Sequence record: OV696614
Source of the DNA: Escherichia phage Cyrano
Strand: one strand, 5' to 3'
DNA: 64,000 bases
This document shows positions 1-64,000 of this stretch, piece by piece. The notes under the pieces are model-generated. The model saw only the letters and a program-made list of their open reading frames with translations, did no database searches and was not told the origin of the DNA. Positions within the stretch are counted from its first letter, which is position 1. Every line of letters starts with the position of its first letter. The translations under genes were made by a program, and so were the position numbers.

Positions 1-78
1 TTATTTCCGCCCACTTTCCAGAAGAACTGGAAGAAGCACGGCGGTTTATTGATCCCCTATCTAATTAACTAATACTAG

Positions 79-94
79 AAAACAATTTGTTTAA
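79..94. promoter_or_regulatory. Palindromic motif AAACAA-N-TTGTTT upstream of helicase gene
   Basis: aaaacaatttgtttaa about 18 nt upstream of the ATG at 112; same 13-bp palindrome recurs at 7 other gene 5' regions. Confidence 0.4.
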
Positions 95-111
95 AAAACA
101 AAGGAAAGCAC

Positions 112-1452
112 ATGACCGAACTTTGCCATACAGGACGCGGGCTGTCCGAAGAGTTTGATGAAGATTTCCAGAACAGACTGACGGCATATTTTTGTCGTGA
201 TCACGAGTTTCTTACTCGTGCGGGAGATCTGGTTGTGCCTAGCCAATTTGCCAATGCGGCCAATGCCATATTGGTTAATATGGTTTCGGGCTATTACCGT
301 ATGTACAAGAGCGCGCCCTCTTCATCTGCAATTCTGGATATGCTTAAGCGTGCGAAACGCGATAAGACTATCCGTGAGGAACTATTCGCCGATGTTGTTG
401 CTGCGTTTAAGCGCATTCTTGCAGAAAAATTGTCCGATACCTCGTACATGGTTGACCAGGTATCAACCTTCGCAAAAAGTGTAGCGTTTGATGATGCTCT
501 GATTAAGGCTGCTGAACTGAAAGAGAAAGGCGACTTTCAGGGGGCGATGGCAATCATGGCCAAGGTTCAGCAGATTGGATCGAACGAAGCGACCGGAATC
601 TATGACTACTACACCTCCGCAAGTGAGCGATTGAAAGCGCGTGAATATGAGGCTTCAGAGGAGTATGTGCCAAACAGCATTACAACTGGACTCCCTCTGC
701 TCGATAGGTTGCTGTACCAAAAAGGCTGGGCAAAGCGCGAAATGGTGCTCTTCATGGGGTTCGCTAAATCCGGTAAATCGACCGCAATGGGTGAGTTTTC
801 CATAAACGCAACGCTTGCTGGCTACAATGTTCTGTATCTCTCGCTGGAGGTTCACACCACCATTTTATCCGACCGTTTTGATGCAAGATTGTCGGAGACA
901 GAAATGTCCAAGCTGGTGGAACGGCGCGATGAGGTTCATCGTAAGTTGGCAGAGTTGGGAGCCACGAAGGGGATTGGTAGTTTGTGGGTGGTTGAGCGTC
1001 CGTCAGGAAGTATGTCACCGGCAGATCTGGACCGTATGCTTAACAGCATGAAAGCCAACGGCATGGTACCTGACATGGTTGTTGTCGACTACGCAGATTT
1101 GATGCGTGCCAGTTATGACCTTCGTGATGATCGCGCCAACATTCGTAGTATCTACACCGATTTACGTGCTCTTTATGACAAGCATAACGTTGCTGGGATC
1201 ACGGCATCGCAGACAAACCGTGAAGGTGGCGCGTCAGAAGTTGCCACAATGATGCACGCTGCCGACAACATCGAAAAAGTACGTATTGCTGACCTGGTAA
1301 TAACGATCAACAAAACCGAAGAAGAAGAAGCGAAAGGAGAGGCTCGTCTCTACTTTGCTGGTTCACGTAACCAGCAGGGAGGGATCAGCATTCGCGTTAA
1401 ACAAAACCTCGAACAAATGCGCTTCATTGAGCGAATCTTAGACGTTACCTAA
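112..1452 (+). CDS. DnaB-family replicative DNA helicase
   Basis: 446 aa; Walker A GFAKSGKST, Walker B-like VVVDYADLM, SQTNREG motif. Confidence 0.8.
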   Translation: MTELCHTGRGLSEEFDEDFQNRLTAYFCRDHEFLTRAGDLVVPSQFANAANAILVNMVSGYYRMYKSAPSSSAILDMLKRAKRDKTIREELFADVVAAFKRILAEKLSDTSYMVDQVSTFAKSVAFDDALIKAAELKEKGDFQGAMAIMAKVQQIGSNEATGIYDYYTSASERLKAREYEASEEYVPNSITTGLPLLDRLLYQKGWAKREMVLFMGFAKSGKSTAMGEFSINATLAGYNVLYLSLEVHTTILSDRFDARLSETEMSKLVERRDEVHRKLAELGATKGIGSLWVVERPSGSMSPADLDRMLNSMKANGMVPDMVVVDYADLMRASYDLRDDRANIRSIYTDLRALYDKHNVAGITASQTNREGGASEVATMMHAADNIEKVRIADLVITINKTEEEEAKGEARLYFAGSRNQQGGISIRVKQNLEQMRFIERILDVT

Positions 1453-1533
1453 AAAATAAGCGTGGAGAACACCTCCACGCTTGATTCATTGGTGAAACAA
1501 CTTTTCTTTTGCCAAACCACAAAAGAAAAACAC

Positions 1534-2715
1534 ATGAGCCTTTATGTTATATCAACATTTAGGTTGGTCACAATATTGCCTGTTAAAAGTGGAATTATCG
1601 TGAGCGAGCTGAAAGAGCTAATTACCGAATTAGATTTTGAACAATGGTTGGATACTGAAGGTATCGTTTATCGACGTGGAGGCGTGAGTACTCGCGGTCG
1701 TGAAGTGAATATCAAGGAGTGTCCGGTATGCGGCAGCTCCAACTGGAAGGTATATTTCAATCTGACCAGTGGCGTCGGTAAATGCTTCGCTGGTGATCAT
1801 CCCGAAGAGATTCAGTTCAATAAGCTGGTCTTCCTCAAGCACTACAGCGGCAAATCACGACGACAGTTCGAGGAATATGTGCAGAACGCCCTTCTTTCCC
1901 AGGGGTGGGCACCAAAGAAAGAAGAGCTAGTGCTTGCAAGCACAGTCGAGTTAGAGGGGCCAGTTGCACTCCCTCGTCATTACGAGCTTCCTATAGATGG
2001 CCGTCTTCCAGACTATCTGGTTGAACGAAACATATCGCCTGAAATGGCAAAATATTTTGACCTACGATACTGCGTCGAAGGCAAGCACGCCTATGTAGAT
2101 CCGTATACAGATCAGGTTAAAGGACAGATATTCGATATGCGAATACTGATACCGGTTTACGATCTGGATGGGGTAATGAAGACATTTCAGGGACGAGACA
2201 TTACCGGTACAGCAGAACGCCGCTACCTCTTTCCTATGCAGCTTCCAGCTTCAGGTAAGTTTCTCTACAACGGCCATAATGCAGTTGGCAAACAGACTGT
2301 AGTTGTCTGTGAGGGGGCGTTCGATGTTATGGGAGTTAAACGAGCTATTTTTGATGAAGAAACATTACGTGATTACGTGGAACCAATAGGAACGTTCGGG
2401 ATGCATCTATCTGGCAACACCACTCAGGATGCAGAAGATCAGTTGGGCGCGTTCCTGACGCTCAAGGCGCGTGGATTACGTAATGTGATCATGATGTGGG
2501 ATAGTGAAAAGCAAGCTATACGCAACACTATGGCCGCAGCCAAGCGACTGACCAGTATTGGTCTTAATGTCAAAGTAGCGTGTTTGGGCGAGGAAGGACT
2601 CGACCCAGGCGATGCAACGCCAGAACAAATTATCAAAGCCTATTATCGGGCAAAACCGTATACCAGACAGTTGGAGTTGCAAAGCAAGGTTTTAGGCATT
2701 AAGGCTCTATCGTAA
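1534..2715 (+). CDS. DNA primase (zinc ribbon plus TOPRIM-like)
   Basis: CPVCGSS zinc-ribbon motif, acidic VVVCEGAFD segment; start moved from track GTG 1462 to ATG 1534, which sits behind the conserved AAAAACACATG context and after a hairpin at 1460-1480. Confidence 0.65.
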   Translation: MSLYVISTFRLVTILPVKSGIIVSELKELITELDFEQWLDTEGIVYRRGGVSTRGREVNIKECPVCGSSNWKVYFNLTSGVGKCFAGDHPEEIQFNKLVFLKHYSGKSRRQFEEYVQNALLSQGWAPKKEELVLASTVELEGPVALPRHYELPIDGRLPDYLVERNISPEMAKYFDLRYCVEGKHAYVDPYTDQVKGQIFDMRILIPVYDLDGVMKTFQGRDITGTAERRYLFPMQLPASGKFLYNGHNAVGKQTVVVCEGAFDVMGVKRAIFDEETLRDYVEPIGTFGMHLSGNTTQDAEDQLGAFLTLKARGLRNVIMMWDSEKQAIRNTMAAAKRLTSIGLNVKVACLGEEGLDPGDATPEQIIKAYYRAKPYTRQLELQSKVLGIKALS

Positions 2716-2790
2716 CAAGTGCCGATAAAATAAGTAGATGATTACTTATCTTTCTGTAAGAATACTTTCATCTGTTAGCTAGGAGTTTGT

Positions 2791-3573
2791 ATGAAAGACG
2801 AAATTCAGAAATTAGCCTGCGACATCATTGATAAAACTGGTTTAGAAATCAGCGAGAGCAATCGGCTAGACATCATTGAAAAAGCCGTAAAAACAGCAAT
2901 GGATCATATCGCCACTCGTTTGGTCGAGATCCCGCTACCGGGGCTACCTTATCTGAAGGTTAAGTTACACGTATGGGGTGAACCTTCTTGTGCACGGCGT
3001 TCTGCATTAGTTGTTTTTATTAGCAAAGAAAACCCGATCAGTCTTAAAGTGCAGGTTGGGGCATGGATGGATGGCAAAGCGATCTACACAAATACCGTTT
3101 TTTGTGCGTCAAATGACAGTATTATTGAAGAGGCTATTCAAGAATCACTTCTAACTATGCATAGCTTAGTTTTGCTGGAAGACAAGCAAAACTACGAAGA
3201 GTACTTACGGTCGATAAAAGGTGAGAGAACATTGTCACTTAAAGCCGATTTCGTTACCCCGACAAACCTGTTGGAAGTCTTGCTTAATAAAGGGGCTAAT
3301 GATGCTGTAAACCTAATCAGGGAGAGCGAATATTCGACTCTTTGGGACATGTGCAAAAGCCAGTTGGATCTTGTGCATATCATTGTTGATGCGGGTAAGG
3401 CGTGTGATGGCGTAATGGCGGAATTTGCTGGGAAGGTGGTCAGGATTGCTAACGAATTACCGATGATAGAGCAAGAGGCTAAATCATACGCCACCAATCA
3501 TGTCACAGAGCTTCTTGCCCCCTATCGCTTAGAAAGCAATCAGCGCAAGATGATTAGCTGGGGAAGTTGGTAA
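2791..3573 (+). CDS. hypothetical protein
   Basis: 260-aa ORF with AGGAG RBS upstream; no recognised motifs. Confidence 0.45.
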   Translation: MKDEIQKLACDIIDKTGLEISESNRLDIIEKAVKTAMDHIATRLVEIPLPGLPYLKVKLHVWGEPSCARRSALVVFISKENPISLKVQVGAWMDGKAIYTNTVFCASNDSIIEEAIQESLLTMHSLVLLEDKQNYEEYLRSIKGERTLSLKADFVTPTNLLEVLLNKGANDAVNLIRESEYSTLWDMCKSQLDLVHIIVDAGKACDGVMAEFAGKVVRIANELPMIEQEAKSYATNHVTELLAPYRLESNQRKMISWGSW

Positions 3574-3628
3574 TCTCTCAGTGTGTCGTTTTTTACGCAA
3601 AGAATGATAGGTAAGTACAAGATTATTT

Positions 3629-4111
3629 GTGGCGGTGGTTGTGAAAGCTGATTTGTCAAAAATCCCCTCTATTTCAGGAAATAATGGTTATTCACTTCGT
3701 TGTGAGGAAGTAAAGATAAACGGTGAGTCGGCATATTGCAGCTACTCCGTTTGCCAGCACACCATTCTTGCCTTCAAAGAAAACCGTCTTCCTCGAACTT
3801 CATTCCAGTCGTGCGCAACCGCTATCAAAGCAGGCAAATGCAAGGCGTTAAAAATGATGGTTGAAGAGATTCGTAAAGGAGAATCTCTGTATTTCGAAGA
3901 TATGACCGCACTCATTAAGGAGGTTGAAGAACGGAATAAACAAGCCAGAACTATAAAACGAAAACGTGACAGTGTAACGATTAATAGCATGGTTAAGAAG
4001 AGCGCCACATCACAAACAGCGATCACTGACGTGTATGCGGCGTTGCTTGAAGAAACAACAAAAGAAACACATGAGCAAATCGATCAACATATGGAGGCAA
4101 AACAACAATGA
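3629..4111 (+). CDS. hypothetical protein (start uncertain)
   Basis: 160-aa ORF from a GTG; basic C-terminal half; true start may be an internal ATG. Confidence 0.3.
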   Translation: MAVVVKADLSKIPSISGNNGYSLRCEEVKINGESAYCSYSVCQHTILAFKENRLPRTSFQSCATAIKAGKCKALKMMVEEIRKGESLYFEDMTALIKEVEERNKQARTIKRKRDSVTINSMVKKSATSQTAITDVYAALLEETTKETHEQIDQHMEAKQQ

Positions 4112-5430
4112 AAAAGTTGATCGCACTTAAGCATAAGCTGGACGAAATGAAAGCTATGGGAACCAATGCAAAAAAAGAGGCATTGGCCAACATGGATGAC
4201 TTTGAACAAAGCATGGTTTCATTGATGCTCAACCCTTTCATCCGTTTTGGGGTAAAGAAATACAAAGTGGCAGAGCCGCTTAGTGAGTCCGTCCCAAGTG
4301 ACGAAAAAGCCATTGATGTACTGAATAAGCTGGCCTCTCGCGAGCTGACGGGGAACGCAGCAATAGCAGCTGTTGAGTCTATCGTGGCGTCAATGTGCGC
4401 CGATGGGCAGGACGTGTTCCGTCGTTTCCTCTTAAAAGACCCGAAAGCAGGTGTTGGGATTAGCCTATGCAACAAGGTTTTTGAAAATCCCATTCCGAAA
4501 TTCGAGGTGCAGCTGGCGTCACCGTATAAAGAAAAAGGCGACAAATACCCCTTCAAGCCAAATCCTAAAGCAAAATGGCCGATGATTGGCAGTCTTAAGC
4601 TCGATGGTTTGCGAGTAATTTGCGAGGTTATTGTTGACGAGGAAGAGGTTAACTTCCTTTCTCGTACTGGTAATCCAATCACGTCTCTCGATCACCTAAA
4701 GCCAGCAATGCTCGAATTAGGCAAACTTTCAGGCCACAAACACATCTTCTTCGATGGTGAAGGAACAGCCGGTTCATTTAACCAGTCCGTATCTGCATTG
4801 CGCAAAAAGAACGTGCAGGCAATTGGCGCTATTTATCATGTTTTCGACTTCTTCCTACCGGAATGGCGGGCACAGGCTAAATCCAAAGAGTATGCAAAGA
4901 CAGGTATGAAGCTGAAAGAGCGCCTGGCTATTCTCGTGGCGTTGTTCAAAAACGATCGCAGTGAAGGCTACGCACAAGACATTCACCTGCATCCGTTCTA
5001 TATCATCCATAGCCACGAAGACTTCATCGAACGCTTCATGAAACGCCTGGACGATAACGAAGAAGGGGAGATGGGCAAAGATCCGAACTCTGTTTACGAG
5101 TTTAAACGTACCCGCAGCTGGTGGAAGTTAAAAGACGAAGATTCAGAAGATGGTGAAATTATCGATTTTGAGCCGGGCGATCCGGACTCTGGTTTTGCCA
5201 ACACGCTTGGAAAAATTGTTATTCGCCTTGAAAACGGTGTGATTGTTCGTGCGAGCGGCATTAAGCATAAATATCTGGACGAGATCTGGAACAACAAAGA
5301 GAAGTACCGTGGTCGTATTGTTGAGGTTCATTGTCACGAGAAAACACCGGATGGCAGCTTACGCCACCCCCGACTGAAATGGCCGCGTTGCTTACGCGAT
5401 ACAGAAGATCGAATCGGAGATAAAGAATGA
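4108..5430 (+). CDS. ATP-dependent DNA ligase
   Basis: 440 aa; adenylation motif SLKLDGLRV (KxDG) and downstream ligase-like blocks; start overlaps upstream stop. Confidence 0.75.
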   Translation: MKKLIALKHKLDEMKAMGTNAKKEALANMDDFEQSMVSLMLNPFIRFGVKKYKVAEPLSESVPSDEKAIDVLNKLASRELTGNAAIAAVESIVASMCADGQDVFRRFLLKDPKAGVGISLCNKVFENPIPKFEVQLASPYKEKGDKYPFKPNPKAKWPMIGSLKLDGLRVICEVIVDEEEVNFLSRTGNPITSLDHLKPAMLELGKLSGHKHIFFDGEGTAGSFNQSVSALRKKNVQAIGAIYHVFDFFLPEWRAQAKSKEYAKTGMKLKERLAILVALFKNDRSEGYAQDIHLHPFYIIHSHEDFIERFMKRLDDNEEGEMGKDPNSVYEFKRTRSWWKLKDEDSEDGEIIDFEPGDPDSGFANTLGKIVIRLENGVIVRASGIKHKYLDEIWNNKEKYRGRIVEVHCHEKTPDGSLRHPRLKWPRCLRDTEDRIGDKE

Positions 5431-5606
5431 TGCTCGGCTGGATGATTGCATTTTTAGCAGTTGGTTTTTTCATAGGTATTGTGGTGATGTCCAGTTGCAT
5501 CAATGACTACATTAAAAGCGGTGTTATAGAAAGACGCGGTCGTATTTATCGCATTGTAGAAATAACCAACACCCTGAAGGAGATTAAGGATGATCGTATT
5601 AAGTAA
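5427..5606 (+). CDS. small membrane protein (below ORF-track cutoff)
   Basis: 59-codon ORF read by hand, ATG overlapping the ligase stop (ATGA); hydrophobic N-terminus MMLGWMIAFLAVGFFIGIVV. Confidence 0.3.
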   Translation: MMLGWMIAFLAVGFFIGIVVMSSCINDYIKSGVIERRGRIYRIVEITNTLKEIKDDRIK

Positions 5607-5805
5607 ACGGGAGAAGGAAACGCTTCATGAAATCAGTAAGTGGCCGGAGTTCCCTGAGTACTGGAAGCCTAAAACGCGAGCTAAGTTAGAGCGTTTAGGG
5701 TTGGTTGCAAACGTTTCTGAAACGAAGTGTTCGGCCAACTACCAGTTAACTGATAAAGGGAAAGTATTGCTACAGCAATTAGTAGAATCAGGAGTGTTAA
5801 AATGA
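5590..5805 (+). CDS. hypothetical protein
   Basis: 71 aa; AAGGAG RBS; translationally coupled to neighbours. Confidence 0.4.
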   Translation: MIVLSKREKETLHEISKWPEFPEYWKPKTRAKLERLGLVANVSETKCSANYQLTDKGKVLLQQLVESGVLK

Positions 5806-5954
5806 TTCCATACATCTCATTAGCTTTTATGGGTGGCTTCCTTATCGGCTTCGGCATCTGTCGTGATTTAATTAAGCAGGAACTTAAAACCAAAACACTG
5901 TGCATCGGAAAGCGTGTGTATCGGGTAGTTCATGAAACAAAGGTTAGAAAATGA
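5802..5954 (+). CDS. small membrane protein (below ORF-track cutoff)
   Basis: 50-codon ORF read by hand; ATGA overlap with upstream and downstream genes; hydrophobic segment. Confidence 0.3.
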   Translation: MIPYISLAFMGGFLIGFGICRDLIKQELKTKTLCIGKRVYRVVHETKVRK

Positions 5955-6241
5955 GCAATTTAACTTCTTGGGACTGGTGGTTGGCCACCTATTTCTTAGC
6001 GGCCGGAGTCGCATTCGCCTTTTACGTAGGTCAGTTAGTCGTAAAACTGTTGCTGATTAAATTTGCTAGTCATAAACGTATCGATGATGGTCTGTGGCGT
6101 CTTGGCACCCTGGTGGAAACTCGCTACGGGCAACTTAAGGAGAACGAAACCATTACTATCCAGGCGAAACGATTCACTGCCACCATCACAAGAACACCTA
6201 GTCGTAGAGTGGCCTTGATCAAAAAAGTCACAACCGAATAA
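5951..6241 (+). CDS. membrane protein, unknown function
   Basis: 96 aa; N-terminal transmembrane helix WWLATYFLAAGVAFAFYVGQLVV. Confidence 0.4.
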   Translation: MSNLTSWDWWLATYFLAAGVAFAFYVGQLVVKLLLIKFASHKRIDDGLWRLGTLVETRYGQLKENETITIQAKRFTATITRTPSRRVALIKKVTTE

Positions 6242-6250
6242 AAACATCAT

Positions 6251-6272
6251 GATAAGTATTTACTTACTTATC
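6251..6272. repeat. Intergenic palindrome family (GATAGGTAAGT..ACTTACCTATC-like)
   Basis: gataagtatttacttacttatc just after the stop at 6241. Confidence 0.4.
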
Positions 6273-7020
6273 TTTTATGTATAAGATGACTTTGTTTTCG
6301 TTGAGACGCGACTGTTTGAACTTAAATACAAGTGCAAACGAAGAAGTCTATCTGGCAGTAGCCTAATAAGCCAAACACCAGCGAGGTCAGTTTCCAGCCT
6401 CGTTACCGAAATGGGACACACTGAGCGAGTGTGATTGCAGAACGCAGGAGGGAACATTCATGTTCCCTCCGATGAAGTAACAGAATGGGCGGTTGGTATA
6501 TTTTCAACTCCATATGACTCCCGGATTCTTAGCCACTGACCGCCCATCCTGTTACGTCATTTTGTTCAATTATGTCGTTTATACTGGGTTAAAAAGCGGC
6601 GACGTAGCCCGGCTGGTATGGTTAGCCAGCACACAACGTTGAGGCCATTACATTTTTATCAATTCTAAGGTTCTATTCACAGAGATACCGGCGAGCGTTG
6701 ATATGTAACATGTTGGGCAAACATTCAATCGGAGTAGTGGCCTCAACGTTGTGAAGACGGGATTGTTGTGTAGGTTTAACCACTGTTGCCATTGGTGCCT
6801 GTTTTCACAACAAATGATTCCATACATCACATTGTATAAATTACAAAGTAGGTGCTGTCCTCAGAAACATCATCTACTTAAAGATTTTGCCTTCTACTAT
6901 TGAGCGAAGTCGAAAGCGTCTGGCACTAACGAAAAGTGCAAGTAGCGGTGCGTTTCCTGGCAGAAACTAAACCGTCGCGATTGGCACTGTTGAGTAAAAA
7001 AATACTGGCAGTGCCGAATT

Positions 7021-7095
7021 GATGGTGTAGCTCAGTGGTAGAGCAGTTGGCTGTTAACCAACTGGTCGGTGGTTCGAATCCACCCACCATCGCCA
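7021..7095 (+). tRNA. tRNA-Asn (anticodon GTT)
   Basis: Cloverleaf read by hand: acceptor gatggtg/caccatc, anticodon loop ctGTTaa, T-loop ttcgaat, 3' CCA. Confidence 0.85.
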
Positions 7096-7097
7096 AT

Positions 7098-7173
7098 GCC
7101 GGTTTAGCTCAGTTGGTAGAGCACCTGCCTTGTAAGCAGGATGTCAGCGGTTCGAATCCGTTAACCGGCACCA
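7098..7173 (+). tRNA. tRNA-Thr (anticodon TGT)
   Basis: Acceptor gccggtt/aaccggc, anticodon loop ctTGTaa, T-loop ttcgaat, 3' CCA. Confidence 0.85.
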
Positions 7174-7181
7174 ACACAATT

Positions 7182-7268
7182 GGAGAGTAGAGAGCATGGT
7201 GCTCAAGCGGTCTTGAAAACCGTCCCATTGCGCAAGCGATGATGGTTCGATTCCATTACTCTCCGCCA
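7182..7268 (+). tRNA. tRNA-Ser (anticodon TGA), type II with long variable arm
   Basis: 87 nt; acceptor ggagagt/actctcc, anticodon loop ctTGAaa, long variable arm, T-loop ttcgatt, 3' CCA. Confidence 0.8.
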
Positions 7269-7424
7269 GACACAGCGTTGAGCGGTTTGGCCTTTTAATC
7301 AACTCGATTAAGACTCCGCTAACATAAACCAGACCGCTCAACGCTGTGATAGACAATTACGGCAGACGTTCTTAACCATAGCTTGCTAACATCATAGCAA
7401 CACTTTTTTTTCAGCGCAAAATTC

Positions 7425-7448
7425 AAAGGGGCTTCGGCCCCTTTTTTG
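7425..7448 (+). terminator. Rho-independent terminator after tRNA cluster
   Basis: GC hairpin ggggcttcggcccc followed by ttttttg. Confidence 0.6.
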
Positions 7449-7490
7449 CAACTGAAAGAGTCAAGTCTACGAACTTTGTAGGAAGAAATA

Positions 7491-7841
7491 ATGACCAGCA
7501 AAGAGAACACACCACTAAAAGTCACCTCTGAACACATTGAACAACTCATTCAAAGTGAACATTATTTCACTGCATATGATGCCAGCCACGGGGATAACTT
7601 CATCTCTGTTTACAATTCAAAAACAGATATCGACAAAGGTCATGAGTCGTTAAAACTCTTAACGTTCTGCGTTATGGTTCTCAAAAATGGATATACCGTA
7701 ACGGGAAAATCTGCGTGCGTAAGACCAGAAATCTTCAACTTTGATGTTGGTCGCGAGTACGCTCGAAAAGATGCTGTCGATCAAATCTGGCCCCTGGAAG
7801 GCTATCTCCTGAAGCAAAAGTGGCATGAGGCAAAGCAATGA
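7491..7841 (+). CDS. hypothetical protein
   Basis: 116 aa; RBS aggaag; stop overlaps next start. Confidence 0.45.
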   Translation: MTSKENTPLKVTSEHIEQLIQSEHYFTAYDASHGDNFISVYNSKTDIDKGHESLKLLTFCVMVLKNGYTVTGKSACVRPEIFNFDVGREYARKDAVDQIWPLEGYLLKQKWHEAKQ

Positions 7842-8083
7842 CGATCACTATCTACGGACGAGATAACTGCTCATACTGCAAACGTGCGGTCGAGCTGGCG
7901 AGGCAACTAAAGGGACATGGCTACGGTGATTATGAGTACATCGACATCACCACTGCCGGTATCGACAAGAAAAAACTAAGTGAAATTGTTGGTAAACCGG
8001 TAGAGACTATCCCCCAGGTGCTGATCGATGGCCAGCCGATTGGCGGATACACAGAGATGGCATCTTTCGTAAGTTTCTTATAA
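7838..8083 (+). CDS. glutaredoxin-like protein (NrdH/NrdC-type)
   Basis: 81 aa; N-terminal active site IYGRDNCSYCKRA (CxxC) and glutaredoxin-like fold length. Confidence 0.75.
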   Translation: MTITIYGRDNCSYCKRAVELARQLKGHGYGDYEYIDITTAGIDKKKLSEIVGKPVETIPQVLIDGQPIGGYTEMASFVSFL

Positions 8084-8120
8084 GTAAAAGCCACATCTTT
8101 GTACATATAGTACATATAAC

Positions 8121-8146
8121 AAAAAAGGCCCATATGGGCCTTTTTC
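8121..8146. terminator. Bidirectional rho-independent terminator
   Basis: aaaaaaggcccatatgggccttttt: palindromic hairpin with A-run and T-run, between convergent genes. Confidence 0.6.
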
Positions 8147-8267
8147 ATAACTTCTAGCTAACCACTACAGTGGCTTAAAGACCACTTCACCCTTGCGTTC
8201 AGCTTCAGCTTTAGCAGTCATGAATCGTTTGATCATTTCGACTTTGCTAGCATGGATAGTTTTAAAA

Positions 8268-8822
8268 TCAATCTTCCCTTTGTTTTGGGTAGTGTTGTGT
8301 TCGTATCGCATAGGAAGCTCCGTCATTTAAATAAGTTAGGCCACGCTCTTGTGTAAATCTCTTCACATATCTCTTGTATGTGGCCATCAGTTCTTCGCGT
8401 TCTGCCGCAAAGAATAAAATCTGTATGCCTTCATTGTCGGCAACTTTGAGCATTAAGTCAACTAAAGTACCGTAAAGGTATTGAAGTTCACCTAAAGTAA
8501 GATTAAAAGACCCTTCGGGTTTGGCAAATACGTTAATTGGCTCTTCCGCTCCAAGAGCGACATTCTGGAGCTGTTCTTGCTGCCTGTCAAGTTGAATCAT
8601 GTCCACAAAACTAACGACAGATACACACAACCCATAAACATCAGCACCTAACATATTATGCATAGTTTCTGCGGCAACAGGATCTAAAGAAGGAGGGCAA
8701 AAGACTAAACGGTATCTAGCCTTACGAGCTTCATTGCCAGAGAAAACAAAGTCTATATCTAAATATGACAGATCACCCGGCAATGAAGCCAAACCAGGTG
8801 TAACCAACTTATGCAAGTGCAT
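8268..8822 (-). CDS. hypothetical protein
   Basis: 184-aa minus-strand ORF in a locally reversed segment next to the integrase. Confidence 0.4.
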   Translation of the reverse strand: MHLHKLVTPGLASLPGDLSYLDIDFVFSGNEARKARYRLVFCPPSLDPVAAETMHNMLGADVYGLCVSVVSFVDMIQLDRQQEQLQNVALGAEEPINVFAKPEGSFNLTLGELQYLYGTLVDLMLKVADNEGIQILFFAAEREELMATYKRYVKRFTQERGLTYLNDGASYAIRTQHYPKQRED

Positions 8823-9089
8823 CTGTCTCGAATCCCTCTTTATTAGTATAAGTTGTCTTATTGTACCCTACCAAACGTTTATATGCATTGTTATGTATTA
8901 TTTTGATTTTCAATATTACCTCCTAGAACGAAGGGTAGATTTCAAAAAACGCATCCTCAATGATTCCATACCTACTATGTATGGAATCATTACTGAAAAT
9001 GAGTTACTTTTACTCTTGATCCTATAAGAATCTATGCCTAATATACTGTTTACTTATACAGTGCATCGGCGTAACTCGGTGATTGTCAT

Positions 9090-10193
9090 ATGAAAAATAG
9101 CTTTGACAGAGCACGCGCTGCGGAGAACACCTCAAAAGAGGCGATTGAGTATCTCGAAAGAGCATCTCAAATGCAGGCCGTTATGATCTCCCAGGTCAGC
9201 AATGACATGAGATTCTCGGACGCATTCATGTTATTCACTCGCTTATCTCTGCTGATAACAAGACGTCGGCCAGAGATCGCTGTTCATTGTATTTTGATAC
9301 ATGTTTTGCCGCACATTGCCGATGTAAAAGTAAGTGATATTAATAGGTTCATGGTGAACCAACTGGTCAACCCACTAATACTGGATGGCAAAATTGTTAT
9401 GGGTCGCCGCGTTTTCTCTCTGATGAAGCAGTTCCTCAGCTGGTGCGCCTTCCAGGGGATGATCGACGTGTCACCGTTAAACGATATGTCACTTAACAAA
9501 GTTGCCGGTGGCGCAAAGCCCACACCTCGCGAGCGGAAGCTAACCGACGCAGAGGTATGGGTGTTCTGGAATATATGGGACTACTTCAATGTGTGTGCTG
9601 GTACAAAATGGGCGGCCAGGCTATGTCTTGTATCCGCAAGACGACCTGACGAAGTACTGCGGGCTAAAAAAAGTGAGTTCAACCTCCAGCGTGGGGTTTG
9701 GAATCAAGGCAAGAGAAACAAATCAGCCCGTGAGCATTCTCTGCCTTTAAGCACATTAATGCGCACATGCATTGAAGAGTTATTCGAATATGGTAAAGGC
9801 AGCCAGTGGCTTGTGCCTTCGAATAAAAAAATCGGGAAAGATCTTCCGATGTCTAAAGTGGCAATAGCCCAGGCATTACGCCGTATCCTGGAACGACCAG
9901 AACTGATGGAGCTTGAGCCATTTACACCACGAGATTTGCGTCGTACTGCGCGTAGTTACTTCCCAGCATTAGGCATAAGCCAGGAGGTATCACGTAAAAT
10001 CATGAACCACAGTCTTGAGGGGATAGATCGGGTCTACGACCGGCACGATTATATGGACGAGATGCGAGACGCCTTAGAAAGTTTCTCGACGTACATCGCA
10101 TCAATCGTAGAGCAACCGGATTTAGACGAAATTGACCACAAATTTAAGGGAGATCGTCTATCAACAGAGCTTATTCGTGTAAATTTTTCATAG
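9090..10193 (+). CDS. tyrosine recombinase / integrase (P4-like)
   Basis: C-terminal catalytic region PRDLRRTARS..KIMNHSLEGIDRVYDRHDY (R, H-x-x-R-like, terminal Tyr). Confidence 0.7.
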   Translation: MKNSFDRARAAENTSKEAIEYLERASQMQAVMISQVSNDMRFSDAFMLFTRLSLLITRRRPEIAVHCILIHVLPHIADVKVSDINRFMVNQLVNPLILDGKIVMGRRVFSLMKQFLSWCAFQGMIDVSPLNDMSLNKVAGGAKPTPRERKLTDAEVWVFWNIWDYFNVCAGTKWAARLCLVSARRPDEVLRAKKSEFNLQRGVWNQGKRNKSAREHSLPLSTLMRTCIEELFEYGKGSQWLVPSNKKIGKDLPMSKVAIAQALRRILERPELMELEPFTPRDLRRTARSYFPALGISQEVSRKIMNHSLEGIDRVYDRHDYMDEMRDALESFSTYIASIVEQPDLDEIDHKFKGDRLSTELIRVNFS

Positions 10194-10574
10194 AGACTTT
10201 ATGGCCTCAACAACCTTTTGTGATGCGCCTTTCTCTTTACCGAATCGCTCGTTATATGCAGCAAGAACCTGTTTTTCGTCCTCGTTAAGAGGAGCAGTGC
10301 CTTCTTTGTATAAAAATGCTGCGAGTTCGGGTTGGCGTTCTTCCAGCACCATCATCATAAGACGACTTGGCTCAATGCCCAGTGCCAGCGCCAGCGGACG
10401 AACCTTATCGATAGGCAAAGGAATTTTGCCGCTTTTAATTAAAGAAAGGTTGTTGGCGTTTTTATACCCAATTGTTTTGGCTATCTGGGCCTGGCTCATA
10501 GGTGAGGATTCAATCAACCCTGCGATAAAAGCAGCGTAGCGACTTTCTATAAATTCAATCTTGTTATCAGACAT
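10188..10574 (-). CDS. XRE-family helix-turn-helix transcriptional regulator
   Basis: 128 aa; HTH MSQAQIAKTIGYKNANNLSLIKSGK; divergent from downstream genes. Confidence 0.7.
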   Translation of the reverse strand: MSDNKIEFIESRYAAFIAGLIESSPMSQAQIAKTIGYKNANNLSLIKSGKIPLPIDKVRPLALALGIEPSRLMMMVLEERQPELAAFLYKEGTAPLNEDEKQVLAAYNERFGKEKGASQKVVEAIKSL

Positions 10575-10606
10575 GGTTACAACCTTTGCGCGTTCAATTC
10601 TCTCTG

Positions 10607-10620
10607 GTAAGTGCTTACCG
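10607..10620. promoter_or_regulatory. Palindrome GGTAAGTGCTTACC, candidate operator
   Basis: Perfect 6-2-6 inverted repeat about 35 nt upstream of the HTH regulator start; shares core with the recurrent intergenic palindrome. Confidence 0.4.
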
Positions 10621-10825
10621 ATATTACATCAAAGGTTAGGGTTGTAAAGCTATTATCATTTTTTTCGATAGGCACTTAAAAGACCGGTTAAAGGCCATTG
10701 CACGGAGAAAAATTAGCCCAAAACAGGTAAGAAAATCAACTTGCATATGATATGAATGTATTCAGTATTGATATAAATTTTAGTAGTATTCCTTACCATA
10801 GTATAAGTTAGAATGGATTGATTGA

Positions 10826-11038
10826 ATGAACACCACTATTTCCAGCCTAATCGCTCTTGAGATCGGACACGTACAGAAATTAGTTGATGAGTGTGTAGCT
10901 GACATCCTCACCGATCTACCGAATGAGCAGATTCAGGTTGGTGTGAATGACACAACTGGATTTATATTCGAACTTAACAACAAACGCTTCACGCTTCTCA
11001 ATACCGGCTCCGGGTCTTTAGCCGTCAGAATCTGTTAA
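10826..11038 (+). CDS. hypothetical small protein
   Basis: 70-aa ORF in divergent intergenic region; weak support. Confidence 0.25.
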   Translation: MNTTISSLIALEIGHVQKLVDECVADILTDLPNEQIQVGVNDTTGFIFELNNKRFTLLNTGSGSLAVRIC

Positions 11039-11136
11039 CCCCTCTTCTCCCTGCGCGAATGGCTTAGTTCCCTGTTCGCGCAGTGCTACATTAAACACAC
11101 TAGTAAATAATTTGTTTTCATAACAAAGGATTAGCC

Positions 11137-13245
11137 ATGTCTAAAAAACGTTCCATCAAAGAGGTTCAGGACTTCCGTGACAGTGTAAAACGAGTAGTCG
11201 CTCTCCTTTCAGGTAAAAACATCCCTGTTGCAGAACGAGGGGACGACGCTTATGTACGCTATAACGATGATGGAGAGCCAATTCTCGTAAACATCCCATC
11301 AATCCCGGATAACGCAACACCGGCATTGATGAATGCTGTGCGCGGATTTCTCGATCATGAGGTTGCTCACATTTTGTTTACCGATATTCGTGTGTCCAAC
11401 AAAATGAGAGAAAAAGGACGCGTTCCTTCCTGGTCGCTATGGAATGCCTTAGAAGACGTGTTCATCGAGCGAAAAATGGGTCAGGTCTTTAACGGAACAA
11501 GACGTAATCTGATGGCAACTCAGCGCCTTATTATCGAAAAAGTCTTTAAACCAAAGGCTTCAGAGGCTATTGCTTATTGTGGCAAAGATCAGCGCGCGCT
11601 TTTTCTAAACTTCTTTCTCTGTCCGGTTGTAAGAGCCTGGGATGGCCAAGCACCGTTCGTAGATTTCATGGATGAATATTGGCCTGTCATTGAGAAACCA
11701 ATTTCATTATTAAAAGAACATGGTATCGATGTGGCCGTGCGTAACATGTCTTGCACCGAGGATTGTGTAAAGGTGGCTGCGACCATAGCTAAGATCCTCA
11801 AAGACACTGAAAGTGAAAGCAACGGTAAGGAGTCAGCTCCGGGAAAAACTTCCGATCCTTCAGACGCTGACCAGACGGATGCCTCTGGAGAAAACAATGA
11901 AGATAACGAAGATCATGAGACACCCTCAGCGTTAGATAATCACAAATCTATCAAATCAGAATCACACAATAAGCACAAACATGATAATAATGACAGTGAT
12001 GATTTAGATAATTCTGAATCATCAGAAACAATATTCGATGATACAGAAAATGATAAAGAGGTATCAGATTCTGATGCTTCTGATAACGCGGCGTCAGAAT
12101 CATTAACCGCTGACCACGAAAAAAGAAAAACGACAGAAGACGGCTCTTCAGATATTCCAACTCCGTCAAAAATGAGTCTGGAAGAGGCTTTAGAGGAGCT
12201 GGATAGCATAGAAGATGAAGTCGGAGGCATGACAGAAGATGCTCTATCCGAAACGATTAAAAGCGAGTTAACAGAAAGCTCGAAAAGCGAATACAGGCCA
12301 TACAATCGCTCATACGACTTCATCGGCTCGATTGATCAGGCAGAAGCCCATATCAAACGGCTTATTAAAACATTCTCCGATATTGATTTAGGAGGATGTC
12401 CAATCAGCCGCTATCGCATCGTTCCTGAAGGCAACCAGCTCTTCGACAAATATATTGAAAAGCATCTTTCGTCAGGTGTTTCGTCGACGCTGGCAAAAGA
12501 CCTGGAGCGAGCAATAGCAAGCAGAAACAGAGTTCAGTTTATACCGGGCCAGCGTCGGGGGCGCATTCATGGTTCTAGTATCTACAGATTAGCAATGAAT
12601 GATGATCGCGTGTTTCGTAAAAAAGAAGAATCTAAAGCCGTTAACGCCTGTGTTCAACAAGTGATTGATTTATCAGGTTCAATGAGGGGTATAACGATAC
12701 AATTGGCTCTTGCAAGTGCATATACCATCGCCGATGCCCTTGATCGAATAAATGTTCCCAACATTATCACCGGCTTCACTACATTTGGTAGTCATATGGC
12801 GGCAGGAGAACTTAAGGCTGTCAAGTATGAGTTCTCTCGCTTTGAATCTTTAATGCTACCTATCATCAAAAATTGGAATGAAAAGGTAAATTCTCGCGAA
12901 GTTCGCTCACGTATGGGGTGCGTAGGCTACACATTCCCACTTCTTAATAACGTGGATGGTGAAAGCATAGCCAGCCTTGCATCGTTATTTTCCGGTCGCA
13001 TGGAGGACAGGAAGATCATGCTTGTTCTGAGCGATGGCGAGCCGTGGGCTGTTGGGAGAGGTTTTGACGCTCATTTGCGTTCGGTTGCGAAGCAAATTGA
13101 AACGCAGACTGACATTGATTTGATGGCAATTGGCATCATGACTGACGCACCGGAGAGATTTTACTCAAATCATGCCCTGGTAACGAGCGTTGATAGTCTT
13201 GGTTCATCTGTAGTTACTGAACTATCTCGTATCATTTTAAAGTGA
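11137..13245 (+). CDS. von Willebrand factor A domain protein (CobT-like)
   Basis: 702 aa; C-terminal vWA MIDAS motif VIDLSGSM; long acidic Ser/Asp/Glu-rich linker. Confidence 0.7.
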   Translation: MSKKRSIKEVQDFRDSVKRVVALLSGKNIPVAERGDDAYVRYNDDGEPILVNIPSIPDNATPALMNAVRGFLDHEVAHILFTDIRVSNKMREKGRVPSWSLWNALEDVFIERKMGQVFNGTRRNLMATQRLIIEKVFKPKASEAIAYCGKDQRALFLNFFLCPVVRAWDGQAPFVDFMDEYWPVIEKPISLLKEHGIDVAVRNMSCTEDCVKVAATIAKILKDTESESNGKESAPGKTSDPSDADQTDASGENNEDNEDHETPSALDNHKSIKSESHNKHKHDNNDSDDLDNSESSETIFDDTENDKEVSDSDASDNAASESLTADHEKRKTTEDGSSDIPTPSKMSLEEALEELDSIEDEVGGMTEDALSETIKSELTESSKSEYRPYNRSYDFIGSIDQAEAHIKRLIKTFSDIDLGGCPISRYRIVPEGNQLFDKYIEKHLSSGVSSTLAKDLERAIASRNRVQFIPGQRRGRIHGSSIYRLAMNDDRVFRKKEESKAVNACVQQVIDLSGSMRGITIQLALASAYTIADALDRINVPNIITGFTTFGSHMAAGELKAVKYEFSRFESLMLPIIKNWNEKVNSREVRSRMGCVGYTFPLLNNVDGESIASLASLFSGRMEDRKIMLVLSDGEPWAVGRGFDAHLRSVAKQIETQTDIDLMAIGIMTDAPERFYSNHALVTSVDSLGSSVVTELSRIILK

Positions 13246-13261
13246 ACAAAACAGCCTTAAC

Positions 13262-13284
13262 GATAAGTAACCACTTACGATAGA
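13262..13284. repeat. Intergenic palindrome family
   Basis: gataagtaaccacttacgatag just after the vWA gene stop. Confidence 0.35.
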
Positions 13285-13340
13285 TAATGATATATTTATA
13301 TAAGAAGTTGAACGCTCATTAGAAAACAAAGGAAAAACGC

Positions 13341-14576
13341 ATGACTACTACTGCACTGCAAAATGAAAAAAATCCTTCTGATTACCTTGTTTGCAAGTGG
13401 TGCGGAAAATCATTTCACTATTTTAAGTCCCATGTAGCCAATGGTAATTGCGAGGGCATTCCTGAGTCAGTAAAAGATGCCGATCCTGACACCGTACTGA
13501 AAATGTACACAACACAGTTTCCAGATGAGCCAACGCTATCGAAAAAGGCACTTGATGCAATTCAAGCTAAACGTGCCGAGCAAAAAAGCGAAATGGCCAA
13601 ATCATCTGGCGTGACCAGTAGCCCAGGCTACACAGGCACAGTTGAGTACAAGACAGATCTGGTCGCAGCTCACGAACTGCTAAATGTAACGGTGAAAGAA
13701 CTCGGAACAAAACGTGGGACGCCGCTCATGGTTAGCGTCAACGTCAATACGCCGTTTCCAGAGTTCGTTCCAGAAGTGAAGAAGGGCTACGTATATGGCG
13801 ACTTCGAACTGATCAAAGACATTTTCATGATGCTTGAACTTGGCATACCTGGCTATTTGTGGGGTCATGCAGGAACAGGCAAATCGTCATTGCCTACACA
13901 ACTATGTGCTTTGCTCAATCGTCCGTTGATCCGTGCCCAACATACAGCATCAATGGAAGAGGCACATGTTACGGGGCAAATTCTGGCGCGTGATGGCTCT
14001 ACGTATTTCGAGCCTGGCTTGCTTGCGCTCGCAATGAAGCATGGCTGGGTTTACCTCGCGGATGAATACGACTTTGCGTTTCCACAGATTCTTGGCGTGT
14101 ATCAGCCAGTGCTGGAAGGTGAAGCGTTGGTCATCAAAGAGGCGACTCCAGAATGGCGTCGCATTACTCCGCATGAACGGTTTGCTTTCATTGGCACTGG
14201 CAACACGAACGGATCTGGTGATGAAACCGGCTTGTACCAGGGTACAAACATCCAGAACGCCGCGAACTTTTCGCGTTTTGGCATCGTTTCGAATGTGAAA
14301 TACATGAGCAAAGAGGCAGAGATCAACATGTTGATAAATGCCGGTATCGTGGATGAATACGCAGAAAAGATGGTTAAGTTTGCCGGTATCGTTCGCGATG
14401 GATACGAAGAACACCTTATCAGTCAGCCAATTGGCCCTCGTGAACTTTTGTTGTCGGCCAAGATTGGAATGATGCGAGGCGACTTTGTGACAGGTATTGA
14501 GCGTTCTTTCATTAACAAACTCCCTTCAGCTTCTGCACAAGCGGCTCGTGAAGTTGTTCAAAAAATATTTGGTTGA
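13341..14576 (+). CDS. AAA+ ATPase, MoxR/CbbQ/CobS-like
   Basis: 411 aa; Walker A GHAGTGKSS, Walker B VYLADEYDFA; N-terminal Cys cluster; AAAGGAAAAACGCATG start context. Confidence 0.75.
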   Translation: MTTTALQNEKNPSDYLVCKWCGKSFHYFKSHVANGNCEGIPESVKDADPDTVLKMYTTQFPDEPTLSKKALDAIQAKRAEQKSEMAKSSGVTSSPGYTGTVEYKTDLVAAHELLNVTVKELGTKRGTPLMVSVNVNTPFPEFVPEVKKGYVYGDFELIKDIFMMLELGIPGYLWGHAGTGKSSLPTQLCALLNRPLIRAQHTASMEEAHVTGQILARDGSTYFEPGLLALAMKHGWVYLADEYDFAFPQILGVYQPVLEGEALVIKEATPEWRRITPHERFAFIGTGNTNGSGDETGLYQGTNIQNAANFSRFGIVSNVKYMSKEAEINMLINAGIVDEYAEKMVKFAGIVRDGYEEHLISQPIGPRELLLSAKIGMMRGDFVTGIERSFINKLPSASAQAAREVVQKIFG

Positions 14577-14756
14577 TCGTGCGTAAAGGATGTTTCGGCT
14601 CTCTTATCGCTGCTTCTGAAACTGGTAAGGCTTGTCTGGTATGTCCAGACAAGCCCGATTGTCACCAATCAGCAAAAGAAGTTGCGATTTCGATGTATGG
14701 GAAGTTCGTAGGCTTCCCCAATGACAAAATCAAAAAAACCATAAAGGTAAAAACAC

Positions 14757-17700
14757 ATGAAAGCACTGATGGTTCGAACTGACTTCTCACTTGGGGAGTC
14801 GGCTCTAAAAGCAGAAAACGCGGTGAAGATTGCCAGAGAAGCTGGCTACACCGCTGTAATTTCAGCAGATAGCATGAATATTGCGAGTGTTATTCCACTA
14901 CAACGTGCCGCTGGTGACGACATGGCGGTTATTTGTGGTGTGAAACTAAATATCGTTGATGATCCCACATACGAGCACCGGGCTAAACTTGCTAAAGAAT
15001 CTATGAGATGTATGGAATCATTAGAGCGGGGACGTAACTACTCGTTTACCGCTCTAATTAAAAATGAGCAAGGATATCGCGACATCTGCGAACTAATGAC
15101 GGCGGCCAACACACGAGAACAGTTCTACTTTGTACCGCGTCTCTCGCTCGAACAGTTGGTTTCTACATATGCCAAAGGCAACATCATCCTGCTTACTTCC
15201 GACATCGGTAGCGTGTTCCAACGCAACGATTTTGCAAAAATCATAAGCACACTGATTACAGCGGGTGGAAAAGACAACTTCTATAGTGTGGTTTATCCGC
15301 ACCCTACCCCATTCTACGACCAGATTAACGTCCGGGCGATGAAAGTCGCCAGCGCATTGAAAATAGAGCCAGTGGCGTTCTATCCCGCTTATTACGAATC
15401 GATCGACGATGCAGACATTAAAGACATTGCGCACATGGTTACGAACAACATCAAAATCGACCAGCCGCATCGTCTGCGTATCCCCCACCAGCGAGATAAC
15501 GCCATCAATGGTCGTCGCCATCTCCTTGAGGCGCTTAAAGCCTTCTCCGTTCGCATGGATGTGCCGGTAACAGCTGCAATGGCCTCAACAACGCAGGACT
15601 CCATTATCGATGCCTGCACATGGCGCTGGCATGAATTGCCACCAGCACTGCCCAAGATGGCAGACGACGAACCTGCAACGCTGATGAAACTGGCTGTTGC
15701 AGGGCTGCGTAAACGTCTTACCACAAAAGAGTTTGGATACACACCACCTGCTTCTGAGAACAGGGTTTATGTTGAGCGGCTAAAGTACGAAATGGACACG
15801 CTGACTCGCCTGGGATTCTGTGGTTACTTCCTGATGGTACGCGATCTGATGAATCACAGCCGTGAAACTGGCATTCCTGTCGGGCCTGGTCGTGGTTCCT
15901 CTGCCGGTTCTCTGGTGGCGTGGTGCATAGGCATAACCAACGTCGACCCAATCCGTCACGGTCTTCTGTTTGAGCGTTTCATCAACCCTGAGCGTCTCGA
16001 CTTGCCGGATGCGGACTTGGACTTCAGCCAGGCACGTCGCCATGAGGTGATCGAGTATCTGAATGAACGCTACGGCGAAGATTACGTTGCAGGCATTCCG
16101 AACTTCACCTATCTGGGCGCGGCATCTGCACTACGTGACACCGCTCGTATTTATGGTGTGGAGTCCGCAGATATGGCGGTATCAAAAGAACTGAAGAACG
16201 TCGAGGATGATAGCCTTCCATTGGAAGAGCTGCGCGAACAACTGGCAAGTCTCGACAAATACGCAACAAAATATCCTGATGCATTCAATGCAGCCTGCAA
16301 GTTACAAAGCCTTATGCGTGGCTTTGGTAGACATGCGGCAGGGATGATCGTAGCAGGTGTTCCTCTGACAGAACGTACACCGGTTGAGCGCCGTGGTGAC
16401 GCGCGTTGTATCGCATTTGACAAGCGTTACTGCGAGGCTATGGGCCTAATTAAGCTGGACGTGCTTGGCCTGGCAACTCTCGATTTGCTCGATAGTGCAA
16501 AACGCTACATCAAAGAGAGTACCGGGGAAGACATCAATCTCGACGCTATCCCACTGGACGATCGCAAGGTTCTGGATGGGTTCGCTGCAGGGTACACGCA
16601 GGGCGTATTCCAGCTGGAGTCCGGCCCCATGCGTAAGTTGCTTAAAGATCTGGGCGGTGGCATCGAGCCAATGAGCTTCAAGACCGTTGTCGCCACGACC
16701 GCACTCTTCCGACCAGGCCCGATCCAATCCGGCATGTTGGACGACTATGTCTCCGTGGCCAAAGGCTTCATGGCTCCACATTCAATTCATCCGCGTCTTG
16801 AGGAAGTCACCCGGGAGACTAATGGTGTTTTGCTCTATCAGGAACAAATCATGCAAAGTTCCCGAGTACTTGCCGGGTTCTCTATGGCCGAAGCAGACGC
16901 TCTGCGTTCCGCTATCGGTAAAAAGAACATGGATAAGATGAAAGCGATCGGCAGCGATTTTGTAGAACGAGCACAAGCAGGCTGGGTGACACTGTCACTC
17001 AAAAATGGAGGTACTGTAGAGGTTCACAAACACGCAAAACTGGATTGCTCAGACGGTAAGCGTAGAAGCTACAGCGAGGCTATTAGTGACGGCATAGACT
17101 ACGTGGAGATCGTCTCTGAACAAGAAGGTCTCAGTAAGGAAAAAGCCCAAGAAATATGGGACGCCTTTGAGAAGTTCGGTGGATATGCCTTCAACAAATC
17201 ACACAGTGTTGCTTATTCTTTAATCAGTTATCAGTCTATGTGGCTAAAGACGCACTACCCTGCTGAGTTCTTCGCAGCTGCGCTCACCATTCTGGGCGAG
17301 GATAAGCATCAGGGGCTGGTGAAGGATGCGCTGACCTATGGCATTCGCGTATTGCCACCAGACGTTAATGTGTCATCTAACCGAATTGAGATCCGCACAC
17401 TCGAAGACGGCAGTCAGGCACTGTATGCGCCATTCTCTGCTGTGAAAGGCTGTTCTGAAAATGGTTGTCAGGCAATTATGCGTGCGCGTGAGAAAGTTGG
17501 TGGCAAATTCGAGTCAGTGGCACAATTCGATGAAGCGGTCGAGAAGCGTGCATGTAACAGTCGTGTACGCGAGTCGCTTCATAAAGTAGGGGCTTTTGCG
17601 TCAATTGAGCCAGGCAGTCTGCCAGCAACTGATCCTGAACGACTGCGCGACCAGGCTGAGCTGATGGGCAATCTCATCATTGACGCTGTTAAAGCATCAC

Positions 17701-18263
17701 GTCCGTTCGAAATGAATCCTAAGCGTTCTGCCGAAATCAACGTACTCATGACACGTATGGCGGCTGAAATGGGCTTGGGTGAGGAGTTGATACGCCCGAC
17801 TATTGGTATTAAACCCAAAATCATGATCATTCTGGACAATGCGAACGGCAATGACGCTCGTACCGGCTACTTCATGGAGAACGGATACGACGACTTTAAG
17901 GCAAAACTACTGACAGTTGGAGATCTGCGCATGGGCGATCTTTATGTCACGGGTGTTTGTAAGAAGGTTAAGGACAAAGAGAAAGACTATACCAAAGACG
18001 AGATAGGCCAGTTCACAGACTTTATGCGGGAAGAAATTAATCTTGTACGACCAACCTACATTTTGACGTGTGGTAGTCGTTCAACCGCACTATTTAACAA
18101 TAAGAGTAAACCATCAGATCTGATTGGTCGTAAGGAGTACTTCCCAGAGCTTGATGCAACCGTCTTCTACGGATTTAACCCGAATATCCTGTACTTCCGA
18201 CCGGAAGAAGGAGAGCGACTGGAGGCCATTCTGGCTGATATCGCGGAGACAATAAATAAGTAA
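14757..18263 (+). CDS. dnaE: DNA polymerase III alpha subunit (DnaE-type, family C)
   Basis: 1168 aa; GPGRGSSAGSLVAWCIGIT palm motif; N-terminal PHP-like region lacks the usual His motif. Confidence 0.85.
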   Translation: MKALMVRTDFSLGESALKAENAVKIAREAGYTAVISADSMNIASVIPLQRAAGDDMAVICGVKLNIVDDPTYEHRAKLAKESMRCMESLERGRNYSFTALIKNEQGYRDICELMTAANTREQFYFVPRLSLEQLVSTYAKGNIILLTSDIGSVFQRNDFAKIISTLITAGGKDNFYSVVYPHPTPFYDQINVRAMKVASALKIEPVAFYPAYYESIDDADIKDIAHMVTNNIKIDQPHRLRIPHQRDNAINGRRHLLEALKAFSVRMDVPVTAAMASTTQDSIIDACTWRWHELPPALPKMADDEPATLMKLAVAGLRKRLTTKEFGYTPPASENRVYVERLKYEMDTLTRLGFCGYFLMVRDLMNHSRETGIPVGPGRGSSAGSLVAWCIGITNVDPIRHGLLFERFINPERLDLPDADLDFSQARRHEVIEYLNERYGEDYVAGIPNFTYLGAASALRDTARIYGVESADMAVSKELKNVEDDSLPLEELREQLASLDKYATKYPDAFNAACKLQSLMRGFGRHAAGMIVAGVPLTERTPVERRGDARCIAFDKRYCEAMGLIKLDVLGLATLDLLDSAKRYIKESTGEDINLDAIPLDDRKVLDGFAAGYTQGVFQLESGPMRKLLKDLGGGIEPMSFKTVVATTALFRPGPIQSGMLDDYVSVAKGFMAPHSIHPRLEEVTRETNGVLLYQEQIMQSSRVLAGFSMAEADALRSAIGKKNMDKMKAIGSDFVERAQAGWVTLSLKNGGTVEVHKHAKLDCSDGKRRSYSEAISDGIDYVEIVSEQEGLSKEKAQEIWDAFEKFGGYAFNKSHSVAYSLISYQSMWLKTHYPAEFFAAALTILGEDKHQGLVKDALTYGIRVLPPDVNVSSNRIEIRTLEDGSQALYAPFSAVKGCSENGCQAIMRAREKVGGKFESVAQFDEAVEKRACNSRVRESLHKVGAFASIEPGSLPATDPERLRDQAELMGNLIIDAVKASRPFEMNPKRSAEINVLMTRMAAEMGLGEELIRPTIGIKPKIMIILDNANGNDARTGYFMENGYDDFKAKLLTVGDLRMGDLYVTGVCKKVKDKEKDYTKDEIGQFTDFMREEINLVRPTYILTCGSRSTALFNNKSKPSDLIGRKEYFPELDATVFYGFNPNILYFRPEEGERLEAILADIAETINK

Positions 18264-18269
18264 TAAAGA

Positions 18270-18295
18270 AAACCCGCCTGTTGGCGGGTTTATAA
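18270..18295 (+). terminator. Rho-independent terminator after dnaE-like gene
   Basis: aaacccgcctgttggcgggttt hairpin then T-rich tail. Confidence 0.7.
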
Positions 18296-18566
18296 AGAAT
18301 TATGGCGCTTGTTGAGGAAGTCACTCCTCTTACGCACTTTGTTTTGCCATGCCGGCAGTTAGCTTCTGCCTTTGACTATTCATGCGGCAACCCCGCATTT
18401 CGCCACAATGGGCAATTCACTTTTATGGAATAAACTGGCCGTTGTGTCGATTTAATTAGCATGGCCTTACCATGCTAATTTATTCAACTTGTACAATCCT
18501 ACAAATCTATCCACTCAGGCTTACACCGTCTTCGTTATTGTAGAAATGAGGATCATCAGCGTTGAA

Positions 18567-18782
18567 TCAGCTTAGAGCAACGACATTTGCTGCTGCTGGG
18601 CCTTTAGCACCATTCTCGATAGAGAATTCGACCTGCTGGCCTTCTTCCAAAGTGCGGAAATTATTACTCTGAATTGCCGAAAAATGTACAAAAACATCTT
18701 TACTGCCATCAGCAGGAGAAATAAAGCCAAAGCCTTTATCAGAGTTAAACCATTTTACTAAACCAGTCATTTTATTAGACAT
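18567..18782 (-). CDS. cold-shock protein, CspA family
   Basis: Start moved to internal ATG giving about 70 aa: [30 protein letters not shown] (RNP1/RNP2 motifs). Confidence 0.85.
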
Positions 18783-19111
18783 AGATATTACCTTCTTAAT
18801 TTTGTGAGCCACATAGTGCGGCGAGAATTTGATCTGTATAGATTGGGACTTACTTAGGCACTTAAGGAGGAGACTCACGAAGAAGGGAAATCAGAAGATA
18901 ACACTGAACTGAGACTGCTTTACTAAAACTGCTTACATAAGGTCTGTCTTGCAAACCAACGATGCTATTAACGCATACCCCTTCTTTTCATGCAACCTTT
19001 ATTTTTCAAAGATAACTAATTTTTGTCACCATTGGTTTAGTAAACGTTAACGAACCAGACGATGCCAGACACCTTTACAGAGAACAGATGCCCGCCAATT
19101 GGCGGGCATCA

Positions 19112-19675
19112 TTATGCGCATTTCGCAATATCTTTGCGGCGTTTAATCAGTTTCTCCGCAATTTGCTCTATTTCGTTGAAATCTTTCGAGACGCTGTTTC
19201 GAAGCGCCAGATTCCATTTACTCAAAGTTCGGGCATTTTGGACAATTTGATCGCCCTCTTTAAGTCGTCCGTTATTCATGAGCCATTCAGCCACATCAGC
19301 CCAATCCCAGAGAGGAGACTGGCCTTTTATGCGTTGTACAGGGCAAGGGAAGTCGCCGCTTCCGCGCTTACCGTCTTTGAGCAACGCCACTGCCTGGCGA
19401 GACAGGTCTGTCAGTTCCGCGATATCGCTTAAGCCCACAAGAGCCGAGTCGACGGATTCAACAATTGCACCGATACCGGCTGATTCAATATTGTCGACCG
19501 CAGATGCGATAGCTGCATCAAGTGATTGTGCTTCGCGGTCAAATTCTACATAGACGGAGTTTCCATATGCGCAAATTAGCGCATCGTCACAGCCGTTTTG
19601 GTACAGCGCGTCTTCCAGTCCTTCCGTCTCATACGATACGCCTGAGAGCGTCAGAGTGAAGTTATAAAGCGCCAT
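19112..19675 (-). CDS. hypothetical protein with probable HTH
   Basis: Start moved to MALYNF with AAGGA RBS; central LSDIAELTDLSRQAVAL resembles an HTH. Confidence 0.4.
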   Translation of the reverse strand: MALYNFTLTLSGVSYETEGLEDALYQNGCDDALICAYGNSVYVEFDREAQSLDAAIASAVDNIESAGIGAIVESVDSALVGLSDIAELTDLSRQAVALLKDGKRGSGDFPCPVQRIKGQSPLWDWADVAEWLMNNGRLKEGDQIVQNARTLSKWNLALRNSVSKDFNEIEQIAEKLIKRRKDIAKCA

Positions 19676-19735
19676 AGTTTTCCTTTGAAGATAGTTGGAC
19701 AGTTTCTGCAAAAGGCGGCTAATGCCGCCTTGAAA

Positions 19736-19960
19736 TCATTTACAACGATCAACCATTCGTTTGATCTGTTTGGCATGGTTTTCGGGATTACCCGGAGTCG
19801 ACCATACGCTCATTTGGTGAGTTTTGTGTTCACCTTCTGGATTACCGCATCGCAGTCTGCAAAAACAATGTGCAGCACCACCAGCAGCTACCCAGATCCA
19901 GCCTTTACTTAATGCATAGTCAATGGCTGCTTGAATATGCTTATTCGGATGTTGCTTCAT
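19736..19960 (-). CDS. hypothetical small Cys/His-rich protein
   Basis: 74 aa, upstream of and co-directional with 19112-19675. Confidence 0.35.
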   Translation of the reverse strand: MKQHPNKHIQAAIDYALSKGWIWVAAGGAAHCFCRLRCGNPEGEHKTHQMSVWSTPGNPENHAKQIKRMVDRCK

Positions 19961-20213
19961 TCGCCTCAGATAATAGTATTCTATTCACAGTGTTGACATC
20001 TGTCAACGGCGACTGAATTTCATCCGTTCATGCCACACCCCATCCATCTCATGTATGTGACCTAAAGATGGTCAGCACAGCTTACCAAAATAAGACAACT
20101 AATTATCTTCGGTGATCTCAATATCTTCCCCTGAACAAAGTTGACATGACGCCATAAACCCGTTCTCTGTTTGATATAATTGATACAGATTTTATAAGTA
20201 GGAACCTATTAGA

Positions 20214-20645
20214 GTGAACACTGATATTTTTTCTAAAATCATGGCCGATCTGGAGTTCGACCGCGACAACCTTGAGGAAGTATGGCGTAAACAGCCACGG
20301 CTTTTAATGGAGTATGGGTCAAAACTAGCGCAGGCAGATCGAGATGTCGCAGAGGCAAAACTTAACCTTGAAGCTGTTGAAGCAAAGCTATACGACACAG
20401 AGCGTAAGAACTTGAGTATGAACGGCATTAAGTTCAACGAGTCTGTACTGGACGCTAAGGTTAAAACAAACCCACAGTATCTGTCTAAACGGCAGAAGTT
20501 GGATGAAGCACGGCACATCGCAGACATATACAAACATGCTGTCGCCGCCTTTTCGCATCGCCGAGACATGATCGTTCAGGCGTCAAAGATGGCCATCGTT
20601 GAATTAGAGCGATTAGGCTCTGAACGCTTTATTACTCCCCGTTGA
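20214..20645 (+). CDS. hypothetical protein
   Basis: 143 aa from a GTG; coiled-coil-like composition. Confidence 0.4.
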   Translation: MNTDIFSKIMADLEFDRDNLEEVWRKQPRLLMEYGSKLAQADRDVAEAKLNLEAVEAKLYDTERKNLSMNGIKFNESVLDAKVKTNPQYLSKRQKLDEARHIADIYKHAVAAFSHRRDMIVQASKMAIVELERLGSERFITPR

Positions 20646-20762
20646 TTTTTGATAGATAATAAGTAAGTACTGATCTATCATTTAACAGCTCGAAAGAGCC
20701 ACGAATGAACGAAAGCCCAACGCGCATAGCGCCATCGGCCAAATCACAACAAGGAGAAACAC

Positions 20763-21791
20763 ATGTCTAAGACATTACTTGATTTGCTTAACAAAACTCG
20801 TGAAGACATTGCCGCCAAACGTGGCAACAACGTTGATCTGACTCGCTTAAAAGACGGCGTCAACTATATCCGCATCTTCCCGAATAAAGACGACCCAAAC
20901 GGTAAGTTCTTCCAGACTTTCGGTATGCACTACGTTAAGTATCAGAACGAGGAAGGTAAAGAAGCAACCAACGCTTATATTTGTGAGCAACATACTCACG
21001 GTCGCGCTTGTCAGCTATGCGAAATGGTGATGGAAGGTCGCGCTCGTCACAAGGGTAACAAAGCAATGGAAGAACGCATCGGTCAAATGCGTGCCACTCC
21101 TCGCTACCTGGTCAACGGCATTCTTTCTGCTCGTGAGGATTTCGCAGATGCTGAGAAATGCCAGTTAATCGAGCTGCCGTCTACTGTATTCGATGATATC
21201 TGCAAAGCAATCACCGAAGACATCGCTGATGATATCGGCAATCCACTGAGCAAAGAGGAAGGCTACGCATTCCTGATTAAACGTACTGGCTCTGGTCGCG
21301 ATACCAAATATGACGTCTCGCCTAAGCGTAAAGTCTACAAAGGCGATATCGAAGATAAATTCTGGAACACCCAGCATGATCTGATCGCATACGCAAATCA
21401 GGCTGATGAAACTCGTCTTCTGTCGACAGTTCGCACTATGGGTCGTCTGATTGGCATCGCTGCACCAACTGCCGCAGCATCTGCACCAGCAATTTCCTCA
21501 ACCGCGAAAACATCGGCTGCGGCACTACCTGGATTTGGCTCTGTCACTGGTCATACAGAAGGAGCGACGGCTGTAGCAACCGCGCACACACCGGCTTCTG
21601 AACCAACCAGTCTGGTTGATGAAGAAATCCTCCGTGCCGTTGAAACTGAATTTAAACCAGAGGCAAGTTCCGCTGCCGTTGCCGTATCAGTCAAAGAGTC
21701 TGAAGCAGTCGCAGCGACATCTGTAGCAACCGCATCTGCGACGGAAGATGAAGGTCTGGATGACCTACTGAGAGAGCTGGACTCTCTGTAA
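20763..21791 (+). CDS. single-stranded DNA-binding protein, T4 gp32-like
   Basis: 342 aa; IRIFPNKDDP resembles gp32 N-terminal block; zinc motif CEQHTHGRACQLC; Ala/Ser-rich acidic C-terminal tail. Confidence 0.7.
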   Translation: MSKTLLDLLNKTREDIAAKRGNNVDLTRLKDGVNYIRIFPNKDDPNGKFFQTFGMHYVKYQNEEGKEATNAYICEQHTHGRACQLCEMVMEGRARHKGNKAMEERIGQMRATPRYLVNGILSAREDFADAEKCQLIELPSTVFDDICKAITEDIADDIGNPLSKEEGYAFLIKRTGSGRDTKYDVSPKRKVYKGDIEDKFWNTQHDLIAYANQADETRLLSTVRTMGRLIGIAAPTAAASAPAISSTAKTSAAALPGFGSVTGHTEGATAVATAHTPASEPTSLVDEEILRAVETEFKPEASSAAVAVSVKESEAVAATSVATASATEDEGLDDLLRELDSL

Positions 21792-21807
21792 TCCCATTAC
21801 GTGACCA

Positions 21808-21836
21808 GTAAGGCGTCTACGGACGCCTTACTTTTT
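21808..21836 (+). terminator. Rho-independent terminator after SSB gene
   Basis: taaggcgtctacggacgcctta hairpin then ctttttgg. Confidence 0.6.
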
Positions 21837-21851
21837 GGAAGGAATGTACCG

Positions 21852-22796
21852 GTGAATTATCTCTTCGTAGATGGCAATAGCCTGGGTTATTACCACCAAC
21901 AATCTGACAAATTGCACAACGGCGAAATGGAAGTACAGGCTGCTTTCGGCTTTGTTAAGAACGTCCGTCGTTATGCCTCCATCCTCCATGCCCGACCTAT
22001 GATTCTTTGGGATGGATTTAGTGACAAGCGTCGCGACTTTTACCCGGACTACAAGGCAAATCGCGACGACGATCCTGATATGAAAAAGATGAAGGAAGGC
22101 TTTGCTATCCAGAAGCCATACATCCTCAAAATGATGACCGCGCTTGGAGTTACCCAACTCATTGCAAAAGATGCAGAAGCGGATGATCTGGCCGGGCTGC
22201 TGGTATCCCGCATGGCACCGCAGCCAACCGTTGAACACATCTATCTGTTAACAGGCGATAGCGACTGGCTTCAGTTAGTTCGTGAAAACGTAAGCTGGGT
22301 AAGCCTGCGTGAAGACGCCAAAAACAAGCAGGTTAATTTTGAGCAATTTGCGGAGCTGACAGGATTCGCTACTCCTCGCGCATTTTTGGAAGCAAAAGCA
22401 TTACAAGGCGATAAATCGGACAACATTAGCGGTGTTGGTGGCATTGGTGCTGGCGGTGCGAAAGAGCTGCTGCATGAATGGGGAAGTGTCGCAACGATGG
22501 TACGCGGCATCAACGACGGCTCAATCGTGGTTGACAAAGGACGCCATAAGACCGCCTTCAACAAACTAGCGAAGAATGCCTTCAACGAGAAAACAGGCTG
22601 TCGAATGCTCGAAGCGTTCAAGAGAAACATCACGCTAATGAACCTGATTGAGACGAAGTTTCCGCCTACCGAAATCGAAACAATCAAAGGCAATCGTGAC
22701 GTGAAAGCATTCGAGCAACTGTGCTACGAGCTGAATTTCCGTTCGTTCCTTGAAGACCTTGAAGTGTTTGTTCTTCCATTCGAAAGGTATTGCTAA
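21852..22796 (+). CDS. 5'-3' exonuclease / flap endonuclease (RNase H-like, FEN family)
   Basis: Start moved to GTG 21852 behind GGAAGGA RBS because track start 21801 lies inside the terminator hairpin; NYLFVDGNSLGYY, GDSDWLQLV and KSDNISGVGGIG motifs. Confidence 0.8.
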   Translation: MNYLFVDGNSLGYYHQQSDKLHNGEMEVQAAFGFVKNVRRYASILHARPMILWDGFSDKRRDFYPDYKANRDDDPDMKKMKEGFAIQKPYILKMMTALGVTQLIAKDAEADDLAGLLVSRMAPQPTVEHIYLLTGDSDWLQLVRENVSWVSLREDAKNKQVNFEQFAELTGFATPRAFLEAKALQGDKSDNISGVGGIGAGGAKELLHEWGSVATMVRGINDGSIVVDKGRHKTAFNKLAKNAFNEKTGCRMLEAFKRNITLMNLIETKFPPTEIETIKGNRDVKAFEQLCYELNFRSFLEDLEVFVLPFERYC

Positions 22797-23062
22797 TGCT
22801 TAAATCGATTATTAATGGCGCTACAACCACCCCCACCCAACTGGCAAAAGAGATTGTCTTTTATCACGGTGAGTACGCTGTCATCGCACTGCCGTCAATT
22901 CTAGGCGCTGCCGGAATGAAAGCGACAGATCGCGAGTTTGGATTAGTCAGCGAGCAGGTCGTAAAAATCCTCGCTCGTGTATCCAGACTCCTTAATCACG
23001 ATGCGATTGTATTCGACGAATCCGCCGCTTTAAAACGAATCAACGAAACAAAAGGAGCCTGA
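22790..23062 (+). CDS. hypothetical protein
   Basis: 90 aa; translationally coupled between FEN and RecA-like genes. Confidence 0.4.
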   Translation: MLMLKSIINGATTTPTQLAKEIVFYHGEYAVIALPSILGAAGMKATDREFGLVSEQVVKILARVSRLLNHDAIVFDESAALKRINETKGA

Positions 23063-23064
23063 TC

Positions 23065-25404
23065 ATGGCAAAAGGAAAATCCGCACTGGCACTTGCTCTG
23101 AAAAAGAAAATCGGTAGCAACGACGAAATTCAGAAAGTAACTCATTGGATTGACACAGGCTTTCCTCCGTTAAACAAAGCTATTTCCGGTCGTTACGATG
23201 GCGGTTTCCCATGTGGTCGTATCGTAGAAGTATTCGGGCCACCAAGCGCGGGGAAATGTGTTACCGCAGACACCATGCTGCTGACGGAGCGTGGAATGGT
23301 AACAGTGAAAGAACTGTTTGAGATTGAGGGGCACAAAGCAACATGCACTACTCGCGATGTAGAGCATAACGTTGGACTCATCAATGAAAATGGCGTGATA
23401 GAGAAGACCTCACACCTGACATGGAACAACCGTCGCAAATTCAAGCGTATTAAGCTGGCATCAGGCGGTTATATCGAGGCTACGTTCCGTCACCCAATCC
23501 GTGTGGTTGACGACTTAGGTAATGTCGTCTGGCGACATGCTGAAAAAATCAGTGTAGGCGACACGATTCCTTCAATGGTTGGCACACATCAATTCGGCGA
23601 TCAGCACCTGGATGCCAATATCGCAAAACTGATGGGCTATTTAATTGCTGACGGATACGTGGCCTCTGAAAATTCAGTGAATTTTTCTAACACAGATCCT
23701 TTCATCAAGGATGAGTACTACCGCCTCATTTCGCTGGTATCAGACAAGATGCCAGTTACGAGAAAACATAACGGCTCGGAAGACCATGTGCTGTTTAGCA
23801 AAGAGGTGCGTTCGCTGCTTTTTAAAGAGTATGGTCTGGAGTATGAGAAAGCTGCTGGCAAGCAGGTTCCGTTGAGTGTGCGTCGCGCCAATAGCGAGGC
23901 TCAAATTGCATTCCTTCGCGGCTACTTTGAGCTGGAATGCCACGTCAATGATGGTCGCTGCATTGAGGTTGTGAGCGCGAGTGGGCTGCTGCTACAGCAA
24001 ATTCGCCTCATGCTCCTGAATCTGGGGATTACGTCAACTATCTCTGAAAAACACGTCGCGGGTTATGAAAATACATATTACCGGCTGTCATTCAGTGGCT
24101 CTAATTACGACCTTTTTCTGTCAACGATTGGTTTCGAATCTCCGGCACGTTTATCAGTGGCAACCAAACGGGACATTGGTTTTGACCGCACTTACTCAGG
24201 CTATGTTCCGCACATCAGCGGCTTAGTGAAATCACTCTACGAGTCGCTCACCAAGACCACCCGTGAAGACTACGCTCTGGTAGACCACGTTATTGGCCGC
24301 GGCGATCGTGTCGGAATAGACAAACTGCGAGAAATCTATGTCTCCTTCATTGGCAGAAAGAATCGTTTTAACGAGCATCTGTTTGCACAACTGGCAGCGG
24401 TAATTGGCTCTAACTTGTTCTACGACGAAGTCGTGGCTATTGAGGAAGGTGAAGCACCAACGTTCGACGTAGCGATGCCGGAAACACACTCTTTCTGGTC
24501 TAACGGGATTATCAGCCACAACACATTCCTTGCAACAGCAGCGATGATCTCCGCTCAAAAACAAGATGGTCTGGCGGTATTCCTCGATCATGAAAACAGT
24601 TTTGACGTTGGCCTGGCTGTAGCCAATGGCCTGAACGCAGATGAGGATGACGGTCAGTGGGTATACAAGCAGCCAGATACCTTCGAAGACTCTGTAGAGT
24701 TGATCGGCACAATACTTAAATTGGTTCGTGATGAAGAGCTTATCCCCGAATCAGCACCTATCTGTATCGTGGCTGACTCTCTTGCGTCTATGGTTCCGAA
24801 CTCCAAAGCCGAGAAGTTCGAAAAGATGGCTGAAGGCACTGCCAAAGACAAAGATCAGCTAAACATGAACGACAATACGGCACTGGCTCGTGCGACGAGT
24901 GCGAACTTCCCTACTCTGGCTTTGTGGGCACGCAAATACAACGCCTGCATCATCTTCTTGAATCAGGTTCGCACAAAAATCGGTGTAATGTTTGGCGACC
25001 CTACTACGTCGCCAGGTGGAGATTCACCGAAGTTTTACGCTTCTGTGCGCATCCGTCTCGGTGCATCGGTGATGAAGGATGGGAAAGAGAAGATCGGCCA
25101 GGACGTAGGCGCAGAATGCATCAAAAACAAAGTTGCACCACCGTATGGCAAATGCACCTGGAAATTCTACTTCGATCCTACTCGTGGCCTCGACGTTATC
25201 GAGTCGCTCGTCGAGTACATGCTGGAAGAAGGATACCTGCCAAAGAACGCCAGCGGGCGAGTTGAAATTGGTGACAAGAAATACACCAAATCGCAGATCG
25301 TCGACATGTATCGGGAGAAGCCATTAGCAGAAATCATTGCTGCGTTACAGGCGATAGATGACCGACGAGAGAAGACATCACCAACAGAAGAACTAGAAGA
25401 TTAA
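23065..25404 (+). CDS. recA: RecA-like recombinase interrupted by an intein
   Basis: 779 aa; extein GRIVEVFGPPSAGK..TFLATAAMISAQ resembles the RecA P-loop region GRIVEIYGPESSGKTT; 422-aa insertion inside the Walker A motif. Confidence 0.85.
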   Translation: MAKGKSALALALKKKIGSNDEIQKVTHWIDTGFPPLNKAISGRYDGGFPCGRIVEVFGPPSAGKCVTADTMLLTERGMVTVKELFEIEGHKATCTTRDVEHNVGLINENGVIEKTSHLTWNNRRKFKRIKLASGGYIEATFRHPIRVVDDLGNVVWRHAEKISVGDTIPSMVGTHQFGDQHLDANIAKLMGYLIADGYVASENSVNFSNTDPFIKDEYYRLISLVSDKMPVTRKHNGSEDHVLFSKEVRSLLFKEYGLEYEKAAGKQVPLSVRRANSEAQIAFLRGYFELECHVNDGRCIEVVSASGLLLQQIRLMLLNLGITSTISEKHVAGYENTYYRLSFSGSNYDLFLSTIGFESPARLSVATKRDIGFDRTYSGYVPHISGLVKSLYESLTKTTREDYALVDHVIGRGDRVGIDKLREIYVSFIGRKNRFNEHLFAQLAAVIGSNLFYDEVVAIEEGEAPTFDVAMPETHSFWSNGIISHNTFLATAAMISAQKQDGLAVFLDHENSFDVGLAVANGLNADEDDGQWVYKQPDTFEDSVELIGTILKLVRDEELIPESAPICIVADSLASMVPNSKAEKFEKMAEGTAKDKDQLNMNDNTALARATSANFPTLALWARKYNACIIFLNQVRTKIGVMFGDPTTSPGGDSPKFYASVRIRLGASVMKDGKEKIGQDVGAECIKNKVAPPYGKCTWKFYFDPTRGLDVIESLVEYMLEEGYLPKNASGRVEIGDKKYTKSQIVDMYREKPLAEIIAALQAIDDRREKTSPTEELED
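23257..24522 (+). mobile_element. Intein with LAGLIDADG homing endonuclease domain
   Basis: Begins with Cys right after GK of the P-loop, ends SHN followed by Thr that completes GKT; LAGLIDADG-like blocks LMGYLIADGYV and FLRGYFELECHV. Confidence 0.8.
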
Positions 25405-25409
25405 TTATC

Positions 25410-25434
25410 AGGCGTCCAAACGGACGCCTTTATT
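25410..25434 (+). terminator. Rho-independent terminator after recA-like gene
   Basis: aggcgtccaaacggacgcct hairpin then ttatt. Confidence 0.65.
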
Positions 25435-25497
25435 GTATGTTGAAAATGTATAAGCACTTACTTATCATTAGCACACAATAACCACATAGGAAAACAC

Positions 25498-25698
25498 ATG
25501 TTCAAACTCTATCTTATGGCAGTAGTTACAGGTCTATCTGTAGTTTTCATCTACTGTTTGCTGGTTCCGTCGCTGATCTCTGCTAAAAGCGACATTGCCG
25601 TAATGCTTGGAATCATCGTTGCTTTTGGTGCTCCTGTGATCGGGTTTATTGCAGGTCGTAAGTTTCTAAAGTCACTCATCAATTCGAAGGAGAAGTAA
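25498..25698 (+). CDS. small membrane protein (two predicted TM helices)
   Basis: 66 aa, hydrophobic; coupled to downstream SPFH gene. Confidence 0.5.
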   Translation: MFKLYLMAVVTGLSVVFIYCLLVPSLISAKSDIAVMLGIIVAFGAPVIGFIAGRKFLKSLINSKEK

Positions 25699-25701
25699 GT
25701 A

Positions 25702-26532
25702 ATGAAGAAAGGTTTACTTGCAGTTGCTCTGGCGGCTATTTGCACAATGGGTCTTACTGGCTGCGATCGCGTGGAGCCTGGATACGTTGGCATCAAAGTA
25801 AACAAATTAGGTGAAGACAAAGGGATTGGTGAAGTGGTTGGCGTTGGTCGCCAATGGACAGGTCTTAACACCGAACTTTACGTATTCCCGACCTTCAAAC
25901 AAATGAAGACCTACGACGAGCCGTTCACATTCCAGATGAGTGACGGTACTGCTATTGGTCACAAAATTGGCGTTGCGTATCTGGTTAATCGTGACAAGGT
26001 AACGACGGTGTTCCAGACCTATCGCAAAGGCGTAGACGATATCACCGAATCAGATCTGCGTCAGAAAATTGCCGACTCTCTAAACCGTTTGGCCAGCCGT
26101 ATGACCACTGACTCATTTATCGACGGTGGTAAGGCACAATTGCTGGACAACGCACTGAAAGATATTCAGAAAGAGATGTCTCCGGTTGGTATTGAGGTAC
26201 TGAGCCTGTCATGGGTTGGAAAGCCTGATTACCCAAAAACTGTCATTGAATCTATTAACGCCAAAGTAACGGCTAACCAGCGTACTCTGCAACGTCAGCA
26301 GGAAGTTGAACAACGTAAAGCTGAGGCGAATATGCTACGTGAACAGGCTAATGGTGAAGCTGATGCTATCCGTGCTCGTGCGCAAGCAGAAGCAGACGCC
26401 ATTCGTCTGCGCGGTGAAGCTCTGCGTCAAAACCCGAACGTTATGGAACTGGAAGCCATCAATAAATGGAATGGCCAGTTACCGCAGTACATGACTCAAG
26501 GGGCTAACACTCCTTTCATTACAGTGAAATAA
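25702..26532 (+). CDS. SPFH/band-7 family lipoprotein
   Basis: 276 aa; lipobox LTGC after signal peptide; C-terminal coiled coil rich in A/E/R/Q typical of stomatin/HflK-like proteins. Confidence 0.6.
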   Translation: MKKGLLAVALAAICTMGLTGCDRVEPGYVGIKVNKLGEDKGIGEVVGVGRQWTGLNTELYVFPTFKQMKTYDEPFTFQMSDGTAIGHKIGVAYLVNRDKVTTVFQTYRKGVDDITESDLRQKIADSLNRLASRMTTDSFIDGGKAQLLDNALKDIQKEMSPVGIEVLSLSWVGKPDYPKTVIESINAKVTANQRTLQRQQEVEQRKAEANMLREQANGEADAIRARAQAEADAIRLRGEALRQNPNVMELEAINKWNGQLPQYMTQGANTPFITVK

Positions 26533-26548
26533 CTCCCCTTAAAAGTTC

Positions 26549-26574
26549 AGGCGTCCAGTTGGACGCCTTTTTTA
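26549..26574 (+). terminator. Rho-independent terminator
   Basis: aggcgtccagttggacgcct hairpin then ttttttat. Confidence 0.65.
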
Positions 26575-26593
26575 TCGCAATTATCTTATTAAG

Positions 26594-26609
26594 AAAACAA
26601 TTTGTTTAA
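26594..26609. promoter_or_regulatory. Palindromic motif AAACAA-N-TTGTTT
   Basis: aaaacaatttgtttaa immediately after terminator, upstream of the 26747 gene. Confidence 0.4.
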
Positions 26610-26746
26610 AGGGTTAAGAAAATATAACAGCTATTAAGAAACTCTACGATGCCGCAAACGCGGCTCTGGATGTTATTGATGATGAAGTATCAAAAGGCTT
26701 TCCTGAACCTGATTGGGCGCATCAGCTACGAAACGCTATCGCCGAA

Positions 26747-27049
26747 ATGAATCCACCAGATCCGACCACCGAGGAGACAGACTGGCAGCGATTCATCCGT
26801 ATGTACGCTCAGGAAATAGGTCCAACGCCAACGGCAGAGCAGGCAATGCTGCTGAAATACTTCAAAGAGGCGGGAGAGGATTTACCAATTGATGACTCAG
26901 CATATTGGTTCCACTGCGCATGGCGTAAGTATGACGTGATATTCACACAAGGCATGGGAAGCAAAGATATGGTTGTGTGGCATCTACTCCATATAGACAC
27001 AGCCGTTGACAGAGTTATTGAACAGTTTTTCCCTAAACAAGAAGATTGA
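26747..27049 (+). CDS. hypothetical protein (start uncertain)
   Basis: 100 aa; about 40 in-frame stop-free codons upstream without an ATG, so start may be non-canonical. Confidence 0.35.
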   Translation: MNPPDPTTEETDWQRFIRMYAQEIGPTPTAEQAMLLKYFKEAGEDLPIDDSAYWFHCAWRKYDVIFTQGMGSKDMVVWHLLHIDTAVDRVIEQFFPKQED

Positions 27050-27104
27050 TCGCCTATTCATAACTAACAAAATAAGTAAACACTAACCACAAAAGGAAAA
27101 ACAC

Positions 27105-27380
27105 ATGAGAGTTTTAGTTCGAATCGTTACCAGCACTGTCTATGACGTGTTTCCGGTTTTTATGGTCAAAGCCGATGGCCTTAACGACGAAGAAACTGAC
27201 GCGCTGATCCAGCGTATTCTCGTTGAATATACAGGTCATGACGCTGATTCAGTGATGGTTGATGATGATGGTGTTTGTTGGCATAACGGCAACTGTTGGT
27301 ACGTAGAAGAGACTCAACAAATCAGTGATGAAGATGCCGAACATCTTGAGCGTATTTTAAGCATCAGCACTTTTGAGTGA
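27105..27380 (+). CDS. hypothetical acidic protein
   Basis: 91 aa; AAAAGGAAAAACACATG start context. Confidence 0.5.
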   Translation: MRVLVRIVTSTVYDVFPVFMVKADGLNDEETDALIQRILVEYTGHDADSVMVDDDGVCWHNGNCWYVEETQQISDEDAEHLERILSISTFE

Positions 27381-27595
27381 GTTTACAGTAAAATTTATAT
27401 AAGTTAGTATCTACCTATCATGAAGATTTTTATTGAATACTTGTTACTCATCGTTTCAATAGCTTTTGTCATCGACTGCATTTTCACTGGTGTCATTCGT
27501 AAAGTCTTTTCCCCGGTGCACGACGTAGTCATAAACGCTTTGGCTATCGTGCTCGTATTTAATTCAGCATTTGATGTAATCAAAGAGGTGGCAGC

Positions 27596-27931
27596 ATGAA
27601 GGCCATCCCATTCGCGCTGTTGTTCCTTTCTTCGATCGTTGTGGCCGACACCACTGTTTATCAGTGTGAAATGTCTGTAGCCGACGTTAAGAATGGCGCT
27701 CTTACCGACGTCATAAAAGCACCATATGGAGCGATGGTCGTAGACAGCGGCGACCAGTTCTATGTTGTGCGTGACGATCGAGTGTTGTCATCCCCATATC
27801 TCACAAATCGTAATGGCAAATTAACCGGCGTCGGAGAAGACCACTTCGTATACAACAAATACAAGGGCTTCTATGGCGTTCACGCTTCTCAGCAAAGCTA
27901 CCTTTTCGATGACTGCAAGGAGGTTGGATAA
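27596..27931 (+). CDS. secreted or periplasmic small protein
   Basis: 111 aa; N-terminal signal peptide MKAIPFALLFLSSIVVA. Confidence 0.5.
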   Translation: MKAIPFALLFLSSIVVADTTVYQCEMSVADVKNGALTDVIKAPYGAMVVDSGDQFYVVRDDRVLSSPYLTNRNGKLTGVGEDHFVYNKYKGFYGVHASQQSYLFDDCKEVG

Positions 27932-28143
27932 TGGCATTAACACTGGCAGGTCTGGAAATCGAGAAAACAAGCGGCTACTGGCGTGCCAAGGGTTTCAAGC
28001 AACCTGGCATTCTTGAGCGTCTGGAACGTGAAGATGGGTATATCGTCCACCAGCGGCGTGAATGGCGTATGTACAATCCAGAAACAGGAAAACTGACTAC
28101 AAAAGCCGGAACACTTTGGGGTCTGTTGAAGAAAATACACTAA
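27931..28143 (+). CDS. hypothetical protein
   Basis: 70 aa; coupled start. Confidence 0.35.
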   Translation: MALTLAGLEIEKTSGYWRAKGFKQPGILERLEREDGYIVHQRREWRMYNPETGKLTTKAGTLWGLLKKIH

Positions 28144-28150
28144 TAGCACC

Positions 28151-28634
28151 AACCACTGCGGTGAGTAGTCTGCTCACCGCATTCGTATCCAGCTCATTAT
28201 CCACTGTAGTCAGTAACAAAACCTTCCTACATATCTGCTAACCACTGTAGCGAGTAGACAGCCTTTCATTCGCATCAAACAACCACTATGGTGAGTATTG
28301 GAGTGAGATGTCCAGCGGGTATCCACTATGGTGAGTAAGCCTTTGCTGTTTTCAGTGGATATCCACTCGCCACAGTGGATACGCTCAAAGATGAGGGCGA
28401 CAACAACCACTATAGACAGTAAATTTTCCAAGATACCCAGTGACCACTAACCTCGCAGCCCTTGTTTCATCAGTGTTAGTGATCACTAACATTTAATTCA
28501 GTATTTGCATTCTACTGCCTACAGTGGTTATCAACAGATAACGATACTCACTATAGTGGATAGCGAATTACAGATATAAGTAAGGCTCACTACAGTGGAT
28601 AGTGAGCCTTACTACTAACTACAGTGGTTGGGCT
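28151..28634. repeat. Iteron array downstream of repA (incA-like copy-control region)
   Basis: About 7 copies of aaCCACTRYRGTGAGTA then about 4 inverted copies (ctacagtgg / cactatagtgg). Confidence 0.75.
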
Positions 28635-29688
28635 ATTTGCGAGTCTTTGCCTTGCGCAACTCTTCGAGAAGCGCCAGTTCTTCTTTACTCAACATGACCA
28701 TTTTGCCTTCTTTTTCGTCAGGCACAACGTCGATAATGTCATCTTGATTCTCATCTGGGAGGCTATATTCCGTCTCATCATTATCGATTTTTGTTGATAT
28801 TTGTGCCTGGCGTAACTTTGGCCGCCTATAGTGGATGACGAAGTAGACCGAGTTTCCGCGCTTAACTTCCGTGTAATCGAGATATCCTATCTCTCGCAGC
28901 TGTTCCATAGCCTTTCTTACCGTCGCATTCTGAGTAATAGTGCGACTTGTCAGATTAAGTCTGGCGCGTAAACGGGCTAGTGATATTGGTGCCGGATCAG
29001 GCGGCAAACTTTCAATAAAAGTATAAAGCGCCTGAGCGGATTCTTTTCTTGAGAGTTCGTTTATAGCCCGGAGTTGCAGAAGAACCTTTTTGTCGAACTG
29101 GTAGAGTTCGAAAATCTTGGGATCTGCTTTCAGTTCGACCGTATCGTGCTTGACACTATATTTTGCCGTTTGCACAAGATGCGTTACGTAAAACTCATCA
29201 GAGCCTTTGCTACGGAACGAGATGGTATTTGTGGCAATACGGCTTAGCGAACTGTCCAGGCGTTTGCGTAACTTCGCTGATGACCTGGCGGTCGGAATGC
29301 CACACAGCCTTACAAACTCAACGAACGGCAACGTGACAGTATCGCCAACGACCTTGTGTTTGGCAAACGCGTGGATTATTCCCACCCACGTTTTAAAGTC
29401 GTTATCCATATCAAGCCGAAGGCCAGAGATCCTTATGTCTTCGTACCCTTCGGCTTTTGCCAGAGACAGCTGTTTGAGTTCAGCAGAGGCATCCATAGAG
29501 ACCATTTGCCCCTTTCTTCCTCTGGATGTCGATTTCAGCGTCGGAACGAAGAGGCCCAGACGCATCAAAGCAACAGGCTGAACAGTGTTATTAGTGTTAG
29601 GAACCAACGTAACAACTTCGCCTGTCTTTTTATCTGTTTCTGAAAATGCTTCAACGATCGCTATGTTTTTATTGCCGTTTTCGCTCAT
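28633..29688 (-). CDS. repA: Plasmid replication initiator RepA (P1 RepA-like)
   Basis: 351 aa; flanked by iterons; blocks [54 protein letters not shown] match my recollection of phage P1 RepA. Confidence 0.8.
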
Positions 29689-29732
29689 TCCAAATGTCTC
29701 TTGTTATTCGACGGCTTTGGTGGCCTTTGCTG

Positions 29733-29856
29733 ATTACAGTGGATAGTAGCACTCATCACAGCGGTTATCCTACCGTCTATAGTGGTTTTTCTCCTCTCTA
29801 TAGTGGTTGCTTTGCTCCCTATAGTGGATTATTCGCTCTCTATAGTGGATATCGAT
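29733..29856. repeat. Iteron array upstream of repA (origin/incC-like)
   Basis: ctctatagtggWT units at about 22-bp periodicity. Confidence 0.75.
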
Positions 29857-29898
29857 CATGTCTGAAGGCAGATGGCACAACGGTTTGAGGTGGGCGGG

Positions 29899-29971
29899 GA
29901 TCTTATTGGGTCTTTATGGGTCTCTTTGGTTCTCTTTGTGATCTGAATTACTGGATCGGGCCTGTGGATAA
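29899..29971. promoter_or_regulatory. Origin core elements: GATC sites and DnaA box
   Basis: GATC at about 29899, 29940 and 29954; perfect DnaA box tgtggataa at about 29963-29971; AT-rich stretch follows at about 30040-30110. Confidence 0.6.
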
Positions 29972-30129
29972 AAATCAGAGGATTTCAAGAACAGGTAACT
30001 CTACTCTTCTGTGGATATTTAAGGACATAAGAATCATGACTAAGAGTAGAGTTTAAAATATATCTATGTATATCAGTATGTTAATGAAGAATTAAGTCAT
30101 TAAGTTATCCATAAAAGACAATGTGCTCT

Positions 30130-30235
30130 ACTCTCTACAGTGGATATATACAGCTCTCCAGAGTGGTTGTTTTACTCTTCATAGCGGTTATTCAGCTCTC
30201 TACAGAGGTTTCTTTGCTCTCCATAGTGGATGGCA
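30130..30235. repeat. Second iteron array on far side of origin
   Basis: Five units (ctctacagtgg, ctccagagtgg, cttcatagcgg, ctctacagagg, ctccatagtgg) at 22-bp spacing. Confidence 0.7.
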
Positions 30236-30272
30236 ACACCCTTTCAGACCAGTAACCGCAACGGCTAGAGGC

Positions 30273-30330
30273 GATCGGGGATCTCTTTGGATCTTCTATT
30301 TGATCTTACTTGGGATCTCTTATTTGGATC
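30273..30330. promoter_or_regulatory. GATC cluster (probable Dam/SeqA-controlled origin element)
   Basis: Six GATC within about 58 bp at 7-13 bp spacing, followed by a DnaA-box-like agtggataa. Confidence 0.6.
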
Positions 30331-30431
30331 TATCCAGTGGATAACTGGGATAAGTAAAACAGGCAAATGCAGATTAAGGTATGCCTAATGAGTTATCGTA
30401 GCATCGGCCAATAACTACTGAAAAAACGATT

Positions 30432-31076
30432 ATGGATCTAAAACGCACGCGCTGGGTTCGTCGTCTTGAGGACGGCTCCTACACTATCGAATCAAATTCC
30501 AACCTGAATAAGCAGAAGTTACTTTGTGATATCTGCGGTATAGCGGCGAAGTGCCCGATCTACGAAACCAGAATTAAACTTGATAAGGCTGGTGTGAACT
30601 TTCATTTGAATAGTTGTATCAGGTACGTTCCATTGCTCGCATTTCGTAAACCGATCATCGGATTGGATGCGCCCTACTTCAACACACTCCGTTCAGGAGT
30701 AACGTGGCGAGATCGTTTAACACCAGACAAACTGATTTGCCTTGTATCCGCAGATACAGGAAAAATCATTCGTTTTGGGAAAGTAGACAAGGTTTACTCA
30801 GGCCCAGTTGACGAGATGTTGCGGAAACACAGCCGGTTTAATCACCTCTGCATGGGTGGTGAGAAAATCGAGAAGGTTGAAGAAGTGATCCGCAAATCCT
30901 ACGGACACTTCCTGACCAAAGATAGCCTGCTCACTGCAATCTACATCAGACATGTAAAACGTGAGTTCGACCTTGAATACCATAGCGAAGAAGAACTGAA
31001 CCTTGTCGATCCACGTCCTAAAGCTGGCGTCATAAGCATAAATGCAGCGCGTAAAAAGCCCACTGACGCGCTGTAA
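30432..31076 (+). CDS. hypothetical protein
   Basis: 214-aa ORF. Confidence 0.45.
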   Translation: MDLKRTRWVRRLEDGSYTIESNSNLNKQKLLCDICGIAAKCPIYETRIKLDKAGVNFHLNSCIRYVPLLAFRKPIIGLDAPYFNTLRSGVTWRDRLTPDKLICLVSADTGKIIRFGKVDKVYSGPVDEMLRKHSRFNHLCMGGEKIEKVEEVIRKSYGHFLTKDSLLTAIYIRHVKREFDLEYHSEEELNLVDPRPKAGVISINAARKKPTDAL

Positions 31077-31330
31077 CCCTCCAGATCGTATATTGGCGTA
31101 GATAGAATCTACGCCCCCTCAAAATAGCTCTCATAGCGTTCTACAGTGATCCAGTCTTATTTTTAGTCATACAGACAAGCAAAGTTGCGCCACGATAAAT
31201 AGGTATATACTTACTTATAAATTTTGTATATTAAGGCGCTCGTTTCATTCCTAACATACCGTTATGCATAGTTGTTTACCTCCTCATTGCTCTTAGAATT
31301 TGTATCAAAATAACCACAAAGGAAAAACAC

Positions 31331-32416
31331 ATGACTTTGCCATACGGCGTCATTTCTGACTGCCACTACCACAAATGGGATGCGTTCTCCACGACGAACG
31401 CTGAGGGGCTTAACTCCAGACTTGAAATACAGTTGGAAGCAACGAAAGAAGCAGCCATCGCCATGAAGAAGGCCGGTTGTAAGTACATGTTGGTTGCCGG
31501 TGATACATTTCACGTCCGAGGAACTGTGTCCCCTTCTGTTTTGCATTACGTAACTGAAACGTACAAGTGGATTATCAACGAGCTTGATCTGACAGTAGTA
31601 ATGCTGGCCGGTAATCACGATCTTGAAACCAACGATTCAGTATATAGCGCCAACGCAGCAGCATCGCTGAGTTCTATCGGCGTGGTAATCGTATGTGGCA
31701 AGCGCCCACACTCAATAAAAATTGGTGATGTGACTGTCCACCTGATTAGCTGGCGTAACAATCATGCGGAGCTTATCAGCGATCTGAAAGCATTACGTAA
31801 GAGCGTAGAAGGTGATAATCATGACGTTGTTATCCATACATCCATTAACAAAGCCATTCCAACAATGCCTGACGTCGGTATCGATGCGCAGGAGTTAAAG
31901 GATATCGGCTTTCGTCTCGTGCTTAGTGGGCATTACCACAACCACAAAGAGGTCATTCCTGGAGTTATCAGTGTCGGTGCACTGACTCATCAAAATTGGG
32001 GAGATGTTGGATCTCTGGCTGGCTACATGATCGTAAACCCGGACGGCAGTTTCAGTCACTACGAAACCAGTGCGCCTAAATTCATTAACCTGGAAGATGA
32101 TGTTGCTGATGACCAAATTCGCGGCAACTACGTGCGTTTCCGCGCCGTAATTGAGAACGATGAAGAAGGCATTAAGTACCAGAACATCCTCAAAACAATG
32201 GGTGCAAAAGGTGTCGTGTGCAACTTCATCCGTAAGTCATCAATGATGGAAGGGACAGCCAGCACAACTGAAACCAGCAAAATCGATAGCCTGGGAGAGT
32301 CGGTATCTGCTTATTGCAAGATTGTCCACGATACTGACGGCGGATTTGATCTGAGCAAATTGGATATTTTGTGTCAGGAAATCCTCACCGAAGCGGAGAG
32401 TTCGGAGGCTGTGTGA
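31331..32416 (+). CDS. SbcD/Mre11-family nuclease
   Basis: 361 aa; phosphoesterase motifs GVISDCHYH, LVAGDTFH, LAGNHD, SGHYHNH. Confidence 0.8.
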   Translation: MTLPYGVISDCHYHKWDAFSTTNAEGLNSRLEIQLEATKEAAIAMKKAGCKYMLVAGDTFHVRGTVSPSVLHYVTETYKWIINELDLTVVMLAGNHDLETNDSVYSANAAASLSSIGVVIVCGKRPHSIKIGDVTVHLISWRNNHAELISDLKALRKSVEGDNHDVVIHTSINKAIPTMPDVGIDAQELKDIGFRLVLSGHYHNHKEVIPGVISVGALTHQNWGDVGSLAGYMIVNPDGSFSHYETSAPKFINLEDDVADDQIRGNYVRFRAVIENDEEGIKYQNILKTMGAKGVVCNFIRKSSMMEGTASTTETSKIDSLGESVSAYCKIVHDTDGGFDLSKLDILCQEILTEAESSEAV

Positions 32417-32649
32417 AGCAAAGTCGTTATGGGAGCTTTCGAGACTTTGCCATCACGATGAAAAGACTTGAACGAGGCCAGACGGTGATGTTTCACAAGC
32501 CCTACCCGCCACAAGGAAATCCCGTAGCGTTTTATCTTGGAAGGTTAACAAGAAAAGGCGTATTGAGGCGCAGATCCTTCCCGGCGCATACGGAGTTCAG
32601 ATTGAAAGAAGGTCAAAAGCTAACACACGGTATCAAAGGTGTTATATGA
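32413..32649 (+). CDS. small hypothetical protein between sbcD and sbcC
   Basis: GTG start overlapping the sbcD stop; basic 78-aa product; weak support. Confidence 0.3.
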   Translation: MKQSRYGSFRDFAITMKRLERGQTVMFHKPYPPQGNPVAFYLGRLTRKGVLRRRSFPAHTEFRLKEGQKLTHGIKGVI

Positions 32650-34562
32650 AGTTTTTAAAGCTCCAGGTTGAGAATTTTATGGCTATCGCCAGCGCAGAGG
32701 TCGAGTTAGATCAGCGTGGTTTAGTGCTTATTCAGGGTGTTAATAGTGATGATAGTTCCGCATCAAGTAATGGCTCTGGAAAGTCAACTCTAATGAATAG
32801 CCTGATGTGGTGTCTTTATGGCGAAACAGCTCATGGTGTGAAGGGTGAAGATGTGTTGTCTACCGACCATGAAAAGAACTGTCGTGTTGCAGTAACCATC
32901 GAGGATGAAGGCAAGAGATACGCAATCATTCGTCACCGTAAACACAAAGAGTTCAAAAATCGTCTTATCGTTCGTGGTGAAGATGGCGATATGACGAAAG
33001 GCAAAGATGCGCTGACGCAGGAGTTCGTCGAGCGTCTGATCGGTGCATCTAAAGAGGTTTTCATGGCTTCCATCTATGCGAGCCAAGAAGCTATGCCAGA
33101 TTTACCTGGAATGTCCGACAAAAACCTCAAAACCATCGTAGAAGAAGCCGCTGGCGTTGACAGACTGACACGCGCCTACGCTATTGCTCGTGAGCGAGCT
33201 AATGCAGCTGCCGCACGTATGGATGTGGTTAAAACCAAATTGGAGTCGACAATCTCGACCATTGAGGCAACACAGTCAGAAATTGAGTCAGCGAAAGCCT
33301 CCTCTGAATCATGGGAGCAAGAGCGTTCTAAACGTTATGACGATGCCCTGGCTGGGCTGGCCAGTGCCGAAGTTGAGTTAACGGAAGTTGAACTTGAGAT
33401 CCGCACTCTTCCCGAACAGATACGTGATACCGAGAAGGCAATCGAAAGTGAGCGCAAAAAGTTAGCCTCAAAAGAAGAACATGACGCCAAGTTGCTCAAA
33501 GTTCGTGGTGCGATAACTGATATTCGGGCAAGCATCAAAGCTACAGAAAATAGTCAGGCTGATGCAATGAACCGCGCGCGTAATTTTAAGACCAAAGCAG
33601 AAGAGGTTGGTACTAAAGTGGGATCACCATGCCCTACTTGTGGCAAAGCCTACTGCGAAGAAGATCTATCAACGGTGAAGGAGAGTTTCATTGAACAAGC
33701 ACGTCAGGAAATTGGTCAGGCGAAGACACTTGCAGAGGCAATGGCTAAACACAAAACGAATCTTGAGAAAGCGTTAAGCATTGAGTCTGCCCTTGTTAAA
33801 ACGACACCTGATGTAACGGCTATCATTGCCCGGATTGAAGAGCTTACGAAACAACTCTCATCTTTGCGTCATCGTGAGAAGGAGGTTGTTGCTATTGAGT
33901 CTCTTGTGACTCGTGCTCGTACTGAGGTCGATCGTATATCAAAAGAGATTAATCCGTTTATTGCTCTTATCGCCAGACACGAAGATAACTTGGTATCCAG
34001 TAAGTCTACCTTCAAGTCCTTAAAAGATGAGTTGAAGGCTATTCAGGAACAAACGTTGCTATTGGAAAAAGCTCGTCAGGTCTACTCTCCTGCCGGGGTG
34101 CGTTCTCATATTTTGACGTCTGTTACGCCTTTCCTGAATACACGCACTGCCGAGTATCTCAATACGTTGTCTGACGGGAATATTACTGCTGAGTGGTCGA
34201 CGATGGATGTCACTAAAAAAGGTGAGTATCGCGACAAATTCAACATTAGTGTGCAGAAGAAAGGTTCAAGTAAGTCGTTCCAGACCCTCTCTGGTGGTGA
34301 GAAGCGGAAGGTTCGCATTGCGTGTTCTTTGGCATTGCAGGATCTGGTTAGTAACCGGGCGAGTAAAAACATCGATTTGTTTATCGGCGACGAAATTGAC
34401 GATGCACTCGATACAGCCGGTCTTGAACGCCTCATGGGTATTCTGGAGTCCAAAGCTCGCGAGCGAGGTACTGTGCTGATTATCTCCCATAAAGAGATGA
34501 AGTCATGGTTCCGGGAAACTATTACGCTGGAAGTTAAAGAGGGGCGCAGCTATGTCGTTTAA
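32646..34562 (+). CDS. SbcC/Rad50-family ATPase
   Basis: 638 aa; Walker A GVNSDDSSASSNGSGKST, coiled-coil middle with CPTCGK zinc hook, signature SGGEKRKV, Walker B LFIGDEIDDALD. Confidence 0.8.
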   Translation: MKFLKLQVENFMAIASAEVELDQRGLVLIQGVNSDDSSASSNGSGKSTLMNSLMWCLYGETAHGVKGEDVLSTDHEKNCRVAVTIEDEGKRYAIIRHRKHKEFKNRLIVRGEDGDMTKGKDALTQEFVERLIGASKEVFMASIYASQEAMPDLPGMSDKNLKTIVEEAAGVDRLTRAYAIARERANAAAARMDVVKTKLESTISTIEATQSEIESAKASSESWEQERSKRYDDALAGLASAEVELTEVELEIRTLPEQIRDTEKAIESERKKLASKEEHDAKLLKVRGAITDIRASIKATENSQADAMNRARNFKTKAEEVGTKVGSPCPTCGKAYCEEDLSTVKESFIEQARQEIGQAKTLAEAMAKHKTNLEKALSIESALVKTTPDVTAIIARIEELTKQLSSLRHREKEVVAIESLVTRARTEVDRISKEINPFIALIARHEDNLVSSKSTFKSLKDELKAIQEQTLLLEKARQVYSPAGVRSHILTSVTPFLNTRTAEYLNTLSDGNITAEWSTMDVTKKGEYRDKFNISVQKKGSSKSFQTLSGGEKRKVRIACSLALQDLVSNRASKNIDLFIGDEIDDALDTAGLERLMGILESKARERGTVLIISHKEMKSWFRETITLEVKEGRSYVV

Positions 34563-35295
34563 ATTAAGCCGCTCGCAGTTTTTGCAGGTATTTGCAGTGA
34601 TGCAGTCGATAAAACTGATCAATGGGCATACTTCCAATGGTGCGGCTCCACGTATTCTGTGGGGCAGCAACAATATTGACGGAGTACAATTCGCCGCGTT
34701 GCTTGGTCTAATATCCGAGACGCCATTGATGCAAAGTTTGAAATCACTACCACCTGGATGTATTGCGCCGATCCTGATTAATCCTTTTGTTGAGGGGGGA
34801 TATCTTCCCAACGTCGGGCCTGGGTTTATTGCATCCCATGAAACTGAAGATCTTAACATTAATAGCGAAGGGTTCTTTGGGGGAATGGGTGCGCATCACT
34901 GTATGGCTTTCACGAACCTTATTCGACTTGCCAATAAGCGGGTGGATAGTTTGGCATCGCCAGGTGATGCTTTTACTGGTTTCCTTATCCAAAGGAGGGA
35001 TAAAAAGTACAGTGCGGACAAACTACAGTTTGTTGGTAAGTATGGAGAAATGGTAGAAATCGAACTTCAGCTCCCTCATGTTTTAGCAAACGATAGTGCA
35101 GACAGTCGGAGGCTATTGGGCATCATGCGTCATTTCATAGCAAGTGGTGTTAAACATGCCGCAGATAAACGTGTCACGCAGGAAAATGAGTATTCAGACT
35201 TTGCAAACTATCCCCAACCAACGTTGCAAACGGCAATAGTAGCCAATTCGTTGGAGGCGAGATTATTGGAAAACCCTATATGGGGAACATGGTAA
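34552..35295 (+). CDS. hypothetical protein (possible sliding-clamp-like)
   Basis: 247 aa; N-terminus loosely resembles T4 gp45; size fits a clamp; weak. Confidence 0.3.
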   Translation: MSFKLSRSQFLQVFAVMQSIKLINGHTSNGAAPRILWGSNNIDGVQFAALLGLISETPLMQSLKSLPPGCIAPILINPFVEGGYLPNVGPGFIASHETEDLNINSEGFFGGMGAHHCMAFTNLIRLANKRVDSLASPGDAFTGFLIQRRDKKYSADKLQFVGKYGEMVEIELQLPHVLANDSADSRRLLGIMRHFIASGVKHAADKRVTQENEYSDFANYPQPTLQTAIVANSLEARLLENPIWGTW

Positions 35296-35304
35296 GGAGA
35301 CTAT

Positions 35305-35874
35305 ATGAGTAAAAAAATCAGCGTAGTTGGTGTTGATCCCTCAATGAGCAACTTTGGGCTTGCTGTGGGCACTTTAGACCTTGAGACGGACGAACTTGAG
35401 ATTCACGGCCTTACTCTTGTTGAGACTAAAGCGGGGAGTAACAAAAAGACCGTTCGTGTGAACAGTGACGATCTGCGCCGCGCCAGTGAAATATGGCGTG
35501 TTGCGAAGCCAATCATTGATAAGGCAAATATGGTTTTTTGTGAGCTACCGGTTGGGAGCCAAAACTCTCGTTCGCAGACGTCTTACGGTATTTGTATCGG
35601 TGTACTTGCGTGTGTGGATAAGCCATTGATCCAGGTTACTCCAAACGAAATCAAGCATTTTGTCGGCAATAAACTTACTACATCGAAAGAAGAGATTATC
35701 CAGTGGGCTACGAAAAAACACCCTAAAGCACCGTGGCTGCGTCGTAAGCAATCTGGACAGGATGTTCTCGTGAACAAAAACGAACATTTGGCTGATGCGG
35801 TGGCTGCCATCCATACCGGTATGCAAACAGATCAGTTCCGCCAGGTGCGCGATGTTCTTAAGTCTCTCATTTGA
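35305..35874 (+). CDS. RuvC-like Holliday junction resolvase
   Basis: 189 aa; ISVVGVDPSMSNFGLAVG N-terminus and HLADAVAAIHTG C-terminal motif, both RuvC-like. Confidence 0.55.
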   Translation: MSKKISVVGVDPSMSNFGLAVGTLDLETDELEIHGLTLVETKAGSNKKTVRVNSDDLRRASEIWRVAKPIIDKANMVFCELPVGSQNSRSQTSYGICIGVLACVDKPLIQVTPNEIKHFVGNKLTTSKEEIIQWATKKHPKAPWLRRKQSGQDVLVNKNEHLADAVAAIHTGMQTDQFRQVRDVLKSLI

Positions 35875-35881
35875 TTTCATT

Positions 35882-35902
35882 GATAGGTAAGTGCTTATCT
35901 AT
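35882..35902. repeat. Intergenic palindrome family
   Basis: gataggtaagtgcttatctat just after the stop at 35874. Confidence 0.4.
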
Positions 35903-35947
35903 TAACATGGGCCACTATATTTAGTGGCCCTCTTTATTTGGTGATAC

Positions 35948-38263
35948 ATGATAAGCATCGTAAAACGTAACGGCCAAACAGAGCCGTTATCCGAAGAAAA
36001 ATACAACCGCGTCGTAATGTATGGCGTAGAAGGCATTCGTGGTGTAAGCGCATCCGCTGTAGCAATGGGAGCTGCGGCCAGCATTTTTGATGGGATTACC
36101 ACCAGCCAGTTGCATGAGGCTTTGGTTAAATCTGCCGCTGATTTGATCTCACCAGAAGCACCAAATTACTCACAGGTGGCTGCCCGCCTGAACATTTTTA
36201 AAATCCGCAAAGATGCCTTCGGTCGTTACGACTATCCGAACTTCTACCAACACATTGTCAAGAACGTTAACAAGGGCGTTTATGACAAGGATTTGCTGAC
36301 ACATTATTCGTTTGAAGAGATCGAAGAACTCGGCAATTACATTAAGCCGAAACGTGACGATCTTTTTGGCTATGCAGCTACGGTGCAGTTGCAAAGCAAA
36401 TACCTCGTTCAAAACCGTGTTACTGGTGAGATTCATGAGGGGCCGCAACATATCTATATGCTGGTAGGCATGTGTCTGTTCCAGAATTGGGAAGACGACT
36501 GCGCTGGCAAAACACGTATGGAGATGGTCAAAGGTTTCTATGACGTTACAAGTACGTTCAAACTGTCTCTGCCCACACCAATCATGGCCGGCGTCCGTAC
36601 TCCAACCCGTCAGTTCTCCAGTTGTGTGCTGATTGAGTCTGGCGATAGTCTGAAAGGGATTAGTGCAGCTTCAGCCGCAATTATCGACTACGTTTCACGT
36701 CGTGCTGGAATTGGTATTGGTTTTGGCCGTATCCGTGCGCTGGGCAGCGAGATCCGCAATGGTGAAGCCACCCATACTGGAGTTATTCCATTCCTGAAGC
36801 ATTTCCAGACGGCTGTTAAATCTTGTTCGCAAGGTGGTGTTCGTGGTGGCGCAGCAACAGCGTTTTACCCGATCTGGCATCTTGAAGTTGAAAGTCTGCT
36901 GGTGGTGAAAAATAACCGTGGTATTGATGAAAACCGCGTTCGCCATCTTGATTACGGCGTCATGAGTAACCGTCTAATGTACCGTCGACTCGTCAGAAGC
37001 GAGAACATCACTCTGTTCAGCCCGCATGATGTGCCTGATATGTACGAAGCCTTCTTCACAGACCAGGAGCTGTTTGAAAAGCTGTACCATAAATACGAAG
37101 CCGATGATTCAATTCGCAAGAAGTCAGTACCTGCCATTGAGCTGTTCTCATCTCTGATGCAGGAACGAGCGTCCACGGGCCGAATTTATATTGCGAACGT
37201 CGATCATATTAACGAGCATGGCGCTTTCATTCCCGCTCTTGCACCTGTTCGCCAGTCAAACCTGTGCATGGAGATCACTCTACCCACTCGTCCACTGGCA
37301 TTTACCGACGACCCGAACGGTGAGATCGCGCTATGCACTTTATCCGCTTTTAACCTCGGAGCCATCCGTTCACTGGAGTCTCTTAAAGAGGTGGCGTTCT
37401 ATGCCGTTGCTGCACTGGATTCGTTACTGGATTATCAAGACTATCCGATGGAGGCAGCCGAAGTGCCTGCCAAAGCTCGTCGTAGCTTGGGAATTGGTGT
37501 AACCAACTTTGCTTATTACCTGGCAAAGAATGGCGTTCGTTATTCTGATACCGCTGGCAATAAACTGGTGCATGAAACGTTCGAAGCTATCCAGTATTAC
37601 CTTCTTGATGCCAGCTGCCGACTTGCTGAAGCAAAAGGTGAGTGTGACTGGTTTGAGCAGACCAAGTACGCAATTGGTCAGTTGCCGATCGACCATTACC
37701 GTTCTTCATTAGACGAAAGTGGCGAAACCAACTTTGAGTTAAAGATGCCGTGGGAAGAACTGCGTGAACGTATTGCAAAATACGGCCTTCGCAACTCCAC
37801 ACTGACGGCACAAATGCCATGCGAGACTTCCAGCCAGATCACTAATTCCACCAACGGCATCGAACCGCCTCGTGGACCGGTGTCGGTGAAATCTTCTAAG
37901 GACGGCATCGTTAAGATGGTCGTGCCTGAGTTTGAAAAACTGAAGGAACAGTATGAATACCTGTGGGATATGCCGGACAACCGCGGCTATCTGACAAAGG
38001 TGGCGATCATCCAGAAGTTCTTTGACCAGGCTATTTCAGCCAATACCAACTATGACCCTTCTCGCTTTGAAGGCGATAAAGTCCCAATGATGACGCTACT
38101 GTCAGATTTGCTTCTCGCCTACAAGATGGGAGTTAAAACGCTTTACTACCACAACACCAGAGATGGGGCAGGAAAGCGTGATGACGACGAACCGCAGAAT
38201 CCACTGACGCAAGCTGTAGCCGTCGAGCCAGAAGATGAGTGCGACGGAGCCTGCAAAATCTGA
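35948..38263 (+). CDS. nrdA: Ribonucleoside-diphosphate reductase alpha subunit (class Ia)
   Basis: 771 aa; active-site block SNLCMEITLPT, C-terminal Cys pair ECDGAC; overall enterobacterial NrdA-like. Confidence 0.9.
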   Translation: MISIVKRNGQTEPLSEEKYNRVVMYGVEGIRGVSASAVAMGAAASIFDGITTSQLHEALVKSAADLISPEAPNYSQVAARLNIFKIRKDAFGRYDYPNFYQHIVKNVNKGVYDKDLLTHYSFEEIEELGNYIKPKRDDLFGYAATVQLQSKYLVQNRVTGEIHEGPQHIYMLVGMCLFQNWEDDCAGKTRMEMVKGFYDVTSTFKLSLPTPIMAGVRTPTRQFSSCVLIESGDSLKGISAASAAIIDYVSRRAGIGIGFGRIRALGSEIRNGEATHTGVIPFLKHFQTAVKSCSQGGVRGGAATAFYPIWHLEVESLLVVKNNRGIDENRVRHLDYGVMSNRLMYRRLVRSENITLFSPHDVPDMYEAFFTDQELFEKLYHKYEADDSIRKKSVPAIELFSSLMQERASTGRIYIANVDHINEHGAFIPALAPVRQSNLCMEITLPTRPLAFTDDPNGEIALCTLSAFNLGAIRSLESLKEVAFYAVAALDSLLDYQDYPMEAAEVPAKARRSLGIGVTNFAYYLAKNGVRYSDTAGNKLVHETFEAIQYYLLDASCRLAEAKGECDWFEQTKYAIGQLPIDHYRSSLDESGETNFELKMPWEELRERIAKYGLRNSTLTAQMPCETSSQITNSTNGIEPPRGPVSVKSSKDGIVKMVVPEFEKLKEQYEYLWDMPDNRGYLTKVAIIQKFFDQAISANTNYDPSRFEGDKVPMMTLLSDLLLAYKMGVKTLYYHNTRDGAGKRDDDEPQNPLTQAVAVEPEDECDGACKI

Positions 38264-38324
38264 CATATGGTGGGGGATATCCCCACCTTCTCTTTGATTT
38301 GTAAGCCTTGTTTAAACACATAAG

Positions 38325-38340
38325 ATAACAACTTGTTTAA
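38325..38340. promoter_or_regulatory. Palindromic motif AAACAA-N-TTGTTT
   Basis: ataacaacttgtttaa about 30 nt upstream of the nrdB start. Confidence 0.4.
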
Positions 38341-38369
38341 ACCCACCAAAAAAGAAAAAGGAAAAACAC

Positions 38370-39512
38370 ATGTCATATTCAACGTTCCGTTTGGGTGCTA
38401 ATGATGCAACCAAAGAGCCTATGTTCCTCGGACAATCTGTCAACGTGGCACGTTACGATCAGCAAAAATACCGTGATTTTGAAAAGTTGATTGAACGTCA
38501 ATTGTCTTTCTTCTGGCGGCCGGAAGAAGTTGATATTTCGAGCGATCGTATCGACTTCAACACGAAGCTGCGGGACCACGAACGTCACATTTTTCTGAGC
38601 AATCTCCGTTATCAAACGTTACTCGATTCAGTTCAGGGACGTAGCCCAAATGCAACGCTGCTGCCGCTTATCTCTATTCCTGAACTGGAAACGTGGGTTG
38701 AAACATGGTCTTTCTCTGAGACTATCCATAGCCGCAGCTACACCCACATTATTCGTGGCATGGTGGACGATCCGAGCATTGTTTTTGACGGTATTGTTAC
38801 GGATGAAGAAATCATCAACCGAGCGATCAGTATCTCTGCTGAATATGACAGGCTTTATGGGATGACCTGCGAGCGCCAGTCGTTAGGTGAGAAAGAGTTT
38901 GAACGTCTGTACGTAAATGAATATGGCTGGGAGCCATACCCTTTGCATCGTCAGCTTTTCCGCACGTTGGTGTCCATTAATGCGCTTGAGGCGATCCGTT
39001 TCTATGTAAGTTTTGCATGTACGTTTGCCTTTGGCGAACGGAAGTTGCTTGAGGGTAACACCAAAATTATGCGCTTTATTGCCCGTGATGAAGCTCTGCA
39101 TTGCGAAGGAACTGAACGCATGATCCGCTTCATGCGTACCGGTCGCGAAGGTTTATTGTGGAAAGAGATTGCTGCTGATGAAGAAAACGTCATTTACGAC
39201 ACCATGAAATCAGTCGCCGAACAAGAAATGAACTGGGCAGACTATCTCTTCAAAGACGGTTCGATGATTGGTTTAAACGCGGATATTCTGAAGACCTATG
39301 TAAAATACCGAACCAATCTGGCTATGAATCGTCTTGGCCTGAAGGCTTTATTTCCAGAGGTTACCACCGATCCGCTGGTCTGGATGAACAAGTGGTTGTT
39401 AACCGACACACTGCAAATTGCACCACAAGAGGCAGAGCAAAGCACATATCTGGTAGGTCAGATCGATTCTACCGTGGATAAGGCTTCTCTAAGCCAGTTT
39501 GCTGACCTGTAA
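38370..39512 (+). CDS. nrdB: Ribonucleoside-diphosphate reductase beta subunit
   Basis: 380 aa; blocks [51 protein letters not shown] match my recollection of E. coli NrdB. Confidence 0.85.
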
Positions 39513-39589
39513 ACCGATACAAAGCATTATGTGGCCTGGCAACGCTGGGCCACAATGGATCACAAGAATTAAGAAGGAACAAAACTAGC

Positions 39590-40459
39590 ATGAACTTTAC
39601 CAAACTGACTGACCACCTGAAACTTGCCACCGATCGACTCATTGGATTTAAGCCAGAACCATATGAGTTGCATGAAGGTCATGGTGTAGCTACTGAAAGT
39701 ATTTACAAGATGGTCGATCAGTTTCATGAACTCTTCCAGCATCCGAGACGCGTTATGCCGACACCAGAGCTGCTTCGTCTCCGTGCAAGCCTGATTCATG
39801 AAGAAGCTGTAGTGGAAGGTATTCCAGCTGCAATGAATGGGGATATTGAGCAACTGCTGGATGCAATGGCCGACTTTTTATACGTTGGTGTTGGTACGAT
39901 GGTCGCCATCAAAGGTGGTATTTCTACCGGCATGACCTATTACACGCAGGAACAGAGCATTGATCGCTTTATGCAGACAATTTTTGTGCCTGGTAACACT
40001 GTTTTCGATGATATGGCAATGCCATTTCAGGAAGCTCGTGAGGCGTCATGTATGCTCGAAGAGCTGGCAGATAAACTTGAGAACAAGACTGTTAAGGATT
40101 CTGAGCTGATTCAGGAACTGCGCCGTGTCATGAACAAAATCTATGTGGCGTGCATGATGACCTATCGACTGGCTGATTTCCTCGGTATCAATGTAGTCGA
40201 GCTGGTTGGCGAAATTCATCGGTCTAACATGACAAAATTATGGCCTGCTGATGTTGAGGAACGTCGCCAGGCTGTGGCCAACTGCAAATACGACTCTTCA
40301 GATCTGGGATTCCGCCATGCTGATGGCACCGATAAGATGATCGGTTTTCGAATTTCCGATGGAAAGATTCTGAAGTCTCCAACCTATAGTGATGTCGATT
40401 TATCCTCCTTTGTTGAGCAAGCTAAAGCCTCAGCAATGTACGGAATGATCAAAAAATAA
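39590..40459 (+). CDS. hypothetical protein, possibly MazG-like NTP pyrophosphohydrolase
   Basis: 289 aa; acidic helical motif LIHEEAVVEGIPAAMNGDIEQLLDAMADFLYV resembles the MazG EExxE..D pattern; tentative. Confidence 0.4.
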   Translation: MNFTKLTDHLKLATDRLIGFKPEPYELHEGHGVATESIYKMVDQFHELFQHPRRVMPTPELLRLRASLIHEEAVVEGIPAAMNGDIEQLLDAMADFLYVGVGTMVAIKGGISTGMTYYTQEQSIDRFMQTIFVPGNTVFDDMAMPFQEAREASCMLEELADKLENKTVKDSELIQELRRVMNKIYVACMMTYRLADFLGINVVELVGEIHRSNMTKLWPADVEERRQAVANCKYDSSDLGFRHADGTDKMIGFRISDGKILKSPTYSDVDLSSFVEQAKASAMYGMIKK

Positions 40460-40629
40460 TTGTAGGTAGTTATCTATCTGTGTATATTTAACATGCGTAA
40501 TAAAACTCTGGAATGACTATTCGTTTTGGTGGCCTATGGCCACCATTTTTTTATCTGTCTGGTCTTGTTCTCTCAATGAATGTAAACTCACACGATGAAT
40601 AAGTAATTACTTATCTTTGTGAGGTTTTT

Positions 40630-41733
40630 GTGTCACTCCTTTTGAATCGAGAGCATACGAACGGTCAGGTAACAAACGCATCGTATGCAAAAGTTATTGA
40701 GACGGTGCTTAAAAGCGGCGTGCAGGCTGATGATCGCACAGGCACTGGCACTTTAAGCACCTGCTACGTTCCCTCTTACTACATGCTTACTGGTGGGACT
40801 GTGCCGCTTATTTCTGGAAAGGCGGTAAATCTTAAGCCACTACTTGTCGAACTTGAGTGGTATCTGAAAGGCACGGGCAACATCCAATTTCTCAAGGATA
40901 ACGGCGTTAAGATTTGGGATGCATGGGCCGATGAGAATGGCGATTTGGGGCCGGTTTACGGTAAGCAGTGGCGTCGATGGGAAGATACCCGCATCGTGAG
41001 CCATAGTGAATATCTGAGCAAGATCGCTACTTTCCGTGAACGCGGGTACAAAGTCGAGGGATACCTGGGTATCAGTGAAGATCGCGTAGTGCTGTCCCGT
41101 GAAATCGATCAGCTACAGCGTATTGTCGATACACTGCGCACGAACCCTACCGATCGTCGCATCATGCTTAACGCATGGAACGTAGGCGAGCTTGAGGATA
41201 TGAAACTGCCACCTTGCCACTTTGTCTTCTCTTTGTGGAGTCGTGAGCTGGATTTTGAAACCCGTTTAACGATGGCAACTGACATTGGTCTTCAACACAG
41301 TCGCCTCGGTTACGAGTCTATCTACACCAAGATGCTATACGATCTGGAGATGGACGGCAGTGTTACTGAAGCTGAACTGGATGAACTTGGAATCCCCAAA
41401 CGCATCCTCAACTCCTGCCTCGTACAGCGTAGCGTAGACACTTTTGTTGGTATGCCATTCAATATTGCTGGCTATGGCATTCTCACTCATTTTCTCGCGA
41501 AGATTACGGGTCACATGGCCGGTGCATTTGTGCATTTTGGCTTTGACGTGCATTTGTACAACAACCACATGGAAGGTGTGTGTGAGCTAATGAAACGACA
41601 GGCTCCAGAGCATTCAGATCCGGTCGTTATTTTCCCTCATGAATGGTCAGAGTTGGATGATTTCAAATGGGACGAGGTTTTAATTCTTGGCTATGACCCT
41701 CTACCGTGGATCAAGGTTCCAGTGGCGGTGTGA
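40630..41733 (+). CDS. Thymidylate synthase with internal insertion
   Basis: 367 aa; ThyA blocks DRTGTGTLS, DENGDLGPVYGKQWR, NAWNVGELE, PCH, GMPFNIAGY; about 100 extra residues. Confidence 0.85.
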   Translation: MSLLLNREHTNGQVTNASYAKVIETVLKSGVQADDRTGTGTLSTCYVPSYYMLTGGTVPLISGKAVNLKPLLVELEWYLKGTGNIQFLKDNGVKIWDAWADENGDLGPVYGKQWRRWEDTRIVSHSEYLSKIATFRERGYKVEGYLGISEDRVVLSREIDQLQRIVDTLRTNPTDRRIMLNAWNVGELEDMKLPPCHFVFSLWSRELDFETRLTMATDIGLQHSRLGYESIYTKMLYDLEMDGSVTEAELDELGIPKRILNSCLVQRSVDTFVGMPFNIAGYGILTHFLAKITGHMAGAFVHFGFDVHLYNNHMEGVCELMKRQAPEHSDPVVIFPHEWSELDDFKWDEVLILGYDPLPWIKVPVAV

Positions 41734-41734
41734 T

Positions 41735-42148
41735 ATGGCAAGAGGTATGTATGTCTTATGCGAAATTGAAGGTGTGCTGGCAAATGCCAGCCATCGTAAA
41801 TCAGTATCTGACGCGGATGCAGGCCAGCTCATTGCCGGTGATGAACTCATTTTCCCCACCAGCCGTATGTTGCGTGGTTTTGCTCGCTCAGGGGCTGAAG
41901 TGGTGCTTATCAGTAGCCGCTCTGAAACTCTTGAAGCGCCCACTAAACGATGGCTGAAAGATTTTGGCGTTGATTACGACTGGCTTCATCTCGTACCGAA
42001 TAGCACCAGTTATGAGAAGCATATTAAGCGCACATTAGCGGAGCATAAAGGCGATCTGCTTATCGCTGCGCTGGTGCACGATCCTCGACTCCGTGCCGCT
42101 TTAGCTGACTCTCATCATAGACCGGTCATCTATGAGGTGAGCAAATGA
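41735..42148 (+). CDS. hypothetical protein
   Basis: Start moved to ATG right after the thyA stop (MARGMYVL); 137 aa. Confidence 0.4.
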   Translation: MARGMYVLCEIEGVLANASHRKSVSDADAGQLIAGDELIFPTSRMLRGFARSGAEVVLISSRSETLEAPTKRWLKDFGVDYDWLHLVPNSTSYEKHIKRTLAEHKGDLLIAALVHDPRLRAALADSHHRPVIYEVSK

Positions 42149-42621
42149 AGATGATAGCTGCTGTTGGCCGTAACTATGAGATCGGCATAGCGAACGAACT
42201 GCCCTGGCGTTGTTCTACCGATCTGAAGCTATTTAAGAGACTCACCAAAAACGCCACTGTCGTTATGGGGCGTAAAACGATGGAAAGTCTCAAACGCCCT
42301 CTTCCAGAGCGTCATAACCTCGTTTTGACGCGCTCTCATGGCTTTGTACCAAATGGATTCTACCCTGCTGGTGTGGATGATGTGTTGCGATTACCAGAGC
42401 CTGTGTGGGTGATTGGCGGGGAACAAATTTACTCGCTATTCATGCCGCATGTTGAAGAGATTTGGCTCTCCCACATCGGCGTTGATGTACCAAACGCCGA
42501 TGCATTCTTCCCGGCAAGCATGATGCGTAACTTAGGCTTTGTGCCTGTTGAAACAGCTTATACCCAACGAGCCAGCGAGGAAGAGCCTGGCTTTTCGCAG
42601 ATCGTATACAGAAGGTCGTAA
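42145..42621 (+). CDS. Dihydrofolate reductase
   Basis: 158 aa; MIAAVGRNYEIG..LPW, VVMGRKT, VIGGEQIY motifs. Confidence 0.85.
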   Translation: MKMIAAVGRNYEIGIANELPWRCSTDLKLFKRLTKNATVVMGRKTMESLKRPLPERHNLVLTRSHGFVPNGFYPAGVDDVLRLPEPVWVIGGEQIYSLFMPHVEEIWLSHIGVDVPNADAFFPASMMRNLGFVPVETAYTQRASEEEPGFSQIVYRRS

Positions 42622-43265
42622 TGGATTACCGGATTGGGATCACTGGTGCTCAGGGCAGTGGGAAAACAACCCTGGCTAAATATATCGACAAACATTACGG
42701 AATCCCTTACGTGGATGCTGGTGTCGGAAGTTTGATGAGCCGCCTCGGTGTTCGAGTAGGTGAGTCTATGCCTCTATATGAGCGGCTTCAGATTCAAATG
42801 GAAATAGCAAAGCATATAGAGCTACTTACACGTGGTGTTGAAGGCTTTGTTATCGATCGCACACCTGCTGATGTTATGGCCTACACGTTGGATTTGGTCG
42901 GCCATACAAATGAAGATCGGTGTATTGAGTTAGCCCTCGATATCGAAAAGTTTTGCCACAAAACTGCTATTTCAAACTTTAACGCCATTGCTGGCCTACG
43001 CCCGGGGGTCGCTCTCTCAGAGCGAGATTACTTGCGATCACAACGAGCATCATTAGACCGTCTGTATGTCGCTCGTATTGATGCGTTGATGTGCGGGGAA
43101 CTGACAAAAATTCACCTGCATCCGCAAAGGGGAGATCTGCAAACCTTCGTCGTTTCCAACCGATATCGCACGGTTGAAGCAAGAGCCAGATCAGTGATGA
43201 GAATGCTAGATAACGCTGTAGAAAAGATAGAAAACCGGTTCTGTGGCCGAGTAACCGTTCATTAG
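42621..43265 (+). CDS. P-loop nucleotide kinase (dNMP kinase-like)
   Basis: 214 aa; Walker A GITGAQGSGKTT near N-terminus; sits in the nucleotide-metabolism cluster. Confidence 0.55.
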   Translation: MDYRIGITGAQGSGKTTLAKYIDKHYGIPYVDAGVGSLMSRLGVRVGESMPLYERLQIQMEIAKHIELLTRGVEGFVIDRTPADVMAYTLDLVGHTNEDRCIELALDIEKFCHKTAISNFNAIAGLRPGVALSERDYLRSQRASLDRLYVARIDALMCGELTKIHLHPQRGDLQTFVVSNRYRTVEARARSVMRMLDNAVEKIENRFCGRVTVH

Positions 43266-43326
43266 AAATTGTTCGCCTCTTCGACATTGCGACAATAAAA
43301 CTCTCAAAATGGGTTAAGGATAAAAA

Positions 43327-43746
43327 ATGTTTAGTGAAATGTTACTTGAAGATGAACTGGATCGGAAAACAACAGAGGCTTTGATTCGTGTAGCGGACGA
43401 ACATTCCCGGTCGCTTATGAGCGATCGAGAGGCTCGTCTGGCTATTCGTACCGTATTCGAAATTGCGCAAGGGCTTGTTGGCGCACAAGTAGGTGAAGCC
43501 ATTAACATCGCCATGTCTCAGTTCAGTGAAGACAGTAAAAAGCCTCTGTTTCCTATGCATTTGATGCTGGCTGGTGGCACGGTGCTTTATATCTCTGTTT
43601 GTCTGGATAGCAACCAAATCAATATTCTCAACACTGCGTCAGGTAAGTGGAAAGATCCGATTGTCTGTGAAACCAGTGAAGAAACTTTGAAAAAAGCGGC
43701 TCAATTTGTACGTAGCGCACTACTTAAGGGCGCTAAGAAGTTGTAA
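43327..43746 (+). CDS. hypothetical protein
   Basis: 139-aa ORF. Confidence 0.4.
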   Translation: MFSEMLLEDELDRKTTEALIRVADEHSRSLMSDREARLAIRTVFEIAQGLVGAQVGEAINIAMSQFSEDSKKPLFPMHLMLAGGTVLYISVCLDSNQINILNTASGKWKDPIVCETSEETLKKAAQFVRSALLKGAKKL

Positions 43747-43755
43747 GGAGTTCTG

Positions 43756-44313
43756 ATGACAACGATTGTTGCAGGCATCGATATCGAGTCTACGGGACTG
43801 GATTTCCTTGCTGGTCATAAAATTATTGAAATCGCAATTACCCGCTATGAACTGGAGACACAGAGACATATTGATAGTCTGGAGATGCGTTTTAACCCTC
43901 GCAGAAACATAGATCCGAAAGCTCAAGCCGTTCATGGCATTTCATTAGAACAGCTGGCAGCTGAACCTTTGTTGTCAAATCATGCCAGCGAAATTGGCGC
44001 TTATATGGAGGCATGTAGTGCGTGGGTTGCTCATAACGGCGAAGCATTTGATATACCATTTATTAGACACGAGTTTTCAGGGTATGGAGTAAGACTGCCA
44101 GACGTTCCCGTTATAGATACTATGTTATCGGGATTGTGGGCCACAGAAGACGGTAAACGTCCTCGTCTTGAAGAATTGGCCTTCTCTCTTGGCTTTATAT
44201 ACGATCATGCCAAAGCACATAGTGCCTTATATGACACAAACTTAATGATGCAATGCTTCTTTAAGGCACGTAATAAATACGGATTTTTTAAATTACCCTC
44301 TGAAATTGTGTAA
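43756..44313 (+). CDS. DnaQ-like 3'-5' exonuclease
   Basis: 185 aa; Exo I GIDIESTG, Exo II AHNGEAFDIPF, Exo III HSALYDT; AGGAG RBS. Confidence 0.75.
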   Translation: MTTIVAGIDIESTGLDFLAGHKIIEIAITRYELETQRHIDSLEMRFNPRRNIDPKAQAVHGISLEQLAAEPLLSNHASEIGAYMEACSAWVAHNGEAFDIPFIRHEFSGYGVRLPDVPVIDTMLSGLWATEDGKRPRLEELAFSLGFIYDHAKAHSALYDTNLMMQCFFKARNKYGFFKLPSEIV

Positions 44314-44317
44314 AACA

Positions 44318-44357
44318 AAAGCCTGCTTTAAAGAGAGTTTGAAGCAGGCTTTCTTTT
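44318..44357 (+). terminator. Probable rho-independent terminator
   Basis: agcctgctt .. aagcaggct stem followed by ttcttttaaag. Confidence 0.5.
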
Positions 44358-44473
44358 AAAGAACAGTCGCCTTTCAATCATTTCCTGCCTGTATTTAATA
44401 CTTTTCCGCCTGATAGGTTTAGTCAAAATGTAGCCATCGAAACGCAAATGCAACTAAACAGAAGGAGACTTAC

Positions 44474-45283
44474 ATGAGTTCGGTTGAAAATGTAATGACA
44501 AATGATGATCTGGATGAGCTGACAGCCATGTTGCAATCACTTGATGAACCAGTAAAAAAAGCTGCACAGGTTGAAAATACTGATGATATTGACGATCTGC
44601 TTCTCGGCCTCGATGCTGGCGTAGCCATGAGTTCTGATGATGTTGCCGAAGAACTGTTCAATGAAGAAAAAGCAGGTGATTTCAGCTCTGCTTTAAATGA
44701 GTTGGAGTTAGCGCATGAGCCTATAAACGTAATTAATGCTGAAAGTGTTGAAGCTGCCGTAAACGAGCCAGAACAATTGGGATTTATTGAGGTTGAAGGG
44801 TGTGTTGAGGTTAATGAAGAATTAAAAGTTCAACAGTCAAATGATAGCAATACAAATAAAAAAGCTCGTACTGCAAGAGGTCCTCGCTTCACTTTAAGTG
44901 ATAAAGATGATTCGTTTTTCAATAAAGCGGGCTTAGAAAAAGATATTTTCTTAGACGCTTACGATAACGCGCCTGTCAAAGCAAAGGATAAGATATTAAA
45001 CCTTCTTAATTGGTTTAGCGGAGGTCCAGATATTAGTGTTTACACGGTAATTTCCATGAGACACCTTCTCACAGAAAAGAAGGCTACAAGTAATAGTATT
45101 AAGATTGCTTTAATGAGCAATCCAGAAAAACCGTATCCGCTTAACACTGCGTCAACTCAGGCTGGGCAAATGATGGCTGTATTTCCAGCGACAGGAATTG
45201 CCGTTAGAGACGGTGGAAATCTAACATTGAACGAAGAATCACCGATCGTTAAGAAGTTTGTAGCGGAGTACACTATTGGATGA
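44474..45283 (+). CDS. highly acidic protein, unknown function
   Basis: 269 aa; N-terminal half very rich in Asp/Glu; GAAGGAG RBS. Confidence 0.5.
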   Translation: MSSVENVMTNDDLDELTAMLQSLDEPVKKAAQVENTDDIDDLLLGLDAGVAMSSDDVAEELFNEEKAGDFSSALNELELAHEPINVINAESVEAAVNEPEQLGFIEVEGCVEVNEELKVQQSNDSNTNKKARTARGPRFTLSDKDDSFFNKAGLEKDIFLDAYDNAPVKAKDKILNLLNWFSGGPDISVYTVISMRHLLTEKKATSNSIKIALMSNPEKPYPLNTASTQAGQMMAVFPATGIAVRDGGNLTLNEESPIVKKFVAEYTIG

Positions 45284-45435
45284 CGTCCCCCTACTGAAAA
45301 TAAAGCCCATAGAGAGCTTTATAGTGCTGGGTAAGCCAATCACATATCCAGCACCACAAAAACGCGCCAGAGAGCTTCTCGTTTGCATTTCTGGCGCGTT
45401 TTATTTGATTGCCAGACATAAAATCAAATGCAAAA

Positions 45436-45456
45436 ATAGGTAATCACTTACCTATC
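45436..45456. repeat. Intergenic palindrome family (best copy)
   Basis: ataggtaatcacttacctatc, near-perfect inverted repeat just upstream of the methyltransferase gene. Confidence 0.45.
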
Positions 45457-45466
45457 GAGAAAGAAG

Positions 45467-46060
45467 ATGATTGCAGCCGAAAAAATCAAACAGCGAAAGC
45501 GCGACAACTCTCTTCGTGACCTCTGGAGAACACCTGACTGGCTGTTTTCTGCCATTCAACGTTATCTTGGAGTGACATTTGATGTTGACGTTGCCTGCAA
45601 CAAGGACAATGCGAAGCTGCCTAATTTCATAGGCGTTGAGCGTGATGCTTTGAAATCTGAATGGGGACAGCCAGGTACAATTGCCTTCCTCAATCCACCC
45701 TACTCCAAAATCTCCCCCTGGATTGATGCGGCTATACGTGAGCAGGCTCGCGGAGTTACAACAGTGATGCTAATTCCTCAATCCCTCGATACAAAGTGGT
45801 ATGAGCGTGCAACAGAGTGTGCGAATGAGACGATTATTCTGTCTGGTGGCCGCGTAGCGTTTGTCGAGCCTGACGTCAATTTGGGTCAGGTAGAAGTAAA
45901 CATCAACCCCGGTGGCAGTATGCTCGTTGTTTTTCGAGGATTCTGTCAGGACGCTGGGCACTCTATAAGCAAGATCCCTTTGGACGTCATGAAAAGTCTG
46001 GGAGGGTATGATCCTGCGAATGTGATCAGGAAAAAAAGACCATCAAAGAAGGCTGCTTAG
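45467..46060 (+). CDS. DNA N6-adenine methyltransferase (phage Dam-like)
   Basis: 197 aa; catalytic motif FLNPPYS. Confidence 0.7.
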   Translation: MIAAEKIKQRKRDNSLRDLWRTPDWLFSAIQRYLGVTFDVDVACNKDNAKLPNFIGVERDALKSEWGQPGTIAFLNPPYSKISPWIDAAIREQARGVTTVMLIPQSLDTKWYERATECANETIILSGGRVAFVEPDVNLGQVEVNINPGGSMLVVFRGFCQDAGHSISKIPLDVMKSLGGYDPANVIRKKRPSKKAA

Positions 46061-46222
46061 TTTGTTCTGGCGTCTGTAATTAGCCTGCTTCTGTATATAT
46101 AAATAACTACATATTAATTATTAATATACGGAAGCAGGCTGTTTTATATCAGAGACTCCCAGACCTGAACACCACTACAGAATCCACTAGAACCCCTTCC
46201 CAGACGCTTTAAAATCGATTTT

Positions 46223-46477
46223 ATGAACCACTTTAAGGAAACCAACATGTCATACCCGACTAATGTCGTTGCGCTCGTAGAGAGCGATTTTCTGGCCCAG
46301 GCTCGTGAAATGATGAAAGATCGTGAGCAGGCTTTCAACTTGTACGAGTGGGCAATTAAGTGCTTGCATCTTGGCGAGCATCGCGAACTTGTTGAACAGC
46401 TTTTAGGTGAGTTGATCAATGAGGTGTTTGCCTTGAATGTTCAACTACATGGTCGAGAAAATAATCAATCACAATGA
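46223..46477 (+). CDS. hypothetical protein
   Basis: 84-aa ORF. Confidence 0.4.
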   Translation: MNHFKETNMSYPTNVVALVESDFLAQAREMMKDREQAFNLYEWAIKCLHLGEHRELVEQLLGELINEVFALNVQLHGRENNQSQ

Positions 46478-47060
46478 TAGATAAGTACAAACTATTTATA
46501 AAGTGAATTGTAAGTGCTAAGATCTGATAGTTTCCAGTCGTAGACTGGAGACTCGACCTGATGGGTGGGGGTAAGCGTCACTGGCGTCAGGTTTAAAAAA
46601 GCTCACTACCAGCGTAGAACCGGCACCGTTTAGGGGTTGGGGAAGGGGGAACCAAAGTGGGCAGAGACAAGGGTCACTTTATGATTGTCGAGTCTGGAGT
46701 GTTTCGAGAGGTTGAATCCAGTACTCCCCTTCATAAAGTGTGGGAAGATCTCGGTTCTGGGGTGCTGTCATCCATAACTTCCCAAGCCTAAGCTGGCAGT
46801 AGACTTAGGTCATAACTTTTCAGGTTATGAAACGACCAGGTTGGTGAGGAAATTTTGTACTCACCTCCCTGGGAGAGTATTACCTGAAAAGACAACCTCT
46901 CACTTCGTTCGAGGTGAACTTCACTCACTTCGTTCGTTCAGTTCAGGTTTATAAAAACCTGTTCTGGGAAGTAATTTGTTTATTTTAATAATTATTAACA
47001 CGCACGCGTGTGCGCACGCGCGAGGAAAAAATCGGCGCGGCGCTTGATTCAGGAGTTTAT

Positions 47061-47654
47061 ATGACGACGAAGACACCAGCCCGATCGCAAGCAAAAACTC
47101 GCAAAAAAGCCAAAAACAAAAATTCTCCCCGCACCAATCCCACAACGTCTGTCGTAGAGTTCAATCCCCAGCTTAAAACCGTGAAAATCTTCAGTGATGG
47201 CTCTTGCCTTAAAAATCCGGGTGGCCCGGGCGGTTACGGTATAGTTCTCCAGTATCGTGGTGAGGAACGCGAGTTCTCAGATGGTTTTCATAGCACCACC
47301 AATAACCGCATGGAGATGATGGGGGCACTTATCGGGCTGGAGCGTTTGAAATATCCATGCAACGTTATTTTGCACTCTGATAGCCAGTATCTGAAAAACG
47401 GCATGACACTGTGGATGAAATGGTGGAAACGCAATGGATGGATGACTTCTGACAAAAAACCGGTAAAGAATGTTGATCTGTGGAAGCGTCTGGATGAGGC
47501 CGCAAGTCGACATAATGTTCGCTGGAAGTGGGTTAAAGGTCACGCCGGGCATCGTGAAAATGAAATATGTGATCGACTCGCGAAGATCGCAGCTTTTTCA
47601 GCAGCAGATATGCCTCACAAGAAAGATATTGGTTTTGTTTATAACAAGTGGTAA
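47061..47654 (+). CDS. Ribonuclease HI
   Basis: Start moved to internal ATG behind AGGAG RBS; basic N-terminal tail then RNase HI blocks [29 protein letters not shown]. Confidence 0.85.
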
Positions 47655-47671
47655 GTAAGTGTTTACCTATC
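47651..47671. repeat. Intergenic palindrome family
   Basis: gtaagtaagtgtttacctatc just after the RNase H stop. Confidence 0.35.
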
Positions 47672-47799
47672 ATTTTAAATCATGTATCTTATCAGCGTCA
47701 GGATGACAATGTGTCGGTAAGACACAGTTCCAGGATGGAACGAGAAAGGCGGCTGGCAATCGCCAGCCGCAACTCTTTCTGACACTGGATGGAGTCCAC

Positions 47800-48294
47800 A
47801 TGGCACGTCAAACCTATTTCACTTCTGCAACTAAACGTCCTCGTTCACTACGTCAAATTTTGGCCGAATTATTTAGCGGTCGTGTTCTGTCACGTCTTGA
47901 TGAACTGGAGACTACCGTTCGGTTGCTGAATGAACGTTTAGATAAGCAAGCGTCAGTTGTTGCGAACGTGGGGGCGATTGTTACCTCTGGTTCTTCACAC
48001 CAAGCGAAAAATGCACGGCCTTTAGTGAAGGAGAAAAACAACAAGGACAGTTCGAATGGAAAATTTTCAAAGAAAGAGGCTGAAACCAATGGCCTACGTT
48101 CTCATTATAGTTTCACTGGCGACGGTAGCCGTTCCAGCCGGCCAGAGCCTTTTGATGCCGGGTTCATCCATCACCACACCTCCGTCGACGACAATTACCA
48201 CCACTCCAGTAGAGCGTCCTGTCACTCTGGATGGGATGACGGTGGATGCGATACCTCAAGTTCATCCGGTTACTCAGGATCATGCTGTGACTAA
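47800..48294 (+). CDS. hypothetical protein with Ser/Cys-rich C-terminus
   Basis: 164 aa; C-terminal low-complexity tail SSSSGYSGSCCD. Confidence 0.4.
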   Translation: MARQTYFTSATKRPRSLRQILAELFSGRVLSRLDELETTVRLLNERLDKQASVVANVGAIVTSGSSHQAKNARPLVKEKNNKDSSNGKFSKKEAETNGLRSHYSFTGDGSRSSRPEPFDAGFIHHHTSVDDNYHHSSRASCHSGWDDGGCDTSSSSGYSGSCCD

Positions 48295-48303
48295 GGCGGT
48301 TGT

Positions 48304-48492
48304 ATGAACTGGTTTTCAAATCACTTTGGAAAAATTTGGCTGGCAATTCTTGCCCTCATGGCCGCCGGTTGGGTATCGAACATTATAAAACTTGTTTGCT
48401 CTGGCGATCTCCAGTTTCAGGCTGGCATGACCTTGGCTCGTGTAGTTGGGATTTTTGTTTTTCCAGTCGGTTCGGTACTTGGTTATTTCTGA
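48304..48492 (+). CDS. small membrane protein
   Basis: 62 aa with two hydrophobic segments. Confidence 0.4.
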   Translation: MNWFSNHFGKIWLAILALMAAGWVSNIIKLVCSGDLQFQAGMTLARVVGIFVFPVGSVLGYF

Positions 48493-48546
48493 CGGCTGTT
48501 AGTGCATATGCATTGACCATCTTTGCGTAAGCAATTTATGAAACTA

Positions 48547-48561
48547 TAAAACAACTTGTTT
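48547..48561. promoter_or_regulatory. Palindromic motif AAACAA-N-TTGTTT
   Basis: aaaacaacttgtttt about 25 nt upstream of the 48586 start. Confidence 0.4.
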
Positions 48562-48585
48562 TGACAAATAACAAAAGGAAAACAC

Positions 48586-49011
48586 ATGTTAGGTTTCTTC
48601 AAAAAGAAAACTCGTAAAGCAGTTATCGAAGTCAAAAAAATGGAGAACCGTGATGCGGTTGAGGCCACCGTGTGGGGCGCGTACATGATCTCCTATGCCG
48701 ACGGCACATGTGACGCAAAAGAAATTGCCATTCTTGAGAAGACAATTGCAGCTCTGCCTGCGTTTTCTCCGTTTGCTGGTGAAATTGCCCAAATGAGCGC
48801 CAATATCCGTGCTCGTTACGAAGCGTCCCCTCGTTCTGCTAATGCACAGGCTATTCGTGAGCTGTCTGATATTGCGGGTACTCCAGAGGCGGTCGATGTT
48901 CTGTGTCTGTGCCTTGATATTGCCGACCAGGACGGCATTGATGAACCAGAAGAGCAGGCGCTGAAAAAGATCGCCCAGGCGCTTCAGTTGTCACTGGATG
49001 CTTATCTCTAA
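48586..49011 (+). CDS. TerB-like domain protein (tentative)
   Basis: 141 aa; helical acidic pattern ADGTCDAKEIAILEK..EQALKKIA reminiscent of TerB; tentative. Confidence 0.4.
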   Translation: MLGFFKKKTRKAVIEVKKMENRDAVEATVWGAYMISYADGTCDAKEIAILEKTIAALPAFSPFAGEIAQMSANIRARYEASPRSANAQAIRELSDIAGTPEAVDVLCLCLDIADQDGIDEPEEQALKKIAQALQLSLDAYL

Positions 49012-49276
49012 TGCTTGAGAGATTCCGGCTTGTGACCGTCATTGCTCTTCTGGTGATAGCGGTGTTGGTGGATTTTACGGGAAAGATGATGTCTGTCATT
49101 TCTGATGGCGTCCTCATTGGTCTGGCGATCTACTTCGCTTATCCGCTAGTCCGTAAAGCAACGTGTTAATGACAAGGGCCAAATGGCCCTTGTGTTTCGT
49201 TGACCGAAATAGAGAGTTTGCACCTTTACGTTTAGCTTGCTCCCCTTTTATGCCACATCACAATAAAGCCAATAAG

Positions 49277-49292
49277 AAAACAACTTGTTTAA
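49277..49292. promoter_or_regulatory. Palindromic motif AAACAA-N-TTGTTT
   Basis: aaaacaacttgtttaa upstream of the 49309 start. Confidence 0.4.
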
Positions 49293-49308
49293 GCATTAGG
49301 AAAAATAC

Positions 49309-49878
49309 ATGTGCAAGAAATGCAAAGCGATAGCTGATGAACAAAACGCCTTATTCGAAGAAATGGATGCTAATGAGCTGGTCAAAATGTTAGCCATTCT
49401 TCGAGGAATAGAAGACGTTTCCATATTTGAGAGAGTGGTTACAGCACTTAATTTTGAGTCCACCTTTGAAGAGCCAACTCAGGTTGTAGCTTTAGCACAT
49501 CATTTCGGTGTTCATTATCTTGCTGAAAAAGAGCGCGCTGATAAGTTGCAGGCGACTTTGGATATGGTGAGCGAGACTCAACGAACTGATGACACTAACA
49601 AGAGTGAGGCGATTATTGCCAGCAAAGATCGTGAAATTGCTGGGCTTAAATCCTCTCTAACGATGTTGATGTCTGCGTTCAATCTTATGTCTTCTCAGGC
49701 GGGTTATAAAATGCCATCACTAAACAGCGATGATCCGATGGCCGTTCGTCAGCTTTTGGGAGCAATGGCCGACCAACTCGACGACACAAAGAGTCGCCTT
49801 GAAGACATGATGCGTGAGTTAAGCCATCGACATAACCTCGCAACACAACCACACAAAGTCTTTCAAAGCTCTAATTGA
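49309..49878 (+). CDS. hypothetical protein
   Basis: 189 aa; N-terminal CKKC. Confidence 0.45.
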   Translation: MCKKCKAIADEQNALFEEMDANELVKMLAILRGIEDVSIFERVVTALNFESTFEEPTQVVALAHHFGVHYLAEKERADKLQATLDMVSETQRTDDTNKSEAIIASKDREIAGLKSSLTMLMSAFNLMSSQAGYKMPSLNSDDPMAVRQLLGAMADQLDDTKSRLEDMMRELSHRHNLATQPHKVFQSSN

Positions 49879-49932
49879 TCTGATATGGCCGCATGATCGG
49901 CCATATTGTGTTGATAAAAACAAGGGTGAAAA

Positions 49933-50214
49933 ATGGCATACGGTACAGGGATTTACAACAATAAAGGAATTAACGTTACTGGCTTCCTTACACCTATTTT
50001 TTTTCTTGATCGATTTACGGCGTCATCAGGCTCTAAGACGTACTCTAATCCGCCACCGGGTAAATCACTACATGCCGTGTGGTCATTAATGCCTCTTAAC
50101 AACGACAACTACATCAATTTACCTGTTCCAAATGTTACTATTAATGGAAATACGGTTAGTTGGTCAAATTTATATACGGGGCTTGGTTCTTACATATACA
50201 CATACTGGGGATAA
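49933..50214 (+). CDS. hypothetical protein (AT-rich cassette)
   Basis: 93 aa; Asn/Tyr/Thr/Gly-rich; noticeably AT-rich local DNA. Confidence 0.4.
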   Translation: MAYGTGIYNNKGINVTGFLTPIFFLDRFTASSGSKTYSNPPPGKSLHAVWSLMPLNNDNYINLPVPNVTINGNTVSWSNLYTGLGSYIYTYWG

Positions 50215-50216
50215 TT

Positions 50217-50831
50217 ATGTTCGGGATGTCAATTACTCAATCAGATGGAAGTTTGTGGATGAGTCCAGAATTTACTCCGCAAAATCTGATTAATAAAGGG
50301 ACAATGTCTACATCTAAAGGTTCTGTTTTTCAAACATCAATCCCATCAAACAAATCATGTTTTTTTTTCATAAAAAGCAGTAATAAGGCGAACATGATGT
50401 TTATTCATGAGCATAGTAACGGATACAATGCTCTCAGATTGCATCAGGTAAATGGTAGCCCCGGAACAATAACAGTTTATGCTTTTTCTGATATGGTGTT
50501 ACCACATTCTGGCTATGGCATTGCCATGTATAACAGCGCAGGCGCAATGGTGTATCACGGTGAGATGATGCCCCTTGATGCGAAACTTATCACTATTTCT
50601 GACCCTCAATTTACAATAGATATGGGGTATCCATGTGCGGTAATGCCTGCTATGGTTGGAGTATATAACTATAGACGAACCGATTACGACAGACCTGTCT
50701 ATGTAACAATGACAGGTGCAACTGGAAACCAAGTATATAACGGTAAATGGTATTCCGGTAATGTCACATGGGATATTAAGAAGATTTATACAAACAAAAT
50801 TCTGGTGATAAATACCTCCAAGTATGATTAG
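50217..50831 (+). CDS. hypothetical protein (AT-rich cassette)
   Basis: Start moved to ATG 3 nt after the upstream stop; about 204 aa; beta-rich Tyr/Asn/Thr composition. Confidence 0.45.
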   Translation: MFGMSITQSDGSLWMSPEFTPQNLINKGTMSTSKGSVFQTSIPSNKSCFFFIKSSNKANMMFIHEHSNGYNALRLHQVNGSPGTITVYAFSDMVLPHSGYGIAMYNSAGAMVYHGEMMPLDAKLITISDPQFTIDMGYPCAVMPAMVGVYNYRRTDYDRPVYVTMTGATGNQVYNGKWYSGNVTWDIKKIYTNKILVINTSKYD

Positions 50832-50934
50832 CCAATGCCTTTATTTGAAGGATTGCCTGTTTATTTCTATTTAGTACCTTTTCATTTTTGAAATAATTGC
50901 ACCATTAAACAAATCACTTCTTAATGGTGCAATT

Positions 50935-52620
50935 ATGAATACAGCCCTTTCCATCATCGACGATGCCAACTCAAACACTGCTATCGACTATCGGCAGGAA
51001 ATGAACGTCATCCACGAAATTGTGGCCGAGTGCGAGAAAGAGATCGCTTTCATGTACCAGGTTCACGACTTCGTTTATGGCGACGAACGCCACAACATGA
51101 TTAATCGCCTGCTGCAACTGAACCACCGACCAGATGAAGAACGCTCACGTTTGAATCGAGCTTGGCTGGATAAAGTCGATCTGGAATGGGTGAAACAGAA
51201 TATTTGGGCCGAGTACTGGAGGAAGGTCACGGACATGACTAACGTTTTGCTGATCATGCCAGCTTCCCGTCGAGATGAGTGGCGCGAGCAGTTTATAGAG
51301 GGCAAACAGGAAGTCATCAAAACTGACAGAACCGGCTACCAGATGAAGGTTAAAGAGTTCGTTGGTGTACCGGAGTTCAAAGCAGAAACGGTCATACCCA
51401 CGATGCTTAATTTGCTGAATGACAGGCACAAATATCTCTCTGAGCGCGTGTATGGCTTGTTTAAGGCGCTGAGTCCTGCGCACAAGACAAATAAGACAAA
51501 CGGTTTCAGCGAGCGGCTGATAATCGCTGACTGCATTTCTGATTTCTGGCGGGACAGCGTTAGCGTGAACTATCGCAAAGAGGACTACATCGACGATCTG
51601 CGTGTCTTGCTTCATTTCTTCGCGCACAAAGAATTTATTACCATCAACCGCACTGCTGAGGTGCTATCAGCTGCGTATCGGGCAAACGACTGCCAGACCG
51701 GTGACTGGATGAACGTCGATGGAAATCTGATGCGCGTGAAGATGTTCAAGAACGGCAACGTTCACTTTGAAATACATCCTGACGTGGCCTGGAAGTTGAA
51801 TGAGGTGCTGGCTTACAGTATGCCTGCTGCAATTCCCGCGCCATGCCGAACTGCGCCAAAAACACGGGCACCAAAGCAGTTCGGGTTAATCCAGAAGACG
51901 ATCTCCGTGCCGGTTCGCACTGCGCTTCGTGACGGGCGATTGAGCAAAGACAAAGGCGTATGGTACTTCTCTGATTCAGCTCTCCAGAAGTCGCAGGTGG
52001 AAGAGCTTGAGCGCACACTGAGCTTCATTGGCGGCGTGCAGGAGAAAAAGCACTGGCAGTTCCCGTATGACATCGGCCATACGCTAAATACGATTGTGGC
52101 TACCGGTTTAATACCGGATACAAAATCACACCAGTTCTACCCTACCCCACGCTTGATTGCTGAGTACGTTGCCAGAGCCACTGAATTGAAGCCTGGTGAG
52201 AAGCTGCTTGAGCCTCAAGCCGGACGTGGGGATCTTCTGGCCTATATTAACGCCGATCTGGAAGATGTTACCTGCATAGAAATCGCACCTCTCTTCGCTG
52301 ATATCCTGCGTGGAAAAGGGTATACGAACACGATTTGCTGCGACTTCATAAAGTGGTCTGAGGACAACGCAGGTTATCAGTTCGACAAAATCGTTATGAA
52401 CCCGCCGTACTCGCTTGGTCGTCATAGAGAGCACACGCTGGCTGCGCTGGGGCATCTGAAAGTCGGCGGGCGTCTTGTAGCAGTATTGCCGGGCACTGCG
52501 CCAATCCTGAGCTGGATGACGATGGATAATTACGTTTATGCCAAAGGGAAGTCGTTTACCAACGAGTTTGAAGATACCGGGATCACAGTCAGCGTATACG
52601 TTTTCAAACGCGTTAAATGA
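50935..52620 (+). CDS. N6-adenine DNA methyltransferase with large N-terminal domain
   Basis: 561 aa; C-terminal SAM-binding LEPQAGRGDL and catalytic MNPPYS; N-terminal about 380 aa unassigned. Confidence 0.65.
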   Translation: MNTALSIIDDANSNTAIDYRQEMNVIHEIVAECEKEIAFMYQVHDFVYGDERHNMINRLLQLNHRPDEERSRLNRAWLDKVDLEWVKQNIWAEYWRKVTDMTNVLLIMPASRRDEWREQFIEGKQEVIKTDRTGYQMKVKEFVGVPEFKAETVIPTMLNLLNDRHKYLSERVYGLFKALSPAHKTNKTNGFSERLIIADCISDFWRDSVSVNYRKEDYIDDLRVLLHFFAHKEFITINRTAEVLSAAYRANDCQTGDWMNVDGNLMRVKMFKNGNVHFEIHPDVAWKLNEVLAYSMPAAIPAPCRTAPKTRAPKQFGLIQKTISVPVRTALRDGRLSKDKGVWYFSDSALQKSQVEELERTLSFIGGVQEKKHWQFPYDIGHTLNTIVATGLIPDTKSHQFYPTPRLIAEYVARATELKPGEKLLEPQAGRGDLLAYINADLEDVTCIEIAPLFADILRGKGYTNTICCDFIKWSEDNAGYQFDKIVMNPPYSLGRHREHTLAALGHLKVGGRLVAVLPGTAPILSWMTMDNYVYAKGKSFTNEFEDTGITVSVYVFKRVK

Positions 52621-52681
52621 TAGGTAAATGCTTACTTAATTTGTGTAAGAATGTAGTAACTAAACGATAAGAGAAAAACAC

Positions 52682-53386
52682 ATGAGCAACCTCCAGTTAG
52701 AGCATTTTAACGTCACAGGACATTCCGATTTTCCTTTCAAGTTTACATTGAAAGGTTATGCAGAGGATGCGGTAGGCCAGATCATTATTGATAAAGGCAT
52801 CGTTAAGTTTGAGGGGAATTTTGATGAATCCGCGAAAACATTCATAGACTTCGTTGCCAAACGTTGGAGCGAGCAATGGAAAGACCTGGAAAAGCGCGCT
52901 AGTGAGTTTGATCGGTTCATGGATGCAATGGATACAGCAAAAGAGGCTATTGCTGCCGGGACTCCGTTAGATCTGGAGTCACTTTTCAACGGCGAAGTGG
53001 CCTCTGCGATGTTCGCTACCATGTTCGCGGGTGAGTTCGTCCGCAGCGGTGCCAAAAACTACCTTGAGCTGGATTACAACGTCCCTGCAATTGGCGATTT
53101 CGTCGTTACCATCCAACGCAAAGAAGGTAAGACGCCAGGTGAACGCGTCGCAGAACTTGAGGCTGTTGTGGATCAGCGTAACGGAGAGTGTGACCGTTTG
53201 ATCAACGAGCTTCATGCACTTCGGGAAGAAAGAATATGCGAGGGTAGTAATACACGTAATGCAGCGGATATCTACTTCCAGTTAGTTGAGGAATGCCAGA
53301 TTCCACCAGGTGGCTCTCTTGTCGATTACGTCGGACATTTAATGGCGGAAGTTAACTCCAGCCATAAAGATGGTGAGGTGCGCTGA
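52682..53386 (+). CDS. hypothetical protein
   Basis: 234 aa; GAGAAAAACACATG start context. Confidence 0.45.
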   Translation: MSNLQLEHFNVTGHSDFPFKFTLKGYAEDAVGQIIIDKGIVKFEGNFDESAKTFIDFVAKRWSEQWKDLEKRASEFDRFMDAMDTAKEAIAAGTPLDLESLFNGEVASAMFATMFAGEFVRSGAKNYLELDYNVPAIGDFVVTIQRKEGKTPGERVAELEAVVDQRNGECDRLINELHALREERICEGSNTRNAADIYFQLVEECQIPPGGSLVDYVGHLMAEVNSSHKDGEVR

Positions 53387-53766
53387 TGTTTGGCATTGAC
53401 GCACAGCGTATAGCCGCTTTTGCAAAAAGCCCTCTTGATAATCCCTTGTCTCGTAGTGAGCAAATGGAGCTGGCAAGGCTTTTTCTTCACATTCAAAAAC
53501 AGGCAGACATTTTCAATAACATGCCTAATCAACCTATTCTGGATGGTCACATCCAGATGGTCATTAACAGTCATGAGAAAGGCTGGGCTGCAATCGTCCC
53601 CTGCACAATTACATACAGGTTGGCTAAAGAGGTTCAAGAGTTTCGAAAAGTCAGTGTCGAATCAGAGTCTACCAAAGCCGCAATAAACACTCTTATTCGC
53701 ATGGGGTTCACATGGACCGGTGGAGCCTACTGGCAAGCACCTCACCCCATTTTATCCGGCAATTAG
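53386..53766 (+). CDS. hypothetical protein
   Basis: 126 aa; ATGA-coupled start. Confidence 0.4.
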   Translation: MFGIDAQRIAAFAKSPLDNPLSRSEQMELARLFLHIQKQADIFNNMPNQPILDGHIQMVINSHEKGWAAIVPCTITYRLAKEVQEFRKVSVESESTKAAINTLIRMGFTWTGGAYWQAPHPILSGN

Positions 53767-53903
53767 ACGCTACAAATCCTTCGGCATGAATAAATAAAGG
53801 CCATAAGTTGTGGCCTTAAATAAATTGTTTTCTACCTTTTCTTATTTGTGAAAATAACCAGCACTTGGTAGTGCTTATGTAACAGCAAAGAAGAGAAAAA
53901 CAC

Positions 53904-54455
53904 ATGAGTAACAAAATCGAAAATCCCGTAGTTCTCATTCACAAGCGCGAGAACCACGACTCCTATGCGGTGGCGATCACCAATGGGAGTCACGATTTTT
54001 ACGATGGCCTGCTAATGGCCTCAGTGTCGCCTGATAAGGCAGACAACTCTTTTGCCGTCTTCGCTATGGTTGGTTACTACATGGCTGCCGAAATTGAGAA
54101 GTTGCGGGCGCAGAGAGACGCATTAGCGGCGGAGAATGTGGCATTGCGATCTAAGGCTGCGGAACTGGCACATGAAGCGTCAAAAATTTACTCGGCATAT
54201 AACGCCACTATCACAGAGCCTGACGGGGATTTTATGGACATGCAGACATTGCATGAAATGCAGTGCATAGAAACTCCAGCCACCGATGCTTTTCTGGCTG
54301 AAGTACGTGCGCAGGGCGTGGATATGGCTCGTAACGCGATGATTGATTTTGTTGATGGTGAAGTTGGGCCAAACAAGAACGTTCCGGGGCTGATTAGAGG
54401 CGCAGAGATATGCGTAAGTATTGCTGAACAGCTTCGTAAAGGAGTCATCCAGTGA
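53904..54455 (+). CDS. hypothetical protein (lambdoid early-region-like)
   Basis: 183 aa; AGAGAAAAACACATG context; DAFLAEVRAQGVDMA resembles ead/Ea22-type proteins. Confidence 0.45.
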   Translation: MSNKIENPVVLIHKRENHDSYAVAITNGSHDFYDGLLMASVSPDKADNSFAVFAMVGYYMAAEIEKLRAQRDALAAENVALRSKAAELAHEASKIYSAYNATITEPDGDFMDMQTLHEMQCIETPATDAFLAEVRAQGVDMARNAMIDFVDGEVGPNKNVPGLIRGAEICVSIAEQLRKGVIQ

Positions 54456-55012
54456 GCAAGATTGACTATCAGGCACTGCGTGAGATAGCAGAGAAAGCAA
54501 CGTGTGGTGTGTGGTCGCTCGAGTATGGAGAGGGCCGATTTGATGGTGATGATGCACTAATTCATCGCGAGGCTGCTGGATATATTCCCATTTGCAGAAT
54601 TGAAGGAGCGCATCCTGAAAGCGGTTTCGATGAAGATTTCCAAATGGAACAGCAGGCCAATGCTGAATTCATCGCCGCAGCCAATCCGGCTACTGTGCTG
54701 ACGCTGCTGGATGAACGGGAAGGAAACCAGCAATACATCAAACGCCGCGACCAGGAGAACGAGGAGATTGCGTTAACGGTAGGGAAGTTGCGCGTTGAGC
54801 TTGAGGCAGAAAAACAGCGGGCAAAGGATCTGTTTATGGAAAATGCTCGGCTTAAGTCAGGCATAGCTGGTCTGATACACCTCGGTATTCGATATGCGGA
54901 TGTTGAGGTCATGAAAATTGCTGGAGATGCCCAGCTTTCTACTCCATGCACTGACAGCATCATAAACAGCATTGCAGCAGGCATTTTCACCAAAGAGGGG
55001 GCAGCACGATGA
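54452..55012 (+). CDS. Ead/Ea22-like protein
   Basis: 186 aa; EFIAAANPATVLTLLDE block typical of Ea22-like prophage proteins as I recall them. Confidence 0.45.
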   Translation: MSKIDYQALREIAEKATCGVWSLEYGEGRFDGDDALIHREAAGYIPICRIEGAHPESGFDEDFQMEQQANAEFIAAANPATVLTLLDEREGNQQYIKRRDQENEEIALTVGKLRVELEAEKQRAKDLFMENARLKSGIAGLIHLGIRYADVEVMKIAGDAQLSTPCTDSIINSIAAGIFTKEGAAR

Positions 55013-55194
55013 GAACACTAGAGGTTCGCGCTGAAGACGTAATCCCTGGTGATGTGCTCATAACATCTAAAGGTCAACAATGTGCGGTTAAATCTTTTTG
55101 GATGGAAAATGACAAAGTGACTCTGTTCGGTACGGATGGTTCCGAAACTGATTATGACTACGACGAATTGCTTGTTGTTGAGAGAGCTGCCTAA
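55009..55194 (+). CDS. hypothetical small protein
   Basis: 61 aa; coupled starts on both sides. Confidence 0.35.
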   Translation: MRTLEVRAEDVIPGDVLITSKGQQCAVKSFWMENDKVTLFGTDGSETDYDYDELLVVERAA

Positions 55195-55847
55195 TGACCA
55201 CCGTTAACAATAAGAAATGCTACCCAAGCGAGAAATATCTTAATGAGCTGATCACCAACATTGAGTTTGCTGCAAGGGCACCAGTTGAAGTCGTGAGAGC
55301 GATTGCAGCAGAGCTACAGAAGCACCGTAAGGCCTATGCCAATACAGCCGCATCTAAGGATGGTTGGATAAGCTGTAGTGAGCGAATGCCTGTAATCGGC
55401 GAGCTAAATTGGAGAACTGGTTTTCCTTTGCTGATTACGTGTGAGATCGGCGTTATACCTGCTTATTACGGCTTTGTGAGCGTTAATGGTGATAGGCATT
55501 ATGGCTTTATGGAGAGTCTTAAATACGGAGACGATAACGGCAACCATCCTCAAACTAATGAATATGGTCTGATTAGCAATGTCACACACTGGATGCCACT
55601 ACCAGAACGCCGCAGGAGTCGAACAGTGAATAATGCAGAGTTATTTCAGAAAATATCGGCTCTCGCGACTGAATGCCACGCTATAGCATCTGAGCTTGAT
55701 GTTGGCGATGAACGAACCGAGATGTTCGAAATATACAGTGTGCTGCGCAATCTCTGTCGGCGTGGCTACGCCACTCAAGTAGGGCGAATGACTAACCCAC
55801 TACTCTCATCCTGTGATGAGGATGACTCGGATGAGGATGACGAATGA
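55194..55847 (+). CDS. DUF551-like protein
   Basis: 217 aa; GWISCSERMP block resembles the DUF551 signature of lambdoid prophage proteins. Confidence 0.45.
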   Translation: MTTVNNKKCYPSEKYLNELITNIEFAARAPVEVVRAIAAELQKHRKAYANTAASKDGWISCSERMPVIGELNWRTGFPLLITCEIGVIPAYYGFVSVNGDRHYGFMESLKYGDDNGNHPQTNEYGLISNVTHWMPLPERRRSRTVNNAELFQKISALATECHAIASELDVGDERTEMFEIYSVLRNLCRRGYATQVGRMTNPLLSSCDEDDSDEDDE

Positions 55848-56509
55848 TGCATAAATCAGTAGCCGGTGAGTTTCAGAAGGAAGTCGATAATACTACCGTT
55901 CTATTGGACGATATTTTAAGCATTCTCGCGCTTCTTGAGGCTGGCGATTGGTCAGAACATTGCACTAAAACGGAGTTAGGCGGTCGGCTTGAAAGAGAGA
56001 TTACACGACTTATTGGTGATGCGCAGGAAGCTACAGTCACTAGTTATGAGTTAATCGCTGAAGCCTGGCGTTTGATGGATGGACAAGATCCTAAAACCAG
56101 CGATTGGCATAGCAAGGCTTCGAAGTATTTAAATTCCGATAGGGTAGAAAAAGTTGATGATGTGAAACCGAAGCCAGTAGACCACGGTTTCCGCGATAAC
56201 TGCGAATGCTCTAGTTGCCAGACCACGGCCCGTATTTGTTCCGAATTGACAGATAAGTCCAGCCTAATCTACGAAGTTAATGTAGGCGGTAATACATGGG
56301 TCGAATGCACAAGAGCTGCATACGTAAGAGCAAAAGACAAGGGTGAATTAACCAGAGTTGTTACCAATCACCCAAATAATGAGCTTAAAGATCACCAGAT
56401 TCGAGAACTGGTGAACGAGTTGAGAGATATTGCGGTTCAGTACCACGGAACGCAGCAATTGCGGGAGAAGATTGCCAGAGCAGTGAACAACTCAGTCCGT
56501 AAAAAATAA
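55844..56509 (+). CDS. hypothetical protein
   Basis: 221 aa; ATGA-coupled start. Confidence 0.45.
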   Translation: MMHKSVAGEFQKEVDNTTVLLDDILSILALLEAGDWSEHCTKTELGGRLEREITRLIGDAQEATVTSYELIAEAWRLMDGQDPKTSDWHSKASKYLNSDRVEKVDDVKPKPVDHGFRDNCECSSCQTTARICSELTDKSSLIYEVNVGGNTWVECTRAAYVRAKDKGELTRVVTNHPNNELKDHQIRELVNELRDIAVQYHGTQQLREKIARAVNNSVRKK

Positions 56510-56949
56510 GCAATAGTACGATAAAGAGGCCCCATGCTCTTGATGGGGCCTGTAGCAACTAGCGTTATGGACGCTGGTTTACGTACTCAATGATCGCTTT
56601 GATAATCGCGAACATCGGCGGCACGATTTTGAACAGTAAGTTAACCATAACAGGCCTCACTTAGTTTTATCGCGCCTAGCTGCAAATACCTTTGGGCTTG
56701 CCTTTGCAGTTGCAATATCTGTAGTCGCCAGATACTTACGGCACGATTTCGAGTTAAGGTAAGGTTTTAGAGTCACCAAAAACCTGGACTTAAATCTTCT
56801 TTGAGAACAACGATGTTTAGTAAATGGTCATTATTACCTGGTATGACCACTCAACGTTTCTTGATGAATCCAGTACATTCGGTTAATCTTAATTCAGTCG
56901 CCAGATACTTATGGCTCAGGAACAGAGCCGCAAACTCTGTTTCCTTTTA

Positions 56950-56980
56950 AAAAGCCCAGCCTAGTCAACTGGGCTTTTTA
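56950..56980. terminator. Bidirectional rho-independent terminator
   Basis: aaaaagcccag..ctgggcttttta hairpin with flanking A and T runs. Confidence 0.6.
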
Positions 56981-57274
56981 ATGTCTATTTTTAACCCAAT
57001 GAACCTTCAATACCGCAACATCAGTGTCTTGCGAATTAAGATAGTGTGTATAGGTTATGCATGCAAGTGCATAACTCTGTGGATAACTCAGGAAGGAAAA
57101 AGTAGCTTCCGCGCAATTTAGGCCAGACAAGGCTTTCGCAAAAGTCAACAGAGAGAAAAAATTTGTTAAAAATAACGTTTGTTGGAATTGTATATATTTA
57201 TGCCTTTCAATAGTTAGCATCTTATTAACATCTTTTTTAAGAGATAGAGTTCAAAAATATATAGCTTCAACATA

Positions 57275-57294
57275 TACTGTATGTGTATACAGTA
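57275..57294. promoter_or_regulatory. LexA (SOS) box
   Basis: tactgtatgtgtatacagta: perfect CTGT-N8-ACAG palindrome about 17 nt upstream of the humD-like start. Confidence 0.8.
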
Positions 57295-57310
57295 TTAAGA
57301 GGCGAGTATT

Positions 57311-57700
57311 ATGGGCTTCCCTTCTCCTGCGGCGGATTATGCTGAGAGCCGTATTTCTCTTGATCAGCAGATAATTAGACATCCTTCAGCGACCTACTTC
57401 ATGAGGGCAGCTGATAGTCATCATCGTGAGGGAATATTACAGGGTGCATTGCTGGTGGTCGATTCCTCACTTACCCCGGTTGATGGTTCTCTGCTTGTAT
57501 GCGCTCTGGATGGGGAATATCGCGTAAAAAGATACCGGAAGTACCCACGTCAGCATCTGGAGGATTTAAGAACCGGTAAGAAGGAAGCATTGCCAAAGGA
57601 TGACGATGGATGCACGGGCAGCAATGCCGTGTTTGGTGTGATCACTCACATTATCAACGACGCAAGAAGTGGCGAGTTTGATGATTGTCCCGTGATGTAG
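57311..57700 (+). CDS. humD: UmuD'-like protein (P1 HumD-like, pre-truncated)
   Basis: 129 aa beginning MGFPSPAADYAE, i.e. at the position of the UmuD Cys24-Gly25 cleavage site; S24 peptidase-like core. Confidence 0.8.
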   Translation: MGFPSPAADYAESRISLDQQIIRHPSATYFMRAADSHHREGILQGALLVVDSSLTPVDGSLLVCALDGEYRVKRYRKYPRQHLEDLRTGKKEALPKDDDGCTGSNAVFGVITHIINDARSGEFDDCPVM

Positions 57701-57712
57701 GAGAACTGATTA

Positions 57713-57736
57713 GGCGGTGCATTGCACCGCCTTTTT
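57713..57736. terminator. Bidirectional terminator between humD-like gene and mrp
   Basis: ggcggtgcattgcaccgcc hairpin followed by tttttat. Confidence 0.7.
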
Positions 57737-57737
57737 A

Positions 57738-58838
57738 TCACACTGCGCGGAATGCGATTTCGCCAGGTATTACTTCACCTTGCCAATACATTTGGGCAGC
57801 AACGCGATCTGCGAGGTCACGATAAATAGCCGTAAATTCGCTATCTGGACGACTAATAACGGTTGGTGTTCCGTTATCCAGATCTTCACGAAGAGAGATA
57901 TGAAGTGGCATTTGGCCTAACAACTGCGTGTTGTATTTCTCGGCCAGTTTCTGTGCGCCACCGGTGCCAAAAATTGGCTCGTGATGACCGCAGTTACTGC
58001 AAATATGCACACTCATGTTTTCGACGATACCCAGTACCGGCACTTCGACTTTTTCGAACATCACAATGCCTTTCTTCGCATCGATCAGCGCGATGTCTTG
58101 CGGCGTAGTTACCACAACCGCACCAGTTACAGGAATGTTCTGCGCCAGCGTCAACTGAATATCACCAGTGCCCGGCGGCATATCGAGAACGAGATAGTCC
58201 AGATCAGGCCACAGTGTTTCCTGCAACATCTGCATCAGCGCCTTGCTGGCCATCGGTCCACGCCACACCATCGCATTGTCGTCAGTGACCAGATAACCAA
58301 TTGAATTGGTTGCCAGGCCATGAGACATGATAGGTGCCATGTGAGTACCGTCAGGTGAGGTTGGACGTTGGTTTTCCGCGCCCAGCATGGTTGGAATTGA
58401 TGGCCCGTAGATATCGGCATCCAAAATACCAACTTTCGCACCTTCAGCCGCCAGCGCCAGCGCCAGGTTTACCGCCGTGGAGGATTTACCCACGCCGCCT
58501 TTACCGGAGCTGACCGCAATGATGTTCTTCACGCCATTAATGCCTGGTTGGTTTTTGACGCGCTTAAGCGTGGCAATGTTGTACGACAGCTTCCAGTCAA
58601 TAGCCTTTGCGCCAGTGATACGGAGCAGATCACCACTACATTGCTCTTTCAGATCTTCAAAAGGCTTATTCCACACGAAAGGCATGATTAGTTCGACATG
58701 CAGTGTGTCATCCATCAACGCAACATGGTGTAACGCTTTAAGCGTAGTCAGGTTGTGTTTCAGGGTTGGGTGCTGAAAATTAGCCAGCGTACCGGCTACC
58801 ATTGCTCTCAGGGCATCCGGCGATTTGGACTCGCTCAT
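57738..58838 (-). CDS. mrp: Iron-sulfur cluster carrier ATPase Mrp/ApbC
   Basis: 366 aa; P-loop SSGKGGVGKSST, CxxC motif ICSNCGHHEPIFG; enterobacterial Mrp-like; divergent from metG. Confidence 0.9.
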   Translation of the reverse strand: MSESKSPDALRAMVAGTLANFQHPTLKHNLTTLKALHHVALMDDTLHVELIMPFVWNKPFEDLKEQCSGDLLRITGAKAIDWKLSYNIATLKRVKNQPGINGVKNIIAVSSGKGGVGKSSTAVNLALALAAEGAKVGILDADIYGPSIPTMLGAENQRPTSPDGTHMAPIMSHGLATNSIGYLVTDDNAMVWRGPMASKALMQMLQETLWPDLDYLVLDMPPGTGDIQLTLAQNIPVTGAVVVTTPQDIALIDAKKGIVMFEKVEVPVLGIVENMSVHICSNCGHHEPIFGTGGAQKLAEKYNTQLLGQMPLHISLREDLDNGTPTVISRPDSEFTAIYRDLADRVAAQMYWQGEVIPGEIAFRAV

Positions 58839-58995
58839 CCCGTCTCCTTTATTTTAATTTGCGCAATTGTCGCCTTGTAGTGTACTCCAGCTACGACATT
58901 TAATCATTTATGAGAAATGCTGTTATCACATGGCAGACATAAGGCCATTTTGTTACTATCAAGCCCCTTTTCACTACAAAGAAGTAATGCCTACT

Positions 58996-61029
58996 ATGAC
59001 CCAAGTCGCGAAGAAAATTCTGGTGACGTGCGCGCTGCCGTACGCTAACGGCTCAATCCACCTCGGCCATATGCTGGAGCACATCCAGGCTGATGTCTGG
59101 GTTCGTTACCAGCGAATGCGCGGCCACGAGGTTAATTTCATCTGTGCCGACGATGCCCACGGTACGCCGATCATGCTGAAAGCACAGCAGCTTGGTATCA
59201 CACCGGAGCAGATGATTGGCGAAATGAGTCAGGAGCATCAGACTGATTTCGCAGGCTTTAACATCAGCTATGACAACTATCACTCGACGCACAGCGAAGA
59301 GAACCGTCAGTTGTCTGAGCTTATCTATACTCGCCTGAAAGAGAACGGTTTTATTAAAAACCGCACTATCTCTCAGTTGTACGACCCGGAAAAAGGCATG
59401 TTCCTGCCGGATCGTTTTGTGAAAGGCACCTGCCCGAAATGTAAAGCGCCAGATCAATACGGCGATAACTGTGAAGTCTGCGGCGCAACATATAGCCCGA
59501 CTGAATTGATCGAGCCGAAATCGGTGGTTTCTGGCGCTACCCCGGTAATGCGTGATTCCGAACACTTCTTCTTTGATCTGCCTTCTTTCAGCGAAATGTT
59601 GCAGGCATGGACCCGCAGCGGCGCGTTGCAGGAGCAGGTGGCAAACAAAATGCAGGAGTGGTTTGAATCTGGCCTGCAACAGTGGGATATCTCCCGCGAT
59701 GCGCCTTACTTCGGTTTTGAAATTCCGGACGCGCCGGGCAAATATTTCTACGTCTGGCTGGACGCGCCGATTGGCTACATGGGTTCCTTCAAGAATCTGT
59801 GCGACAAGCGCGGCGATACCACCAGCTTCGATGAATACTGGAAGAAAGACTCCACCGCCGAGCTGTACCACTTCATCGGTAAAGATATTGTTTACTTCCA
59901 CAGCCTGTTCTGGCCTGCCATGCTGGAAGGCAGCAACTTCCGCAAGCCGACCAACCTGTTTGTTCACGGCTATGTGACGGTGAACGGCGCGAAGATGTCC
60001 AAGTCTCGCGGCACCTTTATTAAAGCCAGCACCTGGCTGAATCATTTTGACGCTGACAGCCTGCGTTACTACTACACTGCGAAACTCTCTTCGCGCATTG
60101 ATGATATCGATCTCAACCTGGAGGATTTCGTTCAGCGCGTGAATGCCGATATCGTGAACAAAGTGGTTAACCTGGCCTCCCGTAATGCAGGCTTTATCAA
60201 CAAGCGTTTTGACGGCGTGCTGGCAAGCGAACTGGCTGACCCGCAACTGTACAAAACCTTTACTGATGCCGCTGAAGTGATTGGCGAAGCATGGGAAAGC
60301 CGTGAATTTGGTAAAGCTATCCGTGAAATCATGGCATTGGCTGACCTGGCTAACCGCTATGTCGATGAACAGGCTCCGTGGGTGGTGGCGAAGCAGGAAG
60401 GACGCGATGCCGATCTGCAGGCGATTTGCTCTATGGGCATTAACCTGTTCCGCGTGCTGATGACGTACCTGAAGCCGGTACTGCCGAAACTGACTGAACG
60501 TGCAGAAGCATTCCTGAATACAGAACTGACCTGGGATGGCATCCAGCAACCGTTGCTGGGCCATAAAGTGAATCCGTTCAAGGCACTGTATAACCGCATC
60601 GATATGAAGCAGGTTGAAGCACTGGTGGAAGCATCCAAAGAAGAAGTGAAAGCCACAGCCGCACCGGTAACTGGCCCACTGGCTGACGACCCGATTCAGG
60701 AAACTATCACCTTTGACGACTTCGCCAAAGTTGACCTGCGCGTGGCGCTGATTGAAAACGCAGAGTTTGTAGAAGGTTCTGACAAACTGCTACGCCTGAC
60801 GCTGGATCTCGGTGGTGAAAAGCGTAATGTCTTCTCAGGCATCCGTTCTGCTTATCCAGACCCACAGGCACTGATTGGTCGTCACACCATTATGGTGGCT
60901 AACCTGGCTCCGCGTAAAATGCGCTTCGGTATCTCCGAAGGCATGGTGATGGCTGCTGGCCCCGGCGGGAAAGATATCTTCCTGTTAAGCCCGGATGCTG
61001 GTGCTAAACCAGGCCACCAGGTTAAGTAA
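58996..61029 (+). CDS. metG: Methionyl-tRNA synthetase
   Basis: Start set at [26 protein letters not shown] (HIGH motif), KMSKS present, zinc-knuckle CPKC..CEVC, C-terminal tRNA-binding domain; 677 aa. Confidence 0.9.
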
Positions 61030-61049
61030 TTAAACAACCTCTCTTCGCA

Positions 61050-61076
61050 ATGCCCGGCAACACGCCGGGCATTTTC
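61050..61076 (+). terminator. Rho-independent terminator after metG
   Basis: gcccggcaacacgccgggc hairpin then atttt. Confidence 0.65.
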
Positions 61077-61102
61077 ATATAGACACAATCCCTTCTGATT
61101 TA

Positions 61103-61117
61103 CACAGTACCTAAAAC
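61103..61117. promoter_or_regulatory. Palindromic motif AAACAA-N-TTGTTT
   Basis: aaaacaatttgtttt downstream of metG. Confidence 0.4.
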
Positions 61118-61153
61118 AATTTGTTTTCTGCCTTTTGTTGATTGAGATAATAA

Positions 61154-61167
61154 GCCACATAAGAAAA
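61154..61167. promoter_or_regulatory. Palindromic motif AAACAA-N-TTGTTT
   Basis: aaaacaaattgttt about 15 nt upstream of the 61182 start. Confidence 0.4.
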
Positions 61168-61181
61168 CAAATTGTTTCGGA

Positions 61182-61490
61182 GTGGTTGAAATGTTGAACA
61201 TTACCCAAGCCTACCAGGTGGCATTGATCAGTTCATCTCATACATCAGAGGAAGATGCTCGCCGATTCATGATCGCAAGCAATGAGCTGGATTGGGTTTC
61301 ACAAATTGATGGCGGTTGTATTGTCCACGCCGGGTTACAGGATGATGTCTGGAAAGAGGACTTGCGTCGATATGGTATATCCGAAGGCGCGATTGCTAAC
61401 ATTCAGAAAGTACTTGATGTAGGCTTTGACTCTGTACATTTTGATTGTGGTGCACCGGTCGTTGAAGGGCTTGAGTGCTGGAACTGGTAA
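61182..61490 (+). CDS. hypothetical protein
   Basis: 102 aa. Confidence 0.45.
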   Translation: MVEMLNITQAYQVALISSSHTSEEDARRFMIASNELDWVSQIDGGCIVHAGLQDDVWKEDLRRYGISEGAIANIQKVLDVGFDSVHFDCGAPVVEGLECWNW

Positions 61491-61535
61491 CAGATATTAA
61501 AGCATTGGTAGTTTGTTTTTAGGATTATCAAAGAA

Positions 61536-62270
61536 ATGAAAAAGTTGAAAAGTTTAGAAATCCCTGGAACTGGTTATAAATTCTTTATGGACAACGCGGA
61601 GTGTGCACCTAACGCGTTGGAAAAAATACAAAGTCTTATCAACAGCCTTACTGAAGAAGCGAAAGAACTGAAGAGCGAGGCGACAAAGGACAATACAGCT
61701 AAAATCCAATGCTTAAATCTCGTCTCTTATTGTTTATATCAAGTATCCAAAACACTGATTAAAGGCAATATCTATTACGACGATGAAGACACCTCGACAC
61801 CTGAAGAAAAAGATAGCGATGAAGAACTCTATGAAGATATCTCTACTAGTGCGGGTCACGCTGCCTTCGATGCTATGGGTGAATCGTCAGGCATCAGATC
61901 ATTTGTTGAACAGAACAATTCGACAATAATGATTGAGTACTGTGAACAAACAAGCTCCAAGGCCATACATGTTCTTCACGATGTTGCTGCAGGGGTTCGC
62001 TGTGAGGCTGAAGCGGTCAGAAAAGATGTATTTGGTGCAGACAGTAATACCGTGAAAGCGTTTATCAACAGTGCTCTGCTAAATTCTTACTCAAACCTTA
62101 TAGTCAATGCGGCACTATGCGCAAATTCAGGTGAAGAACACATTGTCATAACTGAAACCAAACATGAGCATCAACAGTCACCAACCATAGAAGAGGTAAC
62201 TGCATTGGCTATCAAACAGGCGAGTGAAATTAGTGATGAAATTCTCTCTCTGCTAAACAAAACTAAGTAA
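61536..62270 (+). CDS. hypothetical acidic protein
   Basis: 244 aa; acidic, Ser/Glu-rich. Confidence 0.45.
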   Translation: MKKLKSLEIPGTGYKFFMDNAECAPNALEKIQSLINSLTEEAKELKSEATKDNTAKIQCLNLVSYCLYQVSKTLIKGNIYYDDEDTSTPEEKDSDEELYEDISTSAGHAAFDAMGESSGIRSFVEQNNSTIMIEYCEQTSSKAIHVLHDVAAGVRCEAEAVRKDVFGADSNTVKAFINSALLNSYSNLIVNAALCANSGEEHIVITETKHEHQQSPTIEEVTALAIKQASEISDEILSLLNKTK

Positions 62271-62399
62271 AACATTGATAATGGCGGTCACAATTTGATT
62301 CTTTTCTATAAGAATCCGTTGATCGCCACTACTCCCCTTCCATACCCGCAACCACATCCTTAAATATCAATAAGTTATAGTTGTTTATACAATCAAGAA

Positions 62400-63120
62400 A
62401 ACAACTGAATAACAGATCAACGAAACGTCAACGCTTTCACCCGATTTGGCCTAAAAAATTGACGTTTTCACACATCACTGCTTATACCCGTAATTCTACG
62501 CAGCAGACAGCACCACAGCGTTCAATTTTCACCACAGACGACTCAACACACTACCAACAAAAACACACGCTCAAAATCGCTCCCGTTGCGTTACATAACC
62601 ATATAAACAACTTATTTTCAGGCATAACAAAACAACTAAATAACACATATGCCATTACCCAAAACAACCAACCTCTTTATGGCAGGCTACCGAAAAGACC
62701 CACCTCTTCTTCCCAGGCTACCGGACAACCAACCTAACTTTCACAGGCAATCCGAAAACATTCATACGCGCGATACCCACGACACGCCATTACCCAAACA
62801 GCGAAGAAACACCAGAATCACTGAAACCCCAACGAAGCCTGTAACCGCAAGGTTTCTCTCAATCCCAAAAGACACGAAACATAACAATCACGGGAAACGC
62901 CATTACCCAATACACGAATAACTACAAAAGCCTTTCACACACTCCAGACAAACAACTCAAACACAATAACGAAAGGAATCGCCCACCTGCCATTACTCCA
63001 TACACGGAGAAGAACAATCACCAAAACGACGAGAACACCCCATAGAAGAACCACCGCAAAACTAACGAAACCACATACACCGACAGAGAAAACAACACAC
63101 CCAATTCACCAACAGAAATA
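62400..63120. repeat. Strand-asymmetric A+C-rich noncoding region with dispersed GCCATTACYC repeats
   Basis: Top strand almost devoid of G and T runs; four copies of gccattac(c/t)c at about 62651, 62786, 62899 and 62989. Confidence 0.5.
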
Positions 63121-63329
63121 GTCGCCGTATAGAACGTTCTGGAAGGAGTGAGCATTAACGCCTATAGAGAGGTTGAAACAGATAAAACACGAAGAAAACA
63201 CAACATGTATAGCGAACAAGACAGGTATGTATAAGTGGGGAGGGAAGGAGGGGTGTCGCCTCCTTTTTCGTATTTATTCAACTCCTGATTTTATCCCCCG
63301 TAACACCCCTACGGTCAGCCTTCGGTCCA

Positions 63330-63475
63330 TACAGGGAAAAGGCTGCATCCCGCTACAGAAACGGCTGGGTTGCCTTCGGGGAACGGCTGGAGGTTTTCAG
63401 GGAAACGGTCGAGTTGCCTGTGTGGATTTCGGGAAAAGGCTCGATGCCGGTTCAGGAACGGCGGCGTACCGGTAT
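63330..63475. repeat. G-rich iteron-like direct repeat array
   Basis: About six units resembling cAGGGAAAcGGCTsG at 22-23 bp periodicity. Confidence 0.5.
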
Positions 63476-63789
63476 AGCGTGAGGGAGAGTTGCGGCTACC
63501 CACCTGTAATGTGCGGGAAGAAGAGAGGCGCTCACGTGCAGGCGAACTTACTTACCGCAGGATTCCCTCTGAATGCCCAACTACAGCGTAATTGTGCCAG
63601 ACAGCCAACGGGCCACAATCGATTTCAGTAGGTTTTCGGGGAGATGATTATTCTGCCCACCAGCCACCTTCGGCCACTAAATCAGAATAATGTAAAAAGT
63701 GTACTCGGTACTGAACCTGAAAACTCACTGCCAAAACCACATTCACCGGAATAAAATCCTTTTTCGCCTTTGCGTTATTGCGATAATAA

Positions 63790-63805
63790 CACCATCAAGA
63801 AAACA
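63790..63805. promoter_or_regulatory. Palindromic motif AAACAT-N-TTGTTT (one mismatch)
   Basis: gaaaacatgttgtttaa about 10 nt upstream of the partial gene. Confidence 0.35.
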
Positions 63806-63815
63806 TGTTGTTTAA

Positions 63816-64000
63816 GGATTGCTTTATGTTTGCAAATATCGACATCAACCAAATTAAGAAATTGACTCAAAAAGAGTTTGACCAGTTTTATGAGTTAGAA
63901 GGTTGGTCTTCCACTCTGATTAATTCAAGATGGGTGCTGGAACTGATGACTCGTGATGACGCACCTGCTTTGATGATCAGCGACCTGGGTGAAGATGCTG
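63816..64000 (+). CDS. hypothetical protein (3' truncated by window end)
   Basis: ATG at 63816 read by hand, open to the end of the window. Confidence 0.4.

What the first reader, a model, noticed from the sequence alone, without database searches (positions are those of the whole stretch)
8268..10620. Integrase plus XRE repressor module in a locally inverted segment next to the tRNA cluster
A P4-like tyrosine recombinase (9090-10193) is followed by a convergent Cro/CI-like HTH regulator with a perfect palindrome GGTAAGTGCTTACC in its upstream region, and by an unknown minus-strand gene (8268-8822), about 1.8 kb from three tRNA genes. In a replication module otherwise transcribed on one strand, this looks like either the element's own lysogeny/integration switch or a nested integrative element that targeted the tRNA region.
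Basis: partly seen in the sequence, partly recalled or inferred. Interest (0 to 1): 0.5.

Follow-up and report, generated by a model that had tools for sequence, protein, structure and literature searches.

The report
Lox-like recombinase module of phage-plasmid
The "integrase" belongs to a virus that lives as a free plasmid in E. coli and never inserts into the chromosome; it most likely cuts and rejoins a short mirror-image DNA site just upstream of its own gene to keep plasmid copies separate, while the neighbouring regulator is probably the element's own repressor, so this is an ordinary maintenance module, though its target site seems not to have been described.

Summary
The window matches Cyrano/pLF82, an SSU5-type phage-plasmid (window = published coordinates minus 32000).

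- **int never chromosomal.** int (9090-10193) occurs in 252 of 5426 complete E. coli genomes, always on plasmids, and in 835 PLSDB plasmids, with int / HTH / 70-aa ORF / CobT / CobS / DnaE in the same order.
- **Unnoticed target site.** About 100 bp upstream lies a 13-7-13 inverted repeat (8959-8991). Its arms are invariant in 78 related loci and change symmetrically in distant clades. Its spacer varies. There is one copy per replicon.
- **Simple recombinase.** Int keeps the catalytic residues but lacks the P4-type arm-binding domain. Relatives sit between par and rep genes of a small plasmid and on megaplasmids.
- **Best reading.** A Cre/loxP-like multimer-resolution system, inferred and not assayed. 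Its promoter carries a conserved LexA box.
- **HTH regulator.** The HTH (10188-10574) is probably an autoregulated repressor. Its 6-2-6 repeat covers its predicted transcription start and recurs in intergenic gaps.
- **Variable cargo.** Gene 8268-8822 is variable cargo, possibly GNAT-like, and very highly expressed in lysogens.

No tRNA-derived att repeats exist. Interest is moderate.

The parts
8959..8991 (.). Candidate recombination site. Left arm AATGATTCCATAC (8959-8971), 7-bp spacer CTACTAT (8972-8978), right arm GTATGGAATCATT (8979-8991).
   Evidence: Found as inverted repeat I13. The arms are identical in 78 of 80 related loci while 11 different spacers occur. Distant clades carry TGACTCCAGAC-N7-GTCTGGAGTCA at the same place, with symmetric changes in both arms. 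There is one site per plasmid and none on chromosomes.
8939..8958 (.). Conserved A-tract (TTCAAAAAAC) just left of the site. It marks the left limit of backbone homology.
   Evidence: Alignments with PhiR41_1, pJN2-26 and L005/L010/L020/L028.
9016..9063 (+). Predicted int promoter: -35 TTGATC (9016-9021), 17-bp spacer, -10 TAATAT (9039-9044). It is overlapped by the LexA/SOS box TACTGTTTACTTATACAGTG (9044-9063).
   Evidence: CTGT-N8-ACAG found at 9046-9061. In the 77 loci with Int at least 82% identical that carry the upstream site, CTGT-N8-ACAG is kept in 73 and CTG-N10-CAG in the other 4 (L036, L037, L063, L079); the inner bases vary. The promoter hexamers are read from the sequence and score below the scan threshold.
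9090..10193 (+). Tyrosine recombinase 'Int' (CYRAN_44), with core-binding and catalytic domains and no arm-binding domain.
   Evidence: Family hits. Invariant R185, R284, Y316 and Y321, and near-invariant K211 and H307. AF2 model pLDDT 84.9 with a helical N-terminus. Best structural matches are lambda Int 75-356, Tn1549 Int, Xer, IntI and Cre.
10188..10574 (-). XRE-type HTH regulator (CYRAN_45, 'putative repressor'), convergent with int and overlapping it by 6 bp.
   Evidence: Expression data. Homologues keep the same convergent position in Klebsiella, Providencia and a Photorhabdus plasmid.
10606..10619 (.). 6-2-6 inverted repeat GGTAAG-TG-CTTACC, a probable operator covering the predicted transcription start of the HTH gene.
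   Evidence: Conserved in every locus of the >=82% clade that had enough sequence. Related cores occur in the Photorhabdus plasmid.
10621..10648 (-). Predicted sigma-70 promoter of the HTH gene (TTTACA, 16 bp, TAATAT).
   Evidence: Promoter scan. The hexamers are conserved in pJN2-26.
10826..11038 (+). Conserved 70-aa ORF (CYRAN_46), divergent from the HTH gene and first gene of the CobT/CobS/DnaE transcription direction.
   Evidence: PHROG 2627 at 2e-40. Same position in all relatives examined. About 90x higher in macrophages than in LB.
8268..8822 (-). Variable cargo gene CYRAN_43 (184 aa), possibly with a GNAT-like fold. It is the most highly expressed gene in the part of the published Cyrano lysogen table that was read.
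8165..8326 (-). 53-aa ORF overlapping the 3' end of CYRAN_43. It is a conserved partner gene.
   Evidence: PHROG 2140 at 4e-14. The same overlapping pair occurs in Xenorhabdus on a 39.9-kb contig with chromosomal-type neighbour genes.
8062..8940 (.). Extent of the cargo insertion relative to the commonest E. coli relatives, which have only about 85 bp between grx and the site.
   Evidence: At least 7 different left-flank types occur among loci whose Int is 98-100% identical to the query.
8121..8145 (.). Bidirectional terminator-like hairpin AAAAAAGGCCCATATGGGCCTTTTT between grx (+) and the minus-strand cargo unit.
   Evidence: Read from the sequence. It is part of inverted repeat I7.

Best explanation
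The window is an SSU5-type phage-plasmid (Cyrano/pLF82 or a near-identical element) that is maintained as a free plasmid.

**int and its site.** int encodes a simple, two-domain tyrosine recombinase. Its target is the 13-7-13 inverted repeat about 100 bp upstream of its own gene. One Int monomer would bind each arm, and strand exchange would occur across the 7-bp spacer. Because there is one site per replicon, two directly repeated sites exist only in a plasmid dimer. Recombination between them returns monomers, as Cre/loxP does for P1, and this secures segregation of a plasmid present at about 5 copies per cell. Circularisation of terminally redundant DNA after infection is a possible second role.

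**Regulation of int.** int is transcribed from a weak promoter overlapped by a LexA box, so it is probably kept low and raised during the SOS response.

**The HTH regulator.** The convergent XRE-type HTH protein is a separate function. It would be a repressor that binds GGTAAG-N2-CTTACC at its own transcription start (autoregulation) and at similar palindromes abutting -10-like hexamers in other intergenic gaps.

**The cargo.** The minus-strand genes 8165-8822 are exchangeable cargo lodged between grx and the site.

**Shown by computation:** the site, its conservation and covariation; the plasmid-only distribution; the domain architecture; the LexA-box conservation; and the distribution of the operator motif.

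**Inferred:** that Int acts on this site, that the outcome is multimer resolution, that LexA binds the box, and that the HTH binds the motif.
For: **Identity and lifestyle.** Window coordinates equal the published Cyrano coordinates minus 32000, and the 'Cyrano int' qPCR primers are found verbatim in the window sequence (my comparison of the primers with the sequence; coordinates). Cyrano is a plasmid at 5.5 copies per cell.

**Distribution.** int has 254 places in 252 of 5426 complete E. coli genomes, none chromosomal. The 41-bp site occurs in the same 252 genomes, once per plasmid, never chromosomal. int is matched in 835 PLSDB plasmids across Klebsiella, Escherichia, Enterobacter, Yersinia and Salmonella. 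No listed family member lies on a contig longer than 0.9 Mb.

**The site.** Its arms are invariant in 78 loci while 11 spacers occur. Arm changes are symmetric in the clades with 44-58% Int identity.

**Context outside phages.** Relatives lie between parA/parB-like genes and Rep3 on a 33.8-kb Photorhabdus plasmid, and on about 0.5-Mb Pantoea and Rahnella replicons.

**The enzyme.** The arm-binding domain PF13356 is absent from the whole family and present only in homologues at 34% identity or less. The N-terminus of the model is helical. The fold matches lambda Int core-binding plus catalytic domains, Xer and Cre. The catalytic residues are conserved.

**No competing recombinase.** Int is the only site-specific recombinase annotated in the complete relative pJN2-26.

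**SOS control.** The LexA box is conserved across the >=82% clade. The only other perfect box in the window sits in front of a UmuD-like S24 peptidase gene. int is expressed in lysogens and is about 25x higher in macrophages.

**The HTH.** Supporting data are.
Against: - No recombination has been demonstrated. The link between site and enzyme rests on adjacency, conservation and covariation only.
- SOS control is unusual for a housekeeping resolution system and is better known from integron integrases.
- DNA immediately left of the site is a mosaic hot spot. This could mean that Int also mediates cargo exchange.
- Three extra isolated copies of the arm plus ATC (5802, 6814, 15010) are conserved in Klebsiella relatives and are not explained by a simple resolution model.
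- The host XerCD system or homologous recombination functions of the element (RecA-like, RuvC-like) could already deal with dimers.
- The 41-bp BLAST search would miss a short attB core in the chromosome.
- The dispersed palindrome could be bound by a protein other than the HTH, for example a late-gene activator as at P1 late promoters. That comparison is from my own knowledge.
Confidence: 0.6

Rival explanations
1. Cargo-exchange platform. Int and its site work like an integron platform or a recombination hot spot. SOS-induced Int recombines the site with sites or pseudo-sites on co-resident relatives or circular DNA, swapping the gene cargo that lies immediately to its left.
For: At least 7 unrelated left flanks abut the site among loci whose Int is 98-100% identical to the query. 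One left flank is 93% identical between clades whose int regions are only 78% identical. The window carries an 880-bp cargo insertion ending 19 bp from the arm. int and the strongly expressed cargo diverge from the site. A LexA box lies at the int promoter, as is known for integron integrases (my own knowledge). Conserved isolated arm copies lie further left.
Against: Cargo segments are not flanked by two sites. The distal boundary lies in the 3' end of grx. No attC-like elements were seen. Clades that share a left flank have different spacers, which should block site-specific exchange. A conserved element next to freely varying DNA gives a sharp boundary without any catalysis. Large cointegrate plasmids still carry a single site.
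Confidence: 0.12
2. Infection or lytic-cycle function. Int mainly circularises incoming terminally redundant phage DNA, or processes replication products after SOS induction, rather than serving plasmid segregation.
For: The LexA box implies highest expression under DNA damage, when Cyrano is induced 39-fold by ciprofloxacin. P1 Cre has such a second role (my own knowledge).
Against: The same site-plus-int unit is kept on non-phage plasmids and megaplasmids that make no virions. int is also expressed in uninduced lysogens. The packaging mode and genome ends were not examined.
Confidence: 0.1
3. True integrase. The module is an integration/excision switch that inserts the element into a chromosomal attB, perhaps in hosts or conditions not sampled.
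For: Int descends from the P4-like integrase branch. It lies next to a regulator and near tRNA genes. It is annotated 'integrase' everywhere.
Against: None of the 254 int copies is chromosomal in 5426 complete E. coli genomes, and no chromosomal copy of the site exists. No tRNA-derived repeat was found. There is no arm-binding domain and no Xis-like gene in the region. The perfectly symmetric arms and the freely flipped spacer are not attP-like.
Confidence: 0.05
4. Nested integrative element. int, the HTH and the minus-strand gene form a foreign element that inserted next to the tRNA cluster.
For: Local minus-strand genes, lower GC at 8-9 kb (0.398), and proximity to tRNAs.
Against: int, the HTH and the 70-aa ORF are syntenic core genes in all relatives. 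Only the 880-bp cargo is variable, and it carries no recombinase. No flanking direct repeats were found.
Confidence: 0.02

Closest known systems
Cre/loxP of phage-plasmid P1 (and relatives such as Dre/rox and Vika/vox)
   Same: Carried by a phage that lives as a plasmid. Two-domain tyrosine recombinase without an arm-binding domain. Target is two 13-bp inverted arms around a short asymmetric spacer (7 bp here, 8 bp in loxP). The site lies close to the recombinase gene, with one site per replicon. The expected role is dimer resolution.
   Different: No detectable sequence similarity (no PDB hit at E<=1). Cre is only a mid-rank structural match. Int derives from the P4/lambda-type integrase branch. 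The promoter carries a LexA box. Extra isolated arm copies are present. Activity is untested.
P4-type integrases (IntS / CP4-57 family; NCBIfam PRK09692)
   Same: Closest sequence family. The central Phage_int_M domain and the catalytic domain are shared, including the DLRRT and YxRxxY motifs.
   Different: Lacks the N-terminal Arm-DNA-bind_3 domain (PF13356) that remote homologues have. Scores far below the family cut-off. No tRNA-derived att site and never chromosomal.
Plasmid multimer-resolution tyrosine recombinases (ResD/rfsF of F; TnpI/IRS of Tn4430)
   Same: Plasmid-borne, with the site beside the gene. In one relative the gene sits among par and rep genes. TnpI also uses extra copies of its own binding motif as accessory sites (my own knowledge).
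   Different: Homology to these enzymes was not tested directly (Int has no PDB sequence hit at E<=1). The extra arm copies here lie 2-6 kb away, not adjacent. SOS control is not known to me for those systems.
Integron integrase IntI with attI
   Same: LexA-controlled tyrosine recombinase gene that diverges from an adjacent primary site and a variable, expressed cargo region.
   Different: No attC sites or cassette array. The symmetric double-stranded site is unlike attI/attC. IntI is only a mid-rank structural match.
Dispersed-operator repressors of phage-plasmids (C1 of P1) and Cro/CI-type XRE repressors
   Same: Small HTH protein expressed in the lysogen. It has a palindromic operator at its own promoter and similar sites at many other transcription units.
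   Different: No S24 self-cleavage domain. Binding is untested. The motif could instead belong to an activator.

Membership tests
Tyrosine recombinase superfamily | Catalytic domain with the conserved Arg, Lys, His/Arg, Arg, His/Trp and Tyr residues | tested here: met
   Pfam PF00589 at 39.5 bits against a cut-off of 27.1. R185, R284, Y316 and Y321 are invariant, and K211 and H307 are near-invariant in 34 sequences.
Tyrosine recombinase superfamily | Two-lobed core-binding plus catalytic fold | tested here: met
   AF2 pLDDT 84.9. Foldseek matches lambda Int 75-356 with target-normalised TM 0.67-0.71, and also Xer, IntI and Cre.
P4-type integrases | N-terminal arm-type DNA-binding domain (PF13356 / DUF4102) | tested here: not met
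   Not found at E<=0.01. Absent from all listed full-length family members of about 340-395 aa and present only in homologues at 34% identity or less. Residues 1-40 of the model are short helices with no beta-sheet.
P4-type integrases | Score above the family cut-off (NF007246) | tested here: not met
   33.6 bits against a cut-off of 434, with the match limited to model positions 137-393.
P4-type integrases | attP shares identity with a tRNA 3' end, and the element is found integrated next to a tRNA gene | tested here: not met
   No repeat of the three tRNA 3' ends in the window. No chromosomal copies of int or the site.
Cre/loxP-type simple-site systems | Target is two inverted arms of about 13 bp around a 6-8-bp asymmetric spacer, with no accessory arm sites needed | tested here: met
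   13-7-13 repeat at 8959-8991 with invariant arms and a variable spacer. The spacer is found flipped with no change in either flank.
Cre/loxP-type simple-site systems | Sequence homology to Cre | tested here: not met
   No PDB chain at E<=1 by phmmer. It works like Cre/loxP but is not a member of that family.
Cre/loxP-type simple-site systems | The recombinase catalyses recombination between two copies of the site | not testable with these tools
   Needs an in vivo or in vitro recombination assay.
Plasmid multimer-resolution systems | Carried on plasmids, with one site per replicon | tested here: met
   All 254 int copies and all site copies are on plasmids, one per genome. Relatives lie on a small plasmid and on megaplasmids.
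Plasmid multimer-resolution systems | Loss causes multimer accumulation and instability | not testable with these tools
   Needs deletion mutants and plasmid topology or stability assays.
Integrons | Cassette array separated by attC sites next to attI | tested here: not met
   No second full site in the window or in the flanks of the fetched relatives, and one site per E. coli plasmid. The cargo's distal boundary lies in the 3' end of grx. No attC-specific scan was run.
LexA (SOS) regulon | CTGT-N8-ACAG box overlapping the promoter and conserved in relatives | tested here: met
   Box at 9044-9063, matching 16 of 20 positions of the E. coli consensus by my count from the remembered consensus. 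Kept in all loci of the >=82% clade with variable inner bases. The second box in the window precedes a UmuD-like gene.
LexA (SOS) regulon | LexA binding and derepression on DNA damage | not testable with these tools
   Only indirect support. int is about 25x higher in macrophages than in LB in published RNA-seq.
XRE / Cro-CI type phage repressors | HTH DNA-binding domain | tested here: inconclusive
   Pfam HTH_19 scores 19.7 bits, below the cut-off of 30.2. PHROG 8 'transcriptional regulator' scores 1e-11.
XRE / Cro-CI type phage repressors | Palindromic operator at its own promoter, and expression in the lysogen | tested here: met
   The repeat covers the predicted transcription start. It is conserved in every locus of the >=82% clade that had enough sequence. 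Expression is about 10x over background in the lysogen.
XRE / Cro-CI type phage repressors | RecA-stimulated self-cleavage domain (S24), as in lambda CI | tested here: not met
   No Peptidase_S24 hit, and the protein is only 128 aa.

The most novel reading that the evidence does not exclude
The site-plus-int unit is more than a dimer resolvase. It would be an SOS-triggered recombination platform that drives turnover of the highly expressed cargo slot beside it. The conserved isolated arm copies (5802, 6814, 15010) would be functional Int-binding or pseudo-recombination sites. A further untested possibility is that SOS-induced int transcription, running convergently into the overlapping repressor gene, helps to flip the lysogeny switch of a repressor that has no self-cleavage domain.
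Probability: 0.12. Interest if true: 0.7.

Novelty: new member of a known kind. Interest (0 to 1): 0.42.

Why it matters
- **Annotation.** Genes labelled 'integrase' in hundreds of clinically common SSU5/pHCM2/pMT1-type phage-plasmids are probably plasmid-maintenance recombinases. This matters for prophage and mobile-element annotation pipelines that treat an integrase as evidence of integration.
- **Tool potential.** If Int recombines the predicted 33-bp site, it would add a simple recombinase/target pair unrelated in sequence to Cre. Two natural specificity classes exist (ATGATTCCATAC and TGACTCCAGAC arms), along with many natural spacers. That is the raw material for orthogonal genome-engineering tools.
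- **Cargo uptake.** The site also marks a hot spot where these elements, which carry resistance and virulence cargo, exchange genes.
- **Life cycle.** The LexA box and the dispersed operator motif give testable handles on how this poorly understood phage-plasmid group senses DNA damage.

Tried and rejected
- **Sequence search of Int against PDB chains.** No hit at E<=1, so closeness to Cre, Xer or lambda Int could only be judged by fold.
- **PADLOC on Int, the HTH, the 70-aa ORF, CYRAN_43 and the 53-aa ORF.** Nothing meaningful.
- **NCBIfam on the same proteins.** Only the weak PRK09692 hit.
- **att repeats derived from tRNA 3' ends.** None found. The generic repeat scan gave only short, chance-level direct repeats around the module.
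- **Rfam on 5500-11500.** Only the tRNAs reached threshold.
- **Second HTH gene as the real CI.** The HTH gene at 19112-19711 was considered, but it is published as the HicB antitoxin next to HicA and has no Pfam hit.
- **Dispersed arm copies as co-evolving accessory sites.** They are absent within 4 kb of int in the TGACTCCAGAC-arm clade and in the fetched flanks (2-6 kb either side) of the 57% clade, so they are not part of the minimal system.
- **Int-catalysed spacer flipping.** Rejected on mechanism. Exchange within the spacer cannot invert it relative to its own flanks. A template switch across the palindrome is more likely.
- **Literature.** Searches found no description of this site, of a LexA box at int, or of any Int assay. 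The D6/SSU5 comparative paper and the SSU5 genome note are not held.
- **Failed look-ups.** ENA record OV696614 is not in the collections. The look-up of P0130 failed. The 0.9-Mb contig carrying P0007 was not shown.
Full report
**What the window is.** The region lies in a phage replication and nucleotide-metabolism block: ATP-dependent ligase, three tRNAs, Gp49-family protein, glutaredoxin, CobT-like, AAA_5 ATPase and DnaE. Megablast finds 92-97% identical Escherichia 'phage' records and about 74% identical Klebsiella phage-plasmids. The first 25 kb align at 98-99% to about 110-kb E. coli plasmids.

The published S1 Table for the LF82 phage-plasmid Cyrano (pLF82, SSU5-like) lists CYRAN_43 at 40822..40268, CYRAN_44 'Integrase' at 41090..42193, CYRAN_45 'putative repressor' at 42574..42188 and CYRAN_46 at 42826..43038. 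These are the window ORFs plus 32000. The 'Cyrano int' qPCR primers are found verbatim in the window sequence. Cyrano is a plasmid at 5.5 copies per cell, makes virions, and is induced 39-fold by ciprofloxacin.

**The observation.** Three corrections apply.
- The 14-mer is a 6-2-6 inverted repeat, not a perfect palindrome.
- int is on the + strand like its neighbours.
- 'P4-like' is only a remote relationship.

**The feature that was missed.** An inverted repeat lies at 8959-8991: AATGATTCCATAC-CTACTAT-GTATGGAATCATT. It ends 98 bp before the int start codon.
- In 80 related loci from viral contigs, GTDB genomes and annotated records, 78 carry it at the same place. The 12-bp arms never change. 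The 7-bp spacer takes 11 forms.
- A locus whose Int is 56% identical has TTGATTCCATAC...GTATGGAATCAA, with the change made in both arms.
- Family members at 44-49% identity, from Pantoea, Rahnella and Providencia, have TGACTCCAGAC-N7-GTCTGGAGTCA 50-100 bp upstream of int. Relative to the window's arms, two positions differ and both differences are mirrored in the other arm. A Photorhabdus plasmid carries an imperfect version of the same repeat with slightly diverged arms.
- Invariant, symmetrically co-varying arms around a free spacer are the signature of a dimeric protein-binding recombination core. The adjacency points to Int as the binding protein. This last step is inference.

**Where int and the site occur.**
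- In 5426 complete E. coli genomes, int is found 254 times in 252 genomes: 0 on chromosomes and all on plasmids.
- A 41-bp query spanning the site hits the same 252 genomes, once per plasmid. The 504 reported places count both strands of a palindrome. None is chromosomal.
- That search would miss a short attB core. The absence of any integrated copy is nevertheless direct evidence.
- PLSDB holds 835 plasmids with a match to the int-HTH region, and 750 of them cover at least 80% of it. They come from Klebsiella, Escherichia, Enterobacter, Yersinia (pMT1 type), Salmonella (pHCM2 type), Citrobacter and Cronobacter.
- The gene order int / convergent HTH / small ORF / CobT / CobS / DnaE is the same in E. 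coli PhiR41_1, Klebsiella pJN2-26, a Citrobacter plasmid and a Providencia element.
- This excludes a nested element. No tRNA 3' end is repeated anywhere in the window.

**What kind of enzyme.**
- Proteins of about 365 aa at 43-100% identity occur across Enterobacterales. None of those listed is on a contig longer than 0.9 Mb, and none carries PF13356, the arm-binding domain of P4-type integrases.
- Only homologues at 34% identity or less, most of them 400-460 aa long, have PF13356 together with PF22022 and PF00589.
- The catalytic residues are conserved.
- The AlphaFold model (pLDDT 84.9) has short N-terminal helices followed by core-binding and catalytic domains.
- Its best structural matches are lambda Int residues 75-356, Tn1549 Int, Xer proteins, IntI and Cre.
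- Outside phage-plasmids, the site-plus-int unit sits between parA/parB-like genes and a Rep3 initiator on a 33.8-kb Photorhabdus plasmid. There it keeps the same convergent HTH and small ORF. It also occurs alone among ordinary genes on about 0.5-Mb Pantoea and Rahnella replicons.
- In the fully annotated relative pJN2-26, it is the only site-specific recombinase.
- Taken together, this is a plasmid-restricted, simple-site recombinase. Multimer resolution of the Cre/loxP kind is the most economical function. General reviews already anticipate such recombinases in phage-plasmids and list a tyrosine recombinase among persistent SSU5 genes. I found no description of the site itself.

**Regulation of int.**
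- Between the site and the start codon lies a modest promoter: TTGATC, 17 bp, TAATAT.
- It is overlapped by TACTGTTTACTTATACAGTG (9044-9063), which matches 16 of 20 positions of the E. coli LexA consensus as I remember it.
- CTGT-N8-ACAG, or at least CTG-N10-CAG, is kept about 29 bp before the ATG in every locus of the >=82% Int clade, while the inner bases vary. It is absent from the more distant clades.
- Two perfect boxes in 64 kb is not more than chance (1.1 expected). However, the other box sits directly upstream of a Peptidase_S24 (UmuD-like) gene, which is a classic SOS target.
- Published RNA-seq shows int at about 5x background in LB and about 25x higher 6 h into macrophage infection. 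Neighbouring genes rise 3-6x. This is suggestive but not specific.

**The HTH regulator.**
- Its predicted promoter (TTTACA, 16 bp, TAATAT) places the transcription start inside the 10606-10619 repeat.
- The repeat is conserved in every locus of the >=82% clade that had enough sequence. It is a perfect palindrome in Klebsiella.
- The Photorhabdus plasmid, which shows no phage genes in the 9 kb examined, has the core TAAGTGTTTAC upstream of its HTH homologue. It has a second palindrome with the same half-sites before the small ORF.
- In the window, four further copies fit GATAGGTAAGTGCTTACCTATC (35886, 45439, 47654, 52623). All are intergenic, just upstream of + strand genes such as nrdA, and each is followed by a -10-like hexamer.
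- pJN2-26 has 17 hits against 4.2 in shuffles. About 12 of these carry the extended flanks and lie in intergenic gaps around the genome (compared with the annotation).
- The simplest reading is an autoregulated repressor with dispersed operators, as C1 is for P1. That comparison is from my own knowledge. An activator-binding site is not excluded.
- The HTH has no S24 domain, so SOS induction must reach it indirectly.

**The minus-strand cargo.**
- Compared with the commonest E. coli relatives, the window carries an 880-bp insertion (8062-8940) between the 3' end of grx and the conserved A-tract beside the site.
- At least seven unrelated sequences occupy this slot among loci whose Int is 98-100% identical to the query.
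- One filling is shared at 93% identity between clades whose int regions are only 78% identical.
- The cargo here is CYRAN_43 plus an overlapping 53-aa ORF. The same pair also occurs in Xenorhabdus on a 39.9-kb contig with chromosomal-type neighbour genes.
- CYRAN_43 is the most strongly expressed gene in the part of the Cyrano lysogen table that I read, at 723x background.

**Unexplained.**
- The exact 15-mer ATGATTCCATACATC, which is the arm plus ATC, recurs at 5802, 6814 and, inverted, at 15010. The same 15-mer lies at the corresponding positions in pJN2-26, although overall identity is only about 74%. It has no second arm beside it.
- It is missing near int in the distant clades.
- Two plasmids with flanks 100% and 99.8% identical differ only by inversion of the 7-bp spacer. 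The same flip is seen for a second spacer type.
- Recombination within the spacer cannot cause such a flip. A template switch across the palindrome is the likely cause.
- The fact that the flip is tolerated argues that site orientation relative to its flanks is irrelevant. That is expected for a one-site resolution system and not for an attP.

**Verdict.** This is an ordinary, conserved maintenance and regulation module of a known phage-plasmid group. It is mislabelled as an integrase, and its candidate lox-like site and SOS box appear to be unreported. All mechanistic statements are inferences from sequence and from one published transcriptome. None has been assayed.

Noticed in passing
window 5802-5816 (+), 6814-6828 (+), 15007-15021 (-): Three isolated exact copies of ATGATTCCATACATC, which is the recombination-site arm plus ATC, with no second arm beside them. 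The same 15-mer lies at the corresponding positions in Klebsiella pJN2-26 (82930, 83918, 95113). A near copy lies antisense inside int in other clades.
   Followed up: partly
window 8972-8978; L001 versus L035: The 7-bp spacer of the site occurs in both orientations relative to int (CTACTAT/ATAGTAG and CTATTAA/TTAATAG). L001 and L035 have flanks 100% and 99.8% identical and differ only by this flip. A template switch across the palindrome is the likely cause.
   Followed up: partly
window 35886-35899, 45439-45452, 47654-47667, 52623-52636: Dispersed palindrome of about 22 bp, GATAGGTAAGTGCTTACCTATC, found only in intergenic gaps and directly before -10-like hexamers. The Klebsiella relative has about 12 such copies, including some between structural genes.
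   Followed up: partly
window 57277-57292 and 57311-57700 (+): A near-consensus LexA box (CTGTATGTGTATACAG) lies directly upstream of a 129-aa Peptidase_S24 (UmuD/HumD-like) gene.
   Followed up: partly
window 8165-8822 (-): A two-gene cargo cassette: CYRAN_43, possibly GNAT-like, plus an overlapping 53-aa ORF. CYRAN_43 is expressed about 700x over the prophage background in lysogens. The same gene pair also occurs in Xenorhabdus on a 39.9-kb contig with chromosomal-type neighbour genes.
   Followed up: partly
window 7144-7356: The published 'CYRAN_40 hypothetical protein', scored as a highly expressed moron, coincides with tRNA-Ser (7182-7268) and an adjacent 20-bp inverted repeat (7271-7290 / 7329-7348). 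The signal is probably tRNA expression.
   Followed up: no
window 23065-25404 (+): A 779-aa ORF published as RecA. RefSeq annotates it as a LAGLIDADG homing endonuclease or Hint-domain protein in relatives. It is probably a RecA-like gene interrupted by an intein.
   Followed up: no
window 6242-7020: About 780 bp without a convincing ORF upstream of the tRNA cluster. It contains two long inverted repeats (6472-6493/6539-6560 and 6632-6651/6734-6753).
   Followed up: no
window 27931-28143 (+), next to repA (28633-29688, -): A homologue of P1 Cra ('Cre-associated' protein, as published for CYRAN_62) lies beside the replication initiator, 19 kb from int rather than next to it.
   Followed up: no
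window 19112-19960 (-): A HicA/HicB toxin-antitoxin pair as published (CYRAN_50/51), strongly up-regulated in macrophages. RefSeq calls the 187-aa protein an HTH regulator. It has no Pfam hit here.
   Followed up: partly

What the first reader, a model, noticed from the sequence alone, without database searches (positions are those of the whole stretch)
11137..14576. MoxR/CobS-like AAA+ ATPase paired with a vWA (CobT-like) protein carrying a long acidic linker
An adjacent gene pair encodes a 702-aa protein with a C-terminal vWA MIDAS motif (DLSGSM) and an about 150-residue Asp/Glu/Ser-rich disordered segment, plus a 411-aa AAA+ ATPase with an N-terminal Cys cluster. AAA+/vWA pairs act as chaperone-like remodelers. 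Their role in phage-type elements is unresolved; metal insertion into RNR, remodeling during replication, and counter-defence are all possible.
Basis: partly seen in the sequence, partly recalled or inferred. Interest (0 to 1): 0.5.

Follow-up and report, generated by a model that had tools for sequence, protein, structure and literature searches.

The report
Phage CobT/CobS-like motor with peptidase motif
This well-known phage-plasmid gene pair resembles two of the three subunits of the vitamin B12 cobalt-inserting enzyme, but it lacks the third subunit, keeps a protease-type zinc site that the real enzyme has lost, and opens the phage's DNA-replication operon, so it is probably an ATP-driven protein remodeller or protease and not a vitamin gene.

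Summary
ORFs 11137-13245 (702 aa) and 13341-14576 (411 aa) are an adjacent CobT-like vWA/MIDAS protein and a CobS-like AAA+ ATPase, with intact MIDAS, Walker and sensor residues and a disordered acidic linker.

The element is an SSU5/pHCM2-type phage-plasmid of E. coli, 99.8% identical to public plasmids where the pair is already annotated. The entity itself is therefore known.

My additions:
1. The whole 114 kb element has no CobN, no other cob gene and no B12 riboswitch. Both proteins score far below the NCBIfam CobS/CobT equivalog cut-offs.
2. The CobT-like N-domain has an M48/zincin-like fold with a near-invariant HExxH plus N-x-x-E-D-x-x-x-E. The motif is present in 144/147 representatives and 66/68 viral ORFs, and is degenerate in all three canonical CobTs examined.
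3. The order CobT-like, CobS-like, small ORF, DnaE is conserved down to about 28% identity. DnaE lies downstream in 43/45 loci of this lineage.
4. The ATPase carries a lineage-specific CxxC-x4-H-x4-H module.

Best reading: a CobST-type motor-adaptor acting on a protein client at the onset of phage replication, probably proteolytically, and not a cobaltochelatase here. The client is unknown. Interest is moderate.

The parts
11137..13245 (+). CobT-like gene (702 aa): zincin-like N-domain, acidic disordered linker, shaft segment, vWA/MIDAS domain
   Evidence: ORF. Pfam CobT 9-294 and CobT_C 492-701. PHROG 1576 at 3.6e-300. Brucella CobT 9uka_G/21vt_A. AF2 pLDDT 81.
11137..11811 (+). N-terminal domain (aa 1-225): helix, three-stranded sheet, then helices; M48/zincin-like fold
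11356..11370 (+). HEVAH (aa 74-78), an HExxH zincin motif
   Evidence: H74 144/147, E75 144/147, H78 143/147 in diverse representatives. Present in 66/68 complete viral ORFs. Aligns to SMALR, AFALR and AAALQ in canonical CobT by MAFFT and hhalign.
11443..11469 (+). N-A-L-E-D-V-F-I-E (aa 103-111), candidate 'glutamate helix' carrying the third metal ligand
   Evidence: N103 137/147, E106 146/147, D107 144/147, E111 147/147. Retained in very divergent viral versions.
11812..12168 (+). Acidic, Ser/Thr-rich disordered linker (aa 226-344)
   Evidence: Composition. pLDDT below 50 for 231-338. Hypervariable in length and sequence within the SSU5-like family. dN about 0.75.
12514..12636 (+). Pre-vWA segment (aa 460-500, RNRVQFIPGQRRGRIHG...) aligned to the Brucella CobT 'shaft' that enters the CobS pore
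   Evidence: Alignment to 9uka_G and to canonical CobTs. Shaft defined in 10.64898/2026.07.21.739949.
12646..13242 (+). vWA domain with complete MIDAS (D511, S513, S515, N605, D633)
   Evidence: Foldseek: NorD vWA 1.8e-8, Rea1/MDN1 MIDAS.
13341..14576 (+). CobS-like AAA+ ATPase gene (411 aa)
   Evidence: ORF. AAA_5. PHROG 249 at 2e-106. Brucella CobS 9ujv at 1.8e-25 over aa 141-411. Catalytic residues intact.
13392..13451 (+). CxxC-x4-H-x4-H(...C) zinc-finger-like module (aa 18-37) in a ~140-aa N-terminal extension absent from canonical CobS
   Evidence: Present in 48/69 DnaE-linked loci against 2/27 unlinked loci.
10826..11038 (+). Conserved 70-aa ORF immediately upstream (phrog_2627); a 59-61-aa ORF holds the same position in distant relatives
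14573..14782 (+). 69-aa Cys-rich ORF between the ATPase gene and dnaE (phrog_6337), overlapping both neighbours
   Evidence: Relatives carry a 146-171-aa ORF, or a sigma-like plus small ORFs, in this position.
14757..18263 (+). DnaE-type DNA polymerase III alpha, conserved downstream partner of the operon
   Evidence: Pfam PHP, DNA_pol3_alpha, finger, HHH_6. DnaE lies downstream within 4.5 kb in 43/45 viral loci of this lineage.
18270..18291 (.). GC-rich palindromic hairpin after dnaE, likely the end of the transcription unit
   Evidence: No strong + strand terminator between 11038 and 18263.
10188..10574 (-). Divergent HTH repressor-like gene upstream, next to the integrase gene at 9090-10193
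   Evidence: The integrase, small minus-strand ORF(s) and short ORF layout before the pair recurs in L090 and L091, where those minus-strand ORFs have no Pfam hit.

Best explanation
The pair is the phage-lineage version of the CobS-CobT motor-adaptor module. The 411-aa protein forms an ATP-hydrolysing AAA+ hexamer. The 702-aa protein docks on it in two ways: through its N-terminal M48-like domain, which binds the ATPase small subdomain, and through a pre-vWA 'shaft' that enters the ring pore. The two halves are joined by a floppy acidic linker. In true cobaltochelatase this module drives CobN. Here there is no CobN, and the adaptor's N-domain keeps an intact zincin site (HExxH plus a downstream Glu helix) that true CobT has lost. 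I therefore propose that a protein client is held between the MIDAS face and the zincin cleft, which is the position CobN occupies in the chelatase, and that ATP-driven movement of the adaptor remodels and probably cleaves it. The genes open the operon that continues into the phage DnaE polymerase, next to the repressor/integrase switch. That places the activity at the onset of phage DNA replication or host takeover. Shown: homology, intact catalytic and MIDAS residues, absence of CobN, motif conservation, synteny, purifying selection. Inferred: complex formation, peptidase activity, and the nature and timing of the client.
For: Homology to CobS/CobT: Pfam, PHROG, NCBIfam and PDB matches. Intact ATPase and MIDAS residues. 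The CobS-contact residues of Brucella CobT (R76/D80, 'RGxxD') and the shaft segment align to the window protein. No CobN or cob genes in the 114 kb element and no B12 riboswitch. Equivalog scores are far below cut-off: 85 against 559 and 68 against 759. HExxH and N-x-x-E-D-x-x-x-E are near invariant, while three canonical CobTs lack HExxH at the aligned site. Zincin-like fold, consistent with the M48C-like fold reported for Brucella CobT_N. Synteny with DnaE holds at 28-36% identity. In ICP2 the pair heads the primase/helicase/polymerase block. Strong purifying selection. An independent survey noted MoxR-vWA pairs with an N-terminal metallopeptidase in T4-like jumbo phages (PMC7824862).
Confidence: 0.55

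Rival explanations
1. The pair is a vitamin B12 auxiliary metabolic module. The viral CobS/CobT join the host's CobN to boost cobalt insertion into the corrin ring. This is the published hypothesis for viral cobST.
For: Clear homology to CobS and CobT. The hypothesis is stated in PMC8651126. Some hosts of related phages, such as Rhizobium, make B12 aerobically; the canonical cobS-cobT of S. meliloti is seen.
Against: The element has no CobN or other cob gene. E. coli lacks de novo corrin synthesis and needs heterologous CobN/S/T (PMC6249242; also established knowledge). Salmonella uses the anaerobic pathway. The same family is under strong purifying selection in Escherichia, Klebsiella, Salmonella, Yersinia and Vibrio elements. 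Scores are far below equivalog cut-offs. There is no B12 riboswitch. The element's RNR is class Ia and B12-independent. The conserved HExxH is unexplained.
Confidence: 0.05
2. The pair is a MoxR-type metal-insertion chaperone for an element-encoded or host metalloenzyme, for example the di-iron site of NrdB or the PHP domain of DnaE. The HExxH site would hold the metal to be delivered.
For: CobST, NorQD and CoxDE all serve metal-centre assembly. The vWA domain is closest in fold to NorD. The element encodes NrdAB, a glutaredoxin and an ApbC-like Fe-S carrier. DnaE is the immediate neighbour.
Against: ICP2 carries the pair but has neither RNR nor DnaE. The window DnaE begins MKALMVRTDFSLGES and lacks the HxH start of metal-binding PHP domains (read against established knowledge of PHP motifs). 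nrdAB lie about 20 kb away in a different block.
Confidence: 0.15
3. The pair is a counter-defence or host-takeover protease. An early-expressed ATP-driven metalloprotease destroys host defence or housekeeping proteins, comparable to the zincin domain of the anti-restriction protein ArdC.
Against: There is no match to known defence or anti-defence profiles beyond noise. Sequence is highly conserved with low dN, and known anti-defence genes usually diversify. The pair is a core gene across a huge lineage and not an accessory one.
Confidence: 0.15
4. The pair is a virion-assembly chaperone with peptidolytic processing of structural proteins, as proposed for MoxR-vWA-metallopeptidase pairs of T4-like jumbo phages and shown for tail development of Acidianus two-tailed virus.
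For: Proposal and precedent in PMC7824862.
Against: In every context examined the pair sits in the replication or early module, not the structural one. In the near-identical plasmid it lies about 20 kb from the nearest structural gene, in a separate block.
Confidence: 0.08

Closest known systems
CobS-CobT motor-adaptor of aerobic cobaltochelatase CobNST (Brucella melitensis structures 9ujv/9uka; bioRxiv 10.64898/2026.07.21.739949)
   Same: AAA+ (AAA_5) ATPase with all catalytic elements. Adaptor with an M48-like N-domain, an acidic disordered linker, a shaft segment and a vWA domain with five MIDAS residues. Residues used by CobT_N to contact CobS ('RGxxD') are conserved. The genes are adjacent.
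   Different: No CobN and no corrin pathway. Scores are 7-11 times below the equivalog cut-offs. Gene order is reversed (T then S). HExxH is intact, whereas it is degenerate in canonical CobT. The shaft is basic (GQRRGRIHG) and not acidic. The ATPase has a ~140-aa N-terminal extension with a CxxC-H-H module. The genomic context is phage replication, not BolA/J-domain or cob genes.
Viral 'cobST' clusters of tailed bacterial and archaeal viruses (PMC8651126) / MoxR-vWA-metallopeptidase pairs of T4-like jumbo phages (PMC7824862)
   Same: The same two-gene module. The same N-domain fold heads vWA proteins of siphoviruses, podoviruses, Gordonia phages and haloarchaeal tailed viruses. The window pair is a typical member (PHROG 1576/249).
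   Different: The two papers give conflicting readings: a B12 AMG hijacking CobN, or a virion-assembly chaperone-protease. Neither fits this element, which has no CobN and places the pair in the replication operon. The DnaE linkage and the ATPase zinc-finger module are specific to this lineage.
NorQ-NorD, CbbQ-CbbO, RavA-ViaA (MoxR AAA+ with vWA adaptor)
   Same: A hexameric AAA_5-type motor plus one vWA/MIDAS adaptor acting on a specific protein client. NorD is the closest solved vWA fold. CbbQ and NorQ match the ATPase.
   Different: Those adaptors have no zincin-like N-domain with HExxH. Their clients (cNOR, Rubisco, respiratory complexes) are encoded nearby or are known, and no client is identified here.
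FtsH and other AAA+ zinc metalloproteases; minimal gluzincins of the M48/M56 core
   Same: An AAA+ ring combined with an HExxH zinc site. The N-domain's best fold neighbours are M48/M56 peptidases.
   Different: Motor and peptidase lie on separate polypeptides at an expected 6:1-2 ratio, not in a sixfold proteolytic chamber. There is no evidence of substrate threading, and peptidase activity is untested.

Membership tests
Aerobic cobaltochelatase CobNST (EC 6.6.1.2) | CobS-type AAA+ ATPase with Walker A/B, sensor 1, Arg finger and sensor 2 | tested here: met
   K181, D241/E242, N288, R312 and R367 align to the canonical residues.
Aerobic cobaltochelatase CobNST (EC 6.6.1.2) | CobT architecture: N-domain, acidic linker, vWA with MIDAS | tested here: met
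Aerobic cobaltochelatase CobNST (EC 6.6.1.2) | Scores at or above the curated equivalog cut-offs (TIGR01650 PD_CobS, TIGR01651 CobT) | tested here: not met
   84.8 bits against a cut-off of 558.55, and 67.7 against 759.05.
Aerobic cobaltochelatase CobNST (EC 6.6.1.2) | CobN catalytic subunit available on the element | tested here: not met
   none of the 117 annotated features of the 99.8%-identical plasmid is CobN or any cob gene. The only proteins above 1000 aa are tail proteins and HsdR, plus DnaE, which is 1,168 aa in the window and IS100-truncated in that plasmid.
Aerobic cobaltochelatase CobNST (EC 6.6.1.2) | CobN and the substrate hydrogenobyrinic acid a,c-diamide available in the host (E. 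coli) | not testable with these tools
   Established knowledge, and PMC6249242: E. coli had to be given the whole heterologous aerobic pathway, including cobN/S/T.
MoxR-type AAA+ / vWA chaperone pairs | AAA_5-class ATPase gene adjacent to a vWA-MIDAS protein gene | tested here: met
   Adjacency is conserved in 96 of 110 related loci.
MoxR-type AAA+ / vWA chaperone pairs | Physical complex and ATP-dependent action on a client | not testable with these tools
   Inferred from the Brucella CobST structures. No complex prediction was available.
Zincin (gluzincin, M48/M56-like) metallopeptidases | HExxH on the active-site helix | tested here: met
   The motif lies on helix 62-81 of the model.
Zincin (gluzincin, M48/M56-like) metallopeptidases | Third metal ligand (Glu) on a downstream helix in the correct geometry | tested here: inconclusive
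Zincin (gluzincin, M48/M56-like) metallopeptidases | Zincin fold | tested here: inconclusive
Zincin (gluzincin, M48/M56-like) metallopeptidases | Metal binding and peptide-bond hydrolysis | not testable with these tools
   Requires biochemistry.
SSU5/pHCM2-type phage-plasmids | Near-identity and shared gene content with known members | tested here: met
   99.8% to E. coli plasmid NZ_AP027904.1, 98% to Escherichia phages CMS-2020a and PhiR41_1, 75% to Salmonella phage SSU5.

The most novel reading that the evidence does not exclude
Viral 'cobS/cobT', among the most frequently reported cobalamin auxiliary metabolic genes in viromics, would not be B12 genes at all. They would form a distinct, probably ancestral class of ATP-driven, MIDAS-guided zinc metalloprotease or remodeller that tailed phages use to start their own DNA replication. 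In the DnaE-linked lineage it would be targeted by a zinc-finger module on the ATPase. Cellular CobST would then be a derived form that lost catalysis and was recruited to drive CobN.
Probability: 0.3. Interest if true: 0.7.

Novelty: already known. Interest (0 to 1): 0.42.

Why it matters
The pair itself is catalogued in thousands of plasmid and phage records. Its label ('cobalamin/porphyrin biosynthesis') carries into viromics, where cobS and cobT are counted as B12 auxiliary metabolic genes. The evidence here argues that the label is wrong at least for phages of enteric and vibrio hosts. That evidence is the absence of CobN, a conserved protease-type metal site that real CobT has lost, and a fixed position at the head of phage replication operons. 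It also points to a testable alternative function in a gene pair that is core to a very widespread lineage of roughly 100-120 kb phages and phage-plasmids, including pMT1 of Yersinia pestis and resistance-carrying SSU5-like plasmids. Finally, it suggests how the chelatase motor may have evolved from a peptidase-bearing ancestor.

Tried and rejected
- Single-sequence PDB searches with the two N-terminal regions gave only noise.
- A permissive Pfam scan of the N-domain found nothing but CobT. The ATPase extension gave only a sub-threshold FtrD-like hit (E 0.12).
- The word-indexed homologue search and the first viral scan returned only close relatives and were of little use for diversity.
- The PADLOC defence profiles gave no meaningful hit.
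- Promoter, terminator and repeat scans around the pair gave nothing above shuffled expectation except the hairpin after dnaE.
- dN/dS ratios could not be computed for most segments because dS is saturated even against the closest divergent relatives, so I report only dN contrasts.
- Literature searches for experiments on phage or plasmid cobS/cobT, pHCM2/pMT1 and cobS/cobT outside B12 synthesis found none.
- I considered metalation of the DnaE PHP domain and rejected it as a general role, because the PHP HxH is missing and ICP2 lacks DnaE.
- I considered RNR metalation and rejected it as a general role, because ICP2 lacks RNR.
- The genome scan used a pattern containing HExxH, so its 20/20 count is not independent evidence. 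The unbiased subset is the 18 viral ORFs retrieved through the vWA pattern only, of which 16 have HExxH.
Full report
**Observation.** The window holds two adjacent + strand ORFs exactly as described: 11137-13245 (702 aa) and 13341-14576 (411 aa), separated by 95 nt.
- The 702-aa protein has DLSGSM at residues 511-516.
- Residues 225-385 form an acidic, Ser/Thr-rich stretch: 31% D+E, 25% S+T and only 11% hydrophobic residues.
- The 411-aa protein has Walker A GHAGTGKS at 175-182, Walker B at 237-242, and Cys at 18, 21 and 37 with His at 26 and 31.

**What the proteins are.**
- Pfam matches both halves of CobT (PF06213 at 6e-27, residues 9-294; PF11775 at 3e-82, residues 492-701). The ATPase matches AAA_5.
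- PHROGs places them in phrog_1576 (function unknown, 3.6e-300) and phrog_249 ('porphyrin biosynthesis', 2e-106).
- The nearest solved structures are the 2026 Brucella CobS (9ujv, 1.8e-25, query 141-411) and CobT (9uka_G, 21vt_A).
- The NCBIfam equivalog models score far below their cut-offs: 84.8 against 558.55 bits for CobS, and 67.7 against 759.05 for CobT. These are relatives of CobS and CobT, not orthologues.

**The ATPase and MIDAS sites are intact.**
- Every ATPase catalytic element aligns with the canonical one: K181, D241/E242, N288, R312, R367.
- All five MIDAS residues (D511, S513, S515, N605, D633) are invariant in 147 diverse homologues.

**Structure prediction of the CobT-like protein.**
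- AlphaFold2 on a 46-sequence alignment gives a confident two-domain model (mean pLDDT 81, above 90 in the domains). Residues 231-338 are disordered.
- The vWA domain is closest in fold to NorD and to the Rea1/MDN1 MIDAS domains.

**The element.**
- The region is 99.8% identical to E. coli plasmid NZ_AP027904.1 and to 192 other plasmids at 80% coverage or more.
- It is 98% identical to Escherichia phages CMS-2020a and PhiR41_1, and about 75% to Salmonella phage SSU5.
- It is therefore an SSU5/pHCM2-type phage-plasmid.
- In public records the pair is already annotated as 'cobalamin biosynthesis protein CobT' or 'porphyrin biosynthesis protein' plus 'AAA family ATPase'. The 90% cluster of the CobT-like protein has 3,307 member sequences.

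**Is it a cobalt chelatase here?**
- The complete annotation of the near-identical 114 kb plasmid shows no CobN and no other cob gene.
- That plasmid's RNR is class Ia (NrdAB), which does not use B12.
- Rfam finds no cobalamin riboswitch in the 64 kb window.
- E. coli had to be given the whole heterologous aerobic pathway, including cobN, cobS and cobT, to make B12 (PMC6249242).
- The published hypothesis that viral CobST hijack host CobN (PMC8651126) therefore cannot apply to this host.
- Yet the genes are under strong purifying selection. Against relatives with saturated dS (above 1.4), dN is 0.04-0.09 for the ATPase core and 0.16-0.26 for the two CobT-like domains. The linker has dN about 0.75.

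**The N-terminal domain.**
- The Brucella structural preprint (10.64898/2026.07.21.739949) describes CobT_N as one helix, a three-stranded sheet and eight helices, resembling peptidase family M48C. It binds the small subdomain of CobS. CobN sits between CobT_N and the MIDAS face of CobT_C.
- The window protein's N-domain has the same topology in the model.
- Residues 74-78 are HEVAH, followed by N103-x-x-E106-D107-x-x-x-E111.
- An exhaustive search of 1.84 billion representatives found 5,030 family clusters, 515 of them at E of 1e-30 or better.
- In 147 full-length representatives at 27-57% identity, conservation is H74 144, E75 144, H78 143, N103 137, E106 146, D107 144 and E111 147.
- Three canonical CobTs, from Sinorhizobium meliloti, Cereibacter azotoformans and Pandoraea oxalativorans, were taken from loci where cobS precedes cobT. 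At the aligned site they read D-SMALR, D-AFALR and D-AAALQ. They keep the flanking RGxxD and the two Glu residues. hhalign gives the same register.
- Among further viral loci, 66 of 68 complete CobT-like ORFs have HExxH. This includes 16 of the 18 ORFs retrieved only through a vWA-domain pattern. Their N-domains are too divergent for phmmer, but they still show HE[TIVCP]xH followed by N-x-x-[ED]-D.
- The same fold heads vWA proteins of siphoviruses, podoviruses, Gordonia phages and haloarchaeal tailed viruses.
- One exception is Pseudomonas phage nickie, which has DSEISK at this site.
- The motif has been noticed before under another name. Iyer et al. described a MoxR-vWA pair with an N-terminal metallopeptidase in T4-like jumbo phages and proposed a virion-assembly role (PMC7824862). 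Liu et al. called the 'peptidase' annotation of cyanophage cobT a mistake.
- I found no paper that contrasts the intact site in viral forms with the degenerate site in canonical CobT.

**Other differences from canonical CobST.**
- Gene order is reversed: T then S in 61 of 66 viral loci, and S then T in the three canonical loci.
- The segment aligned to the Brucella 'shaft' is basic (IPGQRRGRIHG) where the canonical one is acidic (DLEEGYLD).
- The ATPase has an extra ~140 residues at its N-terminus. This extension carries CxxC-x4-H-x4-H, often followed by x4-H-P-E.
- That module is present in 48 of 69 DnaE-linked loci, in 2 of 27 unlinked loci, and in none of the three canonical CobS.
- The acidic linker is not a distinguishing feature. 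Canonical CobTs have an 85-94-aa linker in my alignment, with 40-43% D+E in the two alphaproteobacterial examples and 22% in Pandoraea. The Brucella linker is about 90 aa and disordered.
- Within SSU5-like proteins the linker varies freely in length, giving proteins of 684-790 aa, while keeping its composition.

**Genomic context.**
- In the window the order is: integrase (9090-10193), divergent HTH repressor-like gene (10188-10574, minus strand), 70-aa ORF, CobT-like, CobS-like, 69-aa Cys-rich ORF, DnaE (14757-18263), then a GC-rich hairpin at 18270-18291.
- There is no convincing + strand terminator inside this unit.
- The same layout recurs in metagenomic contigs whose CobT-like proteins are only 28-36% identical. 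It reads: small ORF, CobT-like, AAA_5, small ORF or sigma-like gene, DnaE, gp32-like, 5'-3' exonuclease.
- It also recurs in the virulent Pseudomonas phage nickie and Rhizobium phage RHEph10.
- DnaE lies within 4.5 kb downstream on the same strand in 43 of 45 viral loci of this lineage, and in 15 of 16 bacterial-genome loci.
- The bacterial contigs come from Yersinia pestis, Xenorhabdus, Photobacterium, Halomonas, Massilia, many Alphaproteobacteria, a cyanobacterium and others. Many are 100-118 kb long, the size of the element.
- Outside this lineage the DnaE link is lost (1 of 13 loci), but the pair still sits in early or replication regions. In Vibrio phage ICP2 it directly precedes the primase, helicase and family A polymerase genes. 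ICP2 has neither RNR nor DnaE.

**Interpretation.**
- The shared residues and architecture make it very likely that the two proteins form the same kind of motor-adaptor complex as CobST.
- What differs is the effector. With no CobN, an intact zincin site on the domain that contacts CobN in the chelatase, and a complete MIDAS on the other side of that gap, the simplest model is as follows. A protein client is captured between MIDAS and the zincin cleft, then remodelled and probably cleaved under ATP-driven movement of the adaptor.
- Expression at the head of the DnaE operon next to the lysogeny switch places this at the start of phage replication or host takeover.
- The zinc-finger-like module on the ATPase co-varies with DnaE linkage and may target the motor to DNA or to the replisome. 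This is inference.
- My confidence is high that this is a CobST-type motor-adaptor (about 0.85) and that it is not a chelatase in this host (about 0.85). It is about 0.5 that the zincin site is catalytic, and lower that the client is replication-related (about 0.35).
- Rivals: metal-centre chaperone (0.15), counter-defence protease (0.15), virion-assembly chaperone (0.08), B12 AMG (0.05).

**Verdict.**
- The entity is already known and widely, probably wrongly, annotated, so novelty is low.
- The unresolved function, the contrast with true CobT and the conserved replication context give it moderate interest.

Noticed in passing
window 57738-58838 (-) and 58867-61029 (+): An ApbC/Mrp-like Fe-S carrier gene and a methionyl-tRNA synthetase gene (metG) sit divergently on the phage-plasmid. 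The names come from PGAP annotation of the 99.8%-identical plasmid. Local GC is 0.51 against about 0.45 elsewhere. This looks like a captured host chromosomal segment; mrp and metG are neighbours in E. coli K-12 (own knowledge).
   Followed up: partly
window 23065-25404 (+): A 779-aa ORF is annotated as a LAGLIDADG homing endonuclease in the near-identical plasmid. A distant relative (L087) has a RecA with an intein just after the 5'-3' exonuclease gene, in a similar position. The ORF is probably an intein-bearing recombinase.
   Followed up: no
window 14757-18263 (+); L087, L089, L091, L093: The phage DnaE of relatives carries a C-terminal uracil-DNA-glycosylase-like domain (PF03167). The window DnaE starts MKALMVRTDFSLGES, lacking the HxH of metal-binding PHP domains.
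   Followed up: partly
L001 (NZ_AP027904.1) 12519-16891: In the closest public plasmid, dnaE is truncated by an IS100 (istA/istB) insertion while the cobT-like and cobS-like genes stay intact. DnaE is therefore dispensable for plasmid carriage.
   Followed up: no
L084 388-4460; L085 1-4451: Canonical cobS-cobT of S. meliloti and Cereibacter lie next to a BolA-family gene and a J-domain protein gene, not next to other cob genes. This hints that even cellular CobST may have chaperone-network links.
   Followed up: no
window 14573-14782 (+): A 69-aa ORF with four Cys and a His (phrog_6337) overlaps both the ATPase stop codon and the dnaE start. Relatives carry a different, larger ORF or a sigma-like gene at this position.
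   Followed up: partly
window 7021-7265 (+) and 18542-18960 (-): There are three tandem tRNA genes. There is also a full-length cspA thermoregulator RNA element (187.6 bits) spanning the 5' leader and coding region of a cold-shock protein gene just downstream of dnaE.
   Followed up: no
L092 6974-9058 (Pseudomonas phage nickie): The Nickievirus CobT-like protein has lost the HExxH motif (DSEISK) while keeping the same CobT-CobS-DnaE synteny. This is a natural test case for whether catalysis is needed.
   Followed up: partly
(plasmid collection): 143 Acinetobacter and 11 Aeromonas plasmids encode proteins below 60% identity to the Brucella CobT vWA domain. They are possibly further phage-plasmid lineages carrying the pair.
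   Followed up: no

What the first reader, a model, noticed from the sequence alone, without database searches (positions are those of the whole stretch)
23257..24522. Intein with LAGLIDADG homing endonuclease splitting the Walker A P-loop of the RecA-like recombinase
The RecA-like protein reads GRIVEVFGPPSAGK, then a 422-aa insertion starting with Cys and ending in His-Asn, then Thr-FLATAAM. Removing the insertion restores a canonical GPPSAGKT P-loop. The insertion carries two LAGLIDADG-like blocks (LMGYLIADGYV, FLRGYFELECHV). This is a self-splicing mobile element in an essential catalytic motif, so the recombinase is active only after splicing.
Basis: seen in the sequence. Interest (0 to 1): 0.7.

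Follow-up and report, generated by a model that had tools for sequence, protein, structure and literature searches.

The report
Known intein in phage-plasmid RecA P-loop
The RecA-like recombinase gene of this E. coli SSU5-type phage-plasmid is interrupted, inside its ATP-binding loop, by a self-splicing protein element (an intein) that carries its own homing nuclease; the reading is correct, but this same intein was catalogued in 2015 and sits on hundreds of sequenced plasmids.

Summary
ORF 23065-25404 (+) encodes a 779-aa protein. Residues 65-486 (nt 23257-24522) are a 422-aa insert that starts with Cys and ends His-Asn, followed by Thr. Removing it restores GPPSAGKT.

The insert matches the Pfam intein-splicing and LAGLIDADG_3 models. 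Its AlphaFold model matches solved intein homing endonucleases: the TliVMA intein, PI-PfuI, PI-PkoII and PI-SceI.

Intein-free alleles exist. The E. coli phage-plasmid CMS-2020a encodes a 357-aa protein that matches the predicted spliced product apart from its C-terminal tail.

The intein is 97-99.8% identical among plasmids whose exteins are only 80-87% identical. All six occupied alleles examined share silent marker bases at -7 and +3. This points to recent homing.

The element is not new. Topilina et al. 2015 (NAR 43:6631, Table 1) list it as RecA intein "c2 (65-486)" in E. coli, Enterobacter and Salmonella. RefSeq labels some copies "intein-containing recombinase RecA".

What this analysis adds:
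- The host gene is a phage-plasmid RecA-like gene, not chromosomal recA. No E. coli chromosome carries it.
- About 55% of E. coli copies of the gene are occupied.

Splicing and DNA cleavage remain untested.

The parts
23065..25404 (+). Precursor ORF (779 aa plus stop): RecA-like recombinase interrupted by the intein
   Evidence: The whole protein hits Pfam RecA, LAGLIDADG_3 and Intein_splicing. PHROG 9666 is a 779-position profile with the same architecture.
23065..23256 (+). N-extein (aa 1-64), ending in GPPSAGK, the first seven residues of Walker A (nt 23236-23256)
   Evidence: Aligns to GRIVEIYGPESSGK of E. coli RecA.
23257..24522 (+). Intein, 422 aa: Hint splicing domain (about aa 1-110 and about 386-422) with a nested LAGLIDADG homing endonuclease (about aa 117-385)
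   Evidence: AlphaFold2 model pLDDT 80.2, pTM 0.84. Foldseek vs PDB: 7qss TliVMA intein E=4.3e-19, PI-PfuI 1.8e-16, PI-PkoII 1.4e-15, PI-SceI about 1e-8.
23257..23286 (+). Intein block A (CVTADTMLLT); Cys1 is the first nucleophile
   Evidence: NCBIfam intein_Nterm TIGR01445 E=7.8e-9 over aa 1-83.
23464..23505 (+). Intein block B (GGYIEATFRHPIRV) with T76-x-x-H79
   Evidence: Conserved as AT.(N/R)HP.RV in most of the family members that cover this region (alignment A1).
23626..23661 (+). LAGLIDADG motif 1 (KLMGYLIADGYV); predicted catalytic Asp132
   Evidence: Aligns residue for residue with LGYLIADG of the TliVMA intein.
23908..23946 (+). LAGLIDADG motif 2 (AFLRGYFELECHV); predicted catalytic Glu227
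   Evidence: Pfam LAGLIDADG_3 covers aa 215-292. E227 aligns with the Asp of AYIVCDG in the TliVMA intein.
24457..24522 (+). Intein blocks F and G (PTFDVAMPETHSFWSNG-IISHN) with D404, H411, H421 and N422
   Evidence: This is the most conserved stretch of the family. NCBIfam intein_Cterm TIGR01443 16.9 bits vs cut-off 15.6.
24523..25404 (+). C-extein (aa 487-779) plus stop. Thr487 (nt 24523-24525) is both the +1 splicing nucleophile and the Walker A Thr.
   Evidence: The codon is ACA in all six intein-containing alleles examined, versus ACG or ACC in the empty alleles.

Best explanation
This is a canonical class-1 intein with a nested LAGLIDADG homing endonuclease. It is inserted between Lys and Thr of the Walker A P-loop (GPPSAGK|T) of the RecA-like recombinase of an SSU5-type phage-plasmid of E. 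coli. It is the published 'RecA-c2 (65-486)' intein.

Inferred mechanism, from established intein chemistry:
1. The 779-aa precursor folds.
2. Cys1 makes an N-S acyl shift.
3. The thioester is transferred to the hydroxyl of Thr+1.
4. Asn422 cyclises, assisted by H421, and releases the intein.
5. An O-N shift yields a 357-aa recombinase with an intact GPPSAGKT loop and a free 422-aa endonuclease.

When an occupied and an empty phage-plasmid meet in one cell, the endonuclease is inferred to cut the empty site. Recombinational repair then copies the intein in, together with a few flanking bases.

Shown here: the anatomy, the fold, the empty alleles, and the population signature of horizontal spread. 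Inferred: splicing, cleavage, and loss of ATPase activity in the unspliced precursor.
For: - Exact boundaries, and restoration of the P-loop on removal.
- HMM hits to the intein splicing, N- and C-terminal intein, LAGLIDADG_3 and RecA models.
- Fold match to solved intein endonucleases.
- Natural intein-free alleles in Escherichia phage CMS-2020a (357 aa, same as the predicted spliced product apart from the C-terminal tail) and in SSU5 (358 aa).
- Intein DNA is 97.2-99.8% identical among E. coli, Klebsiella, Enterobacter and Cronobacter plasmids whose exteins are 80-87% identical.
- PhiR41_1 (occupied) and CMS-2020a (empty) differ in the 879-nt C-extein at a single base, position +3. The nearest upstream difference is at -7. 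All six occupied alleles share GCGGGGAAA|ACATTCCT.
- Intein substitutions are mostly synonymous (21 syn vs 12 nonsyn codons; 56 vs 19 for the most divergent copy), a rough dN/dS of 0.1-0.2.
- Topilina et al. 2015, Table 1, lists 'c2 (65-486)' in E. coli (including strain MS 145-7), Enterobacter and Salmonella. The MS 145-7 plasmid NZ_CP146657.1 carries this intein at 99.5% identity.
Against: - No experiment on splicing or cleavage of this intein was found in the searched literature.
- LAGLIDADG motif 2 ends E-C rather than D-G, so endonuclease activity is not guaranteed.
- Extein divergence mostly predates the intein's spread. Extein conservation therefore says little about whether the recombinase still works after invasion.
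- Some copies are visibly decaying (E. albertii truncated C-extein; in-frame TGA in metagenomic relative L011).
- The co-conversion inference rests on six occupied and two empty alleles.
Confidence: 0.9

Rival explanations
1. The intein still splices, but its endonuclease is dead. The patchy distribution would then come from vertical descent, occasional precise loss, and ordinary homologous recombination between co-resident phage-plasmids, not from endonuclease-driven homing.
For: Motif 2 has a non-consensus E-C ending. More distant family members have clearly lost the endonuclease motifs (P0007, P0012, P0013). Phage-plasmids recombine frequently anyway.
Against: The intein is 99.7-99.8% identical in Klebsiella, Enterobacter and Cronobacter plasmids whose exteins are 82-87% identical, and similarity drops within about 10-20 nt of each junction. 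The isogenic pair differs only at +3 and -7 near the site. Generalised recombination would give long, random tracts. Mostly synonymous change runs across the endonuclease domain. Glu is an accepted catalytic residue in LAGLIDADG enzymes (own knowledge).
Confidence: 0.12
2. The insert no longer splices. The interrupted gene would be a dead recombinase carried as a pseudogene that still translates, with the phage-plasmid relying on host RecA.
For: Splicing is untested. The recombinase may be dispensable, since many relatives (Yersinia 0 of 63 occupied, Salmonella 1 of 42) and some degraded plasmids show no uniform state of the gene. PGAP often names the product only 'LAGLIDADG family homing endonuclease'.
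Against: All splicing residues are intact (C1, T76/H79, D404, H411, H421, N422, T+1) and are conserved in relatives as low as 27-44% identity. The ORF is uninterrupted over 2.3 kb here and in the five complete occupied copies translated. A further 239 PLSDB records carry at least 80% of the intein DNA, but their reading frames were not checked.
Confidence: 0.05
3. The insert is a native RecA-family accessory domain, or a free-standing endonuclease gene fused by an annotation artefact, and not an intein.
For: None beyond the RefSeq product name.
Against: Closely related alleles lack exactly these 1266 nt and keep the reading frame. The insert hits intein-specific models and intein structures, not RecA. 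There is no stop or start signal at the boundaries.
Confidence: 0.01

Closest known systems
RecA intein at insertion point c2 (65-486) of E. coli, Enterobacter and Salmonella (Topilina et al. 2015, NAR 43:6631, Table 1 and Fig. 1; PMC4513877)
   Same: Same residue coordinates (65-486), same taxa, and the same P-loop site. Strain MS 145-7, listed in that paper, carries this intein at 99.5% DNA identity on plasmid NZ_CP146657.1. This is the same element.
   Different: [quoted passage not shown] Here every E. coli copy is plasmid-borne and none is chromosomal. The host replicons are SSU5-type phage-plasmids.
Pyrococcus horikoshii RadA intein (insertion point c1; PDB 4e2t)
   Same: Same insertion point at the end of the P-loop of a RecA-superfamily ATPase. 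The Hint domain is structurally similar (Foldseek E about 1e-4). Cys1 and Thr+1 chemistry is the same (own knowledge).
   Different: Pho RadA is a mini-intein without an endonuclease, and its sequence is unrelated beyond the Hint fold. Topilina et al. inferred independent invasion. Conditional splicing, controlled by temperature and extein contacts, has been shown for Pho RadA and is untested here.
Mycobacterium tuberculosis RecA intein PI-MtuI (site a) and M. leprae RecA intein (site b)
   Same: LAGLIDADG inteins in a RecA gene. The Hint domain is similar (2in9/2in0).
   Different: They occupy different insertion sites (aa 252 and about 206, at the monomer-monomer interface) and sit in chromosomal recA. 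There is no close sequence relationship (NF007072 match E=7.2e-6 over the endonuclease part only).
P-loop inteins of Herelleviridae phages: Staphylococcus phage Twort helicase ORF006 and Bacillus phage fHSPT3 RecA-like protein
   Same: Full-length homologues of this intein (31-34% identity over all 422 aa, E about 1e-48 to 5e-54). They are also inserted right after the Walker A Lys: ATNGGK|C...NHN|T and GKPGGGK|C...NHN|S.
   Different: Different hosts (phages of Firmicutes). In Twort the host protein is different (a helicase). The +1 residue is Ser in fHSPT3.
Solved HEN-containing archaeal inteins: TliVMA (7qss), PI-PfuI (1dq3), PI-PkoII (2cw7), and yeast PI-SceI
   Same: Overall two-domain architecture and fold (Foldseek E 4e-19 to 1e-8, TM 0.4-0.68). 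The LAGLIDADG motifs align.
   Different: Only 10-21% identity, with different host proteins and target sites.

Membership tests
Intein (class 1, canonical) | In-frame insertion whose removal restores a contiguous, conserved host protein | tested here: met
   Removal gives GPPSAGKT and a 357-aa RecA-like protein. Natural alleles lack exactly these 1266 nt.
Intein (class 1, canonical) | Cys/Ser at position 1; block B T-x-x-H | tested here: met
   C1, T76 and H79. TIGR01445 intein_Nterm 36.4 bits vs cut-off 24.5.
Intein (class 1, canonical) | Blocks F and G with a C-terminal His-Asn, followed by a Cys/Ser/Thr +1 nucleophile | tested here: met
   D404, H411, H421-N422, then T487. TIGR01443 16.9 bits vs cut-off 15.6. 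PF14890 46.5 bits vs cut-off 35.8.
Intein (class 1, canonical) | Hint (horseshoe beta) fold formed by the N- and C-terminal segments | tested here: met
   The AF2 model (pLDDT 80, pTM 0.84) matches mini-intein structures 4oz6, 1am2, 4e2t and 2in9 at E 1e-5 to 2e-3, and full-length inteins at E down to 4e-19.
Intein (class 1, canonical) | Autocatalytic protein splicing that yields ligated exteins | not testable with these tools
   Needs expression plus SDS-PAGE and mass spectrometry. No published test was found.
LAGLIDADG homing endonuclease (two-motif, monomeric) | Two LAGLIDADG motifs, each ending in an acidic catalytic residue | tested here: met
   LMGYLIADG (D132) and LRGYFELEC (E227). PF14528 65.7 bits vs cut-off 22.5. 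Both align with the TliVMA motifs.
LAGLIDADG homing endonuclease (two-motif, monomeric) | Pseudo-dimeric alpha-beta-beta-alpha-beta-beta-alpha fold | tested here: met
   The model matches PI-PfuI, PI-PkoII and PI-SceI, and the free-standing I-DmoI (TM to target about 0.6, E about 2e-3).
LAGLIDADG homing endonuclease (two-motif, monomeric) | Site-specific cleavage of the intein-less allele, and homing | tested here: inconclusive
   The evidence is indirect only: incongruent identity of intein vs extein, and shared flanking silent markers at -7 and +3. Cleavage itself cannot be tested here.
RecA-c2 intein allele (Topilina et al. 2015) | Insertion after the Walker A Lys of a RecA-type protein at residues 65-486, in Enterobacteriaceae | tested here: met
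   Same coordinates. A strain listed in the paper carries the same DNA at 99.5% identity.
Bacterial RecA (equivalog TIGR02012) | Full-length match above the equivalog cut-off, including the RecA C-terminal domain | tested here: not met
   Joined exteins score 153.6 bits vs cut-off 325.3. Only the Pfam RecA core matches (145.6 bits vs 27). PHROG 97 'UvsX-like recombinase' E=1.6e-91. The protein is RecA-like and phage-type, not the cellular orthologue.

The most novel reading that the evidence does not exclude
The intein may not be merely parasitic. It could act as a conditional-splicing switch, as shown for the Pho RadA intein at the same site. Under this reading it holds the phage-plasmid recombinase inactive during plasmid-state lysogeny and releases it on a cue such as DNA damage, redox change or ssDNA at induction. 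The ~55% occupancy in E. coli would then reflect selection as well as homing.
Probability: 0.08. Interest if true: 0.55.

Novelty: already known. Interest (0 to 1): 0.2.

Why it matters
The finding matters little as a discovery. The element is in the literature (2015), in PHROGs (phrog_9666) and in RefSeq annotation.

Three modest points come out of this analysis.

1. The 'first E. coli intein' belongs to SSU5-type phage-plasmids, which are common carriers of resistance genes in Enterobacteriaceae. It does not belong to the cell's recA.
2. It is polymorphic: about 55% of E. coli copies and about one third of PLSDB copies are occupied. Near-isogenic occupied and empty pairs exist, so it would make a convenient natural system for studying intein homing in E. 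coli.
3. RefSeq usually names the whole precursor 'LAGLIDADG family homing endonuclease', which hides a recombinase from functional surveys of phage-plasmids.

Tried and rejected
- Literature searches for 'intein' with SSU5, phage-plasmid, UvsX or prophage found nothing about this element in a phage-plasmid context.
- The MAFFT DNA alignment of occupied and empty alleles misplaced the short N-extein of the empty alleles. It was replaced by splitting the sequences at the junction and comparing the parts directly.
- One script timed out and one failed on file names. One paper query failed on a term that was too short.
- No supplementary tables of the 2015 paper are held.
- A native RecA domain or a fused free-standing endonuclease was considered and rejected because of the empty alleles.
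- The extein dN/dS (13 nonsyn vs 129 syn codons) was considered as evidence for post-invasion function. It was rejected because that divergence predates the intein's spread.
- An alternative genetic code was considered for the in-frame TGA in relative L011. It was rejected because neighbouring genes read as long ORFs under the standard code.
Full report
**1. Observation**

The ORF at 23065..25404 (+) encodes 779 aa. Translation places ...GRIVEVFGPPSAGK at residues 51-64, Cys at 65...GIISHN ending at 486, and Thr-FLATAAM from 487.

The insert is therefore nt 23257-24522, 422 aa, and the joined flanks give 357 aa with an intact GPPSAGKT.

There is no compositional break. GC stays at 0.46-0.51 across the gene.

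**2. What the parts are**

- **Exteins.** The joined exteins hit Pfam RecA (E=2.6e-42, 145.6 bits vs cut-off 27). They also hit PHROG 97 'UvsX-like recombinase' (E=1.6e-91) and solved RecA structures (E about 1e-31 to 1e-35).
  - In the alignment to E. coli RecA, GRIVEVFGPPSAGKTFL pairs with GRIVEIYGPESSGKTTL. The insertion therefore falls between the Walker A Lys and Thr. These are K72 and T73 in E. coli numbering (own knowledge).
  - The extein scores below the NCBIfam RecA equivalog cut-off (153.6 vs 325.3 bits). It is a phage-type RecA-like protein, not the cellular orthologue.
- **Insert.** It hits Pfam Intein_splicing (46.5 bits vs 35.8) and LAGLIDADG_3 (65.7 vs 22.5). It also hits NCBIfam intein_Nterm and intein_Cterm. 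Partial hits fall on the intein-bearing portions of models of archaeal RFC, IF-2, GyrA, RNR and DnaB.
- **Blocks**:
  - A: C1
  - B: T76-x-x-H79
  - C: LMGYLIADG (D132)
  - E: LRGYFELEC (E227)
  - F: PTFDVAMPETHSFWSNG (D404, H411)
  - G: IISHN (H421, N422), followed by T+1
- **Alignment to a solved intein.** Phmmer against PDB aligns both LAGLIDADG motifs with those of the TliVMA intein. E227 falls on the catalytic Asp of the second motif.
- **Structure.** An AlphaFold2 model built on a 10-sequence family alignment has pLDDT 80.2 and pTM 0.84. Foldseek against PDB returns intein endonucleases first:
  - TliVMA intein, 4.3e-19
  - PI-PfuI, 1.8e-16
  - PI-PkoII, 1.4e-15
  - PI-SceI, about 1e-8
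  - then mini-inteins, including Pho RadA and Mtu RecA, and I-DmoI

**3. Genomic setting**

The window is an SSU5-type phage-plasmid.

- The gene is 98% identical to Escherichia phage PhiR41_1 and 99.4% identical to E. coli plasmids of about 110 kb with an IncFIB repA.
- The neighbourhood is shared with SSU5: DNA pol III alpha, 5'-3' exonuclease, a small ORF, the recA-like gene, then an SPFH protein.

**4. Empty sites**

- Escherichia phage CMS-2020a encodes a 357-aa protein. It matches the predicted spliced product except for one Asp/Glu change and the last 11 residues. SSU5 encodes a 358-aa intein-free homologue.
- PhiR41_1 (occupied) and CMS-2020a (empty) differ over the whole 879-nt C-extein at one base. 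That base is position +3, in the Thr codon (ACA vs ACG). The closest upstream difference is at -7 (GCG vs GCA).
- All six occupied alleles examined (E. coli x2, Klebsiella, Enterobacter, Cronobacter, E. albertii) share GCGGGGAAA|ACATTCCT, whatever their background. The two empty alleles read GCAGGGAAA|ACGTTCCT and GCCGGTAAA|ACCTTTTT.
- This pattern fits short co-conversion tracts carried in with the intein.

**5. Evidence of horizontal spread**

- Intein DNA identity is 97.2-99.8% between plasmids whose exteins are 80-87% identical. For example, Klebsiella p4727 vs Cronobacter shows intein 99.8% against exteins 82-85%.
- Conversely, Enterobacter (occupied) and SSU5 (empty) have 96.9% identical exteins.
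- Intein substitutions are mostly synonymous: 21 syn vs 12 nonsyn codons, and 56 vs 19 for the E. albertii copy. This gives a rough dN/dS of 0.1-0.2, including across the endonuclease domain.

Together these observations argue for recent, repeated endonuclease-mediated homing. Cleavage itself is inferred, not shown.

**6. Distribution**

| Collection | Records with the recA-like gene or C-extein | Records with the intein |
|---|---|---|
| E. coli complete genomes (5426) | 219 (C-extein) | 120 (about 55%) |
| PLSDB plasmids, all | 743 | 247 |
| Escherichia | 228 | 122 |
| Klebsiella | 279 | 71 |
| Enterobacter | 90 | 41 |
| Citrobacter | 20 | 6 |
| Salmonella | 42 | 1 |
| Yersinia | 63 | 0 |

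All E. coli copies are on plasmids and none is on a chromosome. The PLSDB counts come from megablast, so diverged exteins are under-counted.

**7. Wider family**

- A protein search with the intein finds 27-44% identical inteins at the same GxxxxGK|C...SHN|T site in other RecA proteins.
  - One is a metagenomic SSU5-like replication module (L011).
  - Another is a cellular-type RecA with the RecA_C domain on a 550-kb contig (P0007). Its endonuclease motifs are lost.
  - P0012 and P0013 are likewise degenerate or shortened.
  - This spread of states fits the usual intein life cycle of invasion, decay and loss.
- Full-length 31-34% relatives occur in Herelleviridae phages. They too sit directly after a Walker A Lys:
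  - Bacillus phage fHSPT3 RecA-like: GKPGGGK|C...NHN|S
  - Staphylococcus phage Twort helicase: ATNGGK|C...NHN|T

**8. Mechanism (inferred from established intein chemistry)**

1. Cys1 makes an N-S acyl shift.
2. The acyl group is transferred to the Thr+1 hydroxyl.
3. Asn422 forms a succinimide, assisted by H421, and the intein is released.
4. An O-N shift joins the exteins.

Thr+1 is both the splicing nucleophile and the Mg-ATP-coordinating Walker A residue. This helps explain why the site cannot mutate away from the intein. A 422-aa domain between Lys and Thr should prevent P-loop formation, so the precursor is expected to be ATPase-dead. That is an inference and was not tested.

**9. Comparison with the literature**

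- Topilina et al. 2015 (PMC4513877) mined RadA and RecA inteins. Their Table 1 lists 'c2 (65-486)' for eight E. coli strains, two Enterobacter and one Salmonella.
- The coordinates are the same as here. Strain MS 145-7 from their list carries the intein at 99.5% identity on plasmid NZ_CP146657.1.
- That paper does not mention phage, prophage, horizontal transfer or LAGLIDADG. It shows no experiment on this intein.
- Novikova et al. 2015/16 count RecA among the P-loop intein hosts.
- RefSeq annotates some Enterobacter copies as 'intein-containing recombinase RecA' and most others as 'LAGLIDADG family homing endonuclease'.
- PHROGs holds the architecture as phrog_9666.
- No paper was found that links the intein to SSU5-like phage-plasmids.

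**10. Verdict**

The novelty class is 'already known'.

The analysis adds three modest points: the phage-plasmid (not chromosomal) host, the occupancy figures, and a clean sequence signature of ongoing homing with near-isogenic occupied and empty pairs.

Interest is 0.2. The most novel reading not excluded is a conditional-splicing switch of the phage-plasmid recombinase, by analogy with Pho RadA. Nothing here supports it directly, and its probability is about 0.08.

Noticed in passing
window 18542-18960 (-): A full-length match to the Rfam cspA thermoregulator (RF01766, 187.6 bits) lies upstream of a cspG-like cold-shock gene. The phage-plasmid therefore carries a host-type RNA thermosensor and cold-shock protein.
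   Followed up: no
window 7021-7268 (+): A cluster of three tRNA genes: Asn-GTT, Thr-TGT and Ser-TGA.
   Followed up: no
L011 6001-8388 (ENA metagenome contig k141_7541): A 44%-identical intein sits at the same P-loop site of a RecA-like gene, in a syntenic module (pol III alpha, gp32, 5'-3' exonuclease, recA, ligase). It has an in-frame TGA at the conserved block F Trp (THSF*SNGFISHN|T), so the gene was called as two ORFs. This is probably a nonsense mutation or a sequencing error.
   Followed up: partly
L007 (E. albertii plasmid p3RM15115, 62 kb), gene from 1306: This is the most divergent copy of the intein (93.7%). The intein is intact, but the C-extein reading frame breaks after about residue 600, giving a 614-aa product. 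The gene is unannotated in the record. It looks like a decaying copy on a shrunken plasmid.
   Followed up: partly
L008 (NZ_CP075717.1, IncF conjugative plasmid) 2501-3084: Only the 3' half of the intein matches (about 46% of the query); whether the adjoining C-extein is present was not checked. It lies near IS3 and is annotated as a hypothetical protein. It is a phage-plasmid fragment captured by a conjugative plasmid.
   Followed up: no
CP059946.1 60010-63109 (hit H49): An intein-containing recA matches in two pieces spread over 3.1 kb instead of 2.3 kb. This implies an insertion of about 760 bp in the gene. No feature is annotated there.
   Followed up: no
RefSeq/PLSDB records matched: Product naming is inconsistent. 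The 779-aa precursor is usually called 'LAGLIDADG family homing endonuclease', sometimes 'recombinase RecA', and only in some Enterobacter plasmids 'intein-containing recombinase RecA'.
   Followed up: partly
L010 3001-5166 (GCA_027484465.1, 550-kb contig): A cellular-type RecA with the RecA_C domain carries a related intein (37% identity) at the same GPESSGK|C...SHN|T site. Its LAGLIDADG motifs have been lost, so it is a degenerate relative outside the Enterobacteriaceae.
   Followed up: partly
L012 1288-3765 and L013 1060-4074: Full-length 31-34% relatives of the intein in Herelleviridae phages are also inserted right after a Walker A Lys. One is in a RecA-like protein (Bacillus phage fHSPT3, +1 Ser). 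The other is in a helicase (Staphylococcus phage Twort ORF006, +1 Thr). This suggests a phage-borne clade of P-loop-targeting inteins.
   Followed up: partly
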